Positions 1 through 40,502 of a DNA stretch of 40,502 bases are shown one piece after another. The DNA is from Spirochaetaceae bacterium (GTDB taxonomy: Bacteria > Spirochaetota > Spirochaetia > Treponematales > Breznakiellaceae): contig JAISDG010000140.1 in the NCBI GenBank assembly GCA_031265015.1, positions 1 through 40,502 of the forward strand. The letters run 5' to 3'. How positions within the stretch are numbered: the first letter of the stretch is position 1; the number at the start of each line of letters is the position of its first letter. The notes under the pieces are model-generated. The model did not search any database, was not told the origin of the DNA, and saw only the letters and a program-made list of their open reading frames with translations. The translations under genes and the position numbers were made by a program.

Positions 1-1068
1 CAGTTTGCCGAACAGCATGCCGGCGCCGTTAAGGGTGTCGTTTTCCGTAGCCAGAATGTAGGCCTCCCGGGCGCCTTCCCAGTCGAACGACGAATTGAGC
101 ATGGATTCGGGAAAATCGCAGTTGGGATAAAAGTCGGTCCACTGGCGCTGCCCCTGGAAGCCGCCGGCTATGGCGTTGTGTCCGACCATTTCTTCTTCAC
201 AGCCCGCCGGCAGTTTCGGGTTCCCGTTAAAAAGATCCTTGATGATGCACATCATCTTGACGACAAATTCCCAGGCCTGTTCTTTTTCCGCGGGGGATTT
301 TTGCAGTTCCGGCGGATTTTTGTCAAACCCTTCCTTGCAGTGTTCTTTTGTCCAGGCCAGGGCTTTTTTGTATTCCGCCTCGTCGTAGATGCCCTTTTCC
401 ATACGCCGGATAATTTCAACTTCGTCGACGCTTTCCACCCGCATCCCCAGGTATTCCTCAAAGAATTCGGGATTGATGATTGAACCGGCAATGCCCATGC
501 AGATCGAACCTATCTGTAAATAGCTTTTCCCCTTCATCGTGGCGGCGGCGACGGCGGCCCGGCCGAAACGGAGGAGTTTTTCCTCGACATCCGCCGGGAT
601 GCTTGTATCGTCAAGATCCTGTACGTCGTGGCCGTAAATCCCGAAGGCGGGGAGCCCCTTCTGGGCGTGGGAGGCTAATACCGCCGACAGGTACACCGCG
701 CCGGGCCGCTCGGTGCCGTTAAAGCCCCAGACCCCCTTTATCGTGGAAGGGTCCATGTCCATGGTTTCCGAGCCGTAGCACCAGCAAGGGGTAACCGTCA
801 GGGTGATGTCCACGCCCTCACGGCGGAATTTGTCGGCGCAGGAAGCGGCTTCCGCCACCCGGCCTATGGTCGTATCGGCGATAATAACCCGGGCCGGTTC
901 TCCGTTGGAGTAGCGCAGATTTTTTTCAAAAAGCGCCTTCGCCGCTTTCGCCATATTCATGGTCTGATCTTCAAGTGATTCGCGTACCTTTAAGGGCCCG
1001 CGCCGTCCGTCAATCGCCGGCCTGATTCCAATCGTGGGGTACGCGCCCCGGTAACGGTTCTTTGCCAT
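1..1068 (-). CDS. fucI: L-fucose isomerase. The N-terminal 356 codons are in the window and the C-terminus lies beyond the window start.
   Basis: It is absent from the ORF track because it runs off the edge. My minus-strand translation from ATG 1068 (preceded by AGGAGGAG) reads [113 protein letters not shown]. The frame is open down to nt 1. This matches remembered E. coli FucI motif for motif. Confidence 0.9.
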
Positions 1069-1202
1069 AATCTCCTCCTGCGCTAAAATACGGCCGCCTT
1101 CGGCCCCGCCGGCGTTCCCGACGCCGTTGTTTTCGCTGCACCGGGGCTAAATCCCGGTTATTATTCCCATAAAACACCCCGCCGTTTTCCGGCAGACGCT
1201 GC

Positions 1203-2192
1203 CTAATGAGCGTTGATGGTTACCGGCAGCCGGATTATCCGGCAGCCGGTCTGGCCATCCTTGTGCCGGATCTTTTCCACGATCCGGCGGCCCGCCTGTC
1301 TTCCCATTTCCACCGCATCCTGGGCCGCGGTATAACGGCACAGGGGCAAAAAAGGGGTAAAAAGAGATTCGTCGAAACCGGCGATAATCATTTTACCCTT
1401 TGGATGATCCAGCAGATAACGCTGAACGCCCAAGTGAACCATCAGGTTCACCGTTACCAGCGCTTCCGGCGGCGTTTTTCCCGTCAGGATCGTTTCCATC
1501 CTCCTGTAACCGTCCTCTATTCCCATTCCCCCAAGGCATACCCATCCCGGCTCGGGGGTAATGCCCGCTTCCGCCAGGGCCCTGCCGTAACCGGAAAGCC
1601 GTTCCCGGGCGGTGGAAAGGGTAATGTCCCCTCCGGCAAAACCTATCCGGGTATATCCGTCCCGAAGCAGAGCCCTGGTCAGCTCAAAACAGCCCCCTTC
1701 GTTATCGGACACCACCGTGTCCAGGTCCGCCCCTTCCACGAAACGGTCCACCTGAACCACCGGAAGCCGTTCCGACAGGGTCTTCAGGTGGTCCCCGCTG
1801 GACCCCGCGGGAATAATCACCATGCCGTCCACCATCCGCTCGGTAAAGGTGGAAATCCGCTTTTTTTCTTCCTCCACCGAATTGGAAGAAGAAGCAAGCA
1901 GCAGGGTATACCCCTCGGTATCAAGGACCCCTTCAATTCCTTCCGTCAAATCCATAAAAAAGGAATTGGCCAGTTCCGGGGCTATGACCCCCACGGTCCT
2001 GGAGGACCTGGTTTTAAGGCTCCGGGCAGCGTGGTTCACCCGGTAGCCCAGGGCTTCCACGGCAAAATGGACCCGCCGCCGGGTTTCCTCCGATACCCGA
2101 TCGGCGTTTTCCGCCGCCAAAACTCTTGAAACGGTGGCGGTGGATACTCCGGCGGCCTCCGCCACATCCCGTATGGTATGATCTCTCGTCAT
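1203..2192 (-). CDS. LacI-family transcriptional repressor
   Basis: 329-aa ORF with an N-terminal HTH (TIRDVAEAAGVSTATVSRVL) and a sugar-binding PBP-like core. It sits between fucU and fucI on the same strand. Confidence 0.9.
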   Translation of the reverse strand: MTRDHTIRDVAEAAGVSTATVSRVLAAENADRVSEETRRRVHFAVEALGYRVNHAARSLKTRSSRTVGVIAPELANSFFMDLTEGIEGVLDTEGYTLLLASSSNSVEEEKKRISTFTERMVDGMVIIPAGSSGDHLKTLSERLPVVQVDRFVEGADLDTVVSDNEGGCFELTRALLRDGYTRIGFAGGDITLSTARERLSGYGRALAEAGITPEPGWVCLGGMGIEDGYRRMETILTGKTPPEALVTVNLMVHLGVQRYLLDHPKGKMIIAGFDESLFTPFLPLCRYTAAQDAVEMGRQAGRRIVEKIRHKDGQTGCRIIRLPVTINAH

Positions 2193-2203
2193 AACGGTCC
2201 CGA

Positions 2204-2217
2204 TGTAATCGATTTCA
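2204..2217. promoter_or_regulatory. Candidate LacI-family operator, TGTAATCGATTTCA
   Basis: It matches the generic LacI/CcpA-type consensus TGNAANCGNTTNCA at all 10 specified positions. It is 12/14 self-complementary around a central CG. It lies 12 nt upstream of the LacI start codon. Confidence 0.45.
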
Positions 2218-2241
2218 TTGTACAGCTAAAAGTTCCGTTCA

Positions 2242-2682
2242 CTATCTGTTTTTTACCGGAATAACTCCTTTTTTTAGGATAATGTTTCCGTAGGGAACGG
2301 TTTCGCCGGTCATTATCACCGCAAAAGCCCTTTTGCAGCGCTCATAAAAGGCAAAACGCTCCACCCGTTCCACCGGAGGGGTTCCGGGCCAGCGGCGATC
2401 GATGACCGCCCGGTAGGACGCTTCTACCGCGGGATCCAGCGTATCCCCGGCGGACGCCTGCATCATTGCCGCCGGATGGGGTACATAGGAATCCAGATTG
2501 ATAAGGGCTAGAATTCCGTCCAGCAGGGCGGGAATTCGTATGCCGTCCGCCCGGATAACCCTGGAATTAAAGGTATTGCCGGGAAAAAAGGCGTCCCCCA
2601 GTACCAATTCATCCCCATGGCCCATACGAAACAGCGCGTCCAATAATTCCGGACCGATAACGGGATCAATGCCAATCAGCAT
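2242..2682 (-). CDS. fucU: L-fucose mutarotase (RbsD/FucU family)
   Basis: 146 aa. MLIGIDPVIGPELLDALFRMGHGDELVLGDAFFP..RADG..LDSY..GDTLDP..RFAFYERCKRAFAVIMTGE..YGNIILKKGV aligns along its whole length with remembered E. coli FucU. SD AGGAGG lies upstream of ATG 2682. Confidence 0.85.
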   Translation of the reverse strand: MLIGIDPVIGPELLDALFRMGHGDELVLGDAFFPGNTFNSRVIRADGIRIPALLDGILALINLDSYVPHPAAMMQASAGDTLDPAVEASYRAVIDRRWPGTPPVERVERFAFYERCKRAFAVIMTGETVPYGNIILKKGVIPVKNR

Positions 2683-2702
2683 AGTGTCCTCCTGGTTGTG
2701 TT

Positions 2703-2731
2703 ATAATCTACCTGAACCGGGGATTTGTCAA
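2703..2731 (-). promoter_or_regulatory. Candidate sigma70-type promoter for fucU-lacI-fucI
   Basis: The minus strand reads TTGACA (2731-2726), a 17-nt spacer, then GATTAT (2708-2703). This sits just upstream of the fucU SD and ATG. Confidence 0.3.
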
Positions 2732-2739
2732 GAAAAAAA

Positions 2740-2753
2740 TGTAAACGATTACG
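2740..2753. promoter_or_regulatory. Second candidate LacI-family operator, TGTAAACGATTACG
   Basis: 9 of 10 specified positions match TGNAANCGNTTNCA (the last base is G, not A). It lies immediately upstream of the candidate -35 of the fucU promoter. Confidence 0.4.
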
Positions 2754-2799
2754 TTTTTTTTCAAAAAACGCCTTAAAAGCCGCCTTTTTAAAAAGCTTT

Positions 2800-2822
2800 C
2801 CCGGGAACGCGCCGGTTCCGGG
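2800..2822 (-). terminator. Possible intrinsic terminator downstream of the Prs-like gene
   Basis: A GC-rich hairpin CCCGG(G)AAC / GTTCCGGG with one bulge is followed on the minus strand by AAAGCTTTTT. Confidence 0.3.
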
Positions 2823-2871
2823 CGCAGACAAGCCCCCTTAAGAAGGGCCTTGGGACAGGGAACCTATTGGT

Positions 2872-3963
2872 TTAAAAGAGGGTAGGGGATTTAAGGTACC
2901 GTTCGGCGTTAAAATCCCGCAGCAATTTTGCCATGGAACTGTTGGTAACGATGGTCCTGATCACTTTTGCGGACAGTTCCGCCGAAGGAACCACCTCCAG
3001 GTTGGGTATATCGTCCGTTTTGGCGCAGCAGATGGTATCGGTTACTATTATGTGGTTGAGCAGGCCCCGGGAACTGAGACTCTTCAGCCGGTCCGCGGCG
3101 GGGCGGGAAAAAACCGGATGGACCACCATCAGGTTGATTTCCGCCGGTTTCAGGGGAAGCAGGGCGTTGATAAGGGCTTCAATGGAACCGGCGGTATCCA
3201 CCATATCATCCACAATCCACAGGATCTTGTCTTCCACCGGTTCCGCGGAAAGGATATTGATACACTCCACCGTATTCTGCCGGGAATAATCCCGCTGTTT
3301 ATGGGCCACCACCAGGGGAACCCCGAAGGAATTGGAAAATTTCCGGCCCAGTTTTTCGCCCCCCGCGTCGACGGAGCAAAAGGCCCAGCGGCTTCTTACC
3401 GTATTCTGGAGGGTGTCCAAATCCTTTATATACACGTCGCAGAGCCGCTGTTTTAACAGGGTCAGGGCGGGGATGTCGTCCATGATACAGCGGGCGGGAT
3501 CGAGCATCGACTTTGATTTGTCCGAATGGAGCTGGTAGGTGACAAAATGCCAGGCCCCCAGGCTGGAAAGGATTTTTAAGTGGACCCAAATGCCCACGGA
3601 ACTGCGTTTGGTAGTCCTGTCCGACCGGGAACAGGACATGTAGGGCTCGAAGATAATAATTTTGGCCGCCTGGGCCCGTTTAAGGGCATCCACCGTGTGG
3701 TACAGTTCTATTTTTGCCTCGTCCACTCCCAAGCCCGCCTCGTTACGGGCACAGCTGGCAAAAACAAACACGTCCTTGCCCCGGATGGAAGAACCGACGA
3801 CCACTTCCTTTTCGCCGTCGGCAAAACGATCGGTGGCCAGGATATCGATTCCGTTGATGGAATCCGCAAAGGACGCAAAGCTTGAAAATTTTGTCAAATA
3901 ATCCACCACTTTTACGGCATAGGACTTCATGGTCCCGGTAGCGGTGATGACAAATTCACGCAT
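2872..3963 (-). CDS. Ribose-phosphate pyrophosphokinase-like protein (divergent Prs homolog)
   Basis: 363 aa. It retains RFADGE, the YMSCSRSDR region (canonical Y..YARQDR), and a PRPP loop VDDMVDTAGS (canonical DDMIDTGGT). Several other canonical Prs motifs are altered (see findings). Confidence 0.7.
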   Translation of the reverse strand: MREFVITATGTMKSYAVKVVDYLTKFSSFASFADSINGIDILATDRFADGEKEVVVGSSIRGKDVFVFASCARNEAGLGVDEAKIELYHTVDALKRAQAAKIIIFEPYMSCSRSDRTTKRSSVGIWVHLKILSSLGAWHFVTYQLHSDKSKSMLDPARCIMDDIPALTLLKQRLCDVYIKDLDTLQNTVRSRWAFCSVDAGGEKLGRKFSNSFGVPLVVAHKQRDYSRQNTVECINILSAEPVEDKILWIVDDMVDTAGSIEALINALLPLKPAEINLMVVHPVFSRPAADRLKSLSSRGLLNHIIVTDTICCAKTDDIPNLEVVPSAELSAKVIRTIVTNSSMAKLLRDFNAERYLKSPTLF

Positions 3964-4104
3964 GATTACACTATACCATGCCCTTTTGTCTTAAACAAGC
4001 TCGCTTCCTATTCACTTTTTTGAGAAATCATGGTATTTTTCAACAGTTGGACAAGCAAAAATACCGTTTGTTGCCATATATACACAGGTATGGGGAGGGA
4101 AAGG

Positions 4105-5523
4105 ATGGCAAAGATGAGCGAAACTGAGAAACCCCGGGGAACGCCCCTGGGATCCGCCGAAGAAAAAAAAAAGGCGCTGGAAGCGGCCCGGCTGCAAATA
4201 GAAAAACAGTACGGCGCCGGTTCCCTTATGCAGCTGGGGACCCATGCCATCGCGGCGGGGGTCGAGGTTATTCCCTCCGGCTCCATTCTGCTGGACGAGG
4301 CCCTGGGGGTAGGCGGCTATCCCAGGGGCAGGATTATCGAGATCTATGGTCCCGAATCGGGGGGGAAAACCACCCTGGCTCTTCACGCCATTGCGGAAGC
4401 CCAGAATCTGGGGGGTATTGCGGCCTTTGTGGACGCCGAACACGCCCTGGCCCCGGAGTACGCGAAGAATCTGGGAGTTAACATCGACGAACTGTGGGTG
4501 TCCCAGCCGGATACGGGGGAACAGGCCCTGGAAATTGCCGAAAGCCTGGTCCGGTCCGGCGCGGTGGACATTATCGTGGTAGATTCCGTGGCGGCCCTGA
4601 CGCCCCAGGCGGAAATCGAAGGGGATATGGGAGACGCCCACATGGGCCTCCAGGCCCGGCTGATGAGCCAGGCTTTACGGAAACTGACCGCCACCATCGG
4701 CAAGTCCAAGACAATTCTGATCTTTATCAACCAGATCCGGATGAAAATAGGGGTTATGTTCGGTAATCCCGAAACCACCACCGGCGGCAACGCCCTCAAA
4801 TTCTACTCCTCGGTCCGGCTGGAAGTGCGCCGGACGGAAACCATCGAAGCGGGTAAAGATTCGGACGCGGTAGGTAACCGGATCCGGGTCAAGGTTGCCA
4901 AGAACAAGGTAGCCCCTCCTTTCCGGAAGGTGGAACTGGAGCTTATCTTCGGCAAGGGGGTTTCCGCCATCGGAAGCCTGCTGGACGCGGCGGTAAAGTA
5001 TGAAATTATCGACAAAAAAGGCGCCTGGTACGCCTATAAAGAAGAAAAAATAGGCCAGGGCAGGGACAACGCCAAGCAGTACCTGGAAAGCAATCCTTCC
5101 TTTGCCGTAGAGCTGGAAGCGAAGCTCCGCAAGCTGATGTTCCCCGACAGGACCCTTTCCCCGGCGGTCTCCGGGGCTTCCGGCCCCGCTGCGGCCGGGC
5201 CGGTCCCCGGCGCTGCGGCGGCCTCCGGGTCCGCCGTCACGGGACCGGCTGTCCCCGGTCCGGGTGCCGCCCCGATCCCGGCGGCTGCCGGGCCCGCTAC
5301 GGCCGGGCCGTCGGCCCCAGCCCCGGCTCCCGCAGGGCCGGAGGCCGCGCAGGAACCGCCCCCTGTACAGCCGGCGGCCCCGGCCCAGCCTGTCCCCGGG
5401 CGGTTTCCGGATCTGGCCGCCGCGGCCCTTGCCCCGGAACCGCGCCGCGGTCCCGGACGGCCCCGGAAAAATCCCGAAGCGTCCCTGGAAATTTCGGGCG
5501 GCTCTGAAAACGATCTGTTTTAG
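4105..5523 (+). CDS. recA: Recombinase RecA with a long C-terminal Pro/Ala-rich extension
   Basis: Walker [10 protein letters not shown], plus [24 protein letters not shown] and the rest of the canonical RecA core. I prefer ATG 4105 (MAKMSETEK..) because GGGAGGGAAAGG precedes it. The track start at 4030 adds 25 non-conserved residues. Confidence 0.95.
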
Positions 5524-5578
5524 AGCGGGATTCGGGGGAATGAATTCGCCGCCGGCTTTTTTCCCCGCGAAGTGATTA

Positions 5579-6157
5579 TTGTCCGTGGAAATTGTTGTCC
5601 TGGGGCTGGGATCCAACCGGCCTTTTAACGGCCTTTCCCCGGCGGAGCTGCTTAATTCCGCTTTCGCGGAATTAAGCAGCCTGTTGGAGGACTGCCGCCT
5701 GTCCCCGGTGTATACGACGGCGCCGGTGGGAGTGACGGATCAGGCCGACTTTTGTAACGCCGCCGTGGCGGGCCGGTACGGGGGCAGTCCCCGGGAGCTG
5801 CTGGCCGCGGTTCAGGCCGTGGAAGCCGCCCGCGGCCGGGACCGCCAGCGGGAACGCCGCTGGGGGGAACGGTCCCTGGACATCGACATACTTCTTTTCG
5901 GGGACCGGCTTATCCGGGAAAAGGACCTTTCCGTTCCCCATCCCCGGCTCCGGGAACGGGCCTTTGCCCTCCGGCCCCTGCTGGATCTTATCCCCGCCGC
6001 CCGGGAACCGGGGACGGGAATAAGCTACCGGCGGATTCTTGAAGCCCTGCCGGATCAGGGGATTAAAGCGTACCGCCCCGAAACCGAACCTAAGCGCGGC
6101 GTCCAAATTCCGCAAGCCGGTGATATACGCCGGTCATTGAATCATAGGCCTGATTGA
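5579..6157 (+). CDS. folK: 2-amino-4-hydroxy-6-hydroxymethyldihydropteridine pyrophosphokinase (HPPK)
   Basis: HPPK hallmarks are present: GLGSN..P...L, SPVYTTAPVG..Q.DF.NA, RWGERSLDIDILLFG, L.VPHPRL.ERAF.L.PL. The start is uncertain (TTG 5579 or GTG 5585). Confidence 0.85.
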   Translation: MSVEIVVLGLGSNRPFNGLSPAELLNSAFAELSSLLEDCRLSPVYTTAPVGVTDQADFCNAAVAGRYGGSPRELLAAVQAVEAARGRDRQRERRWGERSLDIDILLFGDRLIREKDLSVPHPRLRERAFALRPLLDLIPAAREPGTGISYRRILEALPDQGIKAYRPETEPKRGVQIPQAGDIRRSLNHRPD

Positions 6158-7628
6158 AAATTCCGAAAAGTTCTTCGTATACCGGCGCCAGTTCGCCGCG
6201 GGGTGAAATTGTTTTAACCGGTCCGTTAAACTGACGTATCACCGAAAAATCCCTAAAGGCGCCGATGCCGACGCCGCCGCAAACCGCCGCGCCAAGGCTT
6301 GTCGCTTCTTCGGTATAGGCAGGGACCACGAGGGGTTTTTGCCATATATCGGCGAGAATTTGCAGCCATACCGTACCCTTGGCCCCGCCGCCAATCATAA
6401 TGATCCCGCCTGTACCGTTCCCGCGATCTTCAAGAATTTCCAGGATGATTCTCAGATTAAAACCGACTCCCTCAAGCACCGCCCGTGAAATATCACTCTT
6501 GCCGGTGGTGATCGAGAGCCCGACAAAGGCGCCCCTGGCCTCATGGTTCCAGCGGGGGGAACGTTCCCCCAAAAGATAGGGAAGGTAGAGCAGCCCTCCG
6601 GCGCCGGGCGGCGACTTTAACGCCCCTTCGTCAATAATGCGGTAGGGATCTTCACCGTCCCTGGCGGCTTCCGCGATTTCATCGCCGCAGAGGGTGTTTT
6701 TGTACCAATTATAGGAATACCCCGCAGCCTGCATAGTCCCGCAGGGCGTATACAGCGCGGGATCGAGGTGGACCCAGGTAAAGGTCCGCATCCGCGGATC
6801 ATATAAGGGGGCCGTACTTGCCAGCGAAATCCAGGAAGAAGAACCAAGTACATTGTAGGCGGCGCCTTCCGCCACCACCCCGGCGCCCACACAGGCGCAG
6901 CTTCCATCGCCGCCGCCGATAATAACGGGAGTTCCCTGAAGGAGCCCGATTTCCCCCGCCGCTTCCAGGGTAATGCCTCCGGCGTTATACGTCGAAGGAT
7001 ACGGATCGGGAAGCAGGTCCGGCGGAATACTCAGGGCATCCAGACTGTTTTTATCCCAGGTTTTTTTCACCAGATCAAACAGATTCGTCCCCGATGCGTC
7101 ACTGTAATCGGTAACAAATTTTCCTGTGAGCTTGAAAATGATATAATCCTTGGCGTGAAGCATCTTATAGGCCCGTTTGTATATTTCGCCCTCATTATCC
7201 CGGACCCATAAAAGTTTTGCCGCGGAATAGGAAGCGCTGATCCGGTGTCCCGTGGTCCGGTATATATAATCCATCCCCAGCTTTTCTTTCATTTCCGCTT
7301 CCTGCGCGCCCGCGCGGGTATCCGCCCAAATGATCATCGGACGTAGCGGCCTGCCTTCGCCGTCAACCAGCAGGCAGCCCATCATCTGGCCGCTGAAACA
7401 AACCGCGGCAATATCGCCGGGAGATACAGACGCCTTTTCAAGAAGCTGACGGGTAGAAAGGCATACCGCCTTCCAGAAATCATTGGGATCCTGTTCTACC
7501 CATCCTGGTTTTGGGTAATACGCCGGATATTCATATAAAACACCGGCGCCCAATTTCCCTTCCAGAGAGAAAAGAGCCGCCTTGTTGCCGCTGGTGCCAA
7601 GATCATGAGCTAATATATATTTCGCCAT
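6090..7628 (-). CDS. FGGY-family carbohydrate kinase (xylulokinase-like)
   Basis: 512 aa. N-terminal LAHDLGTSGNKA, an FGGY C-terminal domain (GGGAKG..W.QI.ADI), and SD AGGAGG before the ATG. GC content is intermediate between the island and the flanks. Confidence 0.9.
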   Translation of the reverse strand: MAKYILAHDLGTSGNKAALFSLEGKLGAGVLYEYPAYYPKPGWVEQDPNDFWKAVCLSTRQLLEKASVSPGDIAAVCFSGQMMGCLLVDGEGRPLRPMIIWADTRAGAQEAEMKEKLGMDYIYRTTGHRISASYSAAKLLWVRDNEGEIYKRAYKMLHAKDYIIFKLTGKFVTDYSDASGTNLFDLVKKTWDKNSLDALSIPPDLLPDPYPSTYNAGGITLEAAGEIGLLQGTPVIIGGGDGSCACVGAGVVAEGAAYNVLGSSSWISLASTAPLYDPRMRTFTWVHLDPALYTPCGTMQAAGYSYNWYKNTLCGDEIAEAARDGEDPYRIIDEGALKSPPGAGGLLYLPYLLGERSPRWNHEARGAFVGLSITTGKSDISRAVLEGVGFNLRIILEILEDRGNGTGGIIMIGGGAKGTVWLQILADIWQKPLVVPAYTEEATSLGAAVCGGVGIGAFRDFSVIRQFNGPVKTISPRGELAPVYEELFGIFNQAYDSMTGVYHRLAEFGRRA

Positions 7629-7670
7629 AAATTGCCTCCTGCCCCGATTACCACAAATCGGTACTTCCGT

Positions 7671-8567
7671 TTAAATCACATTTTTTACATTGTTTTGCGT
7701 TAAAATACTTTTAAAATAAGATATATATTCGGCGGATGGAACCGGAAAAATATTTTTGTCAGGATTTTGGTATAACGCTGTATATTTACTGATTCCAAAA
7801 TCATGGTACGGCATAATCTCTACCCTAACCGGCTCATATTTGCTTAAGAACAGGGCTATCTTTTTAAATTCGTCTTCCGTGTCGTTATAGTCTGGTATTA
7901 ACGGTATTCTAACCCATATTTTACCGGGAATGTTTTCTAACAGGCCGCATATATTTTGTAAAATTATCTTATTATCCATACCGGTGCCTTTTATATGCAA
8001 TTCAGCGCTCATGGCTTTCAAATCGCAAATCCAAACATCAACGCTGCCTATCAGCTCTTCAATATCATTCCATGCCGCCATCATTGATGTTTCCAGTGCA
8101 ACATTTATATTTTCCAATTTACATTGTTTTACTATTTCCCGCAGTTCGGATATTTGTACAAAAGGTTCTCCTCCCGTAAAGGTAACTCCACCTCCGGTTT
8201 CTTCATAAAATATTCTATCTCTTATTATTCTTCGTATTAATTCTTCGGGATCGATATCATACCCTGCTAATTCAAATGCCTTTTGCGCACAGACTTTGAC
8301 GCAAAGACCGCATAGGGTACAATTGCCCCTGTCAAATATATGCATCTCTTCTTTCATAGTATTCGCGTCTGCGTTACAAACAGTTGCGCATCTTCCGCAT
8401 CCGCAGCATTTTTCGCTGTAATAAAAAAGTTGTACATCTTTTACGGATGATTCTGGATTATGGCACCACAAACAGCGCAGGGGGCATCCTTTTAAAAAGA
8501 TACTTGTTCTTATGCCGGGTCCGTCATGGATACTAAATCTTTGTATGTCAAAAAGGCGAATCCTCAA
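7671..8567 (-). CDS. Glycyl-radical enzyme activating enzyme (radical SAM)
   Basis: 298 aa. N-terminus FSIHDGPGIRT, radical-SAM cluster CPLRCLWCHN, and two ferredoxin-type motifs (CCGCGRCATVC and CTLCGLCVKVC). The TTG start overlaps the GRE stop codon (TTGA). Confidence 0.9.
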   Translation of the reverse strand: MRIRLFDIQRFSIHDGPGIRTSIFLKGCPLRCLWCHNPESSVKDVQLFYYSEKCCGCGRCATVCNADANTMKEEMHIFDRGNCTLCGLCVKVCAQKAFELAGYDIDPEELIRRIIRDRIFYEETGGGVTFTGGEPFVQISELREIVKQCKLENINVALETSMMAAWNDIEELIGSVDVWICDLKAMSAELHIKGTGMDNKIILQNICGLLENIPGKIWVRIPLIPDYNDTEDEFKKIALFLSKYEPVRVEIMPYHDFGISKYTALYQNPDKNIFPVPSAEYISYFKSILTQNNVKNVI

Positions 8568-10852
8568 TGGGCGATTTCCTTTTCAAACCTGTCTATCATG
8601 TCTCTTTGAACTTCTTTTAGCATATCGGTAAAATAAATGCTGAAACCTCCTTTTCGTACAATAACATTGGGGTGTTCCTCCGGATGCTCATAAGCCTGCC
8701 GTAATAATTCAACATTAACACTATTTACCTGAACCTGCATACCTCCCAGCTTAAAATATGATTTCAATAAACCCCTGAATTTTGCTTTATCCTCCCCGTT
8801 TTTCAATATGGCTTTTGAGACATAGATATCAATGGGAACGCCGCCGCTGAATCTAAACTGCGGAAGCTTCGATGCCGCCAGGATAAGATCTGTCGGGGAG
8901 GTTTTTATAACCTGAATTACCGCTCCGGCATTTTTCCCGAAGGGTTCGCCGTCTCTCCTTGAATCCAGCGAGGCATACACGCAATTTCCAAACTGTACAT
9001 TTGCATCGATAGTATGACAAGTAGGAAGAAAGCGAATATTTCCCCTATAGCACAATTCGGAAGCATCGGCAAGGGTATTTAAAACAAACGCGGCGTTTTC
9101 GTCCGCGGCATCGCTTCCGTCCGCATATTTAGGGCATTTTTGCAGTTCCGTATAAATTTCTACGGCTTTACCGGTTTTGCAGTAATTTCCCGCCGCCGCC
9201 GTCTTGATTTCCTCAAGGGTATATTTTCTTTTTTTAAACACCAATTCATCAATTGCGCTTATGGAATCCGCGGCATTCGCGAACCCCATGGATAAAACAG
9301 TTACATTGTGGTATTTTGCGCCGCGTCCCATCCTTATCATCTCAAAATCATACATCTTGTCGGGATTTAAATCCTCCGCGCTTTTCCCCAGCATATGTAC
9401 GGCCGAATAAGCCCTATCCCGCCCAAATTCAATACACCCGTCAAGAAAAATCGATAAAAAAGGATTAGGCCTGTTTAAAGCAACCCATGATGCCTTTAGC
9501 AGATTTTGATGGGCTACATATTCTGTTATTCCTTTAATATACTCCGCATACAAATCTTTGATTACCTTTATAGAATCGGGCTCTTTTGGTTTAACATGCG
9601 CTATAAATTTTCTGCATGACTCCGGCAATTCACCCCTTAAAGGAAACCCTTCATTCACCGCAAGCTCGAGGGGCAGGCTCATATTTACGCAGCATCCCCA
9701 CATATCCGCCAATTCTTTCCCAACAATAATATTTCCCATGCAGCTGTTTACCGAATAGTCATCGTTTTCGGACATTCCGCGATATGCCATCGCATGAAGG
9801 CACGCCTCCTCATTGTAGAACGTTGGCTGTCCAATTTCAAATAGATCTTGTCCGATAAAAGTATCGTATACGCTGTCTGCGGCGGTTTTCTTCATCCTTG
9901 CCGCTATGATGGGAGAACGCAGCTTGATTTGCTTCTCAACCCTTATCAGTAATTCAGAGAATTGATTCCACTCAGGACCAATATTCATTGCACAAGAACC
10001 ATCCCCGTATGAGTCCAGCATTTTAAAAAATGCTTTCAAAAGTTCAACCGCTTCTGCTTCTGTATTACCATCGTTAAGCCATCGCTCAAAATACGGATAA
10101 AGGTATTTGTCTATTCTTCCAAGCGAAACAGATGCCCAGGAACGCTCAGAAGCCGGTGTTATGGTGTGAATGATCCACATTGACTGCAGGGCTTCAAAAA
10201 AAGTATCGGCTGGTTTATATGGTACTTTTTCCAAAGCGCCGATTATACGAGTAAGTTCTTTTCTGCGTTTATCAGAATCACAGTTTTTTAATTTCTCTTC
10301 CGCCAATTGCACATATCTACGGGTAAAGATGCCGGCCGTATTAATACTTTCCAGCATCGCGTGCGCATATTTTCTGCCGTAATCATCAATATCCTTTTCC
10401 AGTCTTTTTTTTATCTTACCCGCATAATATTCCAGTCCTCTGGTCAGAATTGTTTCATAATCAACACAGGTATGTGACGGGGTGTAAATACCGAAAAGCA
10501 TATACGTCCCGCTGATTATTCGTTCTTCTTCATTCCAAACTTTATATTCCCCGCTTTCGCTATATTCATCGGAATCCGCTTGCCGTATTTGTTCCAGCAA
10601 ATCATTCTCCGCAAATTGAACTCCATAATTTCCAGCCAGGAGATCGCCGTCATTTAATCCTATCGGCAGTATTTCAAGAGCTCTTCTTAAAATTAGCATT
10701 TCCCGCTCAGAACTTACAAGCGTATCCTTTGATCCCGAATTCTTTATTTGTTTTCGGGCCAGGTTTGTAGTCATCCCTTTGGGGGGATAGGTTATGGACT
10801 TCATAAACGCTTCTAAATCGAAAGTTTTCAAATTCCAATCTGCATTTTTCAT
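8564..10852 (-). CDS. Glycyl-radical enzyme (PFL-like fold), divergent or orphan subclass
   Basis: 762 aa. GRE landmarks include EALQSMWIIH and GQPTFYNEE. The Cys loop is DDYSVNSCMGNIIVGKE. The C-terminal Gly-radical segment is HPNVIVRKGGFSIYFTDML. A perfect SD (GGAGGTGAATA) precedes the ATG. Confidence 0.9.
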   Translation of the reverse strand: MKNADWNLKTFDLEAFMKSITYPPKGMTTNLARKQIKNSGSKDTLVSSEREMLILRRALEILPIGLNDGDLLAGNYGVQFAENDLLEQIRQADSDEYSESGEYKVWNEEERIISGTYMLFGIYTPSHTCVDYETILTRGLEYYAGKIKKRLEKDIDDYGRKYAHAMLESINTAGIFTRRYVQLAEEKLKNCDSDKRRKELTRIIGALEKVPYKPADTFFEALQSMWIIHTITPASERSWASVSLGRIDKYLYPYFERWLNDGNTEAEAVELLKAFFKMLDSYGDGSCAMNIGPEWNQFSELLIRVEKQIKLRSPIIAARMKKTAADSVYDTFIGQDLFEIGQPTFYNEEACLHAMAYRGMSENDDYSVNSCMGNIIVGKELADMWGCCVNMSLPLELAVNEGFPLRGELPESCRKFIAHVKPKEPDSIKVIKDLYAEYIKGITEYVAHQNLLKASWVALNRPNPFLSIFLDGCIEFGRDRAYSAVHMLGKSAEDLNPDKMYDFEMIRMGRGAKYHNVTVLSMGFANAADSISAIDELVFKKRKYTLEEIKTAAAGNYCKTGKAVEIYTELQKCPKYADGSDAADENAAFVLNTLADASELCYRGNIRFLPTCHTIDANVQFGNCVYASLDSRRDGEPFGKNAGAVIQVIKTSPTDLILAASKLPQFRFSGGVPIDIYVSKAILKNGEDKAKFRGLLKSYFKLGGMQVQVNSVNVELLRQAYEHPEEHPNVIVRKGGFSIYFTDMLKEVQRDMIDRFEKEIAH

Positions 10853-10875
10853 TATTCACCTCCGGAATAAAAGAT

Positions 10876-10907
10876 ATAACCAGCCCATAAGGTTATGAGC
10901 TGGTTAT
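10876..10907 (-). terminator. 32-bp near-perfect palindrome between the binding-protein gene and the GRE gene (attenuator or mRNA-stabilising hairpin)
   Basis: ATAACCAGCCCATAA-GG-TTATGAGCTGGTTAT has 15-nt arms with one mismatch. On the minus strand it is followed by ATCTTTTATT and then the GRE SD. Confidence 0.45.
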
Positions 10908-10923
10908 AGTACAACCGCTTATT

Positions 10924-11931
10924 TTACAAACCGTATTCCGATTTTACTTTTTCAATTGTCTCCCGCTGGAGTTTCTGTTGTTGCTCAAGATACTCTTCAA
11001 CATTCTCTGTGGAAACAATGCTCATTGCCAGTTCAATATCTTCGGCAGGAGGATTTTGGCCTCTGGCAATCATTACCGCTACCGCAATAGCCCTGACCCC
11101 TATCTCATAGGGTATTTGATTTGCGGTAAAATGCATTTCCCCTTTGCTTATCGCTTCAACAGCGTCAGGGGATGCGTCAAATCCGCCTACGATGACAGTA
11201 CCGACCTTGCCGGCGGAACGCAGGGCCTCAATTGCGCCCAGTGCCATCTCATCGTTTGCGGCCCAAACCGCGTCAATATCAGGGTTAGCCTGCAATATGG
11301 TTTCCATAACCGAAACAGCCTGAGCTCTTTCAAGATTTGCCACTTGTTCCGAGACGATTTCGATATCGGAATAAACGCTAATTGCGCTTCGAAAACCATT
11401 CTCCCTGTTCTGGATAACATCCCTGCCGGGCGTTCCAAGAATCATGGCTACTTTCCCTTTTCCATTCAGCCGTTTTCCCAAATAGTCACCGCAAAGATTT
11501 CCGCCTTGAACGTTATCTGCCGTTATGGACACGTTTACTTTGGTTGAAACCCTTGTTCCCGACATCACAACCGGAATACCTTTAGACATAGCTTCGTCAA
11601 TTGCCGTATTAATCCCGTCGGTACTGGTCGGATCTATCGAAATGACGTCAGGATTTGTAGCAATCAGGTTTTCAATTCTTCCAATTTGAGTCCCCGGATC
11701 CCAAGCGTTTGATTCGGGATTCGTTACCTGGTTAATTTCAGCATCAAGTTCCTTGGCCATATCTTTAGAACCGTTGGCAAAAAGAACATACCAGGGATTA
11801 TTGAGCGTGGGCATACTTTGGGCAATGGTTAAAACAGCATTGCCTTCATCCCCGGCGCCTCTTGAACAGCCTGCTACCGCCAGTGAACAAATCAGCGCGT
11901 ACAAAAATAAAATTCCGAATAGCCTTTTCAC
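10924..11931 (-). CDS. Sugar ABC transporter substrate-binding lipoprotein (RbsB-like, type I PBP)
   Basis: It has an RbsB-like periplasmic binding fold. The signal peptide carries a lipobox: LICSLAVAGC. I prefer GTG 11931 (VKRLFGILF..), which has GGAGG 6 nt upstream, over the track start at 11985. Confidence 0.85.
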   Translation of the reverse strand: MKRLFGILFLYALICSLAVAGCSRGAGDEGNAVLTIAQSMPTLNNPWYVLFANGSKDMAKELDAEINQVTNPESNAWDPGTQIGRIENLIATNPDVISIDPTSTDGINTAIDEAMSKGIPVVMSGTRVSTKVNVSITADNVQGGNLCGDYLGKRLNGKGKVAMILGTPGRDVIQNRENGFRSAISVYSDIEIVSEQVANLERAQAVSVMETILQANPDIDAVWAANDEMALGAIEALRSAGKVGTVIVGGFDASPDAVEAISKGEMHFTANQIPYEIGVRAIAVAVMIARGQNPPAEDIELAMSIVSTENVEEYLEQQQKLQRETIEKVKSEYGL

Positions 11932-12017
11932 AATTTTCCTCCTTGGAAAAAAATACAGAAATTCGTCTTTAAAAACAGGAATCATTCATTGTTTCCGGTG
12001 ATCACCTCCTTATCTTA

Positions 12018-12968
12018 TTATTTATTCTTTTTGCGCTTATCAAGAAAAACAGCAATTAAAATTACACATCCAACGATTAATCCCTGAAGATAAGGATTGA
12101 CATTCAATAATACAAGGCCGTTATTTAAAACGGTGATAACCAAAGCCCCCATCAACGTTCCGAATATCCCTCCTTCACCGCCGGTCAGGCTTGTCCCGCC
12201 AATAACAACTGCCGCTATGATGTCAAGTTCTATTCCGCTTGCCGCGCCCGGCTGTCCGGAATTCATTCTTGCGGTAAGTACTATGCCCGCAACCGCGGTC
12301 AAAATCCCATGTACCACATATGTTATTATTTTCCACATGTTTACATTGATACCCGAAAGTACAGCGGCGTTTTCATTTCCGCCTATCGCGTATATATATC
12401 TTCCAAAAATGGATTTCTTTAAAACAAATAGGCCAAACAGCACAACCAATACGGCAATGAGTACCGGCACGGGAACAGGTCCTACCGAACCTGTTCCAAT
12501 AAATGAATAAATTTTGGGTATTCCCGTAATAGGATAACCGCCGCTGTACATCAGGGCGAGACTTCTCGAAATGGTGAGCATGGCCATAGTCGCTATAAAT
12601 GCGGGTATTTTCCCGTAGGTTACTAAAAGCCCGGACACTAAGCCTGTTAAAGTACCGATCAAAAGACCTATACTTACCGCTATACCTACCGTCATGCCTT
12701 CTCTCATAAATCCCGCGATAAGGGTTCCCACCAAAGCCATGACTCCGCCGACTGAAAGATCGATGCCTCCGGTTAAAACTATGAAAGTCATGCCCGTTGC
12801 TAATATCAGATTAATGGAACATTGCCTTGCAATATTTATAAGATTATAAACACTCATAAAATGTTCGGTCAGGATGGTGAAAATGACGCATAAAATAACT
12901 AATCCTCCCAATGCGCCGTTTATACTTACTTGCTTCTTAAGATGCCGCAAAGGCTTATTCACAATCAC
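12018..12968 (-). CDS. Sugar ABC transporter permease (RbsC/XylH-like)
   Basis: 316 aa, polytopic and hydrophobic, with the typical CUT2 permease pattern (GGIDLSVG, GG.S..GG.G). Confidence 0.9.
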   Translation of the reverse strand: MIVNKPLRHLKKQVSINGALGGLVILCVIFTILTEHFMSVYNLINIARQCSINLILATGMTFIVLTGGIDLSVGGVMALVGTLIAGFMREGMTVGIAVSIGLLIGTLTGLVSGLLVTYGKIPAFIATMAMLTISRSLALMYSGGYPITGIPKIYSFIGTGSVGPVPVPVLIAVLVVLFGLFVLKKSIFGRYIYAIGGNENAAVLSGINVNMWKIITYVVHGILTAVAGIVLTARMNSGQPGAASGIELDIIAAVVIGGTSLTGGEGGIFGTLMGALVITVLNNGLVLLNVNPYLQGLIVGCVILIAVFLDKRKKNK

Positions 12969-12977
12969 CCTCCGTAT

Positions 12978-14471
12978 TCAAAATGCCAGCTTCATAATTG
13001 CGTGTTCTTCCAGTTCGTGTCTTTGGAGTTCACCGGCCAGTTCCCCCCTGCGCATTACGATAACCCTGTCGCTCATGCCGATAATTTCAGGTAAATCCGA
13101 GGAAATCATAATTATCGCAGCTCCGGATTTTGCCAACTCGGAGATGATTTTGTATATTTCCGCTTTAGCCCCGACATCTACGCCCCGGGTAGGTTCATCA
13201 AATATAAGCACCTGGTGATTTTTATATATCCATTTGCCGATAACTACCTTTTGCTGATTTCCACCGCTCAGATTTCTGGTCTTAACGTTTAGCCGGTCCG
13301 GTTTTATAGCAAGTTTATGTATTATTTCGTTACCGTTGCCGGCAGTCTTCCTGTTAGAAACAAGCAAAAAATAGCTCATCATATCCAGATAGGGCAGGGA
13401 AATATTATTTTCAATATCCAGGGAAAGGATCAATCCCTCCGATTTACGTTCTTCAGGGATCATGACTATTCCCAGTTTTTTTGCTTTTATGGGAGAATCA
13501 ATTATCACGTGTTTATTGTTTAGGTAAATTTTCCCGGCGCTAATTCTGTTTATTCCTATAATAGCCCTTGCCAATTCCGTTCTCCCGGATCCTACCAGCC
13601 CGCTTATTCCCAGTATTTCACCTTTTTTTACTTCAAAGCTGATATTCCTGATTATCTTATCACAGGAAAGTGAATCCACGCGCAGTATTGTCTCATTTAT
13701 GGTTTTCGCAACGGATGGAAATTGTTCAACAAGATCGCGGCCTATCATCATTCTTGTTATTGCATCTTTGGCAAATTCCTTGGTTTTTAGTTCCCCAACC
13801 ATCTTTCCATCGCGCAATATGCTTACCCGATCGGCAATATGAGGCAGTTCTTCCAATCTGTGGGAAATATAAATTATAGCTAATCCTTCCTTTTTTAGAC
13901 CCATAATTACTTCAAAGAATTTGTTAATTTCCTTAGCGGATAAGACCGCCGTAGGCTCGTCCATTACTACAATTCTGGAATTAACCGATAGTGCCTTGCA
14001 GATTTCAACCAGTTGTTTTTCGGCCACCCCTAAATTTTTTACCCGTTCTTTTACATCAAAATTTGAATCAACCCGCTGTAAAAGCCCGCGCGTTTGTTCA
14101 TATATATTTTTATTGCGGATCAAGCCCGCGGTTATTTTTTCCCGTCCCAAAAAAACATTCGCCGCAACATCCAGGTTATCAACTAAATTAAATTCCTGGT
14201 GGATCGTGCTTATGCCCGCAAAAATAGCATCTTTTGGACTCTTGAATTTGACCGCTTTGCCTTCAAAGGTTATTTGTCCGGCGTCCGCTTGGTATATCCC
14301 CGCCAGAATTTTGATTAATGTTGATTTACCCGCCCCATTTTCTCCGACCAGAGCGTGAAGTTCACCGCGGTTCAAATTAAAATCAACATCAAACAACACT
14401 TGGGTGCCTGAAAATTGCTTGCGGATTCCTTTCATTTCCAATAAATCAGTCATACGCCACCAAATTGTCAC
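12978..14471 (-). CDS. Sugar ABC transporter ATP-binding protein (duplicated ATPase, RbsA/MglA-like)
   Basis: 497 aa with two ABC cassettes: Walker A GENGAGKST, signature LSGGNQQKV, Walker B LIFDEPT. The start is either GTG 14471 or ATG 14453. Confidence 0.9.
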   Translation of the reverse strand: MTIWWRMTDLLEMKGIRKQFSGTQVLFDVDFNLNRGELHALVGENGAGKSTLIKILAGIYQADAGQITFEGKAVKFKSPKDAIFAGISTIHQEFNLVDNLDVAANVFLGREKITAGLIRNKNIYEQTRGLLQRVDSNFDVKERVKNLGVAEKQLVEICKALSVNSRIVVMDEPTAVLSAKEINKFFEVIMGLKKEGLAIIYISHRLEELPHIADRVSILRDGKMVGELKTKEFAKDAITRMMIGRDLVEQFPSVAKTINETILRVDSLSCDKIIRNISFEVKKGEILGISGLVGSGRTELARAIIGINRISAGKIYLNNKHVIIDSPIKAKKLGIVMIPEERKSEGLILSLDIENNISLPYLDMMSYFLLVSNRKTAGNGNEIIHKLAIKPDRLNVKTRNLSGGNQQKVVIGKWIYKNHQVLIFDEPTRGVDVGAKAEIYKIISELAKSGAAIIMISSDLPEIIGMSDRVIVMRRGELAGELQRHELEEHAIMKLAF

Positions 14472-14499
14472 TCGCTAATCAATATGTAAAGATGTAAGT

Positions 14500-14528
14500 A
14501 CAATATGTCATATAAGATTATTTGTCAA
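14500..14528 (-). promoter_or_regulatory. Candidate sigma70-type promoter of the ABC-GRE operon
   Basis: The minus strand reads TTGACA (14528-14523), a 17-nt spacer, then TATTGT (14505-14500). An 11-bp palindrome ATATGNCATAT (14503-14513) overlaps the spacer and the -10. Confidence 0.35.
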
Positions 14529-14545
14529 GTATTTTTTTTATTTTT

Positions 14546-15517
14546 TTAGCTTTTAATCCTGGTGTTATGGGCGGCGAATGCCCCGGCGGGATTTTTCACA
14601 AAAAAATCTTCTATCCGCTTCGGATCAATTCCCCGATCCCGCATGAGGGGGATGAATTTTTCGATAATGTAGGCCAGTCCGGGAACACCGCCGTAGCTTC
14701 CCAGCCTGGCCCGGGTAGTATCCAGGGACATGAGCAACCGATCCCCGTAACCCGCTTCCAGAAGCCCCATAACAAGGGAAAGTTCCTTTTCGTCGTCGTG
14801 GTATCCGGGCCGGCCGATAGTATCATATTCCAGCCAGCTCCCCCGGCGGCAGAGTTCCCGGTGGACCGCGGGATCGGGGACCGCCCGGTCCGGGTGGCAA
14901 TAGATGACCCGGTTTGCGGGGACTCCGGTTTTTTCAAGAAAATCCGCCGGTTCCAGCGGGTTGGAACCTTTTTCGACGTGAACCATCAGGGGCCGGCCGG
15001 TTTTCAAGGCGGCTCTGGCCGCGGCGCCAAAGAGGGTACGGTACCGGGGGATCAGCCCCTCCGTATCCAGGGCTGTCTTGATCTGGCCCGCCCTGGCGGA
15101 ACCCTGTTTTTTGGGAAAAGCCCCGCCGCCGTCCAGGTACATTCCCCGTGTCAGTTCTTCGATAAAAAGCTCCGCCAGGACGTCTTCGCCGGCGGAATGG
15201 ATCCAGTGATCGGCGGGGTAATACGAAAGCTTGTGAAAACCGGTAGAGGCGATGATGTGAAGGGAACTTTGTTCAGCCAGGCTTATCAGGACCGCGGCGC
15301 TTCTGCCGCAGCCAAGGGGCTGGGCGTCTACCAGCGCCCGGCCCCCCACGCGGCGGTACACCAACAGTTCCGCAAGGCTTTTGCCGGGATCGTCGATGAG
15401 CTGCTCCGCCGGAACGGAATGGGCAAAGCTGATGTAGAGGTGCTCATGGCTCTGGCAGAACCCCAGGGAATCGGGGGAAATATCTCCCAAAACCGTGGTA
15501 ATAAGCCCCTTTTTCAT
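14546..15517 (-). CDS. Phosphotriesterase-related protein (PTE/Php family amidohydrolase, possible lactonase)
   Basis: 323 aa. N-terminal G.C.SHEHL metal-binding HxH motif and a PTE-family TIM-barrel pattern. GC-rich, unlike the adjacent cassette. Confidence 0.85.
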   Translation of the reverse strand: MKKGLITTVLGDISPDSLGFCQSHEHLYISFAHSVPAEQLIDDPGKSLAELLVYRRVGGRALVDAQPLGCGRSAAVLISLAEQSSLHIIASTGFHKLSYYPADHWIHSAGEDVLAELFIEELTRGMYLDGGGAFPKKQGSARAGQIKTALDTEGLIPRYRTLFGAAARAALKTGRPLMVHVEKGSNPLEPADFLEKTGVPANRVIYCHPDRAVPDPAVHRELCRRGSWLEYDTIGRPGYHDDEKELSLVMGLLEAGYGDRLLMSLDTTRARLGSYGGVPGLAYIIEKFIPLMRDRGIDPKRIEDFFVKNPAGAFAAHNTRIKS

Positions 15518-15521
15518 GGGG

Positions 15522-16472
15522 TTAACATACCAGGCAGGGGCATTTTTTGCCCGAGAGCACGCCTGCGAGGTTCCGTACCGACATAAGGGCCATGGCGGCG
15601 GTGGCTTCGGCGGTATGGGACGCCGTATGGGGGGTCAATACCACATTGTCCAGGGCAAAGAGGGGGGACGCCCGGGGCGGCTCCGCCTCGAATACGTCCA
15701 GCCCCAATCCTCCCAGATAGCCGGATTGGAGCAGTTCACAGGCGGCGTCTTCGTCTATCAATCCGCCCCTGGCGGTGTTGACGATAACGGCTCCCCTTTT
15801 CATGGACCTCATCACCTCCGCGGAAATGATATGCCTGGTTTCACCGGTCAAGGGAAGGTGGAGGCAAAGAAAATCCGCTTCTTGTATGACGGTGTCAAAA
15901 GCGGCGGGGATGATCCCATTGGCTTGGGCGTAGTCTTCGTCCAGACAGGGATCGTAAGCCATGATCCGCATGGAAAAACCCGATCCCCTTTTGGCCACCG
16001 CCCGGCCCACGGCCCCAAGCCCCAGAATGCCGAGGGTTTTGCCGTAGAGTTCCACCCCGGTTGAGCGGGGCCACCGGCCGTTCCGGGTATCCCGGTCCAG
16101 CCGGGGAATCCGCCGGGCGGCGCAGAGGAGGAGGGCCACGGTCAGATCCGCCACCGCCTGGGCGTTGGCCCCGGGGGTATTGCAGACCCGGATACCCCGT
16201 TTTTTTGCCGCTTCCAGATCAATCCGGTCGAAACCGGCGCCGTACCGGGAAATTACCTTTAAATCCGGGGCGTTTTCCAGTACCCTGGCGGTAAAATGAT
16301 CCAGCCCCGCGATACAGCCTTCACAGCCCGGGAGAAGGGAAATAAGCTCATCCTCCGTCAGGGGCCTGTCCCGGGGGTTGAAAACCAGCGTGTCCGCGAA
16401 GGAACGAAGCTCCTCCATGGCGGGACCCCCGGTATCACCCTTAAACGACGTGGCGGTCACCAGAATTTTCAT
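15522..16472 (-). CDS. D-isomer-specific 2-hydroxyacid dehydrogenase (PGDH/GyaR-like)
   Basis: NAD-binding site GILGLGAVGRAVA and catalytic-region motifs (..R..VNTARG.., TPHTASHT). I prefer ATG 16472 (MKILVTA), which is preceded by AGGGGG. The stop lies 4 nt before the PTE start. Confidence 0.85.
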   Translation of the reverse strand: MKILVTATSFKGDTGGPAMEELRSFADTLVFNPRDRPLTEDELISLLPGCEGCIAGLDHFTARVLENAPDLKVISRYGAGFDRIDLEAAKKRGIRVCNTPGANAQAVADLTVALLLCAARRIPRLDRDTRNGRWPRSTGVELYGKTLGILGLGAVGRAVAKRGSGFSMRIMAYDPCLDEDYAQANGIIPAAFDTVIQEADFLCLHLPLTGETRHIISAEVMRSMKRGAVIVNTARGGLIDEDAACELLQSGYLGGLGLDVFEAEPPRASPLFALDNVVLTPHTASHTAEATAAMALMSVRNLAGVLSGKKCPCLVC

Positions 16473-16503
16473 AAAACCCCCTAAAATCATTATATGTCAT
16501 TAC

Positions 16504-16532
16504 ATACTAACAATAGTACTTTTTTTCGTCAA
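16504..16532 (-). promoter_or_regulatory. Candidate sigma70-type promoter of the dehydrogenase-PTE operon
   Basis: The minus strand reads TTGACG (16532-16527), a 17-nt spacer, then TAGTAT (16509-16504). The palindromic TATGT-catt-ACATA element (16493-16506) overlaps the -10 and continues just downstream. Confidence 0.35.
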
Positions 16533-16620
16533 GGGCTTTACATTTTCCCCGGTATGATTTATTGTTAATCCGGGTTTGTCAGTTTGTCATGACTTTAAAC
16601 GGGAGAACCTAAGGGTATTT

Positions 16621-17550
16621 ATGGTGAATCTTGAGGCAGCTAAGGAGCCGGCTTTTTATTTTATCGGGGTAACGACCGGCCAGTCTTCCATAATGAAGGT
16701 ATTTCCCAGGTGGGCGGACGCCCTGGGGCTGGGGGCGGTTATAAAGGGAATCGATCTTCCCCCCCACGCTCCGGCGGAAGATTACCGGAGGGTGATTGGG
16801 TTCCTTAAGAACGATCCCCTGTCGCTGGGGGCGCTGGTAACGACCCACAAGCTGGACCTCTATTCCTCCTGCAGGGATATGTTTGACTACGTGGATCCTT
16901 ACGCCCAAAAGCTTTCGGAAGTGTCGTCCCTGTCCAAAAAGGACGGAGCCTTCCGCGCCCACGCCAAAGATCCCATCTCCAGCGGCCTTGCCCTGGAATC
17001 CTTTGTGGCCCCCCGGTTTTGGGAGGACCACGGCGGCGAGGTCCTCCTGCTGGGGGCCGGCGGAAGTTCCCTGGCCATGTCCCTGTATTTTTCCCGGAAG
17101 GAAGCGGCGGGGAACAAGCCCCGGCGCATTACCATCGCCAACCGGAGCGAACCCCGGCTTGCCTCCGCAAAAGCCGCCCTGGCGGACTGCTGTGGAGAGA
17201 TCGAATTCCGGTTTTTACATTGCCCCACCCCCGCCGGTAACGACGCCCTGGTGGCGGCGCTGCCCCCCTGGTCCCTGGTGGTCAACGCCACCGGCCTGGG
17301 GAAAGACGCCCCCGGTTCTCCCACCACCGGCGCCGTTTCGTATCCCCCCAATTCCCTGGTCTGGGAGATCAATTACCGGGGGGACCTGATCTTTATGCAG
17401 CAGGCCCAGGCCCAGGCCGGGGAAAAAAAACTCCTGGTTGAAGACGGCTGGAATTACTTTATCTTCGGCTGGACCCAGGTTATTGCCGAGGTGTTTCATA
17501 TCGACATAAGCCCCCGGCAGCTTGCGGAACTAAGCAGGATCGCCCGGTAG
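16621..17550 (+). CDS. Shikimate/quinate dehydrogenase-like protein (AroE superfamily, atypical)
   Basis: The N-terminal substrate domain has GVTTGQSSIMKVFP where AroE has G.IG.PI.HS.SP. The Rossmann motif is LLLGAGGSSLAM, and NATGLG follows later. The ATG 16621 start is preferred. Confidence 0.7.
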   Translation: MVNLEAAKEPAFYFIGVTTGQSSIMKVFPRWADALGLGAVIKGIDLPPHAPAEDYRRVIGFLKNDPLSLGALVTTHKLDLYSSCRDMFDYVDPYAQKLSEVSSLSKKDGAFRAHAKDPISSGLALESFVAPRFWEDHGGEVLLLGAGGSSLAMSLYFSRKEAAGNKPRRITIANRSEPRLASAKAALADCCGEIEFRFLHCPTPAGNDALVAALPPWSLVVNATGLGKDAPGSPTTGAVSYPPNSLVWEINYRGDLIFMQQAQAQAGEKKLLVEDGWNYFIFGWTQVIAEVFHIDISPRQLAELSRIAR

Positions 17551-17572
17551 CATAATTTAACAGGAGGCCAAG

Positions 17573-18160
17573 GTGGCTGATTTTAACTGGCAGAAGGGAT
17601 TTATCGTTGACTTTGCGCTGACGGGGGGGCTGTCCTCCGCCGTTGTTTCCACCAAACGGAAACTGTCCCAAATGCGGGGCATTTTCTCCGACCCGGACGC
17701 CTTTGAAAAGGCCGCTGCCGCGGGGGACCCGGTGGTATATGAATTTTACGAACTGGGGGCTCCGGAAAACGCCGGGGATGTGGCCTTCGGTACTTCCGTT
17801 ACCTATCCGGGAAAGGTAGGGGCTGAATACTTTATGACCAAAGGGCACTTCCATCTGGTTCTGGAAACCGCGGAAGTGTACTATACCCTTTCGGGCGAGG
17901 GGGGGATGCTGGTGGAAAACCCGGAGGGAGAAACGGATTTTTTCCCCATGACCCCCGGAAACGCGGTCTATGTACCAAAACGGTTTGCCCACCGGAGCGT
18001 CAATACCGGTACAGTTCCGCTGGTTTCCTTTTTTGCCTTCCGGGGAGACGCGGGACACAATTACGCTGAAATTGAAACCAGGGGGTACCGTAAGCTGGTG
18101 GTAGAAGGGATGGACGGCAGACCCGGAATTATAGATAATCCCAGGTGGGGGACAGAATGA
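17573..18160 (+). CDS. Cupin-type glucose-6-phosphate isomerase homolog (cPGI family)
   Basis: The motif PGKVGAEYFMTKGHFHLVLETAEVYY fits P-x3-G-x-E-x3-T-x-G-H-x-H-x6-E-x-Y. VPKRFAHRSVN fits P(P)x3Hx3N. GTG start with AGGAGG 5 nt upstream. Confidence 0.75.
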   Translation: MADFNWQKGFIVDFALTGGLSSAVVSTKRKLSQMRGIFSDPDAFEKAAAAGDPVVYEFYELGAPENAGDVAFGTSVTYPGKVGAEYFMTKGHFHLVLETAEVYYTLSGEGGMLVENPEGETDFFPMTPGNAVYVPKRFAHRSVNTGTVPLVSFFAFRGDAGHNYAEIETRGYRKLVVEGMDGRPGIIDNPRWGTE

Positions 18161-18795
18161 CGGTTAAGGAACGGCTGGGTTCGACCCGGCTTATACCGGT
18201 GGTTGTCATGGACGACGCGGAGCGGGCGGTCGATACCGCCGGGGCATTGCTGTCAGGCGGTATCGATGTAATGGAAATAACCCTGCGTACCGAAGCGGGG
18301 CCGGCGTCAATCGAAAAGGCAATTAAAGCCTATCCCAACATTCTGGCGGGCGCGGGTACCGTGTTTTCCCTGGAAAAATGCAGGGAAGCGGTTTCCCGGG
18401 GGGCGGCCTTTATCGTATCCCCCGGTTATGATCCCGAAATTGTGGAATTTTGCCTTAAAAACAAAGTAGCGGTATTCCCCGGCTGCGTTACTCCCACGGA
18501 AATTACCGGGGCCCTCAAGGCGGGGCTCGATATCCTTAAATTTTTCCCCGCCGATGTGTACGGCGGCGTCAAGGCCATTAAGGCCCTTTCAGGACCCTTC
18601 CCCATGATCAAATTTATTCCCACCGGCGGGGTGAATCTGTCCAACCTGGCGGATTTTCTGGTTCCCCAGGTCTTTGCCGTGGGGGGCGGCTGGCTCTGTG
18701 ACCGCAGGGCGGTTAACGCGGGAAACTACGGCGAAATTACCAGGATCTGCGCGCAATCGGTAGAGCTTGTTAAAAAAGCCCAAACGCCGGCATAA
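18157..18795 (+). CDS. eda: KDPG/KHG-type aldolase (Eda family)
   Basis: Shows the Eda pattern: LIPVVV.D, GI.VMEITLRT, GAGTV, FIVSPG, PG..TPTE, KFFPA. ATG 18157 overlaps the stop of the upstream gene (ATGA). Confidence 0.85.
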   Translation: MTVKERLGSTRLIPVVVMDDAERAVDTAGALLSGGIDVMEITLRTEAGPASIEKAIKAYPNILAGAGTVFSLEKCREAVSRGAAFIVSPGYDPEIVEFCLKNKVAVFPGCVTPTEITGALKAGLDILKFFPADVYGGVKAIKALSGPFPMIKFIPTGGVNLSNLADFLVPQVFAVGGGWLCDRRAVNAGNYGEITRICAQSVELVKKAQTPA

Positions 18796-18803
18796 GGGCA
18801 GCA

Positions 18804-19556
18804 ATGTCACAGCGGGTTCTGGATACCATCAAACTTGATAAAAATATTCCGATCCCCCTGTATTACCAGCTGAAAAAACAGCTTCTCTCGCTGATCCAGG
18901 ATGCCAGCATAGGGGAGGGTGAGCTGCTCCCCCCGGAGTTTGAACTCTGCGAGCGGCTCAATGTTTCCCGCCCGACTATACGGCAGGCGTTCAGCGAACT
19001 GGTCAACGAAGGGTACCTGACCCGCCACAAGGGAAAGGGTACCTTTGTTTCCAAACCCAAGGTGATGGACCAGTTTTTTAGCAAACTGGAAACCTTCCAC
19101 GACGAAATGGCGGGAAAGGGTTTTAATCCCGCCACCGTGGTCCTGAAGCTGGAGAAGATCCGGGGGCCCCGTGAGGCGAACGAAAAGCTGTCTATCCCCC
19201 TGGACGCTCCGCTCATCTATTTAAGCAGGGTCCGGTCGGTTAATTCGGTACCCCTGGTCTATCTGGAAACCTTTCTGCCCTATGAAACCTGCGGTAAACT
19301 GATGCTGGTGGATTTTAAGGTCAATTCCCTCTACGATTCCCTGGAAAAGATCCACGGCCTGCGGATAAACAGGGTCCGGCGCGAATTTATGGCGGTAAAC
19401 GCCCGTCAAAAAGAGGCGGAACTGCTGCAAATCGCCAGGAATAAGGCGATAAGCCTGGTTAAGACCGTCGCCTATTCGGCGGATACCCCGGTGGAATTTT
19501 CCATTGCCCGCTACCGGGGAGACATAAACCAGTTCAGCGTGGAACTGGCCAGGTAG
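18804..19556 (+). CDS. GntR-family transcriptional regulator (HutC-like, UTRA effector domain)
   Basis: 250 aa. N-terminal winged HTH (PLYYQLKKQL..LPPEFELCERLNVSRPTIRQAFSELVNEGYL.R.KGKGTFV) with a UTRA-like C-terminal half. It lies 8 nt after eda. Confidence 0.9.
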   Translation: MSQRVLDTIKLDKNIPIPLYYQLKKQLLSLIQDASIGEGELLPPEFELCERLNVSRPTIRQAFSELVNEGYLTRHKGKGTFVSKPKVMDQFFSKLETFHDEMAGKGFNPATVVLKLEKIRGPREANEKLSIPLDAPLIYLSRVRSVNSVPLVYLETFLPYETCGKLMLVDFKVNSLYDSLEKIHGLRINRVRREFMAVNARQKEAELLQIARNKAISLVKTVAYSADTPVEFSIARYRGDINQFSVELAR

Positions 19557-19609
19557 CCCGGGCGGGGTATTTACTCCCCTTCCGGGGAAAGCTATACTGT
19601 AGTTCGTCC

Positions 19610-20362
19610 ATGGAACAAGCCGAATTAGCCATAACTCCGGAAAATCAGTATACCTTCAGGGTGAACGAATTTGAGGGGCCCCTGGATCTGCTCCTCTTCC
19701 TGGTAACAAAAAACGAAATCAACATTTATGACATACCCATAGCCCGGATTACCGAGCAGTACATTGAACACCTTAAATACGTGATCGAGCTGGATTTGGA
19801 AGACATGACCGAGTTTCAGATTATGGCGGCAAAACTCCTCTATATGAAGTCCCGGATGCTCCTGCCGGTGGAAATGGACACGGATGAAATCGAAGATCCC
19901 CGGCAGGAACTGGTTGATAAGCTCATCGAATACCAGAAATTTAAAAAACTCAGCGAATTGATGGAGGAACAGGGCAGGGAAGCGGAATGGGTTATCGAGC
20001 GCAAGAAACTGCAGCGCCCCCTTCCCTTTATTGAAGAGGAATTGTGGGAAAAGCTTGAAGTCTGGGACCTGTTAAAAAGCTTTTCCGCCCTGATGAACAG
20101 CATCAGCGGGGCCGGTATCGGTGAAAACATCATCGACATGTATGAAGAGGTATCCATCAACGAAAAGATTACCCTCCTGTCGGAACTGATGGAAAAATCC
20201 GGGGAATGCCGTTTTCCCGATCTGGTGGCCCGGCGGGGTTCCCTGATGGACATTATCTGCGCCTTTCTTGCCCTGCTGGAAGCGGTCAAGGTCCGGATGG
20301 TGACGATTTACCAAAACCGCATGTTCGGGGACATCCTGATCCGGAGCAGAGAAAGCAATTGA
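19610..20362 (+). CDS. scpA: Segregation and condensation protein A
   Basis: 250 aa. FEGPLDLLLFLV.KNEINIYDIPIA.IT.QY is the typical ScpA N-terminus. It is followed by scpB. Confidence 0.9.
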   Translation: MEQAELAITPENQYTFRVNEFEGPLDLLLFLVTKNEINIYDIPIARITEQYIEHLKYVIELDLEDMTEFQIMAAKLLYMKSRMLLPVEMDTDEIEDPRQELVDKLIEYQKFKKLSELMEEQGREAEWVIERKKLQRPLPFIEEELWEKLEVWDLLKSFSALMNSISGAGIGENIIDMYEEVSINEKITLLSELMEKSGECRFPDLVARRGSLMDIICAFLALLEAVKVRMVTIYQNRMFGDILIRSRESN

Positions 20363-20402
20363 GGCTGTTCCAAAACTTCAGTTTTTGGAACAAGCTCAAT
20401 TG
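20356..20402. repeat. Imperfect 20-nt-arm inverted repeat spanning the scpA stop codon
   Basis: CAATTGAGGCTGTTCCAAAA - 7-nt loop - TTTTGGAACAAGCTCAATTG, with 2 mismatches in 20. The inner 9 bp (GTTCCAAAA/TTTTGGAAC) are perfect. Confidence 0.6.
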
Positions 20403-20431
20403 AGAATAAGTAAGCACAGTCGAGGATAATT

Positions 20432-20962
20432 GTGGAAAAAGAAGCAGCCCTTATTGAAGCCATACTCTATCTTGAAACGGACCCCCAGGATTATGCCTTT
20501 CTGGCCCGGCTTTCGGGGCTTTCAAAGGACGTGGTCCAAAAAGCCGTTGAAGTCCTGGAGGAAAAATACCGGAAAGCCGATTCGGGGATTGAACTGACCC
20601 GCATCGGCGGCGGGGTTATGGTTTCCCCCAAAAGGGAGTACTGGGACAACCTTAAAGAGCGGTACGGTAAAAAGAACGAAACCCGGTTTTCCAGGGCGGC
20701 CCTGGAAACCCTGTCGATTATCGCCTACTCGCAGCCCATAACCCGCAGCGAAATCGAGGCAATCCGGGGGGTTCAGGCGGATACCATGATCCGCCTGCTG
20801 CATGAAAAATCCCTTATCAAGGAGGTCGGGAAAAAAGACATCCCCGGAAAACCGGTCCAGTACGGAACCACCAGGGAATTCCTGAAGTTTTTCCGCCTGG
20901 AAAGCATTGCCGACCTTCCCAAACTGAACGAAAATGAGGCTTCCCGCTTTGAACTTGAATAA
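20432..20962 (+). CDS. scpB: Segregation and condensation protein B
   Basis: 176 aa. IEAILYL...P, LS.AALETLSIIAYSQPITR.EIE.IRGV and G.PG.P..YGTT..FL..F are ScpB hallmarks. GTG start with AGGA upstream. Confidence 0.9.
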   Translation: MEKEAALIEAILYLETDPQDYAFLARLSGLSKDVVQKAVEVLEEKYRKADSGIELTRIGGGVMVSPKREYWDNLKERYGKKNETRFSRAALETLSIIAYSQPITRSEIEAIRGVQADTMIRLLHEKSLIKEVGKKDIPGKPVQYGTTREFLKFFRLESIADLPKLNENEASRFELE

Positions 20963-21710
20963 TACGGCTCCGGCGGAAGGCATCCGCCTGCAGGTTTATC
21001 TGGCCCACGCGGGCGTTGCTTCCCGCCGGGCTTCGGAGGCTCTGATAGGGGAGGGGAGGGTCACCGTTAACGGGGAAACCGTCGCCGTCCCGGGAACCAG
21101 GGTAGCGCCCGGCGACAGGATCTGCCTGGACGGAAAGCCCGTCATGGCCGAAACAAAACGCCATTACCTGGCCCTGAACAAACCCCCCGAATATCTCTGC
21201 AGTTCCCGGGATCCCCAGGGCCGCCGTCTTGCCCTGGAACTGCTTCCCAAAACCATTACCGAGCGGCTCTACAGTGTGGGGCGCCTGGATTATCTTTCTT
21301 CGGGGCTGGTTTTTTTTACCAACGACGGGGATTTTACCGCGCTGTTAAGCCATCCCCGTTCGGAAATCGACAAGGAATACCTGATAGAATCCACCGGTCC
21401 CATCCCCGACCAAGCGGTGGACGCCTTCCTTGAAGGGGTCGTCGTTGAGGGGGAAACCTACCGGGCAAAAAGTATTGAGCGGCTGGGCCGGAAGGCCGTT
21501 AAAATCGTCCTGGTCGAGGGCAAAAACAGGGAGATCCGCCGGGTTTTTTCCCATTTTCACCTGCATCCCCGGCTCTTGAGGCGGATCCGTATCGGCTCCG
21601 TGGAACTGGGGAATTTGCCCGAAGGGGAATGCCGTCCCCTCAAAAAGGAAGAACTGGAGGGCTTTAAAACCCCTCCGGCGGCGGGGCATAAGGAGATCCC
21701 ATGGTCATAG
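20934..21710 (+). CDS. Pseudouridine synthase, RsuA/RluB family (S4 domain plus catalytic domain)
   Basis: S4 domain IRLQVYLAHAGVASRRASEALIGEGRVTVNG and catalytic motif GRLDYLSSGLVFFTNDG. The start is uncertain; ATG 20934 overlaps scpB by 29 nt. Confidence 0.85.
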   Translation: MRLPALNLNNTAPAEGIRLQVYLAHAGVASRRASEALIGEGRVTVNGETVAVPGTRVAPGDRICLDGKPVMAETKRHYLALNKPPEYLCSSRDPQGRRLALELLPKTITERLYSVGRLDYLSSGLVFFTNDGDFTALLSHPRSEIDKEYLIESTGPIPDQAVDAFLEGVVVEGETYRAKSIERLGRKAVKIVLVEGKNREIRRVFSHFHLHPRLLRRIRIGSVELGNLPEGECRPLKKEELEGFKTPPAAGHKEIPWS

Positions 21711-22348
21711 CCATAGACGGGCCGGCGGGAACCGGGAAAAGTACTATCGCCGGAATGCTGGCCCGGGGGATAAAGGGCAGGGACGGCCGGCCCTTTACCT
21801 ATATCAATTCCGGCAGCCTCTACCGGGCCATTACCCTGGGCTGTTTACGGCTGGGGATTATGCCCTCGGACCCGGATGCGGCCCTGGGGTACGCTAAAAA
21901 AGCCCCCCTCGCGTACCGGGACGGCAGGCTTTACCTGGGGGAAGAGATGGTGGAGGATCTGCTCCACAGCGATGAGGTGGACCGGCATGTTTCCCCCCTT
22001 TCGGCCATTGTGCCCATCCGCCATGTGGTCAACGGCCATGTCAGAAAGCTTGCCGGGGGCTTAAACGTGGTGGCGGAGGGCAGGGATATGACCACAGTGG
22101 TATTCCCCGGCGCCGAATACCGGTTTTATCTGGACGCTTCCATCCGGGAACGGGCCAGGCGCCGGTTTGACCAGGGACTTTCAGCCCTGACCCTGGAGGA
22201 AATTGAAAAAACCATCGCCGAGAGGGATTCCCTTGACAGAAATAAGGAGGAGGGGAGTCTGCTTATTGGAGAGGGCGTAATGTACCTGGACACTTCGGAC
22301 TTGACCTTAACGCAAGTTTATGACAAATTAGTAGAGATAATACACTAG
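21701..22348 (+). CDS. cmk: Cytidylate kinase
   Basis: P-loop IAIDGPAGTGKST and SD AAGGAG. It has the conserved position immediately upstream of rpsA. Confidence 0.9.
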   Translation: MVIAIDGPAGTGKSTIAGMLARGIKGRDGRPFTYINSGSLYRAITLGCLRLGIMPSDPDAALGYAKKAPLAYRDGRLYLGEEMVEDLLHSDEVDRHVSPLSAIVPIRHVVNGHVRKLAGGLNVVAEGRDMTTVVFPGAEYRFYLDASIRERARRRFDQGLSALTLEEIEKTIAERDSLDRNKEEGSLLIGEGVMYLDTSDLTLTQVYDKLVEIIH

Positions 22349-22359
22349 AAGGATGAACC

Positions 22360-24147
22360 ATGGCTCAGATGGAAGTGGGAACGGACACTAATTCCGGCGA
22401 CATTCAATCACAATTACAGGAAGAATACCTCAAATCTCTGGAACAGCTTGAAGAGGGGCAGCTTGTTGACGGTTACGTGATCCAGGTAACGGCGGATCAG
22501 GTTTTTGTTGACGTGGGTTACAAATCGGAAGGGAAGATACCCCTTTCGGAATTTGCCGAAACCCCCAAGGTGGGGGATCCCGTTTCGGTGATCCTGGTAA
22601 CAAAGGAAAATAAACACGGCGAAGTTATCGTTTCCAAACAAAAGGCCGACGTTAAGCTGTTCTGGAAAAATCTCCGCCAGGCTTTCCAGGACCATACCCC
22701 GGTGGAGGGAACCGTTGAAAAGCAGGTTAAAGGCGGTTTTGACGTCAACCTCGGCGCGGGGGTTCACGCCTTCCTCCCCATAAGCCAGTCGGACGCTCAA
22801 AAGGTTGATAAACCCGAAAAACTCCTGGGACTTAAATCCAACATGCAGGTGGAACGGCTCTATTCCGACGGCAAAGTTAACATCGTGGTAAACCGCCGTA
22901 AATGGCTGGAAGAGGAAACCACCGCCAAACAGCAGGAATTTTTTGAAAATACCCCCATCGGTTCGGAAATTACCGGGGTAGTCAAAAGCTTTACCTCCTT
23001 CGGCGCTTTTATCGACCTGGGGGGCTTTGACGGCCTTTTGCATATCAACGACATGAGCTGGGGCCACGTAACCCGGCCCAAGGATTTTGTTAAAAAAGGC
23101 CAGGAAATCACCGTCAAGGTGATCCGCATCGATCCCAAAGAAAAGCGGATTAACCTTTCCCTTAAGCATTTTACCGACGATCCCTGGGTACATTTTGAAG
23201 ACAAATACCACGTCAATGATATCGTCAAGGGCAGGGTGACCAAACTCACCGACTTCGGCGCTTTTATTGAGCTGGAAGAGGGGATTGAAGGCCTGGCCCA
23301 TATTTCCGAATTTTCCTGGGTAAAAAAAATCCAGTCCCCCGGGGACATTCTTTCCATCGGCGACGAAGTGGAATGCATGGTCCTGGGCTACGACCTTCAG
23401 GCCGGCAGGGTTTCCCTGGGGCTTAAACAGGCCGGCGACAACCCCTGGAGCAGCATCCAGGAAAAGTACCCCGTGGGTACCAGGCTTACCAGAAAGGTGA
23501 CCAAAATTACCAATACCGGAGCCTTTATCGAACTGGAAGAGGGAATAGACGGTTTTCTCCACGGCGACGATATTTCCTGGACAAAAAAAGTCAAACATCC
23601 CGGCAGCGAACTTTCGGCCGGGCAGGAAGTCGAAGTGATGGTTATCAGCGTGGATCGCAATAACCACAATGTCAGGCTCGGCATTAAACAGCTTTCGGAA
23701 GATCCCTGGCAAAATTTCGCGTCGGTCTATAAACCCGGTTCCCAGGTCGAGGGGGAGGTGTCTTCCGTCACCGATTTTGGGATCTTCGTCAGGGTTCCCG
23801 GCGGCATTGAAGGTCTTATCCATAAGACCAATCTGCCGGAAAACCGCGAGGAAACCCCTGAAGACGCCCTTAAACGCTATCAGCCCGGCGACAAGATTAC
23901 CGCGGTGGTTCTGGAACTTCAGCCGGAAAAGCAGAAAGCTTCTTTTTCCATCCGGGACTACCAGAAAAAGATGCAGCGGGATGAACTTTCCCGGTACATG
24001 GCGAAAGAAGAATCCGGCGATTCAACCTTTACATTGGGGGATTTTTTGAAATCGAAAAACAGCGAACAAATTGCCGGCGGCGATCAGGGTGATTCTGTTG
24101 TGCCTTCCTCCGGTTCCGGCGCCGAAGGTACTCCGGATTCCGAATAG
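22360..24147 (+). CDS. rpsA: 30S ribosomal protein S1
   Basis: 595 aa with six recognisable S1 repeats (G..V.G.V..V..FGAF(I/V)(D/E)L..G..GL.HIS), in cmk-rpsA synteny. Confidence 0.95.
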   Translation: MAQMEVGTDTNSGDIQSQLQEEYLKSLEQLEEGQLVDGYVIQVTADQVFVDVGYKSEGKIPLSEFAETPKVGDPVSVILVTKENKHGEVIVSKQKADVKLFWKNLRQAFQDHTPVEGTVEKQVKGGFDVNLGAGVHAFLPISQSDAQKVDKPEKLLGLKSNMQVERLYSDGKVNIVVNRRKWLEEETTAKQQEFFENTPIGSEITGVVKSFTSFGAFIDLGGFDGLLHINDMSWGHVTRPKDFVKKGQEITVKVIRIDPKEKRINLSLKHFTDDPWVHFEDKYHVNDIVKGRVTKLTDFGAFIELEEGIEGLAHISEFSWVKKIQSPGDILSIGDEVECMVLGYDLQAGRVSLGLKQAGDNPWSSIQEKYPVGTRLTRKVTKITNTGAFIELEEGIDGFLHGDDISWTKKVKHPGSELSAGQEVEVMVISVDRNNHNVRLGIKQLSEDPWQNFASVYKPGSQVEGEVSSVTDFGIFVRVPGGIEGLIHKTNLPENREETPEDALKRYQPGDKITAVVLELQPEKQKASFSIRDYQKKMQRDELSRYMAKEESGDSTFTLGDFLKSKNSEQIAGGDQGDSVVPSSGSGAEGTPDSE

Positions 24148-24168
24148 GATCCGGCTGACCGCATTTCC

Positions 24169-25140
24169 ATGCCGTCAAAGATTGACGCCAAAGAATACCA
24201 TACCCTGATAGCAAAAAGTCCCCTTATTCTGGAAAAGCTTGAAATTATCGACCGGGTTGCCCAGACCGATTCGTCGGTCCTGATTCTGGGGGAAAGCGGG
24301 GTCGGCAAGGAACTTTTTGCGGAGCAGATACATCTGCGCAGCCCCCGGAGCGGCGCCCCCTTTATTCGGGTTAACTGCGCCGCCCTGCCGGAGGGCCTGC
24401 TGGAAAGCGAGCTTTTCGGCCATGTTAAAGGGGCTTTTACCAATGCCATACAGAATCGCCGGGGCCGCTTTGAACTGGCGGATACGGGTACCATTTTTCT
24501 TGACGAAATAGGGGATCTGTCCCTGGCCCTGCAGTCAAAACTGCTCCGGGTAATCCAGCAGAAAACTTTTGAAAAAGTCGGTTCCAACACGCCGGTCACC
24601 GTGGACGTGAGGATTTTAGCGGCCACCAACAAGGATATAGAAGCCCTGGTGGAAAAGGGGGAGTTCCGCAGCGATCTCTACTACCGGATCAACGTGTTCC
24701 CCATCCATATCCCCCCCCTGCGGCAAAGGCCCGAAGATATCCCCGAATTGGCCGGTTTTTTTATGAAAAAATACCAAACGGAAACCAAAAAGCAGTTTAC
24801 CGGATTTTCAAACGATGCTATGGAATTTATGCTCTCCTATTCCTGGCCGGGAAACATCCGGGAACTGCAAAACAGCGTGGAACGGGCCTGCGTCATCGGC
24901 AAGGGTCCCCGGATACAAAAGGACGATTTATTTTTCAGGACCGCCCCGGTTATTCCCGAACCGGCGGAAGGAAGCCGTAACTTGAAAAACGCGATAAATG
25001 CCTTTAAAATACAATTTATCCAGAAGGTACTGGAAGAAAACAAATGGAACCAGACGGAAACGGCAAAAGCCCTGGATATTCAGAGAACCTATCTGTCCAG
25101 GCTGATTAAAGAATTTTCCATTAAAGGTGAGGAGCATTGA
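24169..25140 (+). CDS. Sigma54-interaction-domain (AAA+) transcriptional activator with no N-terminal sensory domain
   Basis: 323 aa. Walker A GESGVGKE, GAFTNA in place of GAFTGA, Walker B IFLDEIG, then RSDLYYR, PLRQRPEDI and WPGNIRELQN. C-terminal Fis-type HTH ETAKALDIQRTYLSRLIK. Only about 30 residues precede the AAA+ core. Confidence 0.85.
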   Translation: MPSKIDAKEYHTLIAKSPLILEKLEIIDRVAQTDSSVLILGESGVGKELFAEQIHLRSPRSGAPFIRVNCAALPEGLLESELFGHVKGAFTNAIQNRRGRFELADTGTIFLDEIGDLSLALQSKLLRVIQQKTFEKVGSNTPVTVDVRILAATNKDIEALVEKGEFRSDLYYRINVFPIHIPPLRQRPEDIPELAGFFMKKYQTETKKQFTGFSNDAMEFMLSYSWPGNIRELQNSVERACVIGKGPRIQKDDLFFRTAPVIPEPAEGSRNLKNAINAFKIQFIQKVLEENKWNQTETAKALDIQRTYLSRLIKEFSIKGEEH

Positions 25141-25144
25141 GGTT

Positions 25145-25819
25145 ATGGCAGCAGCTAAAACGGAAACCCTGAACGCCGGCGATAAATTTGCCTTGTTTCT
25201 TCAAAAATACCGGAGGGCTTTCTGGGGCCTCCTGGGGATTGTGATCGCCGGGATTATCGGCTCCGTCCTGTTCTTTACGGTACGAAACGCGCTTCAGAAC
25301 AGGGCCATTGTTACCCTGGAAGCCTTTGAAACGCGTAAAACGGATCTGGGAGACCTGGCGGACACTTCCAAATCCATGGAAATCCAGGCGCTGTTGGAAG
25401 AGATCAACGCCTTTGCCCCCAAAACCTTCGGGTATGCTTCGGCAAAGGCCTATTCCCTGGCCGCGGACATCTATGCCGCCCGGGGTGAATGGGCCCTGGC
25501 GGAAGAAGCCTGGGCCGCTTCCGCGGAACGGGCTTCCAGGATATATCTTGCCCCCCTGTCGCTGTACAGCGCCGCGGTGGCGGCGGAAGAGCAGGGTAAT
25601 CTGGACAAAGCCCTTGAGTACTATACCCGGACCCTTGCTTTTTCCGGCGTTTTTCCGGCCTCCCAACGGGCGCAGTTTAATATCGGCCGAATCTATGAGG
25701 CGCGGAACGATAAAGAAGCCGCTTCCGAAGCGTACCGGAATCTCATCGAAAAAAGTTCCCCCGATTCCAACTGGGCAAAATTGGCCCAGAGCAGGATAAT
25801 CTTCCTTGAAATGGAGTAA
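25145..25819 (+). CDS. Membrane-anchored TPR-like protein (hypothetical)
   Basis: One N-terminal TM segment (FWGLLGIVIAGIIGSVLFF) is followed by Ala-rich helical repeats (AYSLAADIYAARGEW.., ALEYYTR.., EAYRNLI). The start is ATG 25145 or GTG 25127. Confidence 0.55.
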   Translation: MAAAKTETLNAGDKFALFLQKYRRAFWGLLGIVIAGIIGSVLFFTVRNALQNRAIVTLEAFETRKTDLGDLADTSKSMEIQALLEEINAFAPKTFGYASAKAYSLAADIYAARGEWALAEEAWAASAERASRIYLAPLSLYSAAVAAEEQGNLDKALEYYTRTLAFSGVFPASQRAQFNIGRIYEARNDKEAASEAYRNLIEKSSPDSNWAKLAQSRIIFLEME

Positions 25820-26549
25820 CGTTTTTCCTGTCCTTTCCGCGTTATGCTGTCTTTCCTGCGGCATGGAAGACTATGTGTACCTTGAACCGGTAACATCCGC
25901 CTATTCCACCGCGGTAAGCAGCGCCGTCATAACCACTCCCAGCAACAGCAGTACCTATTTCCGGTACTATACGATTTTTTACCGTATTTATATCAGCGAT
26001 CTTGACCTGTCCGGTATCTCCAGTGACGCCGAACGGCGGAATATCAATCCGGCCCTTGCTTCCCATTACAATACCCTGGATCCCTATACTACCAGCGACA
26101 ATATTTCCCCCAGTGCCATCGGCACCGTCTTTAACAATCTGCGGTATTATCCCCTGTATGGCAGCCTGGATCAAAGCGGCGAGATTCCCATGTACCAGAT
26201 CTTGGATAACCGCTCTGCGGAAACAATACGCCTGGATTTTACCGATACCTCCGCGGGACCTTTCATGACTACCACTTACAGTCCCGGGTCCACGTTTTTT
26301 CTATTCCGGGCCGGGGGCTTTACCCAGCGGCCGGATCGCTTGTTTTACCACAGTTCAGGTTCCGGGAACCTGTCGGACGATTCAATCATCAGCTCTACCG
26401 TCAATACGGATGTGGAACGGAAAACCAATATCTCCGCGTCGCAAAGATATACCTATGTATCCATGTACATCGCGGCGGAGGGCATCGACAGCAATTATAC
26501 CGTTATCTATTCAAGGCCGAAACATATAGGCATATTCCGCCTGCCGTAG
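25806..26549 (+). CDS. Hypothetical protein, putative lipoprotein
   Basis: 247 aa. TTG start overlapping the upstream stop. Signal-like N-terminus MKWSNVFPVLSALCCLSCG with a possible L-S-C lipobox. Ser/Thr/Tyr-rich. I recognise no family. Confidence 0.4.
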   Translation: MKWSNVFPVLSALCCLSCGMEDYVYLEPVTSAYSTAVSSAVITTPSNSSTYFRYYTIFYRIYISDLDLSGISSDAERRNINPALASHYNTLDPYTTSDNISPSAIGTVFNNLRYYPLYGSLDQSGEIPMYQILDNRSAETIRLDFTDTSAGPFMTTTYSPGSTFFLFRAGGFTQRPDRLFYHSSGSGNLSDDSIISSTVNTDVERKTNISASQRYTYVSMYIAAEGIDSNYTVIYSRPKHIGIFRLP

Positions 26550-26618
26550 GGAATAATCCCACCGGAGAAGGGGAAAAGTTACCGCCCGCTTTACTATTCA
26601 TAATGTAGATTCTGTCTA

Positions 26619-29009
26619 CTATTCCATGGGGGTGTTGTTTTTTGTGTACAAAGCGTTATAAACGTCAAAATAATCAGCGGCTTCTCCGGTTTCGGGGTTC
26701 CTCGCGTACACCGCGTCCCGGACAAGGCCATACAGCGTAGCGCCGTTCGTTATGGCGCTGCGGAAGGTTTTTTCTTCCCCGGCGGCAACCACGCTGTCTC
26801 CGTACCGGAAACCCCACAGTAAAGAAGCGACGGAATGTTTTTTGACCCCTTCGGCGATATGGTACAACCGGACGGAATGGACCGTAAACCCCGCGGGCAG
26901 CGCCGGGTTCAGAAGGGCCGTAAAATCCTCCGAATCGGGACAATTCTCCAGGTCAACGCTGGCTATTTCCGCCTTGCAGACCAGGCCCAGGGCCGCGGGC
27001 GAAGCAAAATCAAGTTTTATCAGAGGGTTGAAGCCCCGGGTATAAACGACGTTCATGCCGGAACGGATGAAAGCCATGGAAAAAACTTCCAGTACCCCCA
27101 AATGAGAAATTAAAACCGCGGAGCCTGTTTTGGAAAAAGAAAAAACGGCGCGGAAACAGGTTCCGGAAACGAAAGCTCCGGAACTTTCCGTTTGTCCGGT
27201 TCCTTCATGGGTAGCGGGTTCCCCGCCGTTTTCAATAACGGGATGTATACTATTTTCCGCAATCCCGGCAGGGGAAAAACAAACGCCGCAGGGGTGGGTA
27301 CAGTTTTGCCCACATGGTGAAGTAAGCATGCTGTTCTCCGAACGGAGAGCTTCGTTTTCAAGAAACCCGTCCCCTGCCCCGCTTTTGATAACGGACCAGG
27401 GCAGCTTTTCCTGCGGCGGGCGCTGCCCCAGAAGGGATGCCGCCAGGGCCGATCGTTCCAGAAGGACGCTTTTCCAGAGATCAATGGAAATATAATCGGA
27501 CCAGGCGTCAAGCCGGCATCCCCTTGTATAGGCCTCTTCCAGGATTTCTCCCACCTGCTCATCCCCCCTGGCGATGATCCCTTCAAGCATGCTTATAAAG
27601 GGATTATGGACGCTTACCTTGTGTCCCCGGGGTTTCAGGACGCTCTGGATATAACGGAGCTTTTCCCAGGCTTCTTCCACCCCAAGCTGGCGGGAACGCT
27701 GGTAAGGCGTATGGGGTTTCGGCACAAAGGTACCCACGGTGATATGGAAATGGGCTCCCACGGCTCTGCCGGCTTCAAGGATAAAGTCGGCGATCCGCCG
27801 TTCTTCGCCCCCGCCGTGATCCGGGGGAAGGCCGATCATAAAATAAAATTTTATCCCCTTCCAGCCGTATTTCTTTGCTTCGCCTATAATGGAAACGACT
27901 TCTTTGAGGGCGACCTGTTTATTGATCGCAAGCTGTTCCATATCCCCCGGCGTTTCCACCGCAAAGGTTAATCCGCTCTTTCGGATTTCGGAAATTCCCG
28001 CCAAAAGGGGCAGGGAAAAACCGGATATTCGCAGCGAGGGAAGCTGAAAAGAAATATGCCGGCGGCGGTAGCGGCTGTTCAGGGCGGTAACCAGGCCGGT
28101 AATATGCCGATAGTCCCCGCTGGAAAGGGAGGAAAGGCTTATTTCCCGGTAGCCGCCCCGCCGGATAAACTCTTCCGCTTCCTCCATAACAAGATCCGCC
28201 CTTTTCTGCCGCATGGGCCGGTACCATATACCGGCATGGCAAAAACGGCAGCCGTTGGGACAGCCCCGCATGATCTCAACCGCCCCGTGGTGCTGCACGG
28301 TCCGTATGCTCGGTACCGGAAAAACGGAAGCGGGCCGGCTTTCCCTGCCGAAGTCCGCGGCCACCGCCCGGCGGACGGCCTGCTTCCCCGGGGTCCAGAT
28401 ATGGGGATGGGCCGTAATATGATCCAGGAGCGTCCTTCTGGAAGCGCCCTTCCGTTTCAGGGACAAGAGTTCCCGGGCCAGATCAAAAAAACCCGCTTCC
28501 GCCTCGCCTATCCAGAAAGCGTCGATAAAGGAACTGTAGGGCAGCGGATTGGATACGCAGGGCCCGCCCATAATCACGATGGGGTCCTCCCCTCCCCTCT
28601 CCGCCGCCCTGATGGAAAGACGGGAATGGTCCAGCACCGATAATACCCCGCTTATGCCCAGCTCGTAACCCAGGGTAAAAAGGAGCAGGTCCGTATCGTT
28701 TAACTGTATCCCCGTATCCAGGCCGTAAAGGACAAGGCCTTCCGCTTCCAGCAGTTTTTCAAAGTCCGGCGCCGGCGCAAAGGCCCGGTCGCAGGAAATC
28801 CCCTCTATCCTGTTAAGCCCGTTGTAGATAATGCGGAAAGCCTGGTTGGACATGCCCAGCTCATAGAGATCCGGAAAAACCACCGCGGCATAAAGGGCCG
28901 CGCCGGTTTTGGCAAGCAGGCCATATTCGCCTCCCGAGTACCTCGCCGGTTTTTCCACCTCCAGCAGGCGGGCGCCCAGACGGCTTAGGGGATCGATAAA
29001 ACGGACCAT
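26619..29009 (-). CDS. Radical SAM protein (TIGR03960-like, B12-binding-like N-terminal domain) fused to a DUF2344/TIGR03936-like domain
   Basis: 796 aa. N-terminus LLEVEKPARYSGGEYG and radical-SAM motif CPNGCRFCHAG. The C-terminal part (FSKTGSAVLISHLGVLEVFSMAFIRSGMNVVYTRGFNPLIKLDFASPAALG) is typical of DUF2344. Confidence 0.8.
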   Translation of the reverse strand: MVRFIDPLSRLGARLLEVEKPARYSGGEYGLLAKTGAALYAAVVFPDLYELGMSNQAFRIIYNGLNRIEGISCDRAFAPAPDFEKLLEAEGLVLYGLDTGIQLNDTDLLLFTLGYELGISGVLSVLDHSRLSIRAAERGGEDPIVIMGGPCVSNPLPYSSFIDAFWIGEAEAGFFDLARELLSLKRKGASRRTLLDHITAHPHIWTPGKQAVRRAVAADFGRESRPASVFPVPSIRTVQHHGAVEIMRGCPNGCRFCHAGIWYRPMRQKRADLVMEEAEEFIRRGGYREISLSSLSSGDYRHITGLVTALNSRYRRRHISFQLPSLRISGFSLPLLAGISEIRKSGLTFAVETPGDMEQLAINKQVALKEVVSIIGEAKKYGWKGIKFYFMIGLPPDHGGGEERRIADFILEAGRAVGAHFHITVGTFVPKPHTPYQRSRQLGVEEAWEKLRYIQSVLKPRGHKVSVHNPFISMLEGIIARGDEQVGEILEEAYTRGCRLDAWSDYISIDLWKSVLLERSALAASLLGQRPPQEKLPWSVIKSGAGDGFLENEALRSENSMLTSPCGQNCTHPCGVCFSPAGIAENSIHPVIENGGEPATHEGTGQTESSGAFVSGTCFRAVFSFSKTGSAVLISHLGVLEVFSMAFIRSGMNVVYTRGFNPLIKLDFASPAALGLVCKAEIASVDLENCPDSEDFTALLNPALPAGFTVHSVRLYHIAEGVKKHSVASLLWGFRYGDSVVAAGEEKTFRSAITNGATLYGLVRDAVYARNPETGEAADYFDVYNALYTKNNTPME

Positions 29010-29012
29010 GAA

Positions 29013-30323
29013 TCAGCGCCGGAACCTTCTGATATGGATGCTCATGGCAAGGCCCACGCCTATCATGGCGGAGATAAGCGCGGAACCTCCGTAGGACATA
29101 AAGAGCAGCGGTATTCCCGTAATGGGCATAACCCCCATGGACATACCGACATTGATAAGAAAATGAAATGAATATATGGCCGCAAGCCCCGCGGAGATAT
29201 AGGCGCCAAAGGCGTCCGGGGTGGTTTTCATCAGTTTGACAAGCCGCAGGCAGATAAGGAGAAAAAGGGCAAAGACCAAAAGCCCGCCCAGGAACCCCCA
29301 TTCTTCGGTAAAAATGGAGAAAATAAAATCCGTGCTCTGCTGGGGAAGAAACCGGTAGTGGCTTTGAGTACCCTGCAGAAAACCCTTGCCCATGAAGCCC
29401 CCGGATCCTATGGCGGTCATGGATTGGATAATGTGCCATCCCGAACCTCTTGGATCCACATTGGGATCAAGAAAGACAATAAGCCGCATGATCTGGTAAT
29501 CTTTCAGCACCTTGTGCGAAACAAAGGAAGCCAGCAGGGAAATGATCAGTATCAAGGCGGTAAAACATATCCAGTAAAAATAATGTTTTCTGTACCGCGT
29601 ATATCCGAAATAGGCCACGGCGCTGACCAGCGTCAGGGCCAGGACGCTTATTAAAATAAAACGGCCGTTAACCAGGATCATCACCGCCGGATAGGCTCCC
29701 TGCAGGATGGTTTCCTGCCAGAGGGGAAACACCATCATGATGCCGGTTAGGATGATACAGCCCCCGAGAAAAACAATGTACCGCATGGATATGCCGCCAA
29801 CAAAGGTCATGGCCAGCAGAATGGGAATAAACACCAGGGAGGTTCCGAAGTCAGGCTGCATCAGGATGATCGCCATGGGAATAAGCACGATGATGCAGGA
29901 GACCGCGAAGCGGTTCACCATGTTCTGGCTGCGCCTGGTTGAATCCAGGTGACGGGCCAGAAAAAGAATGGTTGTTATCTTGGCAAATTCCGAAGGCTGG
30001 ATGCCGAACCTTCCTATGCCTATCCAGGCCCGGGCGCCGGAAACCATGCGCCCGAAAAAACAGGTATAGAGCAGCAGCAGTATGGTTCCGGCATAAAGAT
30101 ACAGGGAGAAATCATAAACCCGCCGGTAGTTAAGAAGGGACAGGATCAGAACCGCGGCAAATCCCGCCGCGGCCCAGACTATCTGCCGGGTATATTCGCT
30201 TGAATCCACCGTACCGGAGGATGTTAACCCGGAAGAATAGATAAACAGGATGCCGAAAACCGTCAGAAGCAGTGAAGCGAACAGCAGCGGAAAATCTATT
30301 TCCAGAAGATCCCGCAGTCTCAT
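29013..30323 (-). CDS. rodA: SEDS-family peptidoglycan glycosyltransferase RodA
   Basis: 436 aa, polytopic, with FtsW/RodA/SpoVE motifs (QPSEFAKI, GSGW, TDFIFS, PLLFMSYGGS). Its ATG overlaps the mrdA stop (ATGA). Confidence 0.9.
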   Translation of the reverse strand: MRLRDLLEIDFPLLFASLLLTVFGILFIYSSGLTSSGTVDSSEYTRQIVWAAAGFAAVLILSLLNYRRVYDFSLYLYAGTILLLLYTCFFGRMVSGARAWIGIGRFGIQPSEFAKITTILFLARHLDSTRRSQNMVNRFAVSCIIVLIPMAIILMQPDFGTSLVFIPILLAMTFVGGISMRYIVFLGGCIILTGIMMVFPLWQETILQGAYPAVMILVNGRFILISVLALTLVSAVAYFGYTRYRKHYFYWICFTALILIISLLASFVSHKVLKDYQIMRLIVFLDPNVDPRGSGWHIIQSMTAIGSGGFMGKGFLQGTQSHYRFLPQQSTDFIFSIFTEEWGFLGGLLVFALFLLICLRLVKLMKTTPDAFGAYISAGLAAIYSFHFLINVGMSMGVMPITGIPLLFMSYGGSALISAMIGVGLAMSIHIRRFRR

Positions 30324-32209
30324 TCACGCCGCCCCTGTATGGGGGTAAGATTTTGGAGTCCGAGGGCCAGAACCGCCTCTTCATAGGTCTGGCCGGCAAA
30401 AATACCCTGAAAGATGATCGCCGTCGCGTAGGGGGACCACCAGTCCCAGGGATTGGAAGCTTCTACCAGCACCGTTACAATCACCTGGTCGTCGTGGTTG
30501 GCGGTATTAAAGGGGCCGTAGGCGGTAAACCAGCAGTGCCAGCGGTCGGCCAGGCCCACTTCGGCGGTACCTGTCTTGCCCGCCAGTTCCACCGTTCGTA
30601 TATTGTCCGGATACCGGGCGGAACCCTGGGTGACCACGGTCCGCATATTGTTCCGCACCGTTTCAAAAACCCTGGGGCTGACCTCGTTCTGCATGTTGTG
30701 GATAATTTCCGGCAGTACGGTCTGTTCCACGGCCCCGGAAACGGGATCCCGTATTTCCTTAAGGACGTGGGGCTTGTAGCCGATGCCGTCGTTGATCACC
30801 GTGGCCACCAGATTGGTAATCTGCAGGGGAGTTACCAGGGTATAGCCCTGACCGATGGACATGTTCATCGTGTCTCCCGCAAGCCAGCGCTCGTGAAAAA
30901 CCCGCTCCTTCCATTGGGGGGTAGGTATGGATCCGTCTATTTCACCGGGAAGGTCGATGCCGGTCATCTCTCCGTAGCCAAAGGCTTTGGCATAACGGAC
31001 GATACGGTCAACTCCCACGTTGTCCCGGCCCGCAACCCAGAAATAGATGTCACAGGAAACCGCGAGGGCCTGCTGAAGGTTAACCCAGCCGTGCCCTCCC
31101 CGGGCCCAGCAGCGCCAGAGCCGGCTTCCGTAGTCCATGCCCCCGGTACAGTTGATCCTCAGTTCCGGGTTGATAAGATTTTCCGCCAGGAGGGCGGTGG
31201 TCATGAGTATTTTAAAGGTCGACGCCGGAGGATAACTGGACTGGATTGCCCGGTTTAAAAAGGGTTTGTTGGGATCCCTGCTCAACGCGGAATATTCCTG
31301 CGACATGGTGGGCCGGTTAAACAGATCCGGGTCGTACCAGGGATAGGAAACCATGGCAAGGATTTCCCCGTTCGGTTTCATCACTACCACCGCCCCCATC
31401 CGGCTGCCCAGGGCCTGCTCCGCCAGCAGCTGGATGGATTTATCCACGGTCAAAACCAGGTTTTTCCCCATCGCCGGAGACTCCCGCACGATATTCCGGC
31501 TCCGGGAGATAAGCTGGCCCCGGACGTCCACGGTTCGTGTTTCCTGTCCGTTCCTGCCCCGTAAAATATCGTCGTACTGCCGCTCGATACCAAGTTTTCC
31601 TATCACGTCCCCCTGCTGGTAACCCTGGTTATAAAGCTGGGTCAGTTCGTCCCGGGTGATATTGCCCACATAACCGACGATATGGGAAAGGCTCCCGATT
31701 TCACCGTAATTCCGTATGGGTTTGGACTGCCAGCTTAAGCCCGGCAGGGAATCCAGGTTTTCCGCCAGTACCGCGATGGTTTCAAAGGACACGTTGGCGG
31801 CAATATCCAGGGGCTGATACAGCCGGTAATACTGGGAGGGAATTTTTTCATCGATTGCCGTTCTGGGGACCTGCAGGAACTGGGCCACCCTGGTAATAAG
31901 ATCGGGCATTTGCCCCTCGGGAACCTCCGCGGGGGTTACGGTTACCGCGAAAGTGTCGTTGTTCATCACCACCGGATCGGTAAAATTTCTGTCAAAGATT
32001 TCACCCCTCTGGGCGGGAAGCACCGTGGTCCTTTTTGCTATATCCAGGGAACGCTGCCGGTACTGTTCGCCGCTGACGATCTGCATATTAAAGAGCCGCA
32101 GGGCATATAGCAGAAATACGGCGATAAAGAGGATCTGTAGAAACCGCATCCTTCCCGGGGGCCGTTCACCGGTATTTTCTACCGGAGCATTGCCGAATAA
32201 CGAAGACAT
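30320..32209 (-). CDS. mrdA: Penicillin-binding protein 2 (elongasome transpeptidase)
   Basis: 629 aa. N-terminal TM anchor, PBP dimerisation domain, and transpeptidase motifs STFK, SIG(SxN-like) and KTGTA. Confidence 0.9.
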   Translation of the reverse strand: MSSLFGNAPVENTGERPPGRMRFLQILFIAVFLLYALRLFNMQIVSGEQYRQRSLDIAKRTTVLPAQRGEIFDRNFTDPVVMNNDTFAVTVTPAEVPEGQMPDLITRVAQFLQVPRTAIDEKIPSQYYRLYQPLDIAANVSFETIAVLAENLDSLPGLSWQSKPIRNYGEIGSLSHIVGYVGNITRDELTQLYNQGYQQGDVIGKLGIERQYDDILRGRNGQETRTVDVRGQLISRSRNIVRESPAMGKNLVLTVDKSIQLLAEQALGSRMGAVVVMKPNGEILAMVSYPWYDPDLFNRPTMSQEYSALSRDPNKPFLNRAIQSSYPPASTFKILMTTALLAENLINPELRINCTGGMDYGSRLWRCWARGGHGWVNLQQALAVSCDIYFWVAGRDNVGVDRIVRYAKAFGYGEMTGIDLPGEIDGSIPTPQWKERVFHERWLAGDTMNMSIGQGYTLVTPLQITNLVATVINDGIGYKPHVLKEIRDPVSGAVEQTVLPEIIHNMQNEVSPRVFETVRNNMRTVVTQGSARYPDNIRTVELAGKTGTAEVGLADRWHCWFTAYGPFNTANHDDQVIVTVLVEASNPWDWWSPYATAIIFQGIFAGQTYEEAVLALGLQNLTPIQGRRE

Positions 32210-32715
32210 TATTTTGTACCCTCCCGCATCAAAAGCGGCCCGAACAGTTTAAGCAGGCCGAAAAGGAACGGGGCGGTCAGGGTATTGAGCAGCAGCTCCA
32301 CCCAGAAAACCGGGGTAGAGAGGGACGGATACGATGGGACCGCTCCGGCAAAAAGCAGGTGCAGGACAAAGAGCATCAGCGCTTTCAGTACCGTGGCGGA
32401 AGCGCAGAGTATCATGGGGAGCACCACTTTATCAAGAAAAAAAGTTCCCCGCAGAAGCCCCGTCAGGGCGCCGACAACGGTCCTGATAAAGGTGTATAAT
32501 CCCATGGGGGCCGCGGACAGGAAATCATAAAAGAGACCCGAGAAAAAACCCGTCAGCTGGCCGTTCATGGTTCCGTTAACATAGGCGCTGAACACCAGCA
32601 CCCCCAGGGACAGATCCGGCACCGCGCCGTAAATCTTAATCCGGTAGAGCAGTACCGACTGCAGCAGCGCCGCGATGGTGGCAAAGAGGGTGGCCCAGAT
32701 AACGTGTTTGGCCAT
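32209..32715 (-). CDS. mreD: Rod shape-determining protein MreD
   Basis: 168-aa multi-TM protein in the canonical position between mreC and mrdA. Confidence 0.75.
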   Translation of the reverse strand: MAKHVIWATLFATIAALLQSVLLYRIKIYGAVPDLSLGVLVFSAYVNGTMNGQLTGFFSGLFYDFLSAAPMGLYTFIRTVVGALTGLLRGTFFLDKVVLPMILCASATVLKALMLFVLHLLFAGAVPSYPSLSTPVFWVELLLNTLTAPFLFGLLKLFGPLLMREGTK

Positions 32716-33633
32716 TCAGTTTCCTCCGCCTGCGCCGTTTTCCGGATTTTCCCCGTTTTCTGCCGGAGACCGGGAATCTATCACAAAAACATACTCCAGC
32801 CTGGAAAAATCAACGCTGCTTTCCAGCTCGATTTCGATGGAGGTATCGTTTTCCTGGTAAAGCACCCTGGTTACCCTGCCCAGTTTTATTCCCGGCGGGA
32901 ATACCCGCCCCAAGCCGCTGGTAACTACCGGTTCGCCGATGGCGATGTCTTCCCTGGTTCGGCGCACGAAGCGCAGCAGCAAGGGGGCTTCGGGACTGCC
33001 CTGGCCTTCGACAATGCCTTCAATCCGGGAATCCTTAAGCCGGGAAGAAATATACGAGGTGGAATCATACAGGGGCATGACCAGGCTTTCAAACGGGGCG
33101 GTCTGGACCACCTTGCCCACCAGGACTTCTCCTGTCTCCCCGTCCAGTCCTTCCCCGCTCTGGTAGGCGATGACCGGCATATTGTTCTCTATCCCGTCAT
33201 TTTTTCCCTGGTTGATCACAAAGGCGGAAAACAGGTTATCCGGATCGCTTCCGATAATTTCCGCGGCAATATAACGGTACGAAAGGGTCCGGGAAAAGCC
33301 AAGCTGTTCCCGGAGGCGGGTATTTTCCTGCCGGATATCGGCGGCGTTTCTTTCCAGCTGTTCATAGCGGCTTATGCGATCCGTCAGGGAATCGTAGGCC
33401 TGTTTCAGGGTTGCCAGTTCCCGGACGGAAAAAACCGTTCTGGAAATAAAGGAGCTAAGCCCGTGAATGCTTCCCCGCAGCCCGGAATACATGGTAAGCC
33501 CCATATCCTTAAAGTCCGCCACGGAACTGCGGGCGGAAAAAAGGAGGGTTGAAAACGAAATAAGGCTTAGGGCGATAAAAACATAGGCGTTGGTATTGAT
33601 GCGCCTTCTTTTTTTGGAATCTTCCCCGGTCAT
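32716..33633 (-). CDS. mreC: Rod shape-determining protein MreC
   Basis: 305 aa. N-terminal TM, a coiled-coil region (..ENTRLREQL..), a beta-rich C-terminal domain, and a Gly/Asn/Glu-rich tail. Confidence 0.85.
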   Translation of the reverse strand: MTGEDSKKRRRINTNAYVFIALSLISFSTLLFSARSSVADFKDMGLTMYSGLRGSIHGLSSFISRTVFSVRELATLKQAYDSLTDRISRYEQLERNAADIRQENTRLREQLGFSRTLSYRYIAAEIIGSDPDNLFSAFVINQGKNDGIENNMPVIAYQSGEGLDGETGEVLVGKVVQTAPFESLVMPLYDSTSYISSRLKDSRIEGIVEGQGSPEAPLLLRFVRRTREDIAIGEPVVTSGLGRVFPPGIKLGRVTRVLYQENDTSIEIELESSVDFSRLEYVFVIDSRSPAENGENPENGAGGGN

Positions 33634-33650
33634 ATCCGCGTATCCGGCGG

Positions 33651-34679
33651 CTAGCCGTTAAGGCTGTCGTAAATGCTTCGGGTATTATCGATACCCCTGG
33701 CATATTCAAAATACTTGCCTGCCCCCAGGGCAACGCAGTCCAGGGGCTGTTCGGCAAGGATTACCGGCACCCCCGTTTCCTTGGAGATAAGCTTGGGCAG
33801 GCCCTTGAGCAGGGAACCGCCGCCGGTCATGACAATACCCCGTTCGACAATATCCGCGGCCAGTTCCGGCGGGGTCTGCCCCAGGGTCGCTTTTATTTCG
33901 TCGATGATCTGCGTTATCGGGTCCTTTAAGGCTTCCCGGACTTCTACCGAATCTATTTCCAGCCGCCTGGGAAGGCCCGTGATGGCGTCGGTTCCCTTGA
34001 TTTCCACCTTTTCGATGGTTTTATCCGGGGAAGCGTTGCCTATCTCTATTTTAAGCCGCTCGGCGGTCTGCTCCCCGATAATCAGGTTGTGGACGCTCCG
34101 GACATGCTTAATAATCGCCTCGTCAAATTCATCGCCCCCCAGGCGTATGGCGTTGGTCACCACCCTGCCTCCCAGGGAAATAACGGAAATCTCCGTAGTT
34201 CCCCCGCCGATGTCACAGACCATGTGGCCCGCGGGTTCAAAAATCGGTATATCGGCGCCGATGGCCGCGGCCAGGCTTTCTTCGATCACCGTGACGTCCC
34301 TGGCGCCGGCCTTGTAGGCGCTTTCTTCCACCGCCCGCTTTTCAACTTCGGTAATGCAGGAAGGAATTCCGATAACCATCCGGGGTTTGATAAAACGGTA
34401 CCGGGGCAGGATCTTGGTAATAAAATAGCGGATCATCTTTTCCGTGGATTCCAGGTCCGCGATAACCCCGTCCCGCATGGGCCGGATGGCGATGATATTT
34501 CCCGGCGTTTTATAGAGCATCCGTTTGGCGTCTTCGCCCACGGCCATAACTTTTTTAGTCCCCCGTTCCACCGCCACTACCGAAGGCTCATTGATAACAA
34601 TGCCCTTGCCCCGGATATAAATAAGGGTATTACAGGTCCCCAAATCAATCCCTATATCAGATGATTTTAATCCAAACAT
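33651..34679 (-). CDS. mreB: Actin-like rod shape-determining protein MreB
   Basis: 342 aa. [25 protein letters not shown] and [17 protein letters not shown] give full-length MreB similarity. Confidence 0.95.
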
Positions 34680-34694
34680 AAATCCTCCAAACGC

Positions 34695-35627
34695 CTATAT
34701 AGTATTAAGCCGGGACAGGACCGGCGCGTAGTTCGGATCGGCCCTGTAGGCCCTGCGCCACGCGGCCCGCGCCCTGATGGTATCCCCCCGGGACGCGTAG
34801 ATCTCCCCGATTTCAAAGGAAGCTTCCGCATTCTCACCCCCGGTTTCCAGGACCGATTCAAGGGCCGCCAGGGCGCCGTCCGAATCCCCGGAATTGAACA
34901 GCACCTTACCCAGCAAAATGGTCGATTTAACAACGATGTCCGTGTCCCTGGACTGTTCCGCGCAGCGTTTTAAATAGGCCCTGGCCGCGTCCCAGTCTTC
35001 AAGCCCCATGTAGGACTGGGCTATGTACAAAAGGAGCAGATCCGAATCGGCTCCCTCGTCCCGGGGATTCAGGGAACCGGTTAAGGCCTCTATGCTTTTC
35101 CGGTAATCCTTAAGCGCCGAGTAGGCCAGCCCCAGATATTCCCCCAAATCCCCCGCGTCGTACCGGGCGGCTTTTGCCTCTTCCAGGTATCTCACCGCCA
35201 GATCCGCGTATTCGGGCCCCTTAAGATAGTAGGCCTTACCCAGAACATACCGGATCCGGCCGTCCTTATCAGCGTTTTTTTCCAGCAAAACCTTCCGCAG
35301 GGACCAGATACATTCGTCAACATAAACCAGCGATCCCGCCCCGCTGATCTGGGTCAAGGCCAGCTGGTAGGAGCTAAAACCGTTCATTGTCAGGAAAAAA
35401 GGATCCAGGGGATTTTTTGCCAACCCTTCCCGGCTTTTTTCATAAGCCTCGCCGTAGGATCCGGCCGTCCAGAATTCCAGCAGGTTTTTTTTTGCCCCCG
35501 CTTCCCGGATCCGCGGCTGAACCAAAAAAAACGCCCCGGCCAGCGCCGCGAGGATCACAATTCCCTGAAAAACCTGCTTTTTAAGAACCTCCATGCTGAT
35601 TTTGAACCGGTTTTGGGGTTTGATCAT
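34695..35627 (-). CDS. Membrane-anchored TPR repeat protein (hypothetical)
   Basis: 310 aa. N-terminal TM (GIVILAALAGAFFLV), then several TPR-like units (..LGKAYYLKG.., LGLAYSALKDY.., IAQSYMGLEDW.., IGEIYASRGD..). It ends 15 nt upstream of mreB. Confidence 0.6.
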   Translation of the reverse strand: MIKPQNRFKISMEVLKKQVFQGIVILAALAGAFFLVQPRIREAGAKKNLLEFWTAGSYGEAYEKSREGLAKNPLDPFFLTMNGFSSYQLALTQISGAGSLVYVDECIWSLRKVLLEKNADKDGRIRYVLGKAYYLKGPEYADLAVRYLEEAKAARYDAGDLGEYLGLAYSALKDYRKSIEALTGSLNPRDEGADSDLLLLYIAQSYMGLEDWDAARAYLKRCAEQSRDTDIVVKSTILLGKVLFNSGDSDGALAALESVLETGGENAEASFEIGEIYASRGDTIRARAAWRRAYRADPNYAPVLSRLNTI

Positions 35628-35733
35628 CCTGTTTGAGATTTAATACTGTTTATGATAAAAAGTCAATAAAGCCGCTCCGGCCCGTATACCCGCGCGGGCC
35701 GATGTTCCGCGGGAGCGTGTTACAGGGTAAAAA

Positions 35734-36348
35734 AAGCGATGAACCATAAGCCGGATTCTGTTTTTAGCATGCCCCAGGGCCATGCTATAACCGCCATCTG
35801 TCTGGGACGGCCGTTGCCGGCCGTCTCCGTGCAGTCTACCCGTGCTTGACCGGCGGGCCGCCGGCTTACCTTGGGTGATTTCACCTTTTGGCATAAAAGC
35901 TTGTACCGTCAGGTACAAGCCGCGCACTTGCTTGACTTTGCTCCCGGCGAGGCTTGCCATAATCCGGCGCGACCGGATTATGGCAAGCGTTTGCTGCGCA
36001 AACCCTGCCCTGCCAGCCGAACCGAATTGTTTGCCGCCGGCGTTGCCGCCGGCGCGGTGGGCTCTTACCCCGCCATTTCACCCTGACTTTCCGCCTTCGG
36101 GTTCAAGTTTTGCCTTTAGGCACAACATTTTGCCTTCAGGTACAAACTTTCTACCTTCAGGTATAAAGCGGTATCCTTTCTGTTGCGCTTTCTGTCGGAA
36201 AGCTTTTTGTCCCCGTTACCGGGGGCTTGTTGCGCTTTCCGCCCGGGAATTACCCGGCGCCGTGCCCTGCGGAGTCCGGACTTTCCTCGAATTTTTAAGG
36301 ATGAGCATCGCGAATCCTTAAAAACCGCGGCGGCATGGTTCATCGCTT
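35734..36348 (-). ncRNA. rnpB: RNase P RNA, bacterial type A, unusually long (about 615 nt)
   Basis: The minus strand has the P4 5' strand GAGGAAAGUCCGGACUCCGCAGGGCA (about 36290-36265). The P4 3' strand is ACAGAAUCCGGCUUAU (35760-35745). P1 pairs 5' AAGCGAUGAACCAU (36348-36335) with 3' AUGGUUCAUCGCUU (35747-35734), followed by a U-run. Other universal blocks are present: GAAAGCGCAACAGAAAGG, CAGGGUGAAAUGGCGGGGUAAGAGCCCACCGCG, CCGGGAGCAAAG, CGGGUAGACUGC and AGAUGG. Confidence 0.9.
36092..36170 (-). repeat. Four tandem repeats of about 20 nt (mini-hairpin units) inside rnpB
   Basis: On the plus strand the units are cgCCTTCGGGttcaagttt, tgCCTTTAGGcacaacattt, tgCCTTCAGGtacaaactttc and taCCTTCAGGtataaagcg. 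In the RNA each reads NNCC-(U/C)(G/A)AA-GGNN followed by an A-rich linker. Confidence 0.8.
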
Positions 36349-36413
36349 GTAAAACAAAAAATTCGGAGGTTTTTTAAAACCGTCGGGTTTTGACACCCTC
36401 TTACTGATTCCTT

Positions 36414-37256
36414 TTACTCCTCGTATTCCATTCCCGGAGTTTCCTCGTCCTCCTCGTCTTCATCATATTCATCTTCTTCCATGTCATCAAGGTCCGCCAG
36501 GCTTCCGGTGTCTTCAGTGTCAAAGAAGTCTTCCCCGTCCTCGCCGGTCTCTTCATGGAACAGGATCCGGGAACAGTAGGGACAAAAAACGATTTCCTCT
36601 CCCTGATGGACAAGATTGGCAAACTGGACGGGAAGGACCATGTGACAGCCCATACATACCCCGCCCTTGATGGCGACAATACCCCGGCCCATTTTGTTCC
36701 TGATAATCCGCTCGAATTTAAAAAGCACCTCCGGGTCGAGGCCGGGGATCAGGTTCTGTTCTTCTTCTTCCAGCCTGGCGATCTGGGCCTTTTTTTCCGC
36801 AACTTCCATTTCGATGCCCTGCCGCCGCTCCGCCATCTCCTGTTCCTGTTGATCAATAAGGGCGGTCGTCTGCTTGATCTGTTCATCCAGATCCGCCAGC
36901 ATCCGTTCTTCCCGCTGAAGCTCCTTCCGGTACTGCTGTTCCCTGTCCGCCGCGTCCCGGATTTCCTTATCCAGAGCCTCGTATTCCCGCTGGGTATTGA
37001 CGGCGTCCATGTTTTTTTCCGATTTTTCCCTCATGGATACCGCTTCTTCCAGCAGTTCCCGGTATTCTACTTCGGAGCTGCGGAATTTTTCATATTCCAG
37101 GCTTTTTTCAATAAAGGTTTTTTTAAGCCTGGCAAGAAGCTCTTCCTGGGTTACCAGGATTTTGGGAATCTCTTCCACTTCATGTTCAAGTTTTATTTTT
37201 TCCGACAGGATATCCTGAAGTGTTCTAAGCTTGTCAAATACCTCTTCCATTACCAT
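36414..37256 (-). CDS. COG1579-type coiled-coil / C4 zinc-ribbon protein with an acidic tail
   Basis: 280 aa. A long heptad-rich N-terminal part, zinc ribbon CMGCHMVLP...FCPYCSRIL, and C-terminal DDMEEDEYDEDEEDEE. Confidence 0.8.
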   Translation of the reverse strand: MVMEEVFDKLRTLQDILSEKIKLEHEVEEIPKILVTQEELLARLKKTFIEKSLEYEKFRSSEVEYRELLEEAVSMREKSEKNMDAVNTQREYEALDKEIRDAADREQQYRKELQREERMLADLDEQIKQTTALIDQQEQEMAERRQGIEMEVAEKKAQIARLEEEEQNLIPGLDPEVLFKFERIIRNKMGRGIVAIKGGVCMGCHMVLPVQFANLVHQGEEIVFCPYCSRILFHEETGEDGEDFFDTEDTGSLADLDDMEEDEYDEDEEDEETPGMEYEE

Positions 37257-37292
37257 AGCTTACCTCTTTACGTTAATGTGGAACAACAACTT

Positions 37293-39143
37293 TTAGTGAT
37301 CCAGATAATCTTTGAGCCTGCGGCTCCTGATGGGATGCCGCAGGCGGCGCAGGGCTTTTGCCTCGATTTGCCGTATCCGTTCCCGGGTGACATTAAAATA
37401 AAGGCCCACCTCTTCCAGGGTCAGGGAATAACCGTCGTCCAGGCCGAAACGCATCTTGAGCACTTCCTGTTCCCGGGCCGGCAGGGTGGAAAGGACCCCG
37501 GACAGCTGTTCCTGGAGCAGGGTAAAGGCTGTCTGATTGGCGGGATTTTCCACATCCTTGTCTTCGATAAAGTCCCCCAGAAGGGAATCTTCTTCCTCCC
37601 CAATGGGGGTTTCCAGGCTTATCGGTTCCCGGGCGACGTTTTTGACGGATTTAACCCGCAGCGTGGTCCAGCCCAGGCGTTCGGCGATTTCTTCGTCCGT
37701 GGGTTCCCGTCCCAGAACCTGCATCAGCTGGCGGGATTCCCGGACCACCTTGTTGATCTGCTCGATCATGTGGACCGGTACCCGGATGGTCCGGGCCTGG
37801 TCGGAAATGGACCGGGTAATGGCCTGCCTGATCCACCAGGTAGCGTAGGTGGAAAATTTATACCCCTTGCGGTATTCAAATTTTTCCACCGCCTTGATAA
37901 GGCCGATGTTTCCCTCCTGGACCAGGTCGAAAAAATGGAGCCCCCGGTTGGTGTACTTTTTGGCAATGGAAACCACCAGCCGTAAGTTGGCCTTGATAAG
38001 TTTGTCTTTGGCGTTCTTCATCATCACCCGGCCCCGGTTAATTTCCCTGGCCATCTGGTTGATGTTGTCGATGGATTCTTCAAATTCCGCTTCCATCTGG
38101 CGGAGTTTCTTTTCCGTTACCTGGATATGGCGGATCAGTTCTTTTATTTCGTCGGAGGAAAGGCCCAGCTCCTCTTCCAGTACTTCCCGTTCCTCTTTGA
38201 CGGTGAGGCCCCGGCCCAGGGTCCGCAGTTCCCGCAGGGATCCCACCCGCAGCCGTTTTTCTATGCGTTCCTGTTCTTTTTTGTAGCGCTTTATCTTTTT
38301 GGCGGCCTGAACGAATTTTTCGGAAAAGCCGCTGATTTCTTCCGGGTGGATTTCGCTGTTTTCCACCACCCCCAGGATCTTTTTGCGGAGCCCGGTCAGC
38401 TCCCTGTCTTCATAAATATCGGAACCCCGGGAAATCAGCCGGCGCTTAACCTCGATATAGTTCCGAAGATCCGCCCCTACCAGGCGCAGGGTATCCTTGT
38501 AGAACTGGTTAAGCCGGCGGCGTTCGGTCATGTATTCGGTTATTTCTTTTTTGGAAAGGGACAGTTCCCGGGGGTCTTTTTTGGAAAAGGCCCGCTGGGC
38601 GATATGGTAAAATTCCGGGATGATCATTCCGGAATTTTTAATAACCCCTTTGATGATATTTTCCCCGTCTTCCATTTGTTTGGAGAGCTCTACTTCCTGG
38701 TCGGCGGTTAAAAGGCGCTCCTTGCCGATTTCCCTCAGATACAGCCGGATCGGATCGTCCGCGGAGGATTCCTTTTCGTTATAGACCAGCCGTTTTTTTT
38801 CGTTCTCGGCGCTTTTGCGGCCATCCTTCCCCTCGTCTTCCGGGCTTTCCTCTTCAATAAGCTGGACATGGTTCGCTTCCAGTAAAACCAGGACCTGTTC
38901 GATTTTATCGGTATTGGCGATATAGTCGGGAAGAAAATCCTGTAATTCGTCGTAGGAAAGGATCTTCTTTTCCCGGGCGTATTCGACAAGCTTCAGCACC
39001 GTAGGGTCCGCGGAGACATCGGGGGAATTCCCATCCGCTCCGGGCTGGAACTGGCGGAGGCTTTCCGGTTTTTGGGCTTTCTGCTTTGACAGAACCCTGG
39101 ATCCCTTTGATTTATGAATGGTAGATGCGGTTTTTTCGCTCAT
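37293..39143 (-). CDS. rpoD: RNA polymerase primary sigma factor
   Basis: 616 aa. Region 2 ([48 protein letters not shown]), region 3, and region 4.2 ([31 protein letters not shown]). Confidence 0.95.
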
Positions 39144-39155
39144 TCCCTGGTTTCC

Positions 39156-40502
39156 TCATGAATTCTGCCGGGAGCCGCCGGACACTACAAGGGCCGGCTC
39201 TTCCTTTAATTTGGTTAGTTCGGTATCAATATGGATTTTTTCAGCAAGTAAATCACCCTGCATGACCGCTTCGAGGGAAGGATTTCGCAATTCCCGGATA
39301 ATTGATCTCCGTTTTCGTTCAAGAACCTTGCTCCTTACCCTTCTCATGCCGTCGGCGAGCAGTTTTTCGGGATGGGCGAAAGCCCCCAAAGCTCCCTGGC
39401 GCATGATAAAATTCCGCATATCCCCGCCGGGAACCGCTTCAAGGAGTTCCCCCGCCGTACCGGCCTGAACTTCCCCGCCGCTTCGCCGGTACCATTCTTC
39501 CAAAAAAATGTACAGTTCCCGGGCATGCCGGTCCTCCAGGTCTTCCAGCGCCAGGCCTGAACGGAGCGTTTTAAAGAAACCCGGATTCACAAAGACCGCC
39601 GCCAGCAGATAGATTTCATCCGCCGGACGGAAGGGCGGTTTTGTTCCCGCAGCCGGCCCCGCCTGTTTCGGAACCCCGGAAGGGGCCCGGCTCAAAGCCC
39701 TGTAATCGTCCAAAACCGCCCCGCGCTCTACCCCAAACGCGTCCGCGATAATCCCTATGGAAACATCCCGGGTTACTTCCGAATCCAGGGCATCCAGGTA
39801 GGGAAACAGAAAAGCCACCGCCTGTGACTTTTCTTCTTTAAGAGCCATGCCCCGGGATATAACATAAGTAAGATCAAGTATACAACAGCGGGCGCTTTTT
39901 TTCAATGTTTCCGCGCCGAATTTGTGCAAAATTTCCGCCGGATCCTTGGGGATCCCGGCTTCACCCTTAAAAAAGTCCCGAAAACTAACCACCGTACAGT
40001 CCAGACCGCTTTTCCTGCAGGAAAGAATCGCTTTTATGGCCGCATTCTGCCCCGCTTCGTCGCTGTCCAGCATCACGTTGACCTTTTCGGCCCAGCGGCG
40101 GAGCAGTTTTGCCTGATCTTCGGTAAAGGCCGTACCCAGGGGCGCCACCGCGTTGGTCACTCCGGCCTGGTGAAGGGCAATAACGTCCATGTATCCTTCC
40201 GCCAGGTACACTTCCCTGGTGTTACGGATTTCCGGCAGGGCCATGTCCAGGGCAAAGAGGGTCCGGCCCTTTTTAAACAGATCCGAATCCTGGGAATTGA
40301 TGTATTTGGGACCCTCCCCTTCCAGGATTCTTCCGCCGAAGGCAATAATCTGTCCGCCCTTATCGGCGATAGGAAACATCAAACGGTTGGAAAAAAACGC
40401 CGCCCCCGGATAACGGGGGGAAAAAAGGCCGGAGGAGGCAAGAAATTCGCCGGAAAAACCTCCCTTGCCGCTTAAAAATCCGAACAGCCAGTACCTGTCC
40501 GC
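39156..40502 (-). CDS. dnaG: DNA primase. The C-terminal part is in the window and the N-terminus lies beyond the window end.
   Basis: TOPRIM region (MFPIADKGGQIIAFGGR, YINSQDS.LFKKG..LF, EGYMDVIALHQAG). My translation of the same frame upstream of 40382 stays open to nt 40502 (..ADRYWLFGFLSGKGGFSGEF..). The track start is therefore internal. The stop lies 12 nt before rpoD. Confidence 0.9.
   Translation of the reverse strand, partial: ADRYWLFGFLSGKGGFSGEFLASSGLFSPRYPGAAFFSNRLMFPIADKGGQIIAFGGRILEGEGPKYINSQDSDLFKKGRTLFALDMALPEIRNTREVYLAEGYMDVIALHQAGVTNAVAPLGTAFTEDQAKLLRRWAEKVNVMLDSDEAGQNAAIKAILSCRKSGLDCTVVSFRDFFKGEAGIPKDPAEILHKFGAETLKKSARCCILDLTYVISRGMALKEEKSQAVAFLFPYLDALDSEVTRDVSIGIIADAFGVERGAVLDDYRALSRAPSGVPKQAGPAAGTKPPFRPADEIYLLAAVFVNPGFFKTLRSGLALEDLEDRHARELYIFLEEWYRRSGGEVQAGTAGELLEAVPGGDMRNFIMRQGALGAFAHPEKLLADGMRRVRSKVLERKRRSIIRELRNPSLEAVMQGDLLAEKIHIDTELTKLKEEPALVVSGGSRQNS

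Follow-up and report, generated by a model that had tools for sequence, protein, structure and literature searches.

The genome of a Treponema, a gut bacterium, carries within a 40,502-nt stretch of DNA (hereafter the window) an AT-rich cassette of five minus-strand genes, encoding a CUT2-type ABC importer, a glycyl radical enzyme (GRE) and its activating enzyme (AE), which was probably acquired from a low-GC, Clostridia-like donor. It is rather probable, in our judgement, that this cassette is a core for import and radical conversion which arrived by transfer and now works within a native sugar-catabolic pathway; the functional unit extends beyond the AT-rich block. The features concerned are as follows.

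6090..7628 (-), XylB-type FGGY kinase (FGGY_N and FGGY_C domains), native composition; GC 0.548, GC3 0.585
7671..8567 (-), GRE-activating radical-SAM enzyme (AE), 298 aa, TIGR02494; GC 0.377, GC3 0.344
8564..10852 (-), GRE, 762 aa, PFL-like and Gly_radical domains; GC 0.423, GC3 0.413
10875..10908 (-), stem-loop of 15 bp followed by a T-tract, between the genes of the binding protein and the GRE
10924..11985 (-), RbsB-like substrate-binding lipoprotein (SBP), Peripla_BP_4 (211 bits); GC 0.457, GC3 0.427
12018..12968 (-), CUT2 permease, encoded by one BPD_transp_2 gene (Pfam PF02653); GC 0.428, GC3 0.416
12978..14471 (-), ATPase of the CUT2 ABC importer, its two ABC domains fused (Pfam ABC_tran, twice); GC 0.415, GC3 0.420
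14472..14545 (-), AT-rich intergenic leader with promoter-like TTGACA-17-TATTGT at 14528-14500
14546..15517 (-), PTE-family lactonase-like protein (PF02126), directly upstream of the cassette, native composition; GC 0.591, GC3 0.679
15522..16490 (-), D-2-hydroxyacid dehydrogenase (2-HADH), resembling PGDH and glyoxylate and 2-ketogluconate reductases, native composition; GC 0.606, GC3 0.703
16576..17550 (+), NAD(P) oxidoreductase of shikimate-dehydrogenase fold (SDH-like; AF2 and Foldseek), divergently transcribed
17573..18160 (+), cupin-type phosphoglucose-isomerase homolog (cPGI; PF06560; 1j3p, 6.5e-54)
18145..18795 (+), KDPG/KHG-type aldolase (PF01081, 197 bits)
18804..19556 (+), GntR/UTRA regulator, by annotation

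Composition, boundaries and origin of the cassette

The five genes (7671-14471) have a GC3 of 0.34-0.43, against 0.649 +/- 0.045 in 29 other genes (lowest value 0.551), which corresponds to z = -4.9 to -6.7, and their GC1 and GC2 are also below those of the other genes. In 1-kb windows GC is 0.39-0.46 at about 7.5-14.5 kb and 0.51-0.68 elsewhere, with the change completed over about 200 nt at each end, inside intergenic gaps of 42 nt and 74 nt. Both profiles confirm the switch of third positions to A/T between about 7.65 and 14.5 kb described in an earlier note on this DNA, and GC3, far from running flat across the boundaries, drops sharply at both ends; the 68-70% GC given there for the right-hand flanking genes matches their GC3, their total GC being 59-61%. 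An assembly artefact can be dismissed as the source of the mosaic, because the independent Logan assembly L002 runs through both junctions and matches window positions 7233-15533 at 99.96%. The leader is part of the transferred block, and a variant of the cassette in locus L038 aligns at 89% as far as window position 14547.

The gene content and order read earlier (ATPase, permease, lipoprotein, GRE, activase) agree with the domain annotation, and the promoter candidate on the minus strand, the palindrome ahead of the GRE gene and the tight or overlapping gaps were all recovered: AE and GRE share 4 nt at the stop codon of the GRE gene, and the FGGY kinase, probably co-transcribed, follows AE after 42 nt containing an AGGAGG ribosome-binding site. 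The stem-loop probably acts within the operon, as an attenuator or as a stabiliser of the mRNA.

Named relatives of the GRE (Blautia, Oscillospiraceae, Clostridiales) are all Clostridia and include no Treponema, against dozens for the flanking genes: for the kinase and SDH-like genes these Treponema orthologs are 70-96% identical. L040, from a Treponema relative, has a kinase, a 2-HADH and a PTE protein 82%, 66% and 51% identical to those of the window, but contains neither GRE nor AE, and its CUT2 importer is a different, paralogous one (36-45%). Sharp composition, Clostridia relatives and the GRE-less L040 together support the horizontal acquisition proposed earlier. The L038 variant, 89% identical, is equally AT-rich; therefore the transfer was not very recent, or there was more than one event. 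The cassette shares with genomic islands an atypical composition, sharp boundaries and a host-discordant phylogenetic affinity; unlike them, it lacks an integrase, a tRNA target and direct repeats, and is set into an operon whose genes are related in function. As noted before, no integrase or transposase is found among the Pfam-annotated ORFs of the window, no tRNA gene occurs in it, and no meaningful direct repeats flank the cassette. The absence of all such marks at the insertion counts against transfer, as does the best non-Treponema GRE match, which at 69% identity reveals no close donor among those sampled. The former would also suit a block that is not foreign at all, being an assembly chimera or local native heterogeneity, an explanation that is already largely refuted and hardly credible in view of the junction-spanning assembly, the joint shift of GC1, GC2 and GC3, the lack of named Treponema relatives of the GRE and the GRE-less counterpart in L040.

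Recurrence of the module and its accessory genes

Twelve distinct GRE loci were compared. The order ATPase-permease-SBP-GRE-AE, with an orthologous importer adjacent, recurs in eight of them (L005, L007, L011, L012, L042, L043, L044 and L038; ABC proteins 53-74% identical), while a kinase lies beside the GRE in only three, each time downstream of the GRE-AE pair; the neighbourhood comparison suggested earlier thus finds the importer-GRE-AE arrangement recurrent and the kinase an occasional partner. The module is compositionally atypical also in L012, L007 and L044. In the low-GC genomes of L042 and L043 a GntR gene is followed by cPGI-ABC-GRE-AE and then by 2-HADH, aldolase, PTE and SDH-like genes, the accessory proteins being 38-63% identical to their counterparts in the window, a similarity on a par with that of the cassette proteins. 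Such an accessory set adjoins the GRE in only three of the twelve loci; in four its place is taken by a DeoR regulator and a second ATPase. Genes of this set are very common in the absence of a GRE.

The FGGY kinase scores 378.1 bits with the XylB model, just under the cutoff of 380.25, and has 5,785 homologs at E<=1e-100, Treponema members being 70-92% identical; it is 62% identical to the kinase of L007/8, which occupies the same position, and 48% to FGGYa of L043. It is a native, very common gene outside the transferred DNA. L007 additionally carries a glycerol/diol-dehydratase-like GRE (5.5e-200 to 1r8w), which would fit a pathway releasing a small diol. The PTE-family protein (best PDB match 3pnz, 3e-35) reaches 115 bits with the phospho-furanose lactonase model (cutoff 630), and homologs of it are found in L042 and L043, beside the module (48-49%), and in the GRE-less L040. 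The 2-HADH is 59% identical to that of L042. The SDH-like protein, with no match in Pfam or PDB sequence searches, gives an AF2 model of pLDDT 87.2 with Foldseek TM scores of 0.68-0.71 to AroE, YdiB and 5-ketofructose reductase; it has more than 7,900 homologs and, at 63% identity to L042 and L043, is better conserved than any other accessory gene product. The cPGI is 56-58% identical to the product of the gene that opens the GRE operon of both L042 and L043. The aldolase is 38-40% and GntR 40% identical to their module-adjoining counterparts there; for the latter two, strict orthology may be doubtful at 38-41% identity. The GntR/UTRA protein is a candidate regulator of the locus.

The importer shares its three-component architecture with the ribose transporter RbsABC (CUT2), yet every curated Rbs model scores the cassette proteins below cutoff. 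The ATPase, whose true start is likely 14453, the start called in L002 (491 aa), gives 515-533 bits with the xylose, arabinose and ribose ATPase models, each under its cutoff, and is 57-68% identical to the module-linked ATPases of L005, L007, L011, L012 and L042-44; the permease gives 285.9 bits with the RbsC-like model (cutoff 398) and is 60-74% identical to module-linked permeases. The SBP likely starts at 11931 (335 aa, lipobox LAVAG↓C), scores 170.6 bits with the RbsB model (cutoff 337) and has 2ioy (5e-55) and E. coli RbsB (4e-43) as top PDB matches. Its pocket segments are invariant across six module-linked orthologs, and several positions which we take to be ribose contacts of RbsB are retained in the alignment; it differs from RbsB in that the "LDR" segment is replaced by SGTR and Phe164 by Leu, and in a family-specific insert, and ribokinase is absent from the cassette module.

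The glycyl radical enzyme and its activase

The GRE contains a non-canonical Cys loop (N369-S-C371-M-G373) and the glycyl site R733-K-G-G736-F-S. The loop N-S-C-M-G is invariant in the family, glycyl site and catalytic Cys are retained, and all members have Gly in place of the catalytic Glu; peripheral relatives (P0275) still have C-M-E. His127 is likewise invariant, and fourteen positions are family-specific, Trp385, His613 and Lys640 among them. The AE scores 317.8 bits with TIGR02494 (cutoff 174.35) and contains C28-X3-C32-X2-C35, two CX2CX2CX3C motifs and GGEP. With these motifs intact, GRE and AE are predicted to form a competent radical enzyme pair.

All curated GRE equivalogs score far under cutoff on the cassette GRE (PFL model, 64.8 bits against 994), which lies outside every characterised clade, where the earlier note had allowed that it might fall inside one; by its sequence relationships it founds a small superclade of about 45 of some 1,500 GRE clusters with no characterised member. 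Neighbours of sister-clade genes (GH38, GH43, GH123, a sugar-isomerase TIM barrel, an SGL lactonase, AraC/LacI regulators) suggest that the whole superclade is linked to carbohydrates. The best PDB sequence match is at 4.7e-51, and the AF2 model (pLDDT 88.4) gives Foldseek TM scores of about 0.8 to GD, PD, CutC and YbiW, being nearest to C-O-cleaving eliminases and isomerases, with succinate synthases further off.

The top structural neighbours are the B12-independent glycerol dehydratase (GD) and 1,2-propanediol dehydratase (PD) (1r8w, 5i2a; TM about 0.80), which are GRE C-O 1,2-eliminases. They share with the cassette GRE the 10-stranded fold, the glycyl loop and the position of the catalytic Cys (Cys433 of GD aligns with Cys371) within a conserved core; His164 and Ser282 of GD are kept as His127 and Ser241, and the cognate activases are alike in their two auxiliary clusters. 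Identity is just 21-22%, however, the base Glu435 of GD is replaced by Gly373 and its GCVE loop by NSCMG, and the fourteen family-specific positions set the cassette GRE apart. GD and PD belong to polyol or microcompartment loci, whereas the cassette GRE adjoins a sugar ABC importer and would presumably act on a whole monosaccharide or polyol. In a 2026 review, the Glu of the CXE motif is present in every eliminase and isomerase detailed there.

YbiW and PflD have TM scores of 0.79-0.82 to the cassette GRE, yet share about 20% identity and have CXE where it has CMG. The substrates of this pair enter the cell via the PTS. The earlier list of known GRE systems has to be amended by these sugar-linked enzymes, although as PTS-linked CXE enzymes of such low identity they leave the cassette GRE apart. 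They are "anhydroglycolysis" isomerases converting 1,5-anhydroglucitol-6-P or 1,5-anhydromannitol-6-P into 1-deoxyfructose-6-P, and are the sole characterised sugar-acting GREs, with sugar 6-phosphates as substrates and the CXE motif kept (PMC13450708). Their product, a deoxy-keto sugar phosphate cut by an aldolase, follows the same pathway logic as that proposed for the cassette, whose sugar, unlike theirs, would enter unphosphorylated via the ABC importer and whose downstream enzymes (lactonase, 2-HADH, KDPG-type aldolase) differ from theirs.

Proposed pathway and alternative explanations

In the proposed pathway, the lipoprotein SBP would bind a ribose- or allose-like monosaccharide or polyol for uptake by the importer, and the activase, with SAM and [4Fe-4S] clusters, would put a radical on Gly736. 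The radical would pass to Cys371, which would abstract hydrogen from a carbinol carbon while the sugar is still unphosphorylated, with cleavage of the beta C-O bond; His127, equivalent to the leaving-group acid His164 of GD, is retained, and a family-specific residue such as His613 may substitute for the absent Glu base. The predicted product, a deoxy-keto sugar, would be phosphorylated and channelled through an Entner-Doudoroff-like sequence of isomerase, dehydrogenase, lactonase, 2-HADH and aldolase, ending in pyruvate and a small phosphorylated aldehyde. The accessory genes may supply activities analogous to those of the Entner-Doudoroff pathway (Pgi, Zwf, Pgl, Edd, Eda) and its 2-ketogluconate branch (KguK, KguD), namely a cupin PGI, an NAD(P) dehydrogenase, a lactonase, a keto/hydroxy-acid dehydrogenase of the 2-HADH family and a KDPG-type aldolase, of which the aldolase alone belongs to a canonical Entner-Doudoroff enzyme family. 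Edd and other sugar-acid dehydratases are absent from the cassette locus, the GRE being embedded instead, and none of the classical kind is seen in those portions of the window, L042 and L043 that carry annotation. Since a KDPG-type aldolase and a 2-keto/2-hydroxy-acid dehydrogenase are encoded but no such dehydratase is seen, the GRE probably supplies the otherwise-missing dehydration; taken alone, the dehydration chemistry is tentative and sooner to be doubted than assumed, and the simple dehydratase analogy is weakened because the Glu held essential for eliminase and isomerase chemistry is missing. The earlier proposal of carbohydrate import coupled to radical chemistry gains support from the module recurrence, the RbsB-like SBP and the intact GRE/AE motifs, and the accessory homologs adjoining the module in L042 and L043 suggest that its product feeds the flanking enzymes, as was also proposed.

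The GRE may instead act late, on a phosphorylated intermediate, as a radical counterpart of 6-phosphogluconate dehydratase on a phospho-aldonate or as a sugar-phosphate isomerase like YbiW/PflD. A direct step from phospho-aldonate to KDP-aldonate would also account for the missing dehydratase; kinase, lactonase and 2-HADH could all precede the GRE; and DeoR-type regulators, which commonly sense sugar phosphates, occur in four loci. This order of events is nevertheless unlikely, as the GRE is operonic with an orthologous importer in 8/12 loci and the kinase, in its three loci, lies downstream of GRE-AE, and 2-HADH would be left without an obvious role if the GRE directly made a 2-keto-3-deoxy acid. 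The use of sugar 6-phosphates by the only characterised sugar-acting GREs (PMC13450708) speaks for it, but their CXE motif is absent here and identity is only about 20%.

Gly for the catalytic Glu in all members, together with family-specific positions indicating a rebuilt active site, would also suit C-C bond chemistry (lyase or addition) or another non-eliminase reaction such as epimerisation. Formate lyases and X-succinate synthases are GRE classes without the Cys-loop Glu. This is distinctly improbable, as the PFL-type Cys-Cys pair is absent (Ser occupies position 370), the PFL model scores far below cutoff, eliminases and isomerases are closer in structure than succinate synthases, no small-subunit genes are present, and the C-M-E of the peripheral relatives suggests eliminase-type ancestry. 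Less probable still is that importer and GRE are mere syntenic neighbours and that the substrate of the GRE is a small molecule other than a carbohydrate, for example a diol, amine or sulfonate, even though the importer is not adjacent in two close-clade loci (L009/10 and L013) and many loci are mixed GRE islands: adjacency and order are conserved across hosts with differing flanking genes, the two sets of proteins diverge in parallel, and sister-clade contexts are likewise carbohydrate-related. Diol and choline GREs are accompanied by microcompartment shell or aldehyde-processing genes, of which none is seen here. A transferred core that imports a carbohydrate and converts it by radical chemistry for a native pathway is thus preferred, and the cassette suggests that anaerobic carbohydrate metabolism includes a radical step not yet described.

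Composition, boundaries and signals of the AT-rich block

The cassette comprises five minus-strand genes (7671-14471) encoding an ATPase, a permease, a binding lipoprotein (SBP), a glycyl radical enzyme (GRE) and its activase (AE). In 1-kb windows along the contig, the GC content falls from 0.55-0.68 to 0.39-0.46 at about 7.5-14.5 kb. GC3 is 0.344-0.427 across the five genes, which is 4.9-6.7 sd below the mean of the 29 other genes of the window (mean 0.649, sd 0.045, minimum 0.551), and GC1 and GC2 are also reduced, implying that the cassette proteins themselves were shaped in an AT-rich background. The shift occurs within about 200 nt at both ends, at the 42-nt gap by the FGGY kinase gene and the 74-nt gap by the PTE gene. 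The compositional break described in the earlier note is thus real and large, as judged by GC windows, GC3 and the sharp boundaries, but its value of 68-70% GC for the right flank is in fact the GC3 of that flank, where the measured GC is 59-61%. The promoter, the palindrome and the tight or overlapping junctions reported there were all recovered. The features concerned are as follows:

6090-7628 (-), FGGY kinase
7671-8567 (-), AE
8564-10852 (-), GRE
10908-10875 (-), 15-bp stem-loop with T-tract
10924-11985 (-), SBP
14528-14500 (-), promoter-like TTGACA-17-TATTGT
14546-15517 (-), PTE
15522-16490 (-), 2-HADH
16576-17550 (+), SDH-like protein
17573-18160 (+), cupin PGI
18145-18795 (+), KDPG-type aldolase
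18804-19556 (+), GntR regulator

No tRNA, significant flanking repeat, integrase, transposase or other mobility gene was found at the block by window annotation and repeat scan, again as the earlier note had it, and an Rfam scan of the locus returned neither a riboswitch nor a leader RNA. Window positions 7233-15533 are matched at 99.96% identity by an independent Logan assembly (L002) that crosses both junctions, so the block is not a chimera. An equally AT-rich variant of the cassette, 89% identical, is found on a second contig (L038), and its alignment extends across the intergenic leader as far as window position 14547. It is hardly credible that the block is non-foreign or chimeric.

Several features elsewhere in the window were also recorded. 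The RecA ORF (4030-5523, +) has a Pro/Ala-rich low-complexity tail of about 130 aa beyond RecA_C, coinciding with a local GC peak (0.65-0.68), and its N-terminus is probably over-extended. The HPPK (+) and FGGY (-) ORFs are convergent and overlap by 68 nt (6090-6157). The sigma-54 activator at 24169-25140 (+) has only 323 aa, consisting of AAA+ and HTH regions without a receiver or sensor domain. A bacterial class A RNase P RNA is located at 35732-36346 (-) (216 bits), where 615 nt are matched to a model of 367 nt, so that the RNA must contain large insertions, which makes the ORFs listed at 35640-35960 (-) and 35842-36321 (+) spurious.

The glycyl radical enzyme, its activase and its clade

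The GRE (762 aa) contains the PFL-like domain PF02901 (235.2 bits) and the Gly_radical domain PF01228 (55.2 bits), both past cutoff. Its glycyl site R733-K-G-G736-F-S738 is invariant in 27 close members and reads RIGGYS in the sister clade. In HMM alignments the invariant Cys371 falls on the catalytic Cys that glycerol dehydratase (GD), propanediol dehydratase (PD) and CutC carry in their GCVE loop, and where these enzymes have the catalytic Glu the family has Gly373. A CXE motif is reported for every GRE eliminase and isomerase detailed in one review, including the sugar-phosphate isomerases YbiW and PflD (PMC13450708), whereas the cassette enzyme has C371-M-G373. Gly is found at the Glu position of the motif in 100% of the family, as against Glu in 89% of generic GREs. 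His127 is conserved and aligns with His164 of GD, the leaving-group acid. Unlike the aminoacyl radical enzymes, which carry Ala, Ser or Thr at the radical glycine, the cassette enzyme keeps Gly736.

The AE, whose gene overlaps the GRE stop codon, passes the GRE-activase model TIGR02494 (317.8 against a cutoff of 174.35) and contains a CX3CX2C motif (C28/C32/C35), two CX2CX2CX3C motifs (CCGCGRCATVC and CTLCGLCVKVC), as fits a ferredoxin-like insert carrying two additional clusters, and the SAM-binding motif TGGEPF. Judged by motifs and models, the GRE and AE are an intact pair.

An AlphaFold (AF2) model of the GRE, built from 27 family sequences, has a pLDDT of 88.4 and a pTM of 0.90, and Foldseek matched it to about 50 GRE chains with a probability of 1.00 and TM scores of 0.74-0.82. 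The model is about equally near to GD, PD, CutC, YbiW/PflD and HplG (TM about 0.80-0.82, 17-22% identity), while the succinate synthases are less similar, BSS and MASS being the most distant among the listed structural matches. The best PDB sequence match reaches only 4.7e-51, and no curated cutoff is reached for the characterised eliminases and isomerases (GD, PD, HypD, CutC, IslA, HpsG, HplG, YbiW, PflD), the highest-scoring models being TIGR01774 (260 against 678), HypD (193 against 1100) and CutC (171 against 1050). Two further assignments were considered and rejected: a PFL-like or keto-acid formate-lyase, as the loop has Ser370-Cys371 rather than Cys-Cys and TIGR01255 scores 64.8 against 994.2, and an X-succinate synthase, as the 71-nt and 42-nt gaps hold no small ORFs and BSS and MASS are structurally far.

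Homologs of the GRE fall into a first tier of about 44 clusters (about 760 aa, 49-91% identity) and a sister group of about 700 aa (33-41%), after which identity falls sharply, to about 26% for generic GREs. When 1.84 billion representatives were searched exhaustively with a profile, 1,498 GRE-like clusters were obtained at E<=1e-30; the close clade is one representative among them, and about 45 representatives stand above the generic plateau; the Cys loop [N/S/T]-S-C-M-G is present in these top representatives and absent from every lower match. The comparison with characterised members that the earlier note had proposed thus places the enzyme far below every curated equivalog and in a distinct clade. 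Peripheral relatives have the loops NNCMG, STCMQ, SSCMA and, in one case, SGCME, which suggests descent of the clade from CXE-type ancestors.

As compared between 38 family sequences and 45 generic GREs, the core residues His127, Cys371, Arg733, Gly736 and Ser738 are kept in the family, and fourteen positions are family-specific: Ser370 (Gly in 98% of generic GREs), Met372, Gly373, Met384, Trp385, His613 (aligned with Tyr640 of GD), Lys640, Arg480, Asn290, Asp284, Gln342, Glu348, Asn369 and Gly643. A GRE-peptide scan of one genome per species found one locus only, so the family appears rare among reference genomes, and most of its context comes from metagenome contigs. A June 2026 review recognises seven GRE classes, states that whole clades are unassigned, names YbiW and PflD as the only sugar-acting GREs described, and contains nothing resembling the NSCMG clade (PMC13450708); no mention of an NSCMG family was found in the searchable (non-paywalled) literature.

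Importer, accessory enzymes and recurrence of the module

The importer has the architecture of CUT2 carbohydrate ABC systems, with an ATPase of two fused ABC domains, a single permease gene (BPD_transp_2) and a Peripla_BP_4 lipoprotein (lipobox LAVAG|C). The three proteins most resemble the systems for ribose, xylose, arabinose and allose but miss every curated cutoff, including those of the RbsABC equivalogs (RbsA, 514.7 against 745; RbsB, 170.6 against 337; RbsC, 285.9 against 398). The SBP matches the ribose-binding proteins of Thermoanaerobacter (5e-55) and E. coli (4e-43), and its alignment keeps the Asn, Arg, Arg, Asn, Asp and Gln positions that are presumably the ribose contacts of RbsB, while the 'LDR' segment of RbsB is replaced by SGTR and Phe164 by Leu. 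The pocket-forming segments are invariant across six module-linked orthologs, implying one common ligand. Three further genes at 1203-3963 (-) stand 2-5 kb from that of the kinase, with recA and folK between: one for a LacI regulator, one for an RbsD/FucU mutarotase and one for an atypical 363-aa protein resembling ribose-phosphate diphosphokinase. A pyranase close to a ribose-like importer may be relevant, though it is not conserved with the module.

Among the accessory proteins, the cupin PGI is related over its full length to the cupin phosphoglucose isomerases of archaea (6.5e-54), and the aldolase is of the KDPG/KHG type. The closest matches of the 2-HADH protein are phosphoglycerate dehydrogenase and the reductases of glyoxylate and 2-ketogluconate. 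The PTE protein has 3pnz as its nearest PDB entry (3e-35), which we take to be the Listeria lactonase Lmo2620, and a weak, sub-cutoff match to the NCBI phospho-furanose lactonase model; no pathway context was found in the literature on Lmo2620-type lactonase. The SDH-like protein, with no Pfam or PDB sequence match, was placed by fold search alone, and resembles NAD(P) oxidoreductases including a keto-sugar reductase. The 85-nt divergent intergenic region (16491-16575) separates the 2-HADH operon from the operon of the SDH-like, cupin PGI, aldolase and GntR genes, and has promoter-like sites at 16532-16504 (-), with a TG extension, and at 16537-16565 (+); the native locus is likely controlled from here.

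The survey covered twelve distinct loci of the close clade whose flanks were usable, on this and related contigs. In eight of them (the window, L005, L007, L011, L012, L042, L043 and L044) an orthologous importer with the same gene order immediately precedes GRE-AE, with identities to the window proteins of 53-71% (SBP), 60-74% (permease) and 57-68% (ATPase), and the short fragment L038 has the same arrangement. A paralogous CUT2 importer adjoins the GRE in L001 and L003, while no importer is found next to it in L009 and L013 (2 of the 12). The architecture named type B (L005, L007, L012 and L044) includes a DeoR regulator and, paired with it, a second tandem-domain ATPase, which is 28-31% identical to the importer ATPase and has no permease of its own:

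L005:3727-6015, DeoR and second ATPase
L007:3574-5897, DeoR and second ATPase
L012:1507-3816, DeoR and second ATPase
L044:12402-14698, DeoR and second ATPase

In L007 a XylB-type kinase gene stands right behind the AE gene, followed by a second GRE with its own activase (L007:14930-18215), a close glycerol/diol dehydratase relative (5.5e-200 to 1r8w), and then by a GH13 alpha-amylase-family gene.

Type A loci (L042 and L043, both uniformly low in GC) consist of GntR, cupin PGI-ATPase-permease-SBP-GRE-AE and 2-HADH-KDPG-type aldolase-PTE-SDH-like, which is the gene set found around the cassette here. Relative to the window proteins, identities are 63% (SDH-like), 56-60% (2-HADH), 56-58% (cupin PGI), 48-49% (PTE), 38-40% (aldolase) and 39-41% (GntR), comparable to those of the cassette proteins (GRE 63-64%, SBP 63-70%, AE 50%). 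The view that PTE, 2-HADH and aldolase are unrelated native neighbours, which had arisen from their absence in the first eight Clostridial loci, is overturned by these two contigs.

The sister clade, too, has carbohydrate genes as neighbours, namely those for GH38, GH43, GH123, a sugar-isomerase-type TIM barrel, an aldo-keto reductase, AraC/LacI regulators and an SGL lactonase-like protein. GRE islands, in which two or three GRE-activase pairs lie together, are frequent among the Clostridial loci:

L001:4347-21497, GRE island
L003:9989-21619, GRE island
L011:3929-9516, GRE island
L013:4605-11019, GRE island
L018:9722-14827, GRE island
L023:7531-11652, GRE island

The partner GREs of the NSCMG enzymes include CXE types and enzymes with the loops GCND and LCQD. 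A recurrent type of 666-705 aa has a PFL-like Cys-Cys loop 'SACCT' and the glycyl loop 'RLYGFSEY'; in L018 and L023/24 it is paired with enzymes of the sister clade, in L013 with the close-clade member that diverges most. The co-located second GREs were rejected as aminoacyl radical enzymes, as all retain glycine.

Probable transfer, proposed pathway and significance

The host belongs to Treponema/Spirochaetaceae by its MreB and Prs clusters, while no spirochaete was found among the named GRE relatives in the homolog search, the closest non-Treponema GRE among the homologs found being 69% identical; in the homolog searches the phyletic pattern of the cassette is thus discordant with the host. 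With 5,785 homologs at E<=1e-100, the XylB-type FGGY kinase is very common; dozens of Treponema orthologs share 70-92% identity with it and Firmicutes orthologs 62-66%. It falls just short of the xylulokinase XylB model TIGR01312 (378.1 against 380.25) and has LsrK, gluconokinase and xylulokinase as nearest PDB matches with similar E-values. Its inclusion in the transferred module (62% identity to the L007 kinase) was rejected, as many Treponema orthologs are closer and the gene is so common. The SDH-like gene has more than 7,900 matches, with Treponema members at 75-96%, and several matches of the two genes come from contigs of equal length, which is suggestive, but no proof, of their lying on one contig. 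In another Treponema locus (L040), the kinase (82%), 2-HADH (66%) and PTE (51%) stand beside a different CUT2 importer (36-45%), with neither GRE nor AE. In two more (L039:8915-12531 and L041:8771-12523), an orthologous XylB-type kinase gene (83-84%) is flanked on one side by an SGL lactonase-like gene and on the other by one for a GH88 unsaturated glucuronyl hydrolase. The kinase thus occurs natively in more than one context, and xylulose may not be its substrate.

The module is compositionally atypical on other contigs as well, GC3 in L012 being 0.27-0.35 as against 0.5-0.69 in downstream genes, which suggests repeated transfer:

L012:1507-10869, atypical module
L007:3574-18215, atypical module
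L044:5342-14698, atypical module

The horizontal acquisition put forward in the earlier note is supported by composition, boundaries and phyletic pattern, and we regard transfer of the AT-rich cassette as very probable. In the simplest history, a widespread native pathway would already have been resident in Treponema, and the low-GC ABC-GRE-AE core, bringing a promoter-bearing leader of its own, would have come to lie between the genes for PTE and kinase. Its source would be a Clostridial-type locus in which homologs of these accessory enzymes are already its partners.

The proposal that the module imports a carbohydrate-like molecule, applies radical chemistry to it and passes the product to flanking enzymes is likewise supported by the comparative evidence, and this sequence of import, conversion and feeding is the model favoured on balance. 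The accessory set may be read as an Entner-Doudoroff-like route. A KDPG-type aldolase requires a 2-keto-3-deoxy acid, and no classical sugar-acid dehydratase was found in the annotated parts of the window, L042 and L043; the GRE is therefore tentatively proposed to supply the dehydration. In the most likely version, it would act on the free imported sugar or polyol by diol-dehydratase-type chemistry, where Cys371 would take a hydrogen from a carbinol carbon and the beta-hydroxyl would depart with assistance from His127, giving a deoxy-keto sugar, which the kinase, isomerase, dehydrogenase, lactonase and 2-HADH would turn into the aldolase substrate. A pathway in which a small diol is released would agree with the diol-dehydratase-like GRE appended in L007.

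The chief obstacle to dehydration is the absent Glu. Another residue may serve as the base, His613 being the most obvious candidate; otherwise the chemistry would be different, and C-C or other non-eliminase chemistry by this eliminase-like fold is decidedly unlikely. Action late in the route, on a phosphorylated intermediate in an Edd-like or YbiW-like manner, would also fit a pathway with a kinase and has sugar-phosphate isomerases as its precedent, which have the CXE motif that the cassette enzyme lacks; we consider it unlikely. That the association is one of synteny alone and the GRE substrate is not a carbohydrate agrees with the two loci that lack an importer and not with the eight that keep it, and is very improbable. 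Returning to a free, non-phosphorylated monosaccharide or polyol as the substrate, supplied by the ABC importer, a broader joint reading, which we regard as doubtful, is that the NSCMG enzymes form a new functional GRE class that takes the place of the dehydratase in an Entner-Doudoroff-like route, the pathway being mobile between Clostridia and gut spirochaetes; in this class the Glu base is absent, family-specific residues including His613, Trp385 and Lys640 are present, and a deoxy-keto function is installed.

GREs give anaerobes access to otherwise hard chemistry, and several shape gut-microbe and host metabolism. The GRE-activase pair is known as such; new is an uncharacterised, motif-defined variant tied to an ABC sugar importer and Entner-Doudoroff-like enzymes. 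The cassette provides a compact, testable system for one unassigned GRE clade (binding protein, enzyme and activase), to which three genomes add the full downstream enzyme set, and, as the CXE rule is broken, the mechanism should be informative whichever the substrate. Should dehydration hold true, the route would be the second radical one for carbohydrate breakdown after anhydroglycolysis, and the evolution of the pathway would have been modular, a foreign core for import and conversion joining a resident pathway. Should the substrate prove ordinary, the locus would still record clean gene flow from Clostridia to Treponema in a gut community, and the case illustrates how a foreign core plugs into a native pathway.

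Follow-up and report, generated by a model that had tools for sequence, protein, structure and literature searches.

What chemistry might a glycyl radical enzyme (GRE) carry out when its Cys loop reads N-S-C-M-G, a sequence found in none of the characterised classes? A 762-aa GRE on the minus strand (8564..10852) of the window, meaning the whole 40,502-nt stretch analysed here, raises this question. An earlier note, made from the DNA letters alone, had drawn attention to this loop and to an R-K-G-G-F-S Gly loop, and the codons at 9734-9748 and 8639-8656 confirm both. We asked whether the gene encodes a functional GRE, where it stands among known families and what its neighbours suggest about its role.

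An apparently intact glycyl radical enzyme

The reading frame follows a Shine-Dalgarno sequence (GGAGGTG, 5 nt 5' of the ATG) and its product matches the Pfam PFL-like (2e-69) and Gly_radical (1e-14) models, with a partial match to the YjjI family (PF11230, residues 213-376). Its AlphaFold2 model (pLDDT 92, pTM 0.92) shows the 10-stranded beta/alpha barrel of the superfamily (IPR004184) with Cys and Gly finger loops, and Foldseek superposes it on about 45 solved GRE chains at TM scores of 0.78-0.83 (about 0.8 for CutC, GDH and PD). Two beta-hairpins in the model, 366-369/373-376 and 731-734/737-740, carry C371 and G735-G736 at their tips. The earlier note had proposed checking the loop tips by profile and predicted-structure comparison, and this comparison places C371 and G736 there.

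Alignment supplies two further superfamily traits, a radical Gly and a catalytic Cys (G736 and C371), which fall on those of GDH, PD, CutC and HypD. A cognate radical SAM activase is encoded immediately adjacent (7671..8567, minus strand), its start codon overlapping the GRE stop codon in an arrangement of translational coupling. It passes TIGR02494 with 317.8 bits against a cut-off of 174 and carries CPLRCLWC (CX3CX2C) together with two extra ferredoxin-like Cys motifs, as expected of the ferredoxin-insert type that the earlier note had recognised. Because NSCMG is kept in homologues and R733, G736 and S738 are invariant, the unusual motifs are neither chance nor sequencing error, and the gene apparently encodes a catalytically competent enzyme, predicted to be functional from its sequence and modelled fold.

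The Cys and Gly finger loops

In the Cys loop, N369-S370-C371-M372-G373 (9734..9748, minus strand), C371 is the predicted thiyl radical site. Aligned with GREs of solved structure, by phmmer and by profile, it coincides with the catalytic Cys (C433 of GCVEP) of glycerol dehydratase (GDH), and G373 coincides with Glu435 of that enzyme. S370 stands where formate lyase (PFL) has the first Cys of its pair. NSCMG is present in 97/97 metagenomic homologues and in nearly all of 80 full-length family ORFs (the window's own plus those of loci taken from public genomes and metagenomes); the remainder have conservative [ST]SCMG variants or belong to one small subclade with S[ST]CMN. The G373 position is invariant in the 97 homologues and in the family alignment, with Asn only in that subclade, which upholds the earlier reading that the dehydratase-loop Glu is Gly here. 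C387/C388, which the note had named as possible alternatives, are not conserved (distant members have GIKFN there), and neither the alignments nor the AlphaFold2 model revealed another Cys or Glu taking over the loop.

According to a 2026 review, no known 1,2-eliminase or isomerase has lost the C-x-E motif, whose Glu is hydrogen-bonded to a substrate hydroxyl in every characterised member and is essential in CutC and IslA; a C-C pair is unique to PFL/TdcE, and both PFL cysteines are essential. The invariant S-C-M-G loop therefore places this enzyme outside every characterised GRE class, and since the C-x-E Glu is replaced by Gly, its chemistry may differ in kind.

The Gly loop, R733-K734-G735-G736-F737-S738 (8639..8656, minus strand), is closer to convention. 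G736 aligns with the radical Gly of RVAGY in phmmer and profile alignments and is the predicted glycyl radical site; R733, G736 and S738 are invariant across the family. The radical Gly is thus retained, where its loss had been named as a possible objection, and the invariance of G736 also rules out an aminoacyl radical enzyme with an Ala, Ser or Thr radical. Against the field's fingerprint, RVxG[FWY]x6-8[FL]x4Qx2[IV]x2R, the sequence R-K-G-G-F-SIYFTD-M-LKEV-Q-RD-M-ID-R keeps R, G, F, Q and R without a strict match. The earlier note was right that the motif is non-canonical with its Gly kept, but its count of three differing positions does not stand: V to K734 is the single non-conservative departure, [FL] to M744 and [IV] to M752 are conservative, and G735 occupies a free x position. 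Even K734 is fixed in close orthologues only, with K, I, V, R, L or C across the clade (RKGGFS 45, RKGGYS 24, RIGGYS 13, RIAGYS 5 and a few R[VCRL]GG); G735 becomes Ala in some members while G736 is unchanged.

Besides the Gly and Cys, about 60 positions are invariant in homologues down to 31% identity. H127 (10472..10474, minus strand) aligns with GDH His164 and PD His166, and S241 with GDH Ser282; both are clade-invariant and correspond by alignment to the general-acid His and substrate-binding Ser of C-O-cleaving dehydratases. GDH His164 is the proposed general acid that protonates the leaving hydroxyl, according to the review, and by analogy we propose the same part for H127. Invariant H613 (9014..9016, minus strand), aligned with GDH Tyr640, is possibly the replacement base for the lost Glu. 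If a base is supplied from elsewhere in the barrel, H613 and invariant E380 are our guesses.

A distinct clade among GRE families

NSCMG homologues span 31-91% identity, and the nearest other GREs share at most 27% with the enzyme, at which point the loops change to GC[VIS]E and RV[AS]GY. The best solved structures are 19-22% identical, so that nothing here amounts to the orthology to a characterised GRE that the earlier note had considered. We scored the GRE against NCBIfam curated models, each with its family cut-off (bits), and it passed none of the curated GRE family models: TIGR01774, the model for the PFL2/glycerol dehydratase family, gave 260.4 vs 678, HypD 193 vs 1100, CutC 171 vs 1050, PflD (PRK09983) 180 vs 1109, PFL (TIGR01255) 64.8 vs 994, YjjI (TIGR04040) 49.4 vs 498, IAD 140 vs 1100 and HPAD 98 vs 1150. 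In the sequence comparison BSS and MASS gave weak matches. The HypD, HpsG, HpfG, CutC and PflD equivalogs as a set returned 171-193 bits against cut-offs of 1000-1109. By sequence and structure the closest relatives are eliminases and isomerases (CutC, GDH, PD, HypD, YbiW, HplG), and PFL was not found among the top 50 structural matches.

Each established assignment was considered and rejected. The C-x-E eliminase/isomerase family is contradicted by C371-M372-G373 and a TIGR01774 score below cut-off, and PFL/TdcE by S370-C371 in place of the Cys pair and the failed TIGR01255; the note's argument against formate-lyase chemistry from this substitution is thereby strengthened. For a decarboxylase or X-succinate synthase the models failed, and no genes for small Fe-S subunits separate the GRE from the genes beside it. 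The YjjI family is excluded by TIGR04040 and by an activase below the YjjW-type cut-off (162 vs 250 bits). The enzyme is indeed PFL-sized, as had been remarked, but size says nothing of class. Judged by sequence, modelled fold and gene context, the GRE belongs to a large, distinct and uncharacterised clade, and at that level the earlier suggestion of an uncharacterised catalytic subclass is supported.

A carbohydrate locus around the GRE

The minus-strand operon that holds the GRE begins with a D-isomer-specific 2-hydroxyacid dehydrogenase (15522..16490), followed by a PTE-family hydrolase (14546..15517; Pfam PTE 3e-41) closest to phospho-furanose lactonases (best structure 3pnz; the NCBIfam model of that name gives 115 bits, below cut-off). 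Pfam and NCBIfam models, which also identify the dehydrogenase, then recognise an RbsA/XylG-like ABC ATPase with two ATP-binding domains (12978..14471) and an RbsC-like permease (12018..12968). The solute-binding lipoprotein of this ribose-type (CUT2) importer (10924..11985; Peripla_BP_4 2e-62) has the ribose-binding protein 2ioy as its best structure and keeps only 6/11 ribose-contact residues relative to an E. coli sequence, which weakens the case for the sugar import proposed below. Between its gene and the GRE Shine-Dalgarno lies a 15-bp stem-loop followed by a T-run (10875..10908, minus strand; -23 kcal/mol), probably an intra-operon attenuator or mRNA stabiliser, with analogous hairpins in loci L003, L005 and L007. 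Downstream of the GRE and activase, the operon's last gene (6090..7628) encodes an FGGY carbohydrate kinase (Pfam FGGY_N/C) that scores 378 bits against the XylB cut-off of 380 and 315 with the GntK model; its nearest structures are AI-2 kinase, gluconate kinase and xylulokinase.

Four genes lie on the plus strand. They encode a 309-aa, distantly shikimate-dehydrogenase-like (AroE-like) oxidoreductase without a Pfam match (16621..17550), a cupin-type phosphoglucose isomerase homologue (17573..18160; Pfam GPI, full-length match to 1j3p at 6.5e-54), a KDPG/KHG aldolase, Eda (18145..18795; TIGR01182, 224.6 bits vs a cut-off of 156), and a GntR/UTRA transcriptional regulator recognised by family models (18804..19556), which is the probable regulator of the locus.

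Gene context across the clade

We surveyed 80 loci, the window and 79 fetched. The recurrent neighbours are the activase (36 of 80), an IclR regulator (21), a sugar ABC ATPase (14), an FGGY kinase (12), a DERA-family aldolase (9), an SMP-30-type lactonase (8), and GH43 glycosidases, Zn-ADHs and SDRs (6 each). Six close orthologues (L003, L005, L006, L007, L009 and L010) have the same ABC transporter, with binding proteins 54-70% identical, and the arrangement of transporter, GRE, activase and FGGY kinase, with orthologous parts, occurs in at least seven independent genomes. FGGY orthologues adjoin the GRE in L003 (62% identity) and L011 (49%). On one strand L011 carries the GRE, activase, an aldo-keto reductase, FGGY kinase, 2-hydroxyacid dehydrogenase, AroE-like oxidoreductase (co-conserved with the GRE module, here 64% identical), cupin PGI, Eda and PTE; that the module persists with shuffled gene order argues for a functional link.

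The aldolase is of the KDPG type in the window and L011 and DERA-like in other loci. Candidate reductases that could generate a polyol also occur near the GRE, namely the AKR of L011, Zn-ADH in operons of distant members, and SDRs in L005 and L008. Context is nonetheless heterogeneous across the clade, which is a point against a sugar reading: L004, L012, L013 and L030 have the GRE and activase without adjoining sugar genes.

Members of the clade occur among Clostridia of the gut and rumen, and also in Lentisphaerota, Kiritimatiellota and Armatimonadota that degrade glycans. NSCMG enzymes often accompany other unstudied GRE types, and the operons of distant members pair them with a second GRE carrying a PFL-like C-C pair.

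Proposed role and alternatives

Overall, the neighbours of the GRE suggest deoxy-sugar production from imported carbohydrate in gut anaerobes. We tentatively favor a radical C-O eliminase that converts an imported sugar or polyol to a deoxy-carbonyl sugar for a kinase and an aldolase, a reading we hold at slightly below even confidence. The co-translated activase would place the radical on G736, from which it would be relayed to C371, as in the conserved GRE architecture. A neutral monosaccharide-like compound, most likely a sugar alcohol, would enter through the ribose-type importer encoded in the operon. The C371 thiyl radical would then take hydrogen from a carbinol carbon and the adjacent C-O bond would break with acid help from H127, the His164 equivalent, while another residue, possibly H613, would stand in for the missing Glu in deprotonating the hydroxyl. 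The FGGY kinase and a deoxy-sugar aldolase co-occur with the GRE and would act on the product in that order. Substrates of Eda and DERA-like aldolases have a CH2 next to a carbonyl, which is the arrangement that radical 1,2-dehydration creates.

A full reconstruction, in which all 12 genes of the window's locus find a place, each once, is considerably more doubtful. Here a polyol would become a 3-deoxy-ketose (GRE), then its phosphate (FGGY kinase), a 3-deoxy-aldose-P (cupin PGI), a lactone-P (AroE-like dehydrogenase), a 3-deoxy-aldonate-P (PTE lactonase) and a 2-keto-3-deoxy-aldonate-P (2-hydroxyacid dehydrogenase), which Eda would cleave to pyruvate and triose-P. By our own bookkeeping, a polyol route ending in the KDPG branch offers no redox gain over ordinary hexitol catabolism.

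The proposed elimination has to be weighed against other chemistries. An isomerase of the YbiW/PflD kind would use radical C-O cleavage to ring-open a cyclic ether or an anhydro-sugar (for example an anhydro-alditol or 3,6-anhydro-aldonate); without any net dehydration, this would give a deoxy-keto sugar for a kinase and then an aldolase to act on. YbiW and PflD use sugar derivatives and feed an aldolase, as the review describes. They are also close structural neighbours of the GRE (TM 0.78-0.83), and a ribose-type binding protein, with its pocket for ring-shaped ligands, fits well with a cyclic substrate. Opening of a 3,6-anhydro-aldonate yields 2-keto-3-deoxy-aldonate directly, as in anhydrogalactose pathways, and such a product would suit a kinase and Eda. 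We nevertheless consider this improbable: the known isomerases retain C-x-E, with its Glu on the substrate C2-OH, where this GRE has Gly; the PflD model failed (180 vs 1109 bits); the locus is without a PTS or an Fsa-type aldolase; and the cupin PGI, the lactonase and two dehydrogenases would go unexplained. A C-C-cleaving GRE, formate-lyase- or decarboxylase-like, whose substrate would be a sugar acid or a keto acid derived from sugar, with the kinase and aldolases in parallel branches, is less probable again. Its PFL-like size and Cys-loop flanks (DDYSVNSC...IVGKE beside DDYAIACC...IVGKQ in PflB) would fit, and the second, C-C-bearing GRE of distant operons means that keto-acid chemistry may occur there. 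Yet S370 replaces the acyl-carrying Cys418, the PFL match is distant, C-terminal only, far below cut-off (65 vs 994 bits) and absent from the top 50 structures, no CoA-handling genes (pta, adhE, acyl-CoA enzymes) were found in the window's locus, and the decarboxylase models failed with accessory subunits absent.

We give the same low probability to a non-carbohydrate substrate, some other small hydroxylated metabolite, with a neighborhood that is fortuitous or reflects co-regulation. Clade contexts are diverse, and several orthologous loci have the GRE and activase amid unrelated genes; against this, the transporter/GRE/activase/FGGY set recurs in seven or more independent genomes, L011 keeps the larger module despite its reshuffled order, and the recurrent neighbor families are nearly all carbohydrate-related. 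Least credible by far is an inactive or degenerate paralogue whose motif changes record a loss of function. The loops do depart from canonical RVxG and from C-x-E/C-C, but the Gly, the Cys and some 60 other positions are invariant down to 31% identity, and an intact ORF with its Shine-Dalgarno, a dedicated and translationally coupled activase and a high-confidence predicted fold all speak for an active enzyme.

If C-O elimination is the reaction, the NSCMG clade could be a new GRE catalytic class, a sugar/polyol dehydratase that works without the C-x-E Glu, through an H127/H613 pair or another base, and opens an anaerobic deoxy-sugar shunt; we regard this larger claim as speculative and somewhat unlikely. 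If true, polyol or sugar would pass through a deoxy-carbonyl sugar and an FGGY kinase to DERA or KDPG aldolase, a route previously unrecognised. In the literature library searched, no paper ties a GRE to FGGY kinases, DERA or pentitols, and the GRE-kinase-aldolase route therefore has no experimental precedent.

Comparison with known systems

PFL/TdcE resemble the GRE in length, in Cys-loop flanks aligned by eye and in a radical Gly near the C-terminus. They differ in their Cys-Cys pair and activase class and in the CoA/formate context that the GRE lacks, and the match between them (1e-17) covers only the C-terminal third. The YjjI family (PF11230, TIGR04040), itself of unknown function, consists of proteins of about 500 aa, compared with 762 aa here.

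YbiW and PflD (PDB 8id7 and 8id0), isomerases of 1,5-anhydro-hexitol-6-phosphates, are the sole characterised GREs with sugar derivatives as substrates; they yield a deoxy-ketose phosphate, which an aldolase then cleaves. Their structural likeness to the GRE comes with only 20-22% identity; unlike it, they keep C-x-E (Glu443 and Glu433), and their substrate comes in phosphorylated.

The B12-independent C-O 1,2-eliminases GDH and PD, which dehydrate glycerol and 1,2-propanediol respectively (PDB 1r8w and 5i2a), share the same 10-stranded barrel (TM about 0.8), are the top profile matches (1e-113 to 1e-115) with catalytic Cys and radical Gly aligned, and likewise depend on a ferredoxin-insert activase; a likeness in polyol substrate is only probable. 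Identity is nevertheless just 21-22%, and the N-terminal region of the GRE is shorter. At aligned positions Glu435 of GDH is Gly373 here, His281 is Ala240, Tyr640 is His613 and the Asp of the conserved ADG segment is Lys640. The GRE also has no microcompartment context, and its partners are instead an ABC importer, an FGGY kinase and aldolases.

A glycyl radical enzyme clade with a distinctive cysteine loop

The glycyl radical enzyme (GRE) gene at 8564-10852 (-) encodes 762 residues and has a Shine-Dalgarno sequence, GGAGGTG, 5 nt 5' of its ATG. Pfam recognizes PFL-like (2.2e-69) and Gly_radical (1.2e-14) domains, and the translation agrees with the loop motifs read in the earlier note, N-S-C-M-G being encoded at 9734-9748 and R-K-G-G-F-S at 8639-8656. 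In phmmer alignments against all PDB sequences, C371, the predicted thiyl site, matches Cys433 of glycerol dehydratase (I-G-C-V-E), G373 matches Glu435, and R733-K-G-G736-F, with the predicted radical glycine G736, aligns with R-V-A-G-Y. A profile of 38 family members gave the same register against CutC, an Archaeoglobus GRE, propanediol dehydratase, glycerol dehydratase and HypD (E-values 1e-104 to 1e-116). C387/C388, which that note had raised as an alternative catalytic pair, was rejected because it is not conserved.

An AlphaFold2 model built from the 38-member alignment (pLDDT 92, pTM 0.92) contains beta-hairpins at 366-369/373-376 and 731-734/737-740, an arrangement that places C371 and G735-G736 at the tips of the finger loops. 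GREs were the only matches listed when this model was compared with the PDB by Foldseek, with TM scores of 0.78-0.83 at 18-22% identity to CutC, glycerol dehydratase, propanediol dehydratase, YbiW, HplG and HypD; PFL was absent from the best 50 matches. Foldseek contributed summary scores, and active-site residues were mapped from sequence and profile alignments.

Searching 5.8 billion proteins yielded two groups of family members: about 44 close homologues of about 760 aa, at 49-91% identity, and about 53 more distant homologues of about 700 aa, at 32-41%. Below them identity drops sharply, the next matches being generic GREs that reach 27% at most. NSCMG occurs in all 97 of these family members; the next 23 matches outside the family carry GC[VIS]E, and where a Gly motif was detected in them it is RV[AS]GY, with a single RIAGF. 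In a scan of 185,579 species genomes, 78 loci were located. Nearly all belong to MAGs, of Clostridia (Blautia, Lachnospiraceae, Oscillospiraceae, Ruminococcus), Lentisphaerota/Victivallales, Armatimonadota, Kiritimatiellota and Planctomycetota; Ructibacterium gallinarum DSM 107454, which has a distant member (L040), is the only cultured carrier. These genomic members (31-62% identity) again have NSCMG, save for a few with [ST]SCMG and a single small subclade with S[ST]CMN, whereas co-located non-family GREs (25% identity or less) carry GCVE, GCYE, GCNE, GCTE or STCVE. Residues invariant in the family include H127, Y132, S241, S243, D284, N290, N369-G373, E380, M384-W385-G386, H613, K640-N641, R733, G736 and S738.

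The S[ST]CMN subclade (L047 6436-8649, L050 9920-12061, L063 1159-3297 and L077 8070-10211, all fetched homologous loci) has the Gly loop RIGGHS, with His after the radical glycine where the GRE fingerprint demands F, W or Y.

Gene neighbourhood in the window

The minus-strand genes run from a 2-hydroxyacid dehydrogenase (15522-16490) through a PTE-family hydrolase (14546-15517; nearest to 3pnz and the NCBIfam 'phospho-furanose lactonase'), an ABC ATPase, permease and binding protein (10924-14471), a hairpin and the GRE to the activase (7671-8567), whose start overlaps the GRE stop, and finally an FGGY carbohydrate kinase (6090-7628). The activase has two ferredoxin-like Cys clusters beside CPLRCLWC, bearing out its earlier description as a ferredoxin-insert type. 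On the divergent plus-strand side lie a distant shikimate-dehydrogenase-like protein (16621-17550), a cupin phosphoglucose isomerase (PGI) homologue (6.5e-54 to 1j3p), the KDPG/KHG aldolase Eda, which scores above the TIGR01182 cut-off, and a GntR regulator. The remainder of the window is housekeeping (recA, folK, scpA, S1, mreBC, PBP2, rodA, rpoD, dnaG). The ORF at 14522-15586 (+) was discarded as a gene, having no family matches; the real gene there is the minus-strand PTE hydrolase. The binding protein shares 35% identity with E. coli RBP and retains 6 of the 11 ribose-contact residues.

Several features of this region deserve separate mention. The hairpin (10875-10908, -), between the binding-protein stop and the GRE Shine-Dalgarno, has a perfect 15-bp stem (-23 kcal/mol) followed by TCTTTTATT, and hairpins alike in form and unlike in sequence lie 3' of the orthologous binding-protein genes in three other loci (L003, L005, L007). 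GRE expression probably depends on read-through of this hairpin, as an attenuator or a stabilizer of binding-protein mRNA; an Rfam scan of the locus at gathering thresholds detected no known riboswitch. Within the 74-nt gap between the PTE and ABC ATPase genes lies a good sigma-70-like site, TTGACA-17-TATTGT (14500-14528, -), which may serve the transporter-GRE portion of the operon as an internal promoter. The 309-aa protein at 16621-17550 (+) matches no Pfam family, gives a faint shikimate-dehydrogenase-like signal (E about 3e-6) and has a GAGG Rossmann motif; it is 64% identical to L011 16837-17778, both loci having cupin PGI and Eda neighbours, and to judge by its sequence it represents an unannotated dehydrogenase family. 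Its listed TTG start at 16576 is probably wrong, the ATG at 16621 being more likely. Elsewhere, a class A RNase P RNA (35732-36346, -; 216 bits) is 615 nt long where the model has 367 positions, which implies about 250 nt of insertions, and a 323-aa sigma-54 activator homologue (24169-25140, +) has AAA+ and HTH_8 domains without an N-terminal sensory or receiver domain.

Gene context across the clade

In a tblastn search of 83 fetched loci with the window's neighbours as queries, close orthologues in L003, L005, L006, L007, L009 and L010 proved to be immediately preceded by this ABC transporter, with binding proteins 54-70% identical. An FGGY kinase (62% identity) lies directly 3' of the activase in L003; in L011, an aldo-keto reductase gene separates activase and FGGY (49%). 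This last locus, from a Family XIII MAG, carries on one strand the GRE, activase, aldo-keto reductase, FGGY, 2-hydroxyacid dehydrogenase, AroE-like protein, cupin PGI, Eda and PTE, and because the module is the same while its order and transporter differ, we argue that its genes are functionally linked.

Clustering of all ORFs over 80 loci (the window plus 79 fetched) revealed activases in 36, IclR regulators in 21, sugar ABC ATPases in 14, FGGY kinases in 12, DERA-family aldolases in 9 (close-orthologue loci L001 and L008 included), AraC in 9, SMP-30-type lactonases in 8, and GH43, Zn-ADH and SDR in 6 each. Four distant-member loci (L036, L040, L042, L044) share an operon with the gene order IclR, GRE, GH43, DERA, Zn-ADH, FGGY, a lactonase-like gene, a second GRE and activase, with the GH43/DERA order reversed in L040; it is partial in L061. 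In 44 of the 80 loci, mostly those of distant members, no activase was found within 10 kb of the GRE, and an IclR regulator is often directly upstream; their activase must be encoded elsewhere or shared.

The second GRE of distant-member loci is a short protein of about 600-690 aa that shows an apparent Cys-Cys pair, FT[YF]SACCTFD, and has the Gly loop R[LM]YGFS. It occurs at L036 9382-11430, L040 14479-16485, L042 16849-18909 and L044 9072-11099, where it adjoins the only activase observed in the locus, and at L038 12896-14902, L033 1619-3616 and L016 5411-7201. Because two loop cysteines are confined to PFL and TdcE according to a 2026 review, this protein may be an unrecognized formate-lyase-like type, possibly a partner of the NSCMG enzyme. 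Three further loci (L048, a whole Victivallaceae MAG locus, L052 and L057) have up to about eight GRE-like ORFs beside a single activase, with the Cys loops NSCMG, GCYE, GCQE, GCTE, STCVE and GCC; some may be fragments, and the arrays suggest extensive GRE diversification in glycan-degrading bacteria.

Candidate reaction and alternatives

The substrates of both Eda and DERA are phosphorylated sugars in which a methylene adjoins a carbonyl, the arrangement that radical 1,2-dehydration of a vicinal diol yields, as known for the glycerol and propanediol GREs. Because the clade's aldolases act on this product motif and candidate polyol-making reductases (AKR, Zn-ADH, SDR) often neighbour its GREs, we tentatively read the window enzyme, with slightly less than even confidence, as a radical C-O eliminase. 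Its substrate would be a sugar alcohol, or a sugar related to one, taken up from outside, and its product would be phosphorylated by FGGY and then split by an aldolase. The absent C-x-E glutamate may be a sign of different chemistry. An ether-opening isomerase in the style of YbiW/PflD is improbable, and C-C cleavage more so, since S370 in the Cys loop and the missing CoA genes weigh against it, in line with the earlier argument from this serine against formate-lyase chemistry. Sugar genes are missing from some orthologous loci, and a substrate outside carbohydrates seems just as doubtful as C-C cleavage. That the protein is an inactive paralogue is very hard to credit against its strong conservation and its coupling to an activase.

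If the window enzyme is an eliminase, a route using each gene once, from polyol to pyruvate and triose phosphate, could be drawn, although this is speculative and in its full detail unlikely. The GRE would convert the polyol to a 3-deoxy-ketose, FGGY would phosphorylate it, cupin PGI would isomerize the phosphate ester to a 3-deoxy-aldose phosphate, the AroE-like dehydrogenase would oxidize this to a lactone phosphate, PTE would open it to a 3-deoxy-aldonate phosphate, the 2-hydroxyacid dehydrogenase would form a KDPG-type keto acid, and Eda would release pyruvate and triose phosphate. Feeding a polyol-derived 2-deoxy-aldose into the window's KDPG module was rejected: it is no PGI substrate and has no path to a 2-keto-3-deoxy acid. 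That regiochemistry suits DERA-containing loci only.

Significance and comparison with known GRE classes

Gut-anaerobe GRE reactions touch on health through formation of TMA, p-cresol, skatole and H2S precursors and through hydroxyproline use, and the existence of unannotated GRE clades is familiar to specialists. The NSCMG clade has a sharp sequence definition and a clean diagnostic motif, and uncultured bacteria of gut and rumen carry it in carbohydrate loci. Our full-text literature search for the clade and for GRE links to sugars, kinases or aldolases returned no paper on it, and the paper on aminoacyl radical enzymes (AARE) contains no carbohydrate context. Entire GRE clades are still without any function in the latest review. 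Assigning a reaction here would show how a GRE transfers protons without the C-x-E glutamate and could uncover a new pathway by which anaerobes use sugar alcohols from the diet or other unusual sugars. A direct biochemical test is feasible, as the operon encodes the activase, a binding protein that offers an aerobic handle on the substrate, and a downstream kinase.

Against the field's fingerprint, RVxG[FWY]x6-8[FL]x4Qx2[IV]x2R, the window enzyme reads R-K-G-G-F-(6)-M-(4)-Q-(2)-M-(2)-R. The earlier note had called its Gly motif non-canonical; the departure is real at V to K734, but the other changes are conservative. Clade members have K, I, V, R, L or C at position 734; the lysine is a marker of close orthologues and no clade-wide requirement. 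The real novelty is the Cys loop. According to the June 2026 review, C-x-E is kept by all six C-O eliminases, CutC, three C-S lyases and three isomerases, its Glu hydrogen-bonded to substrate, and a loop Glu is used by HPAD and IAD as well. The window enzyme lacks both C-x-E and the cysteine pair of PFL and TdcE. Its TIGR01774 score is 260 bits, where the cut-off is 678, and it falls far under every threshold of the HypD, HpsG, HpfG, PflD, CutC, IAD, HPAD, PFL and YjjI models; motif and model scores together rule out membership of PFL, YjjI, decarboxylase, XSS or AARE. By alignment, the clade carries the hallmark catalytic residues of no known class. The uncharacterized subclass proposed in the earlier note is supported at the level of sequence, fold and gene context: this is a bona fide GRE from a clade outside all seven classes of the 2026 review.

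The closest mechanistic comparison is with the C-O eliminases. In the alignments H127 falls on His164 of glycerol dehydratase, which the 2026 review describes as protonating the leaving hydroxyl, and on His166 of propanediol dehydratase, while S241 falls on Ser282 of glycerol dehydratase. Other positions differ: His281 of glycerol dehydratase is replaced by A240, its Tyr640 by H613, which is invariant in the clade, and the Asp of the conserved A/S-D-G segment by K640. C-O cleavage by the window enzyme is plausible, with a base supplied from elsewhere than C-x-E, for which H613 would be the most attractive candidate.

Follow-up and report, generated by a model that had tools for sequence, protein, structure and literature searches.

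RNase P RNA serves as a model ribozyme, and the bacterial RNA is commonly regarded as compact, with ~330-450 nt. The type-A RNA and the protein RnpA together remove the 5' leaders of pre-tRNAs, and the GGU in the P15 loop of the RNA pairs with the 3' end of the tRNA. For cyanobacteria, Vioque is said to have described in 1997 rnpB genes with a P12 lengthened by STRR short tandem repeats, and the STRR heptamers are reportedly dispersed genome-wide in these organisms. RNase P RNAs have been given a length of 250-550 nt overall, and those of type A average 374 nt (PMC7191817). A P12 expansion segment of Thermodesulfatator indicus is excised in vivo, which results in a fragmented P RNA; P11 mispairing and folding traps are discussed in the same work (Goessringer et al. 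2023, PMC9945441). Treponema denticola contains the multi-copy motifs TD-1 and TD-2, for which no function is known (Weinberg et al. 2007, PMC1950547).

The window analyzed here, i.e. the whole stretch of DNA with a length of 40,502 nt, contains a 615-nt rnpB. We regard it as likely that this locus is the single, functional rnpB of a termite-gut Treponema, in which an ordinary core carries an expansion of 248 nt at six sites that would most likely be tolerated or stabilising decoration. The S-domain part of this ordinary core is not fully secure, because a long hairpin is predicted to sequester the 3' strand of P11. With the RF00010 type, represented by E. coli M1 RNA and Thermotoga maritima P RNA, the RNA shares the P1-P18 architecture, the P4 strands, J11/12, J12/13, the GNRA loops, the P15 GGU and an accompanying RnpA. 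It differs in the additional 248 nt at the six expanded sites, one of which holds a further element of several hairpins, placed in the P14-P11 junction and overlapping with the P11 3' strand. The T. indicus RNA is comparable in the large lineage-specific P12 expansion of a type-A RNA, but there a single segment is affected and excised in vivo, whereas the RNA described here is expanded at six sites and has a tandem array of mini-hairpins as P12 insert. Tandem repeat units within P12 are also the common feature with the cyanobacterial STRR genes; here the period is 20 (TRF) and, unlike the STRR heptamers, the 20-nt units have no other copy in the assembly (blastn-short). The RNase P RNAs of the CPR bacteria (Lui et al. 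2021, PMC8172020) are diverged but likewise derived from type A, and they need manual refolding because of their strongly extended helices. In contrast to the RNA described here, which appears to keep every canonical element, the CPR forms lose helices (P12-P14, P18, UGG motif).

Bacterial rnpB genes of excessive length have been known before, as have tandem repeats in P12 and the excision of P12 segments. The literature searched contained no paper on a multi-site, fast-evolving series of rnpB expansions in termite-gut treponemes and none on a TD-2-type module embedded in rnpB.

Identity and gene context of rnpB

An Rfam scan of the whole window revealed one match above threshold, to RF00010 (RNaseP_bact_a), with 216.1 bits and an E value of 6e-69 (Table 1). 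The gathering score of this model is 100 bits, and the match covers all of its 367 positions (1-367) from end to end. A previous reading made from the letters of the DNA only (the sequence-only reading) had proposed a minus-strand type-A rnpB of ~615 nt with P1 arms at 36348-36335 and 35747-35734, and the full-length match bears this out. The two arms form a perfect 14-bp complement, and the RF00010 match begins 2 nt further in. Using an anchor search, the anchor motifs of rnpB were found in order. The P4 strands start at RNA positions 59 and 586 and are therefore 527 nt apart, in agreement with the earlier estimate of ~530 nt. Both P4 strands, J5/15, J11/12, J12/13 and the GGU of the P15 loop were aligned to RF00010 at high posterior probability, so that the universal blocks are intact as had been claimed. 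The peripheral set typical of type A, whose GNRA loops serve loop-helix contacts, is also present: P13, P14 and P18, the latter two with GNRA loops, P16/17, and P9, whose lengthened helix is capped by a GNRA loop.

In its own assembly, a 69% complete MAG of 2.09 Mb in 233 contigs, rnpB is the only RF00010 match above the cut-off, and rnpA is present at G000:C205:912-1172. A second rnpB candidate at G000:C129:13501-13650 (L002; 25.8 bits) was judged to be probably spurious, with the whole model squeezed into 150 nt; it lies beside a TD-2-like array.

The neighboring genes named in the sequence-only reading, COG1579 and TPR, were both found. The COG1579-type gene encodes a Zn_ribbon_9 protein and the other flank of rnpB is occupied by the TPR protein gene. 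Of the 72 loci of relatives in which rnpB was located (L029-L108), 66 share the position of rnpB just 3' of the Zn_ribbon_9 gene and in the same orientation. The closest homologues of the Zn_ribbon_9 protein are encoded in termite-gut Treponema MAGs, with 96% identity in Treponema sp. Gx481_bin22; identity to the homologue from Breznakiella homolactica is 73%. The sole sigma-70-like site upstream of rnpB (36490-36462) is located within the 3' end of the Zn_ribbon_9 gene, and co-transcription of rnpB with this gene is therefore possible.

Table 1. Features of the rnpB locus and related elements of the same genome. Positions refer to the window unless a contig is named; the excess is the number of nucleotides over the 367-position RF00010 model.
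Feature	Position	Strand	Excess (nt)	Basis or remark
Zn_ribbon_9 (COG1579-type) protein gene, upstream of rnpB	36414..37256	-		
rnpB, type-A RNase P RNA, 615 nt	35732..36346	-		RF00010; P1 extendable by 2 bp, giving 35734-36348
P3, lengthened to ~13 bp, enlarged loop	36289..36328	-	+16 (P3 loop)	RF00010 alignment, fold z -2.9
P4 5' strand, conserved core block	36276..36288	-		RF00010 alignment and anchor search
P9, lengthened: 8-bp outer stem, internal loop, 5-bp GNRA-capped inner stem	36195..36241	-	+34	
P12 with tandem array of four mini-hairpin units, ~20 nt each	36091..36171	-	+62	RF00010 alignment
P14, ordinary 8-bp hairpin, GNRA loop	36035..36054	-		Read from sequence
Post-P14 insert, ~80 nt, TD-2-like, between P14 and P11 3' strand	35952..36032	-	+73 (put by RF00010 into "P14 loop")	Positional alignment with relatives and model R1
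Insert hairpin 1	35989-36003	-		
Insert hairpin 2, 16-17 bp helix	35952-35988	-		
P11/P10 3' strand according to RF00010	35950..35958	-		7 of 9 bases also within the 3' arm of hairpin 2
Two additional hairpins within P16, before P17	35867..35920	-	+52 (P16/17)	RF00010 alignment and folding
P19-like hairpin between P2 3' strand and P4 3' strand	35766..35786	-	+11 (before P4 3' strand)	Folding
P4 3' strand, conserved core block	35747..35761	-		RF00010 alignment and anchor search
TD-2-like loci of the own genome, outside the window	G000:C6:126-340; C129:13840-14012; C226:4874-4965; C196:7325-7412			
Further TD-2-like loci of the own genome	G000 C117:8610-8695; C180:21803-21887; C198:18121-18203; C77:2945-3025			

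Six expansion sites and their variation in the lineage

Alignment to RF00010 distributed the excess of 248 nt over six sites, which confirmed that the additional length is due to insertions. For each of the six expanded segments, the fold is more stable than those of dinucleotide-shuffled controls (z -2.2 to -6.5). The elements which the sequence-only reading had listed, a stem with a GNRA-capped inner hairpin, tandem units and a 16-bp helix at 35952-35988, are all present in the sequence, but they belong to other helices or sites. The stem CGGAAAGC...GCUUUCCG, considered to be an extra stem near P8/P9, is the lengthened P9 itself; its outer stem is aligned as P9, and the segment folds with -22.7 kcal/mol (z -3.8). 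The four-unit array had been placed at P9 and belongs to P12, and the 16-bp helix is not part of a P12-like arm but of the insert between P14 and the P11 3' strand. The expansions of the P3 loop, of P16/17 and of the P19-like hairpin had been missed.

For the P12 array, TRF reported a period of 20 with 2.7 copies and a score of 64 at 36108-36161. A reading of this array as one long rod was set aside because the sister species, which lacks unit 1, does not conserve the rod of the minimum free energy fold; the mini-hairpins gain compensatory changes. P14 covaries across the relatives, with double changes at 3 of 8 pairs in one alignment and at 5 of 8 pairs in another; the low-confidence placement of the P14 3' strand by RF00010 is an artefact. 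A multi-branch fold is predicted for the P15-17 region (z -3.75). A similar small hairpin with a stem ending in ACC, a 4-nt loop and GGU recurs in the units of the P12 array and at the tip of the first extra P16/17 hairpin, and rnpB contains the 8-mer class CCYRAMGG at ~30 times the density of the genome. With the whole RNA as query, blastn-short detected no other copy of any insert or of the 20-nt unit in the 69%-complete own assembly. Capture of ordinary genomic sequence as source of the inserts was accordingly rejected; a relation to TD-2 is visible to structure-aware models only.

The same rnpB architecture is present in an independent MAG of a sister species (G001 = L029), with a length of 597 nt and 90% identity. 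This is the only relative with alignable inserts; all others can be aligned in the core blocks only. The P12 array of the sister species consists of three units instead of four, due to a 21-nt indel which corresponds to unit 1. Comparison of both RNAs revealed a compensatory change from U-A to C-G and one gained pair in P12 unit 3, a compensatory change from G-C to A-U in P3 and two compensatory pair changes in the P19-like hairpin. The shared architecture together with these changes rules out an assembly artefact, and the compensatory changes indicate selection on the structure of the inserts.

Genes for rnpB are 400-618 nt long within the family and 346-638 nt within the order. The distance from P4 to P4, determined in 72 further loci, is distributed continuously from 279 to 528 nt (median 374), and ~5 of 93 distinct relatives have an rnpB that reaches 600 nt. 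After splitting of the RNAs at conserved anchors it became evident that the six sites vary independently between species. In a sample of 150 genomes from the phylum, nearly all rnpB genes are 320-450 nt long, with exceptions of 627, 549, 522 and 503 nt. The sequence-only reading had called the length unusual and had suggested an RF00010 search and a comparison with related genomes, in which a common length would make it lineage-typical. The first part stands, since 615 nt is extreme for bacteria and exceeds the literature range of 250-550 nt and the type-A mean; the second applies to a certain degree, since relatives within the lineage reach 618-638 nt. The continuous range of lengths thus places the 615 nt at the upper end of a lineage-wide trend and not in a singular position. 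Equally long rnpB genes with expansions at other sites are found in Spirochaetota outside the family, at G025:C10:187963-188600 (638 nt, with a P15-17 segment of 169 nt) and G090:C56:25595-26221 (627 nt).

The post-P14 insert, TD-2 and the pairing of P11

Many relatives have a small extra hairpin of ~21 nt at the post-P14 site, with double changes at 6 of 7 pairs and 98.5% of the alignment cells paired. Ten species including the one analyzed here have a large form, which consists of a 5' part, a middle hairpin (hairpin 1) and a long terminal hairpin (hairpin 2). Within these species hairpin 2 shows double changes at 6 of 13 pairs, and 97% of the cells are paired. The stem of hairpin 1 does not covary, and its sequence is kept across species and sites. 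The same two-hairpin module with the sequence-conserved first stem was also found in the P19 region of other species, and L075 and L091 contain it at both sites of rnpB. On a quick single-gene IQ-TREE tree with many open forks, from which we used only the coarse patchiness, the module is scattered over at least three separate regions of the family, and species that lack it are found in between. This patchy distribution points to repeated gain or repeated loss.

By reciprocal covariance-model searches, the insert looks like a relative of the dispersed TD-2 family (Rfam RF03162, gathering cut-off 48.7 bits). A search of the own genome with the hairpin 1 motif resulted in loci which are called TD-2-like by Rfam. 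RF03162 matched the rnpB inserts of relatives over the full model with 23-31 bits, which is below the cut-off (L091, L088, L075); in L091 the P19 insert scored 31.2 bits and the post-P14 insert 25.5 bits. The own rnpB gave no RF03162 match at E<=1 in the Rfam search. A second model, R1, was built from nine rnpB modules (subset A5) with exclusion of the own window and of the sister species; the MAFFT alignment of all 12 modules (A4) was structurally poor, so that the nine-sequence subset was preferred. R1 matched the own insert at 35956-36007 with 29.9 bits and an E value of 6.5e-7 for the 901 nt searched, or roughly 1e-3 when scaled genome-wide. Across 474 kb of rnpB loci, 19 of 19 R1 matches are located inside rnpB. 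In the genomes of five relatives the model found at least 14 loci outside rnpB, which coincide with independent TD-2 matches, and it also matched TD-2-like loci in the own genome. The order of hairpin 1, linker and hairpin 2 is clear in the inserts of the relatives; in the own insert hairpin 1 is degenerate (shortened and diverged) and the linker is reduced.

The rnpB module, as seen in the relatives, and TD-2 share the order of their hairpins: the first has the conserved stem G/A-G-U-U-U ... A-A-A-C-U-C and is joined by a short linker rich in A (AA) to a long variable one. Further common points are the reciprocal model matches between rnpB inserts and dispersed loci and the multi-copy occurrence in these genomes. 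They differ in that the T. denticola elements were described as free-standing and intergenic, whereas the module is embedded in a ribozyme here, and in that the scores are below the Rfam cut-off and the copy in the window is degenerate. TD-2-like elements are dispersed over nine places in the own genome and over 10-16 in four of five relatives. The own-genome TD-2 matches are all under the cut-off (the best with 47.6 vs 48.7 bits), and most of the eight loci that were compared with long ORFs are located between ORFs. Some of the own-genome elements are tandem, and they are multi-hairpin structures. The alternative which had been offered for the additional length, lineage-specific peripheral elements or captured sequence, fits these findings; for the post-P14 insert captured sequence is plausible.

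RF00010 aligns P10/P11, yet the 3' strand of this helix sits within the covarying hairpin of 16-17 bp. Using the nearest-neighbor model, folding of RNA positions 150-402 gave -104.9 kcal/mol without constraint, -104.7 kcal/mol with the long hairpin enforced, -98.5 kcal/mol with an alternative 5-bp P11 inside the insert in combination with the hairpin and P10, and -93.2 kcal/mol with canonical P10/P11 enforced. Enforcement of the canonical helix is therefore predicted to cost ~12 kcal/mol. In the relatives, the contact of the hairpin 2 base with the P11 3' strand is limited to the first three bases of this strand. Pairing of the hairpin base with the first bases of the strand is present in 10 of 10 species with a large insert, and L041 shows one double compensatory change there. 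Across the family the second pair of P11 covaries, as U-A with GUGCA and as C-G with GCGCA, and a C-A mismatch occurs at this pair in several large-insert species (L088, L091, L019).

Function, origin and alternative explanations

The RNA is expected to act together with RnpA and to cut the 5' leaders off pre-tRNAs like any type-A RNase P RNA. Its catalytic and substrate-binding core would be ordinary, and the 248 extra bases would represent expansion segments: five of them prolong peripheral helices at their ends or introduce a further peripheral hairpin (P3, P9, P12, P16/17 and the P19-like hairpin), and one is placed in the S-domain junction after P14. These segments seem to grow and shrink quickly in the lineage by at least two routes. 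One route may be local tandem duplication of small hairpin units, as suggested by the P12 array with four units here and three in the sister species. In the other, a modular hairpin element akin to the dispersed TD-2 motif may have been gained or duplicated; this element is found at the post-P14 site in the RNA described here and, in other species, at the same site, at a second site near P19, or at both.

Since the MAG is 69% complete and split into 233 contigs, one could suspect a chimeric assembly at this locus, or a pseudogene in decay, in an incomplete metagenome bin. This is hardly credible given the same architecture with compensatory substitutions in an independent MAG, the intact conserved core blocks, the order of Zn-ribbon gene and rnpB conserved in ~66 loci and a position internal to a contig that has 40 kb or more. 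For a genuine gene it is most likely that the expansions are kept in the RNA as tolerated or stabilising decoration; this retention is inferred. Alternatively, one or more of them could be intervening segments that are cut out by cellular RNases to leave a shorter, fragmented working ribozyme. The P12 segment of T. indicus is a direct precedent (PMC9945441). The long, near-perfect helices of the inserts (16-17 bp and 10 bp) and the A/U-rich linkers could be nuclease targets, and removal of hairpin 2 would free the P11 3' strand. RNase III usually needs roughly two helical turns, and the helices are below this size. The compensatory changes and the covariation, which show selection on the structure of the inserts, are compatible with excision but not needed for it, and on balance we consider excision unlikely.

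Conservation of the hairpin 1 stem in sequence instead of covariation suggests sequence-specific recognition, and the post-P14 module could in this case be a functional addition: a chaperone or switch for folding of the S-domain that acts via the P11 3' strand, or a docking site for a lineage-specific protein which also binds the dispersed TD-2 RNAs. The contact between hairpin 2 and the P11 3' strand in all ten species with the large form and the alternative 5-bp partner for the P11 5' strand inside the insert would be in line with such a role. However, the module is patchy on the tree and close relatives manage without it, which argues against an essential role; the conservation of hairpin 1 could reflect a recent common origin alone, and the partner protein is only hypothetical. 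Taken together, a functional addition appears improbable to us. Tentative and rather improbable is also the idea that TD-2-type elements are mobile or self-duplicating and have repeatedly colonised the P14-P11 junction and the P19 region. In this lineage the long hairpin would then have grown to pair with the whole P11 3' strand, and the S-domain would use the alternative P11 or switch between folds. If true, this would provide the first biological context for the orphan motif TD-2, and the core of an essential ribozyme would have been remodelled by a repeat element.

In this lineage RNase P RNA appears to behave like rRNA with its expansion segments. As the six sites vary independently between close species, the lengths of 346 to ~640 nt form a natural series in which the tolerance of the core can be examined, and one ribozyme with and without the module is a testable system. 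Annotation pipelines with a length limit as well as the Rfam alignment, which misplaced P14 in the present case, will mis-annotate such genes. TD-1 and TD-2 have been orphan motifs since 2007; that the module is embedded in an essential RNA, and there at two sites, speaks for a hairpin element of a mobile or modular kind and less for a regulatory RNA that stands alone.

Two minor observations concern the dispersed TD-2-like loci. Several of them lie directly 3' of a long ORF of the same orientation and precede a U-run, which is a terminator-like position. At L111:1456-1537 (G000:C226:4955-5036), a match to Flavo-1 RNA (RF01705), an RNA described from Bacteroidetes, was found in this spirochaete with 45.9 bits (gathering score 42) right after two TD-2-type hairpins.
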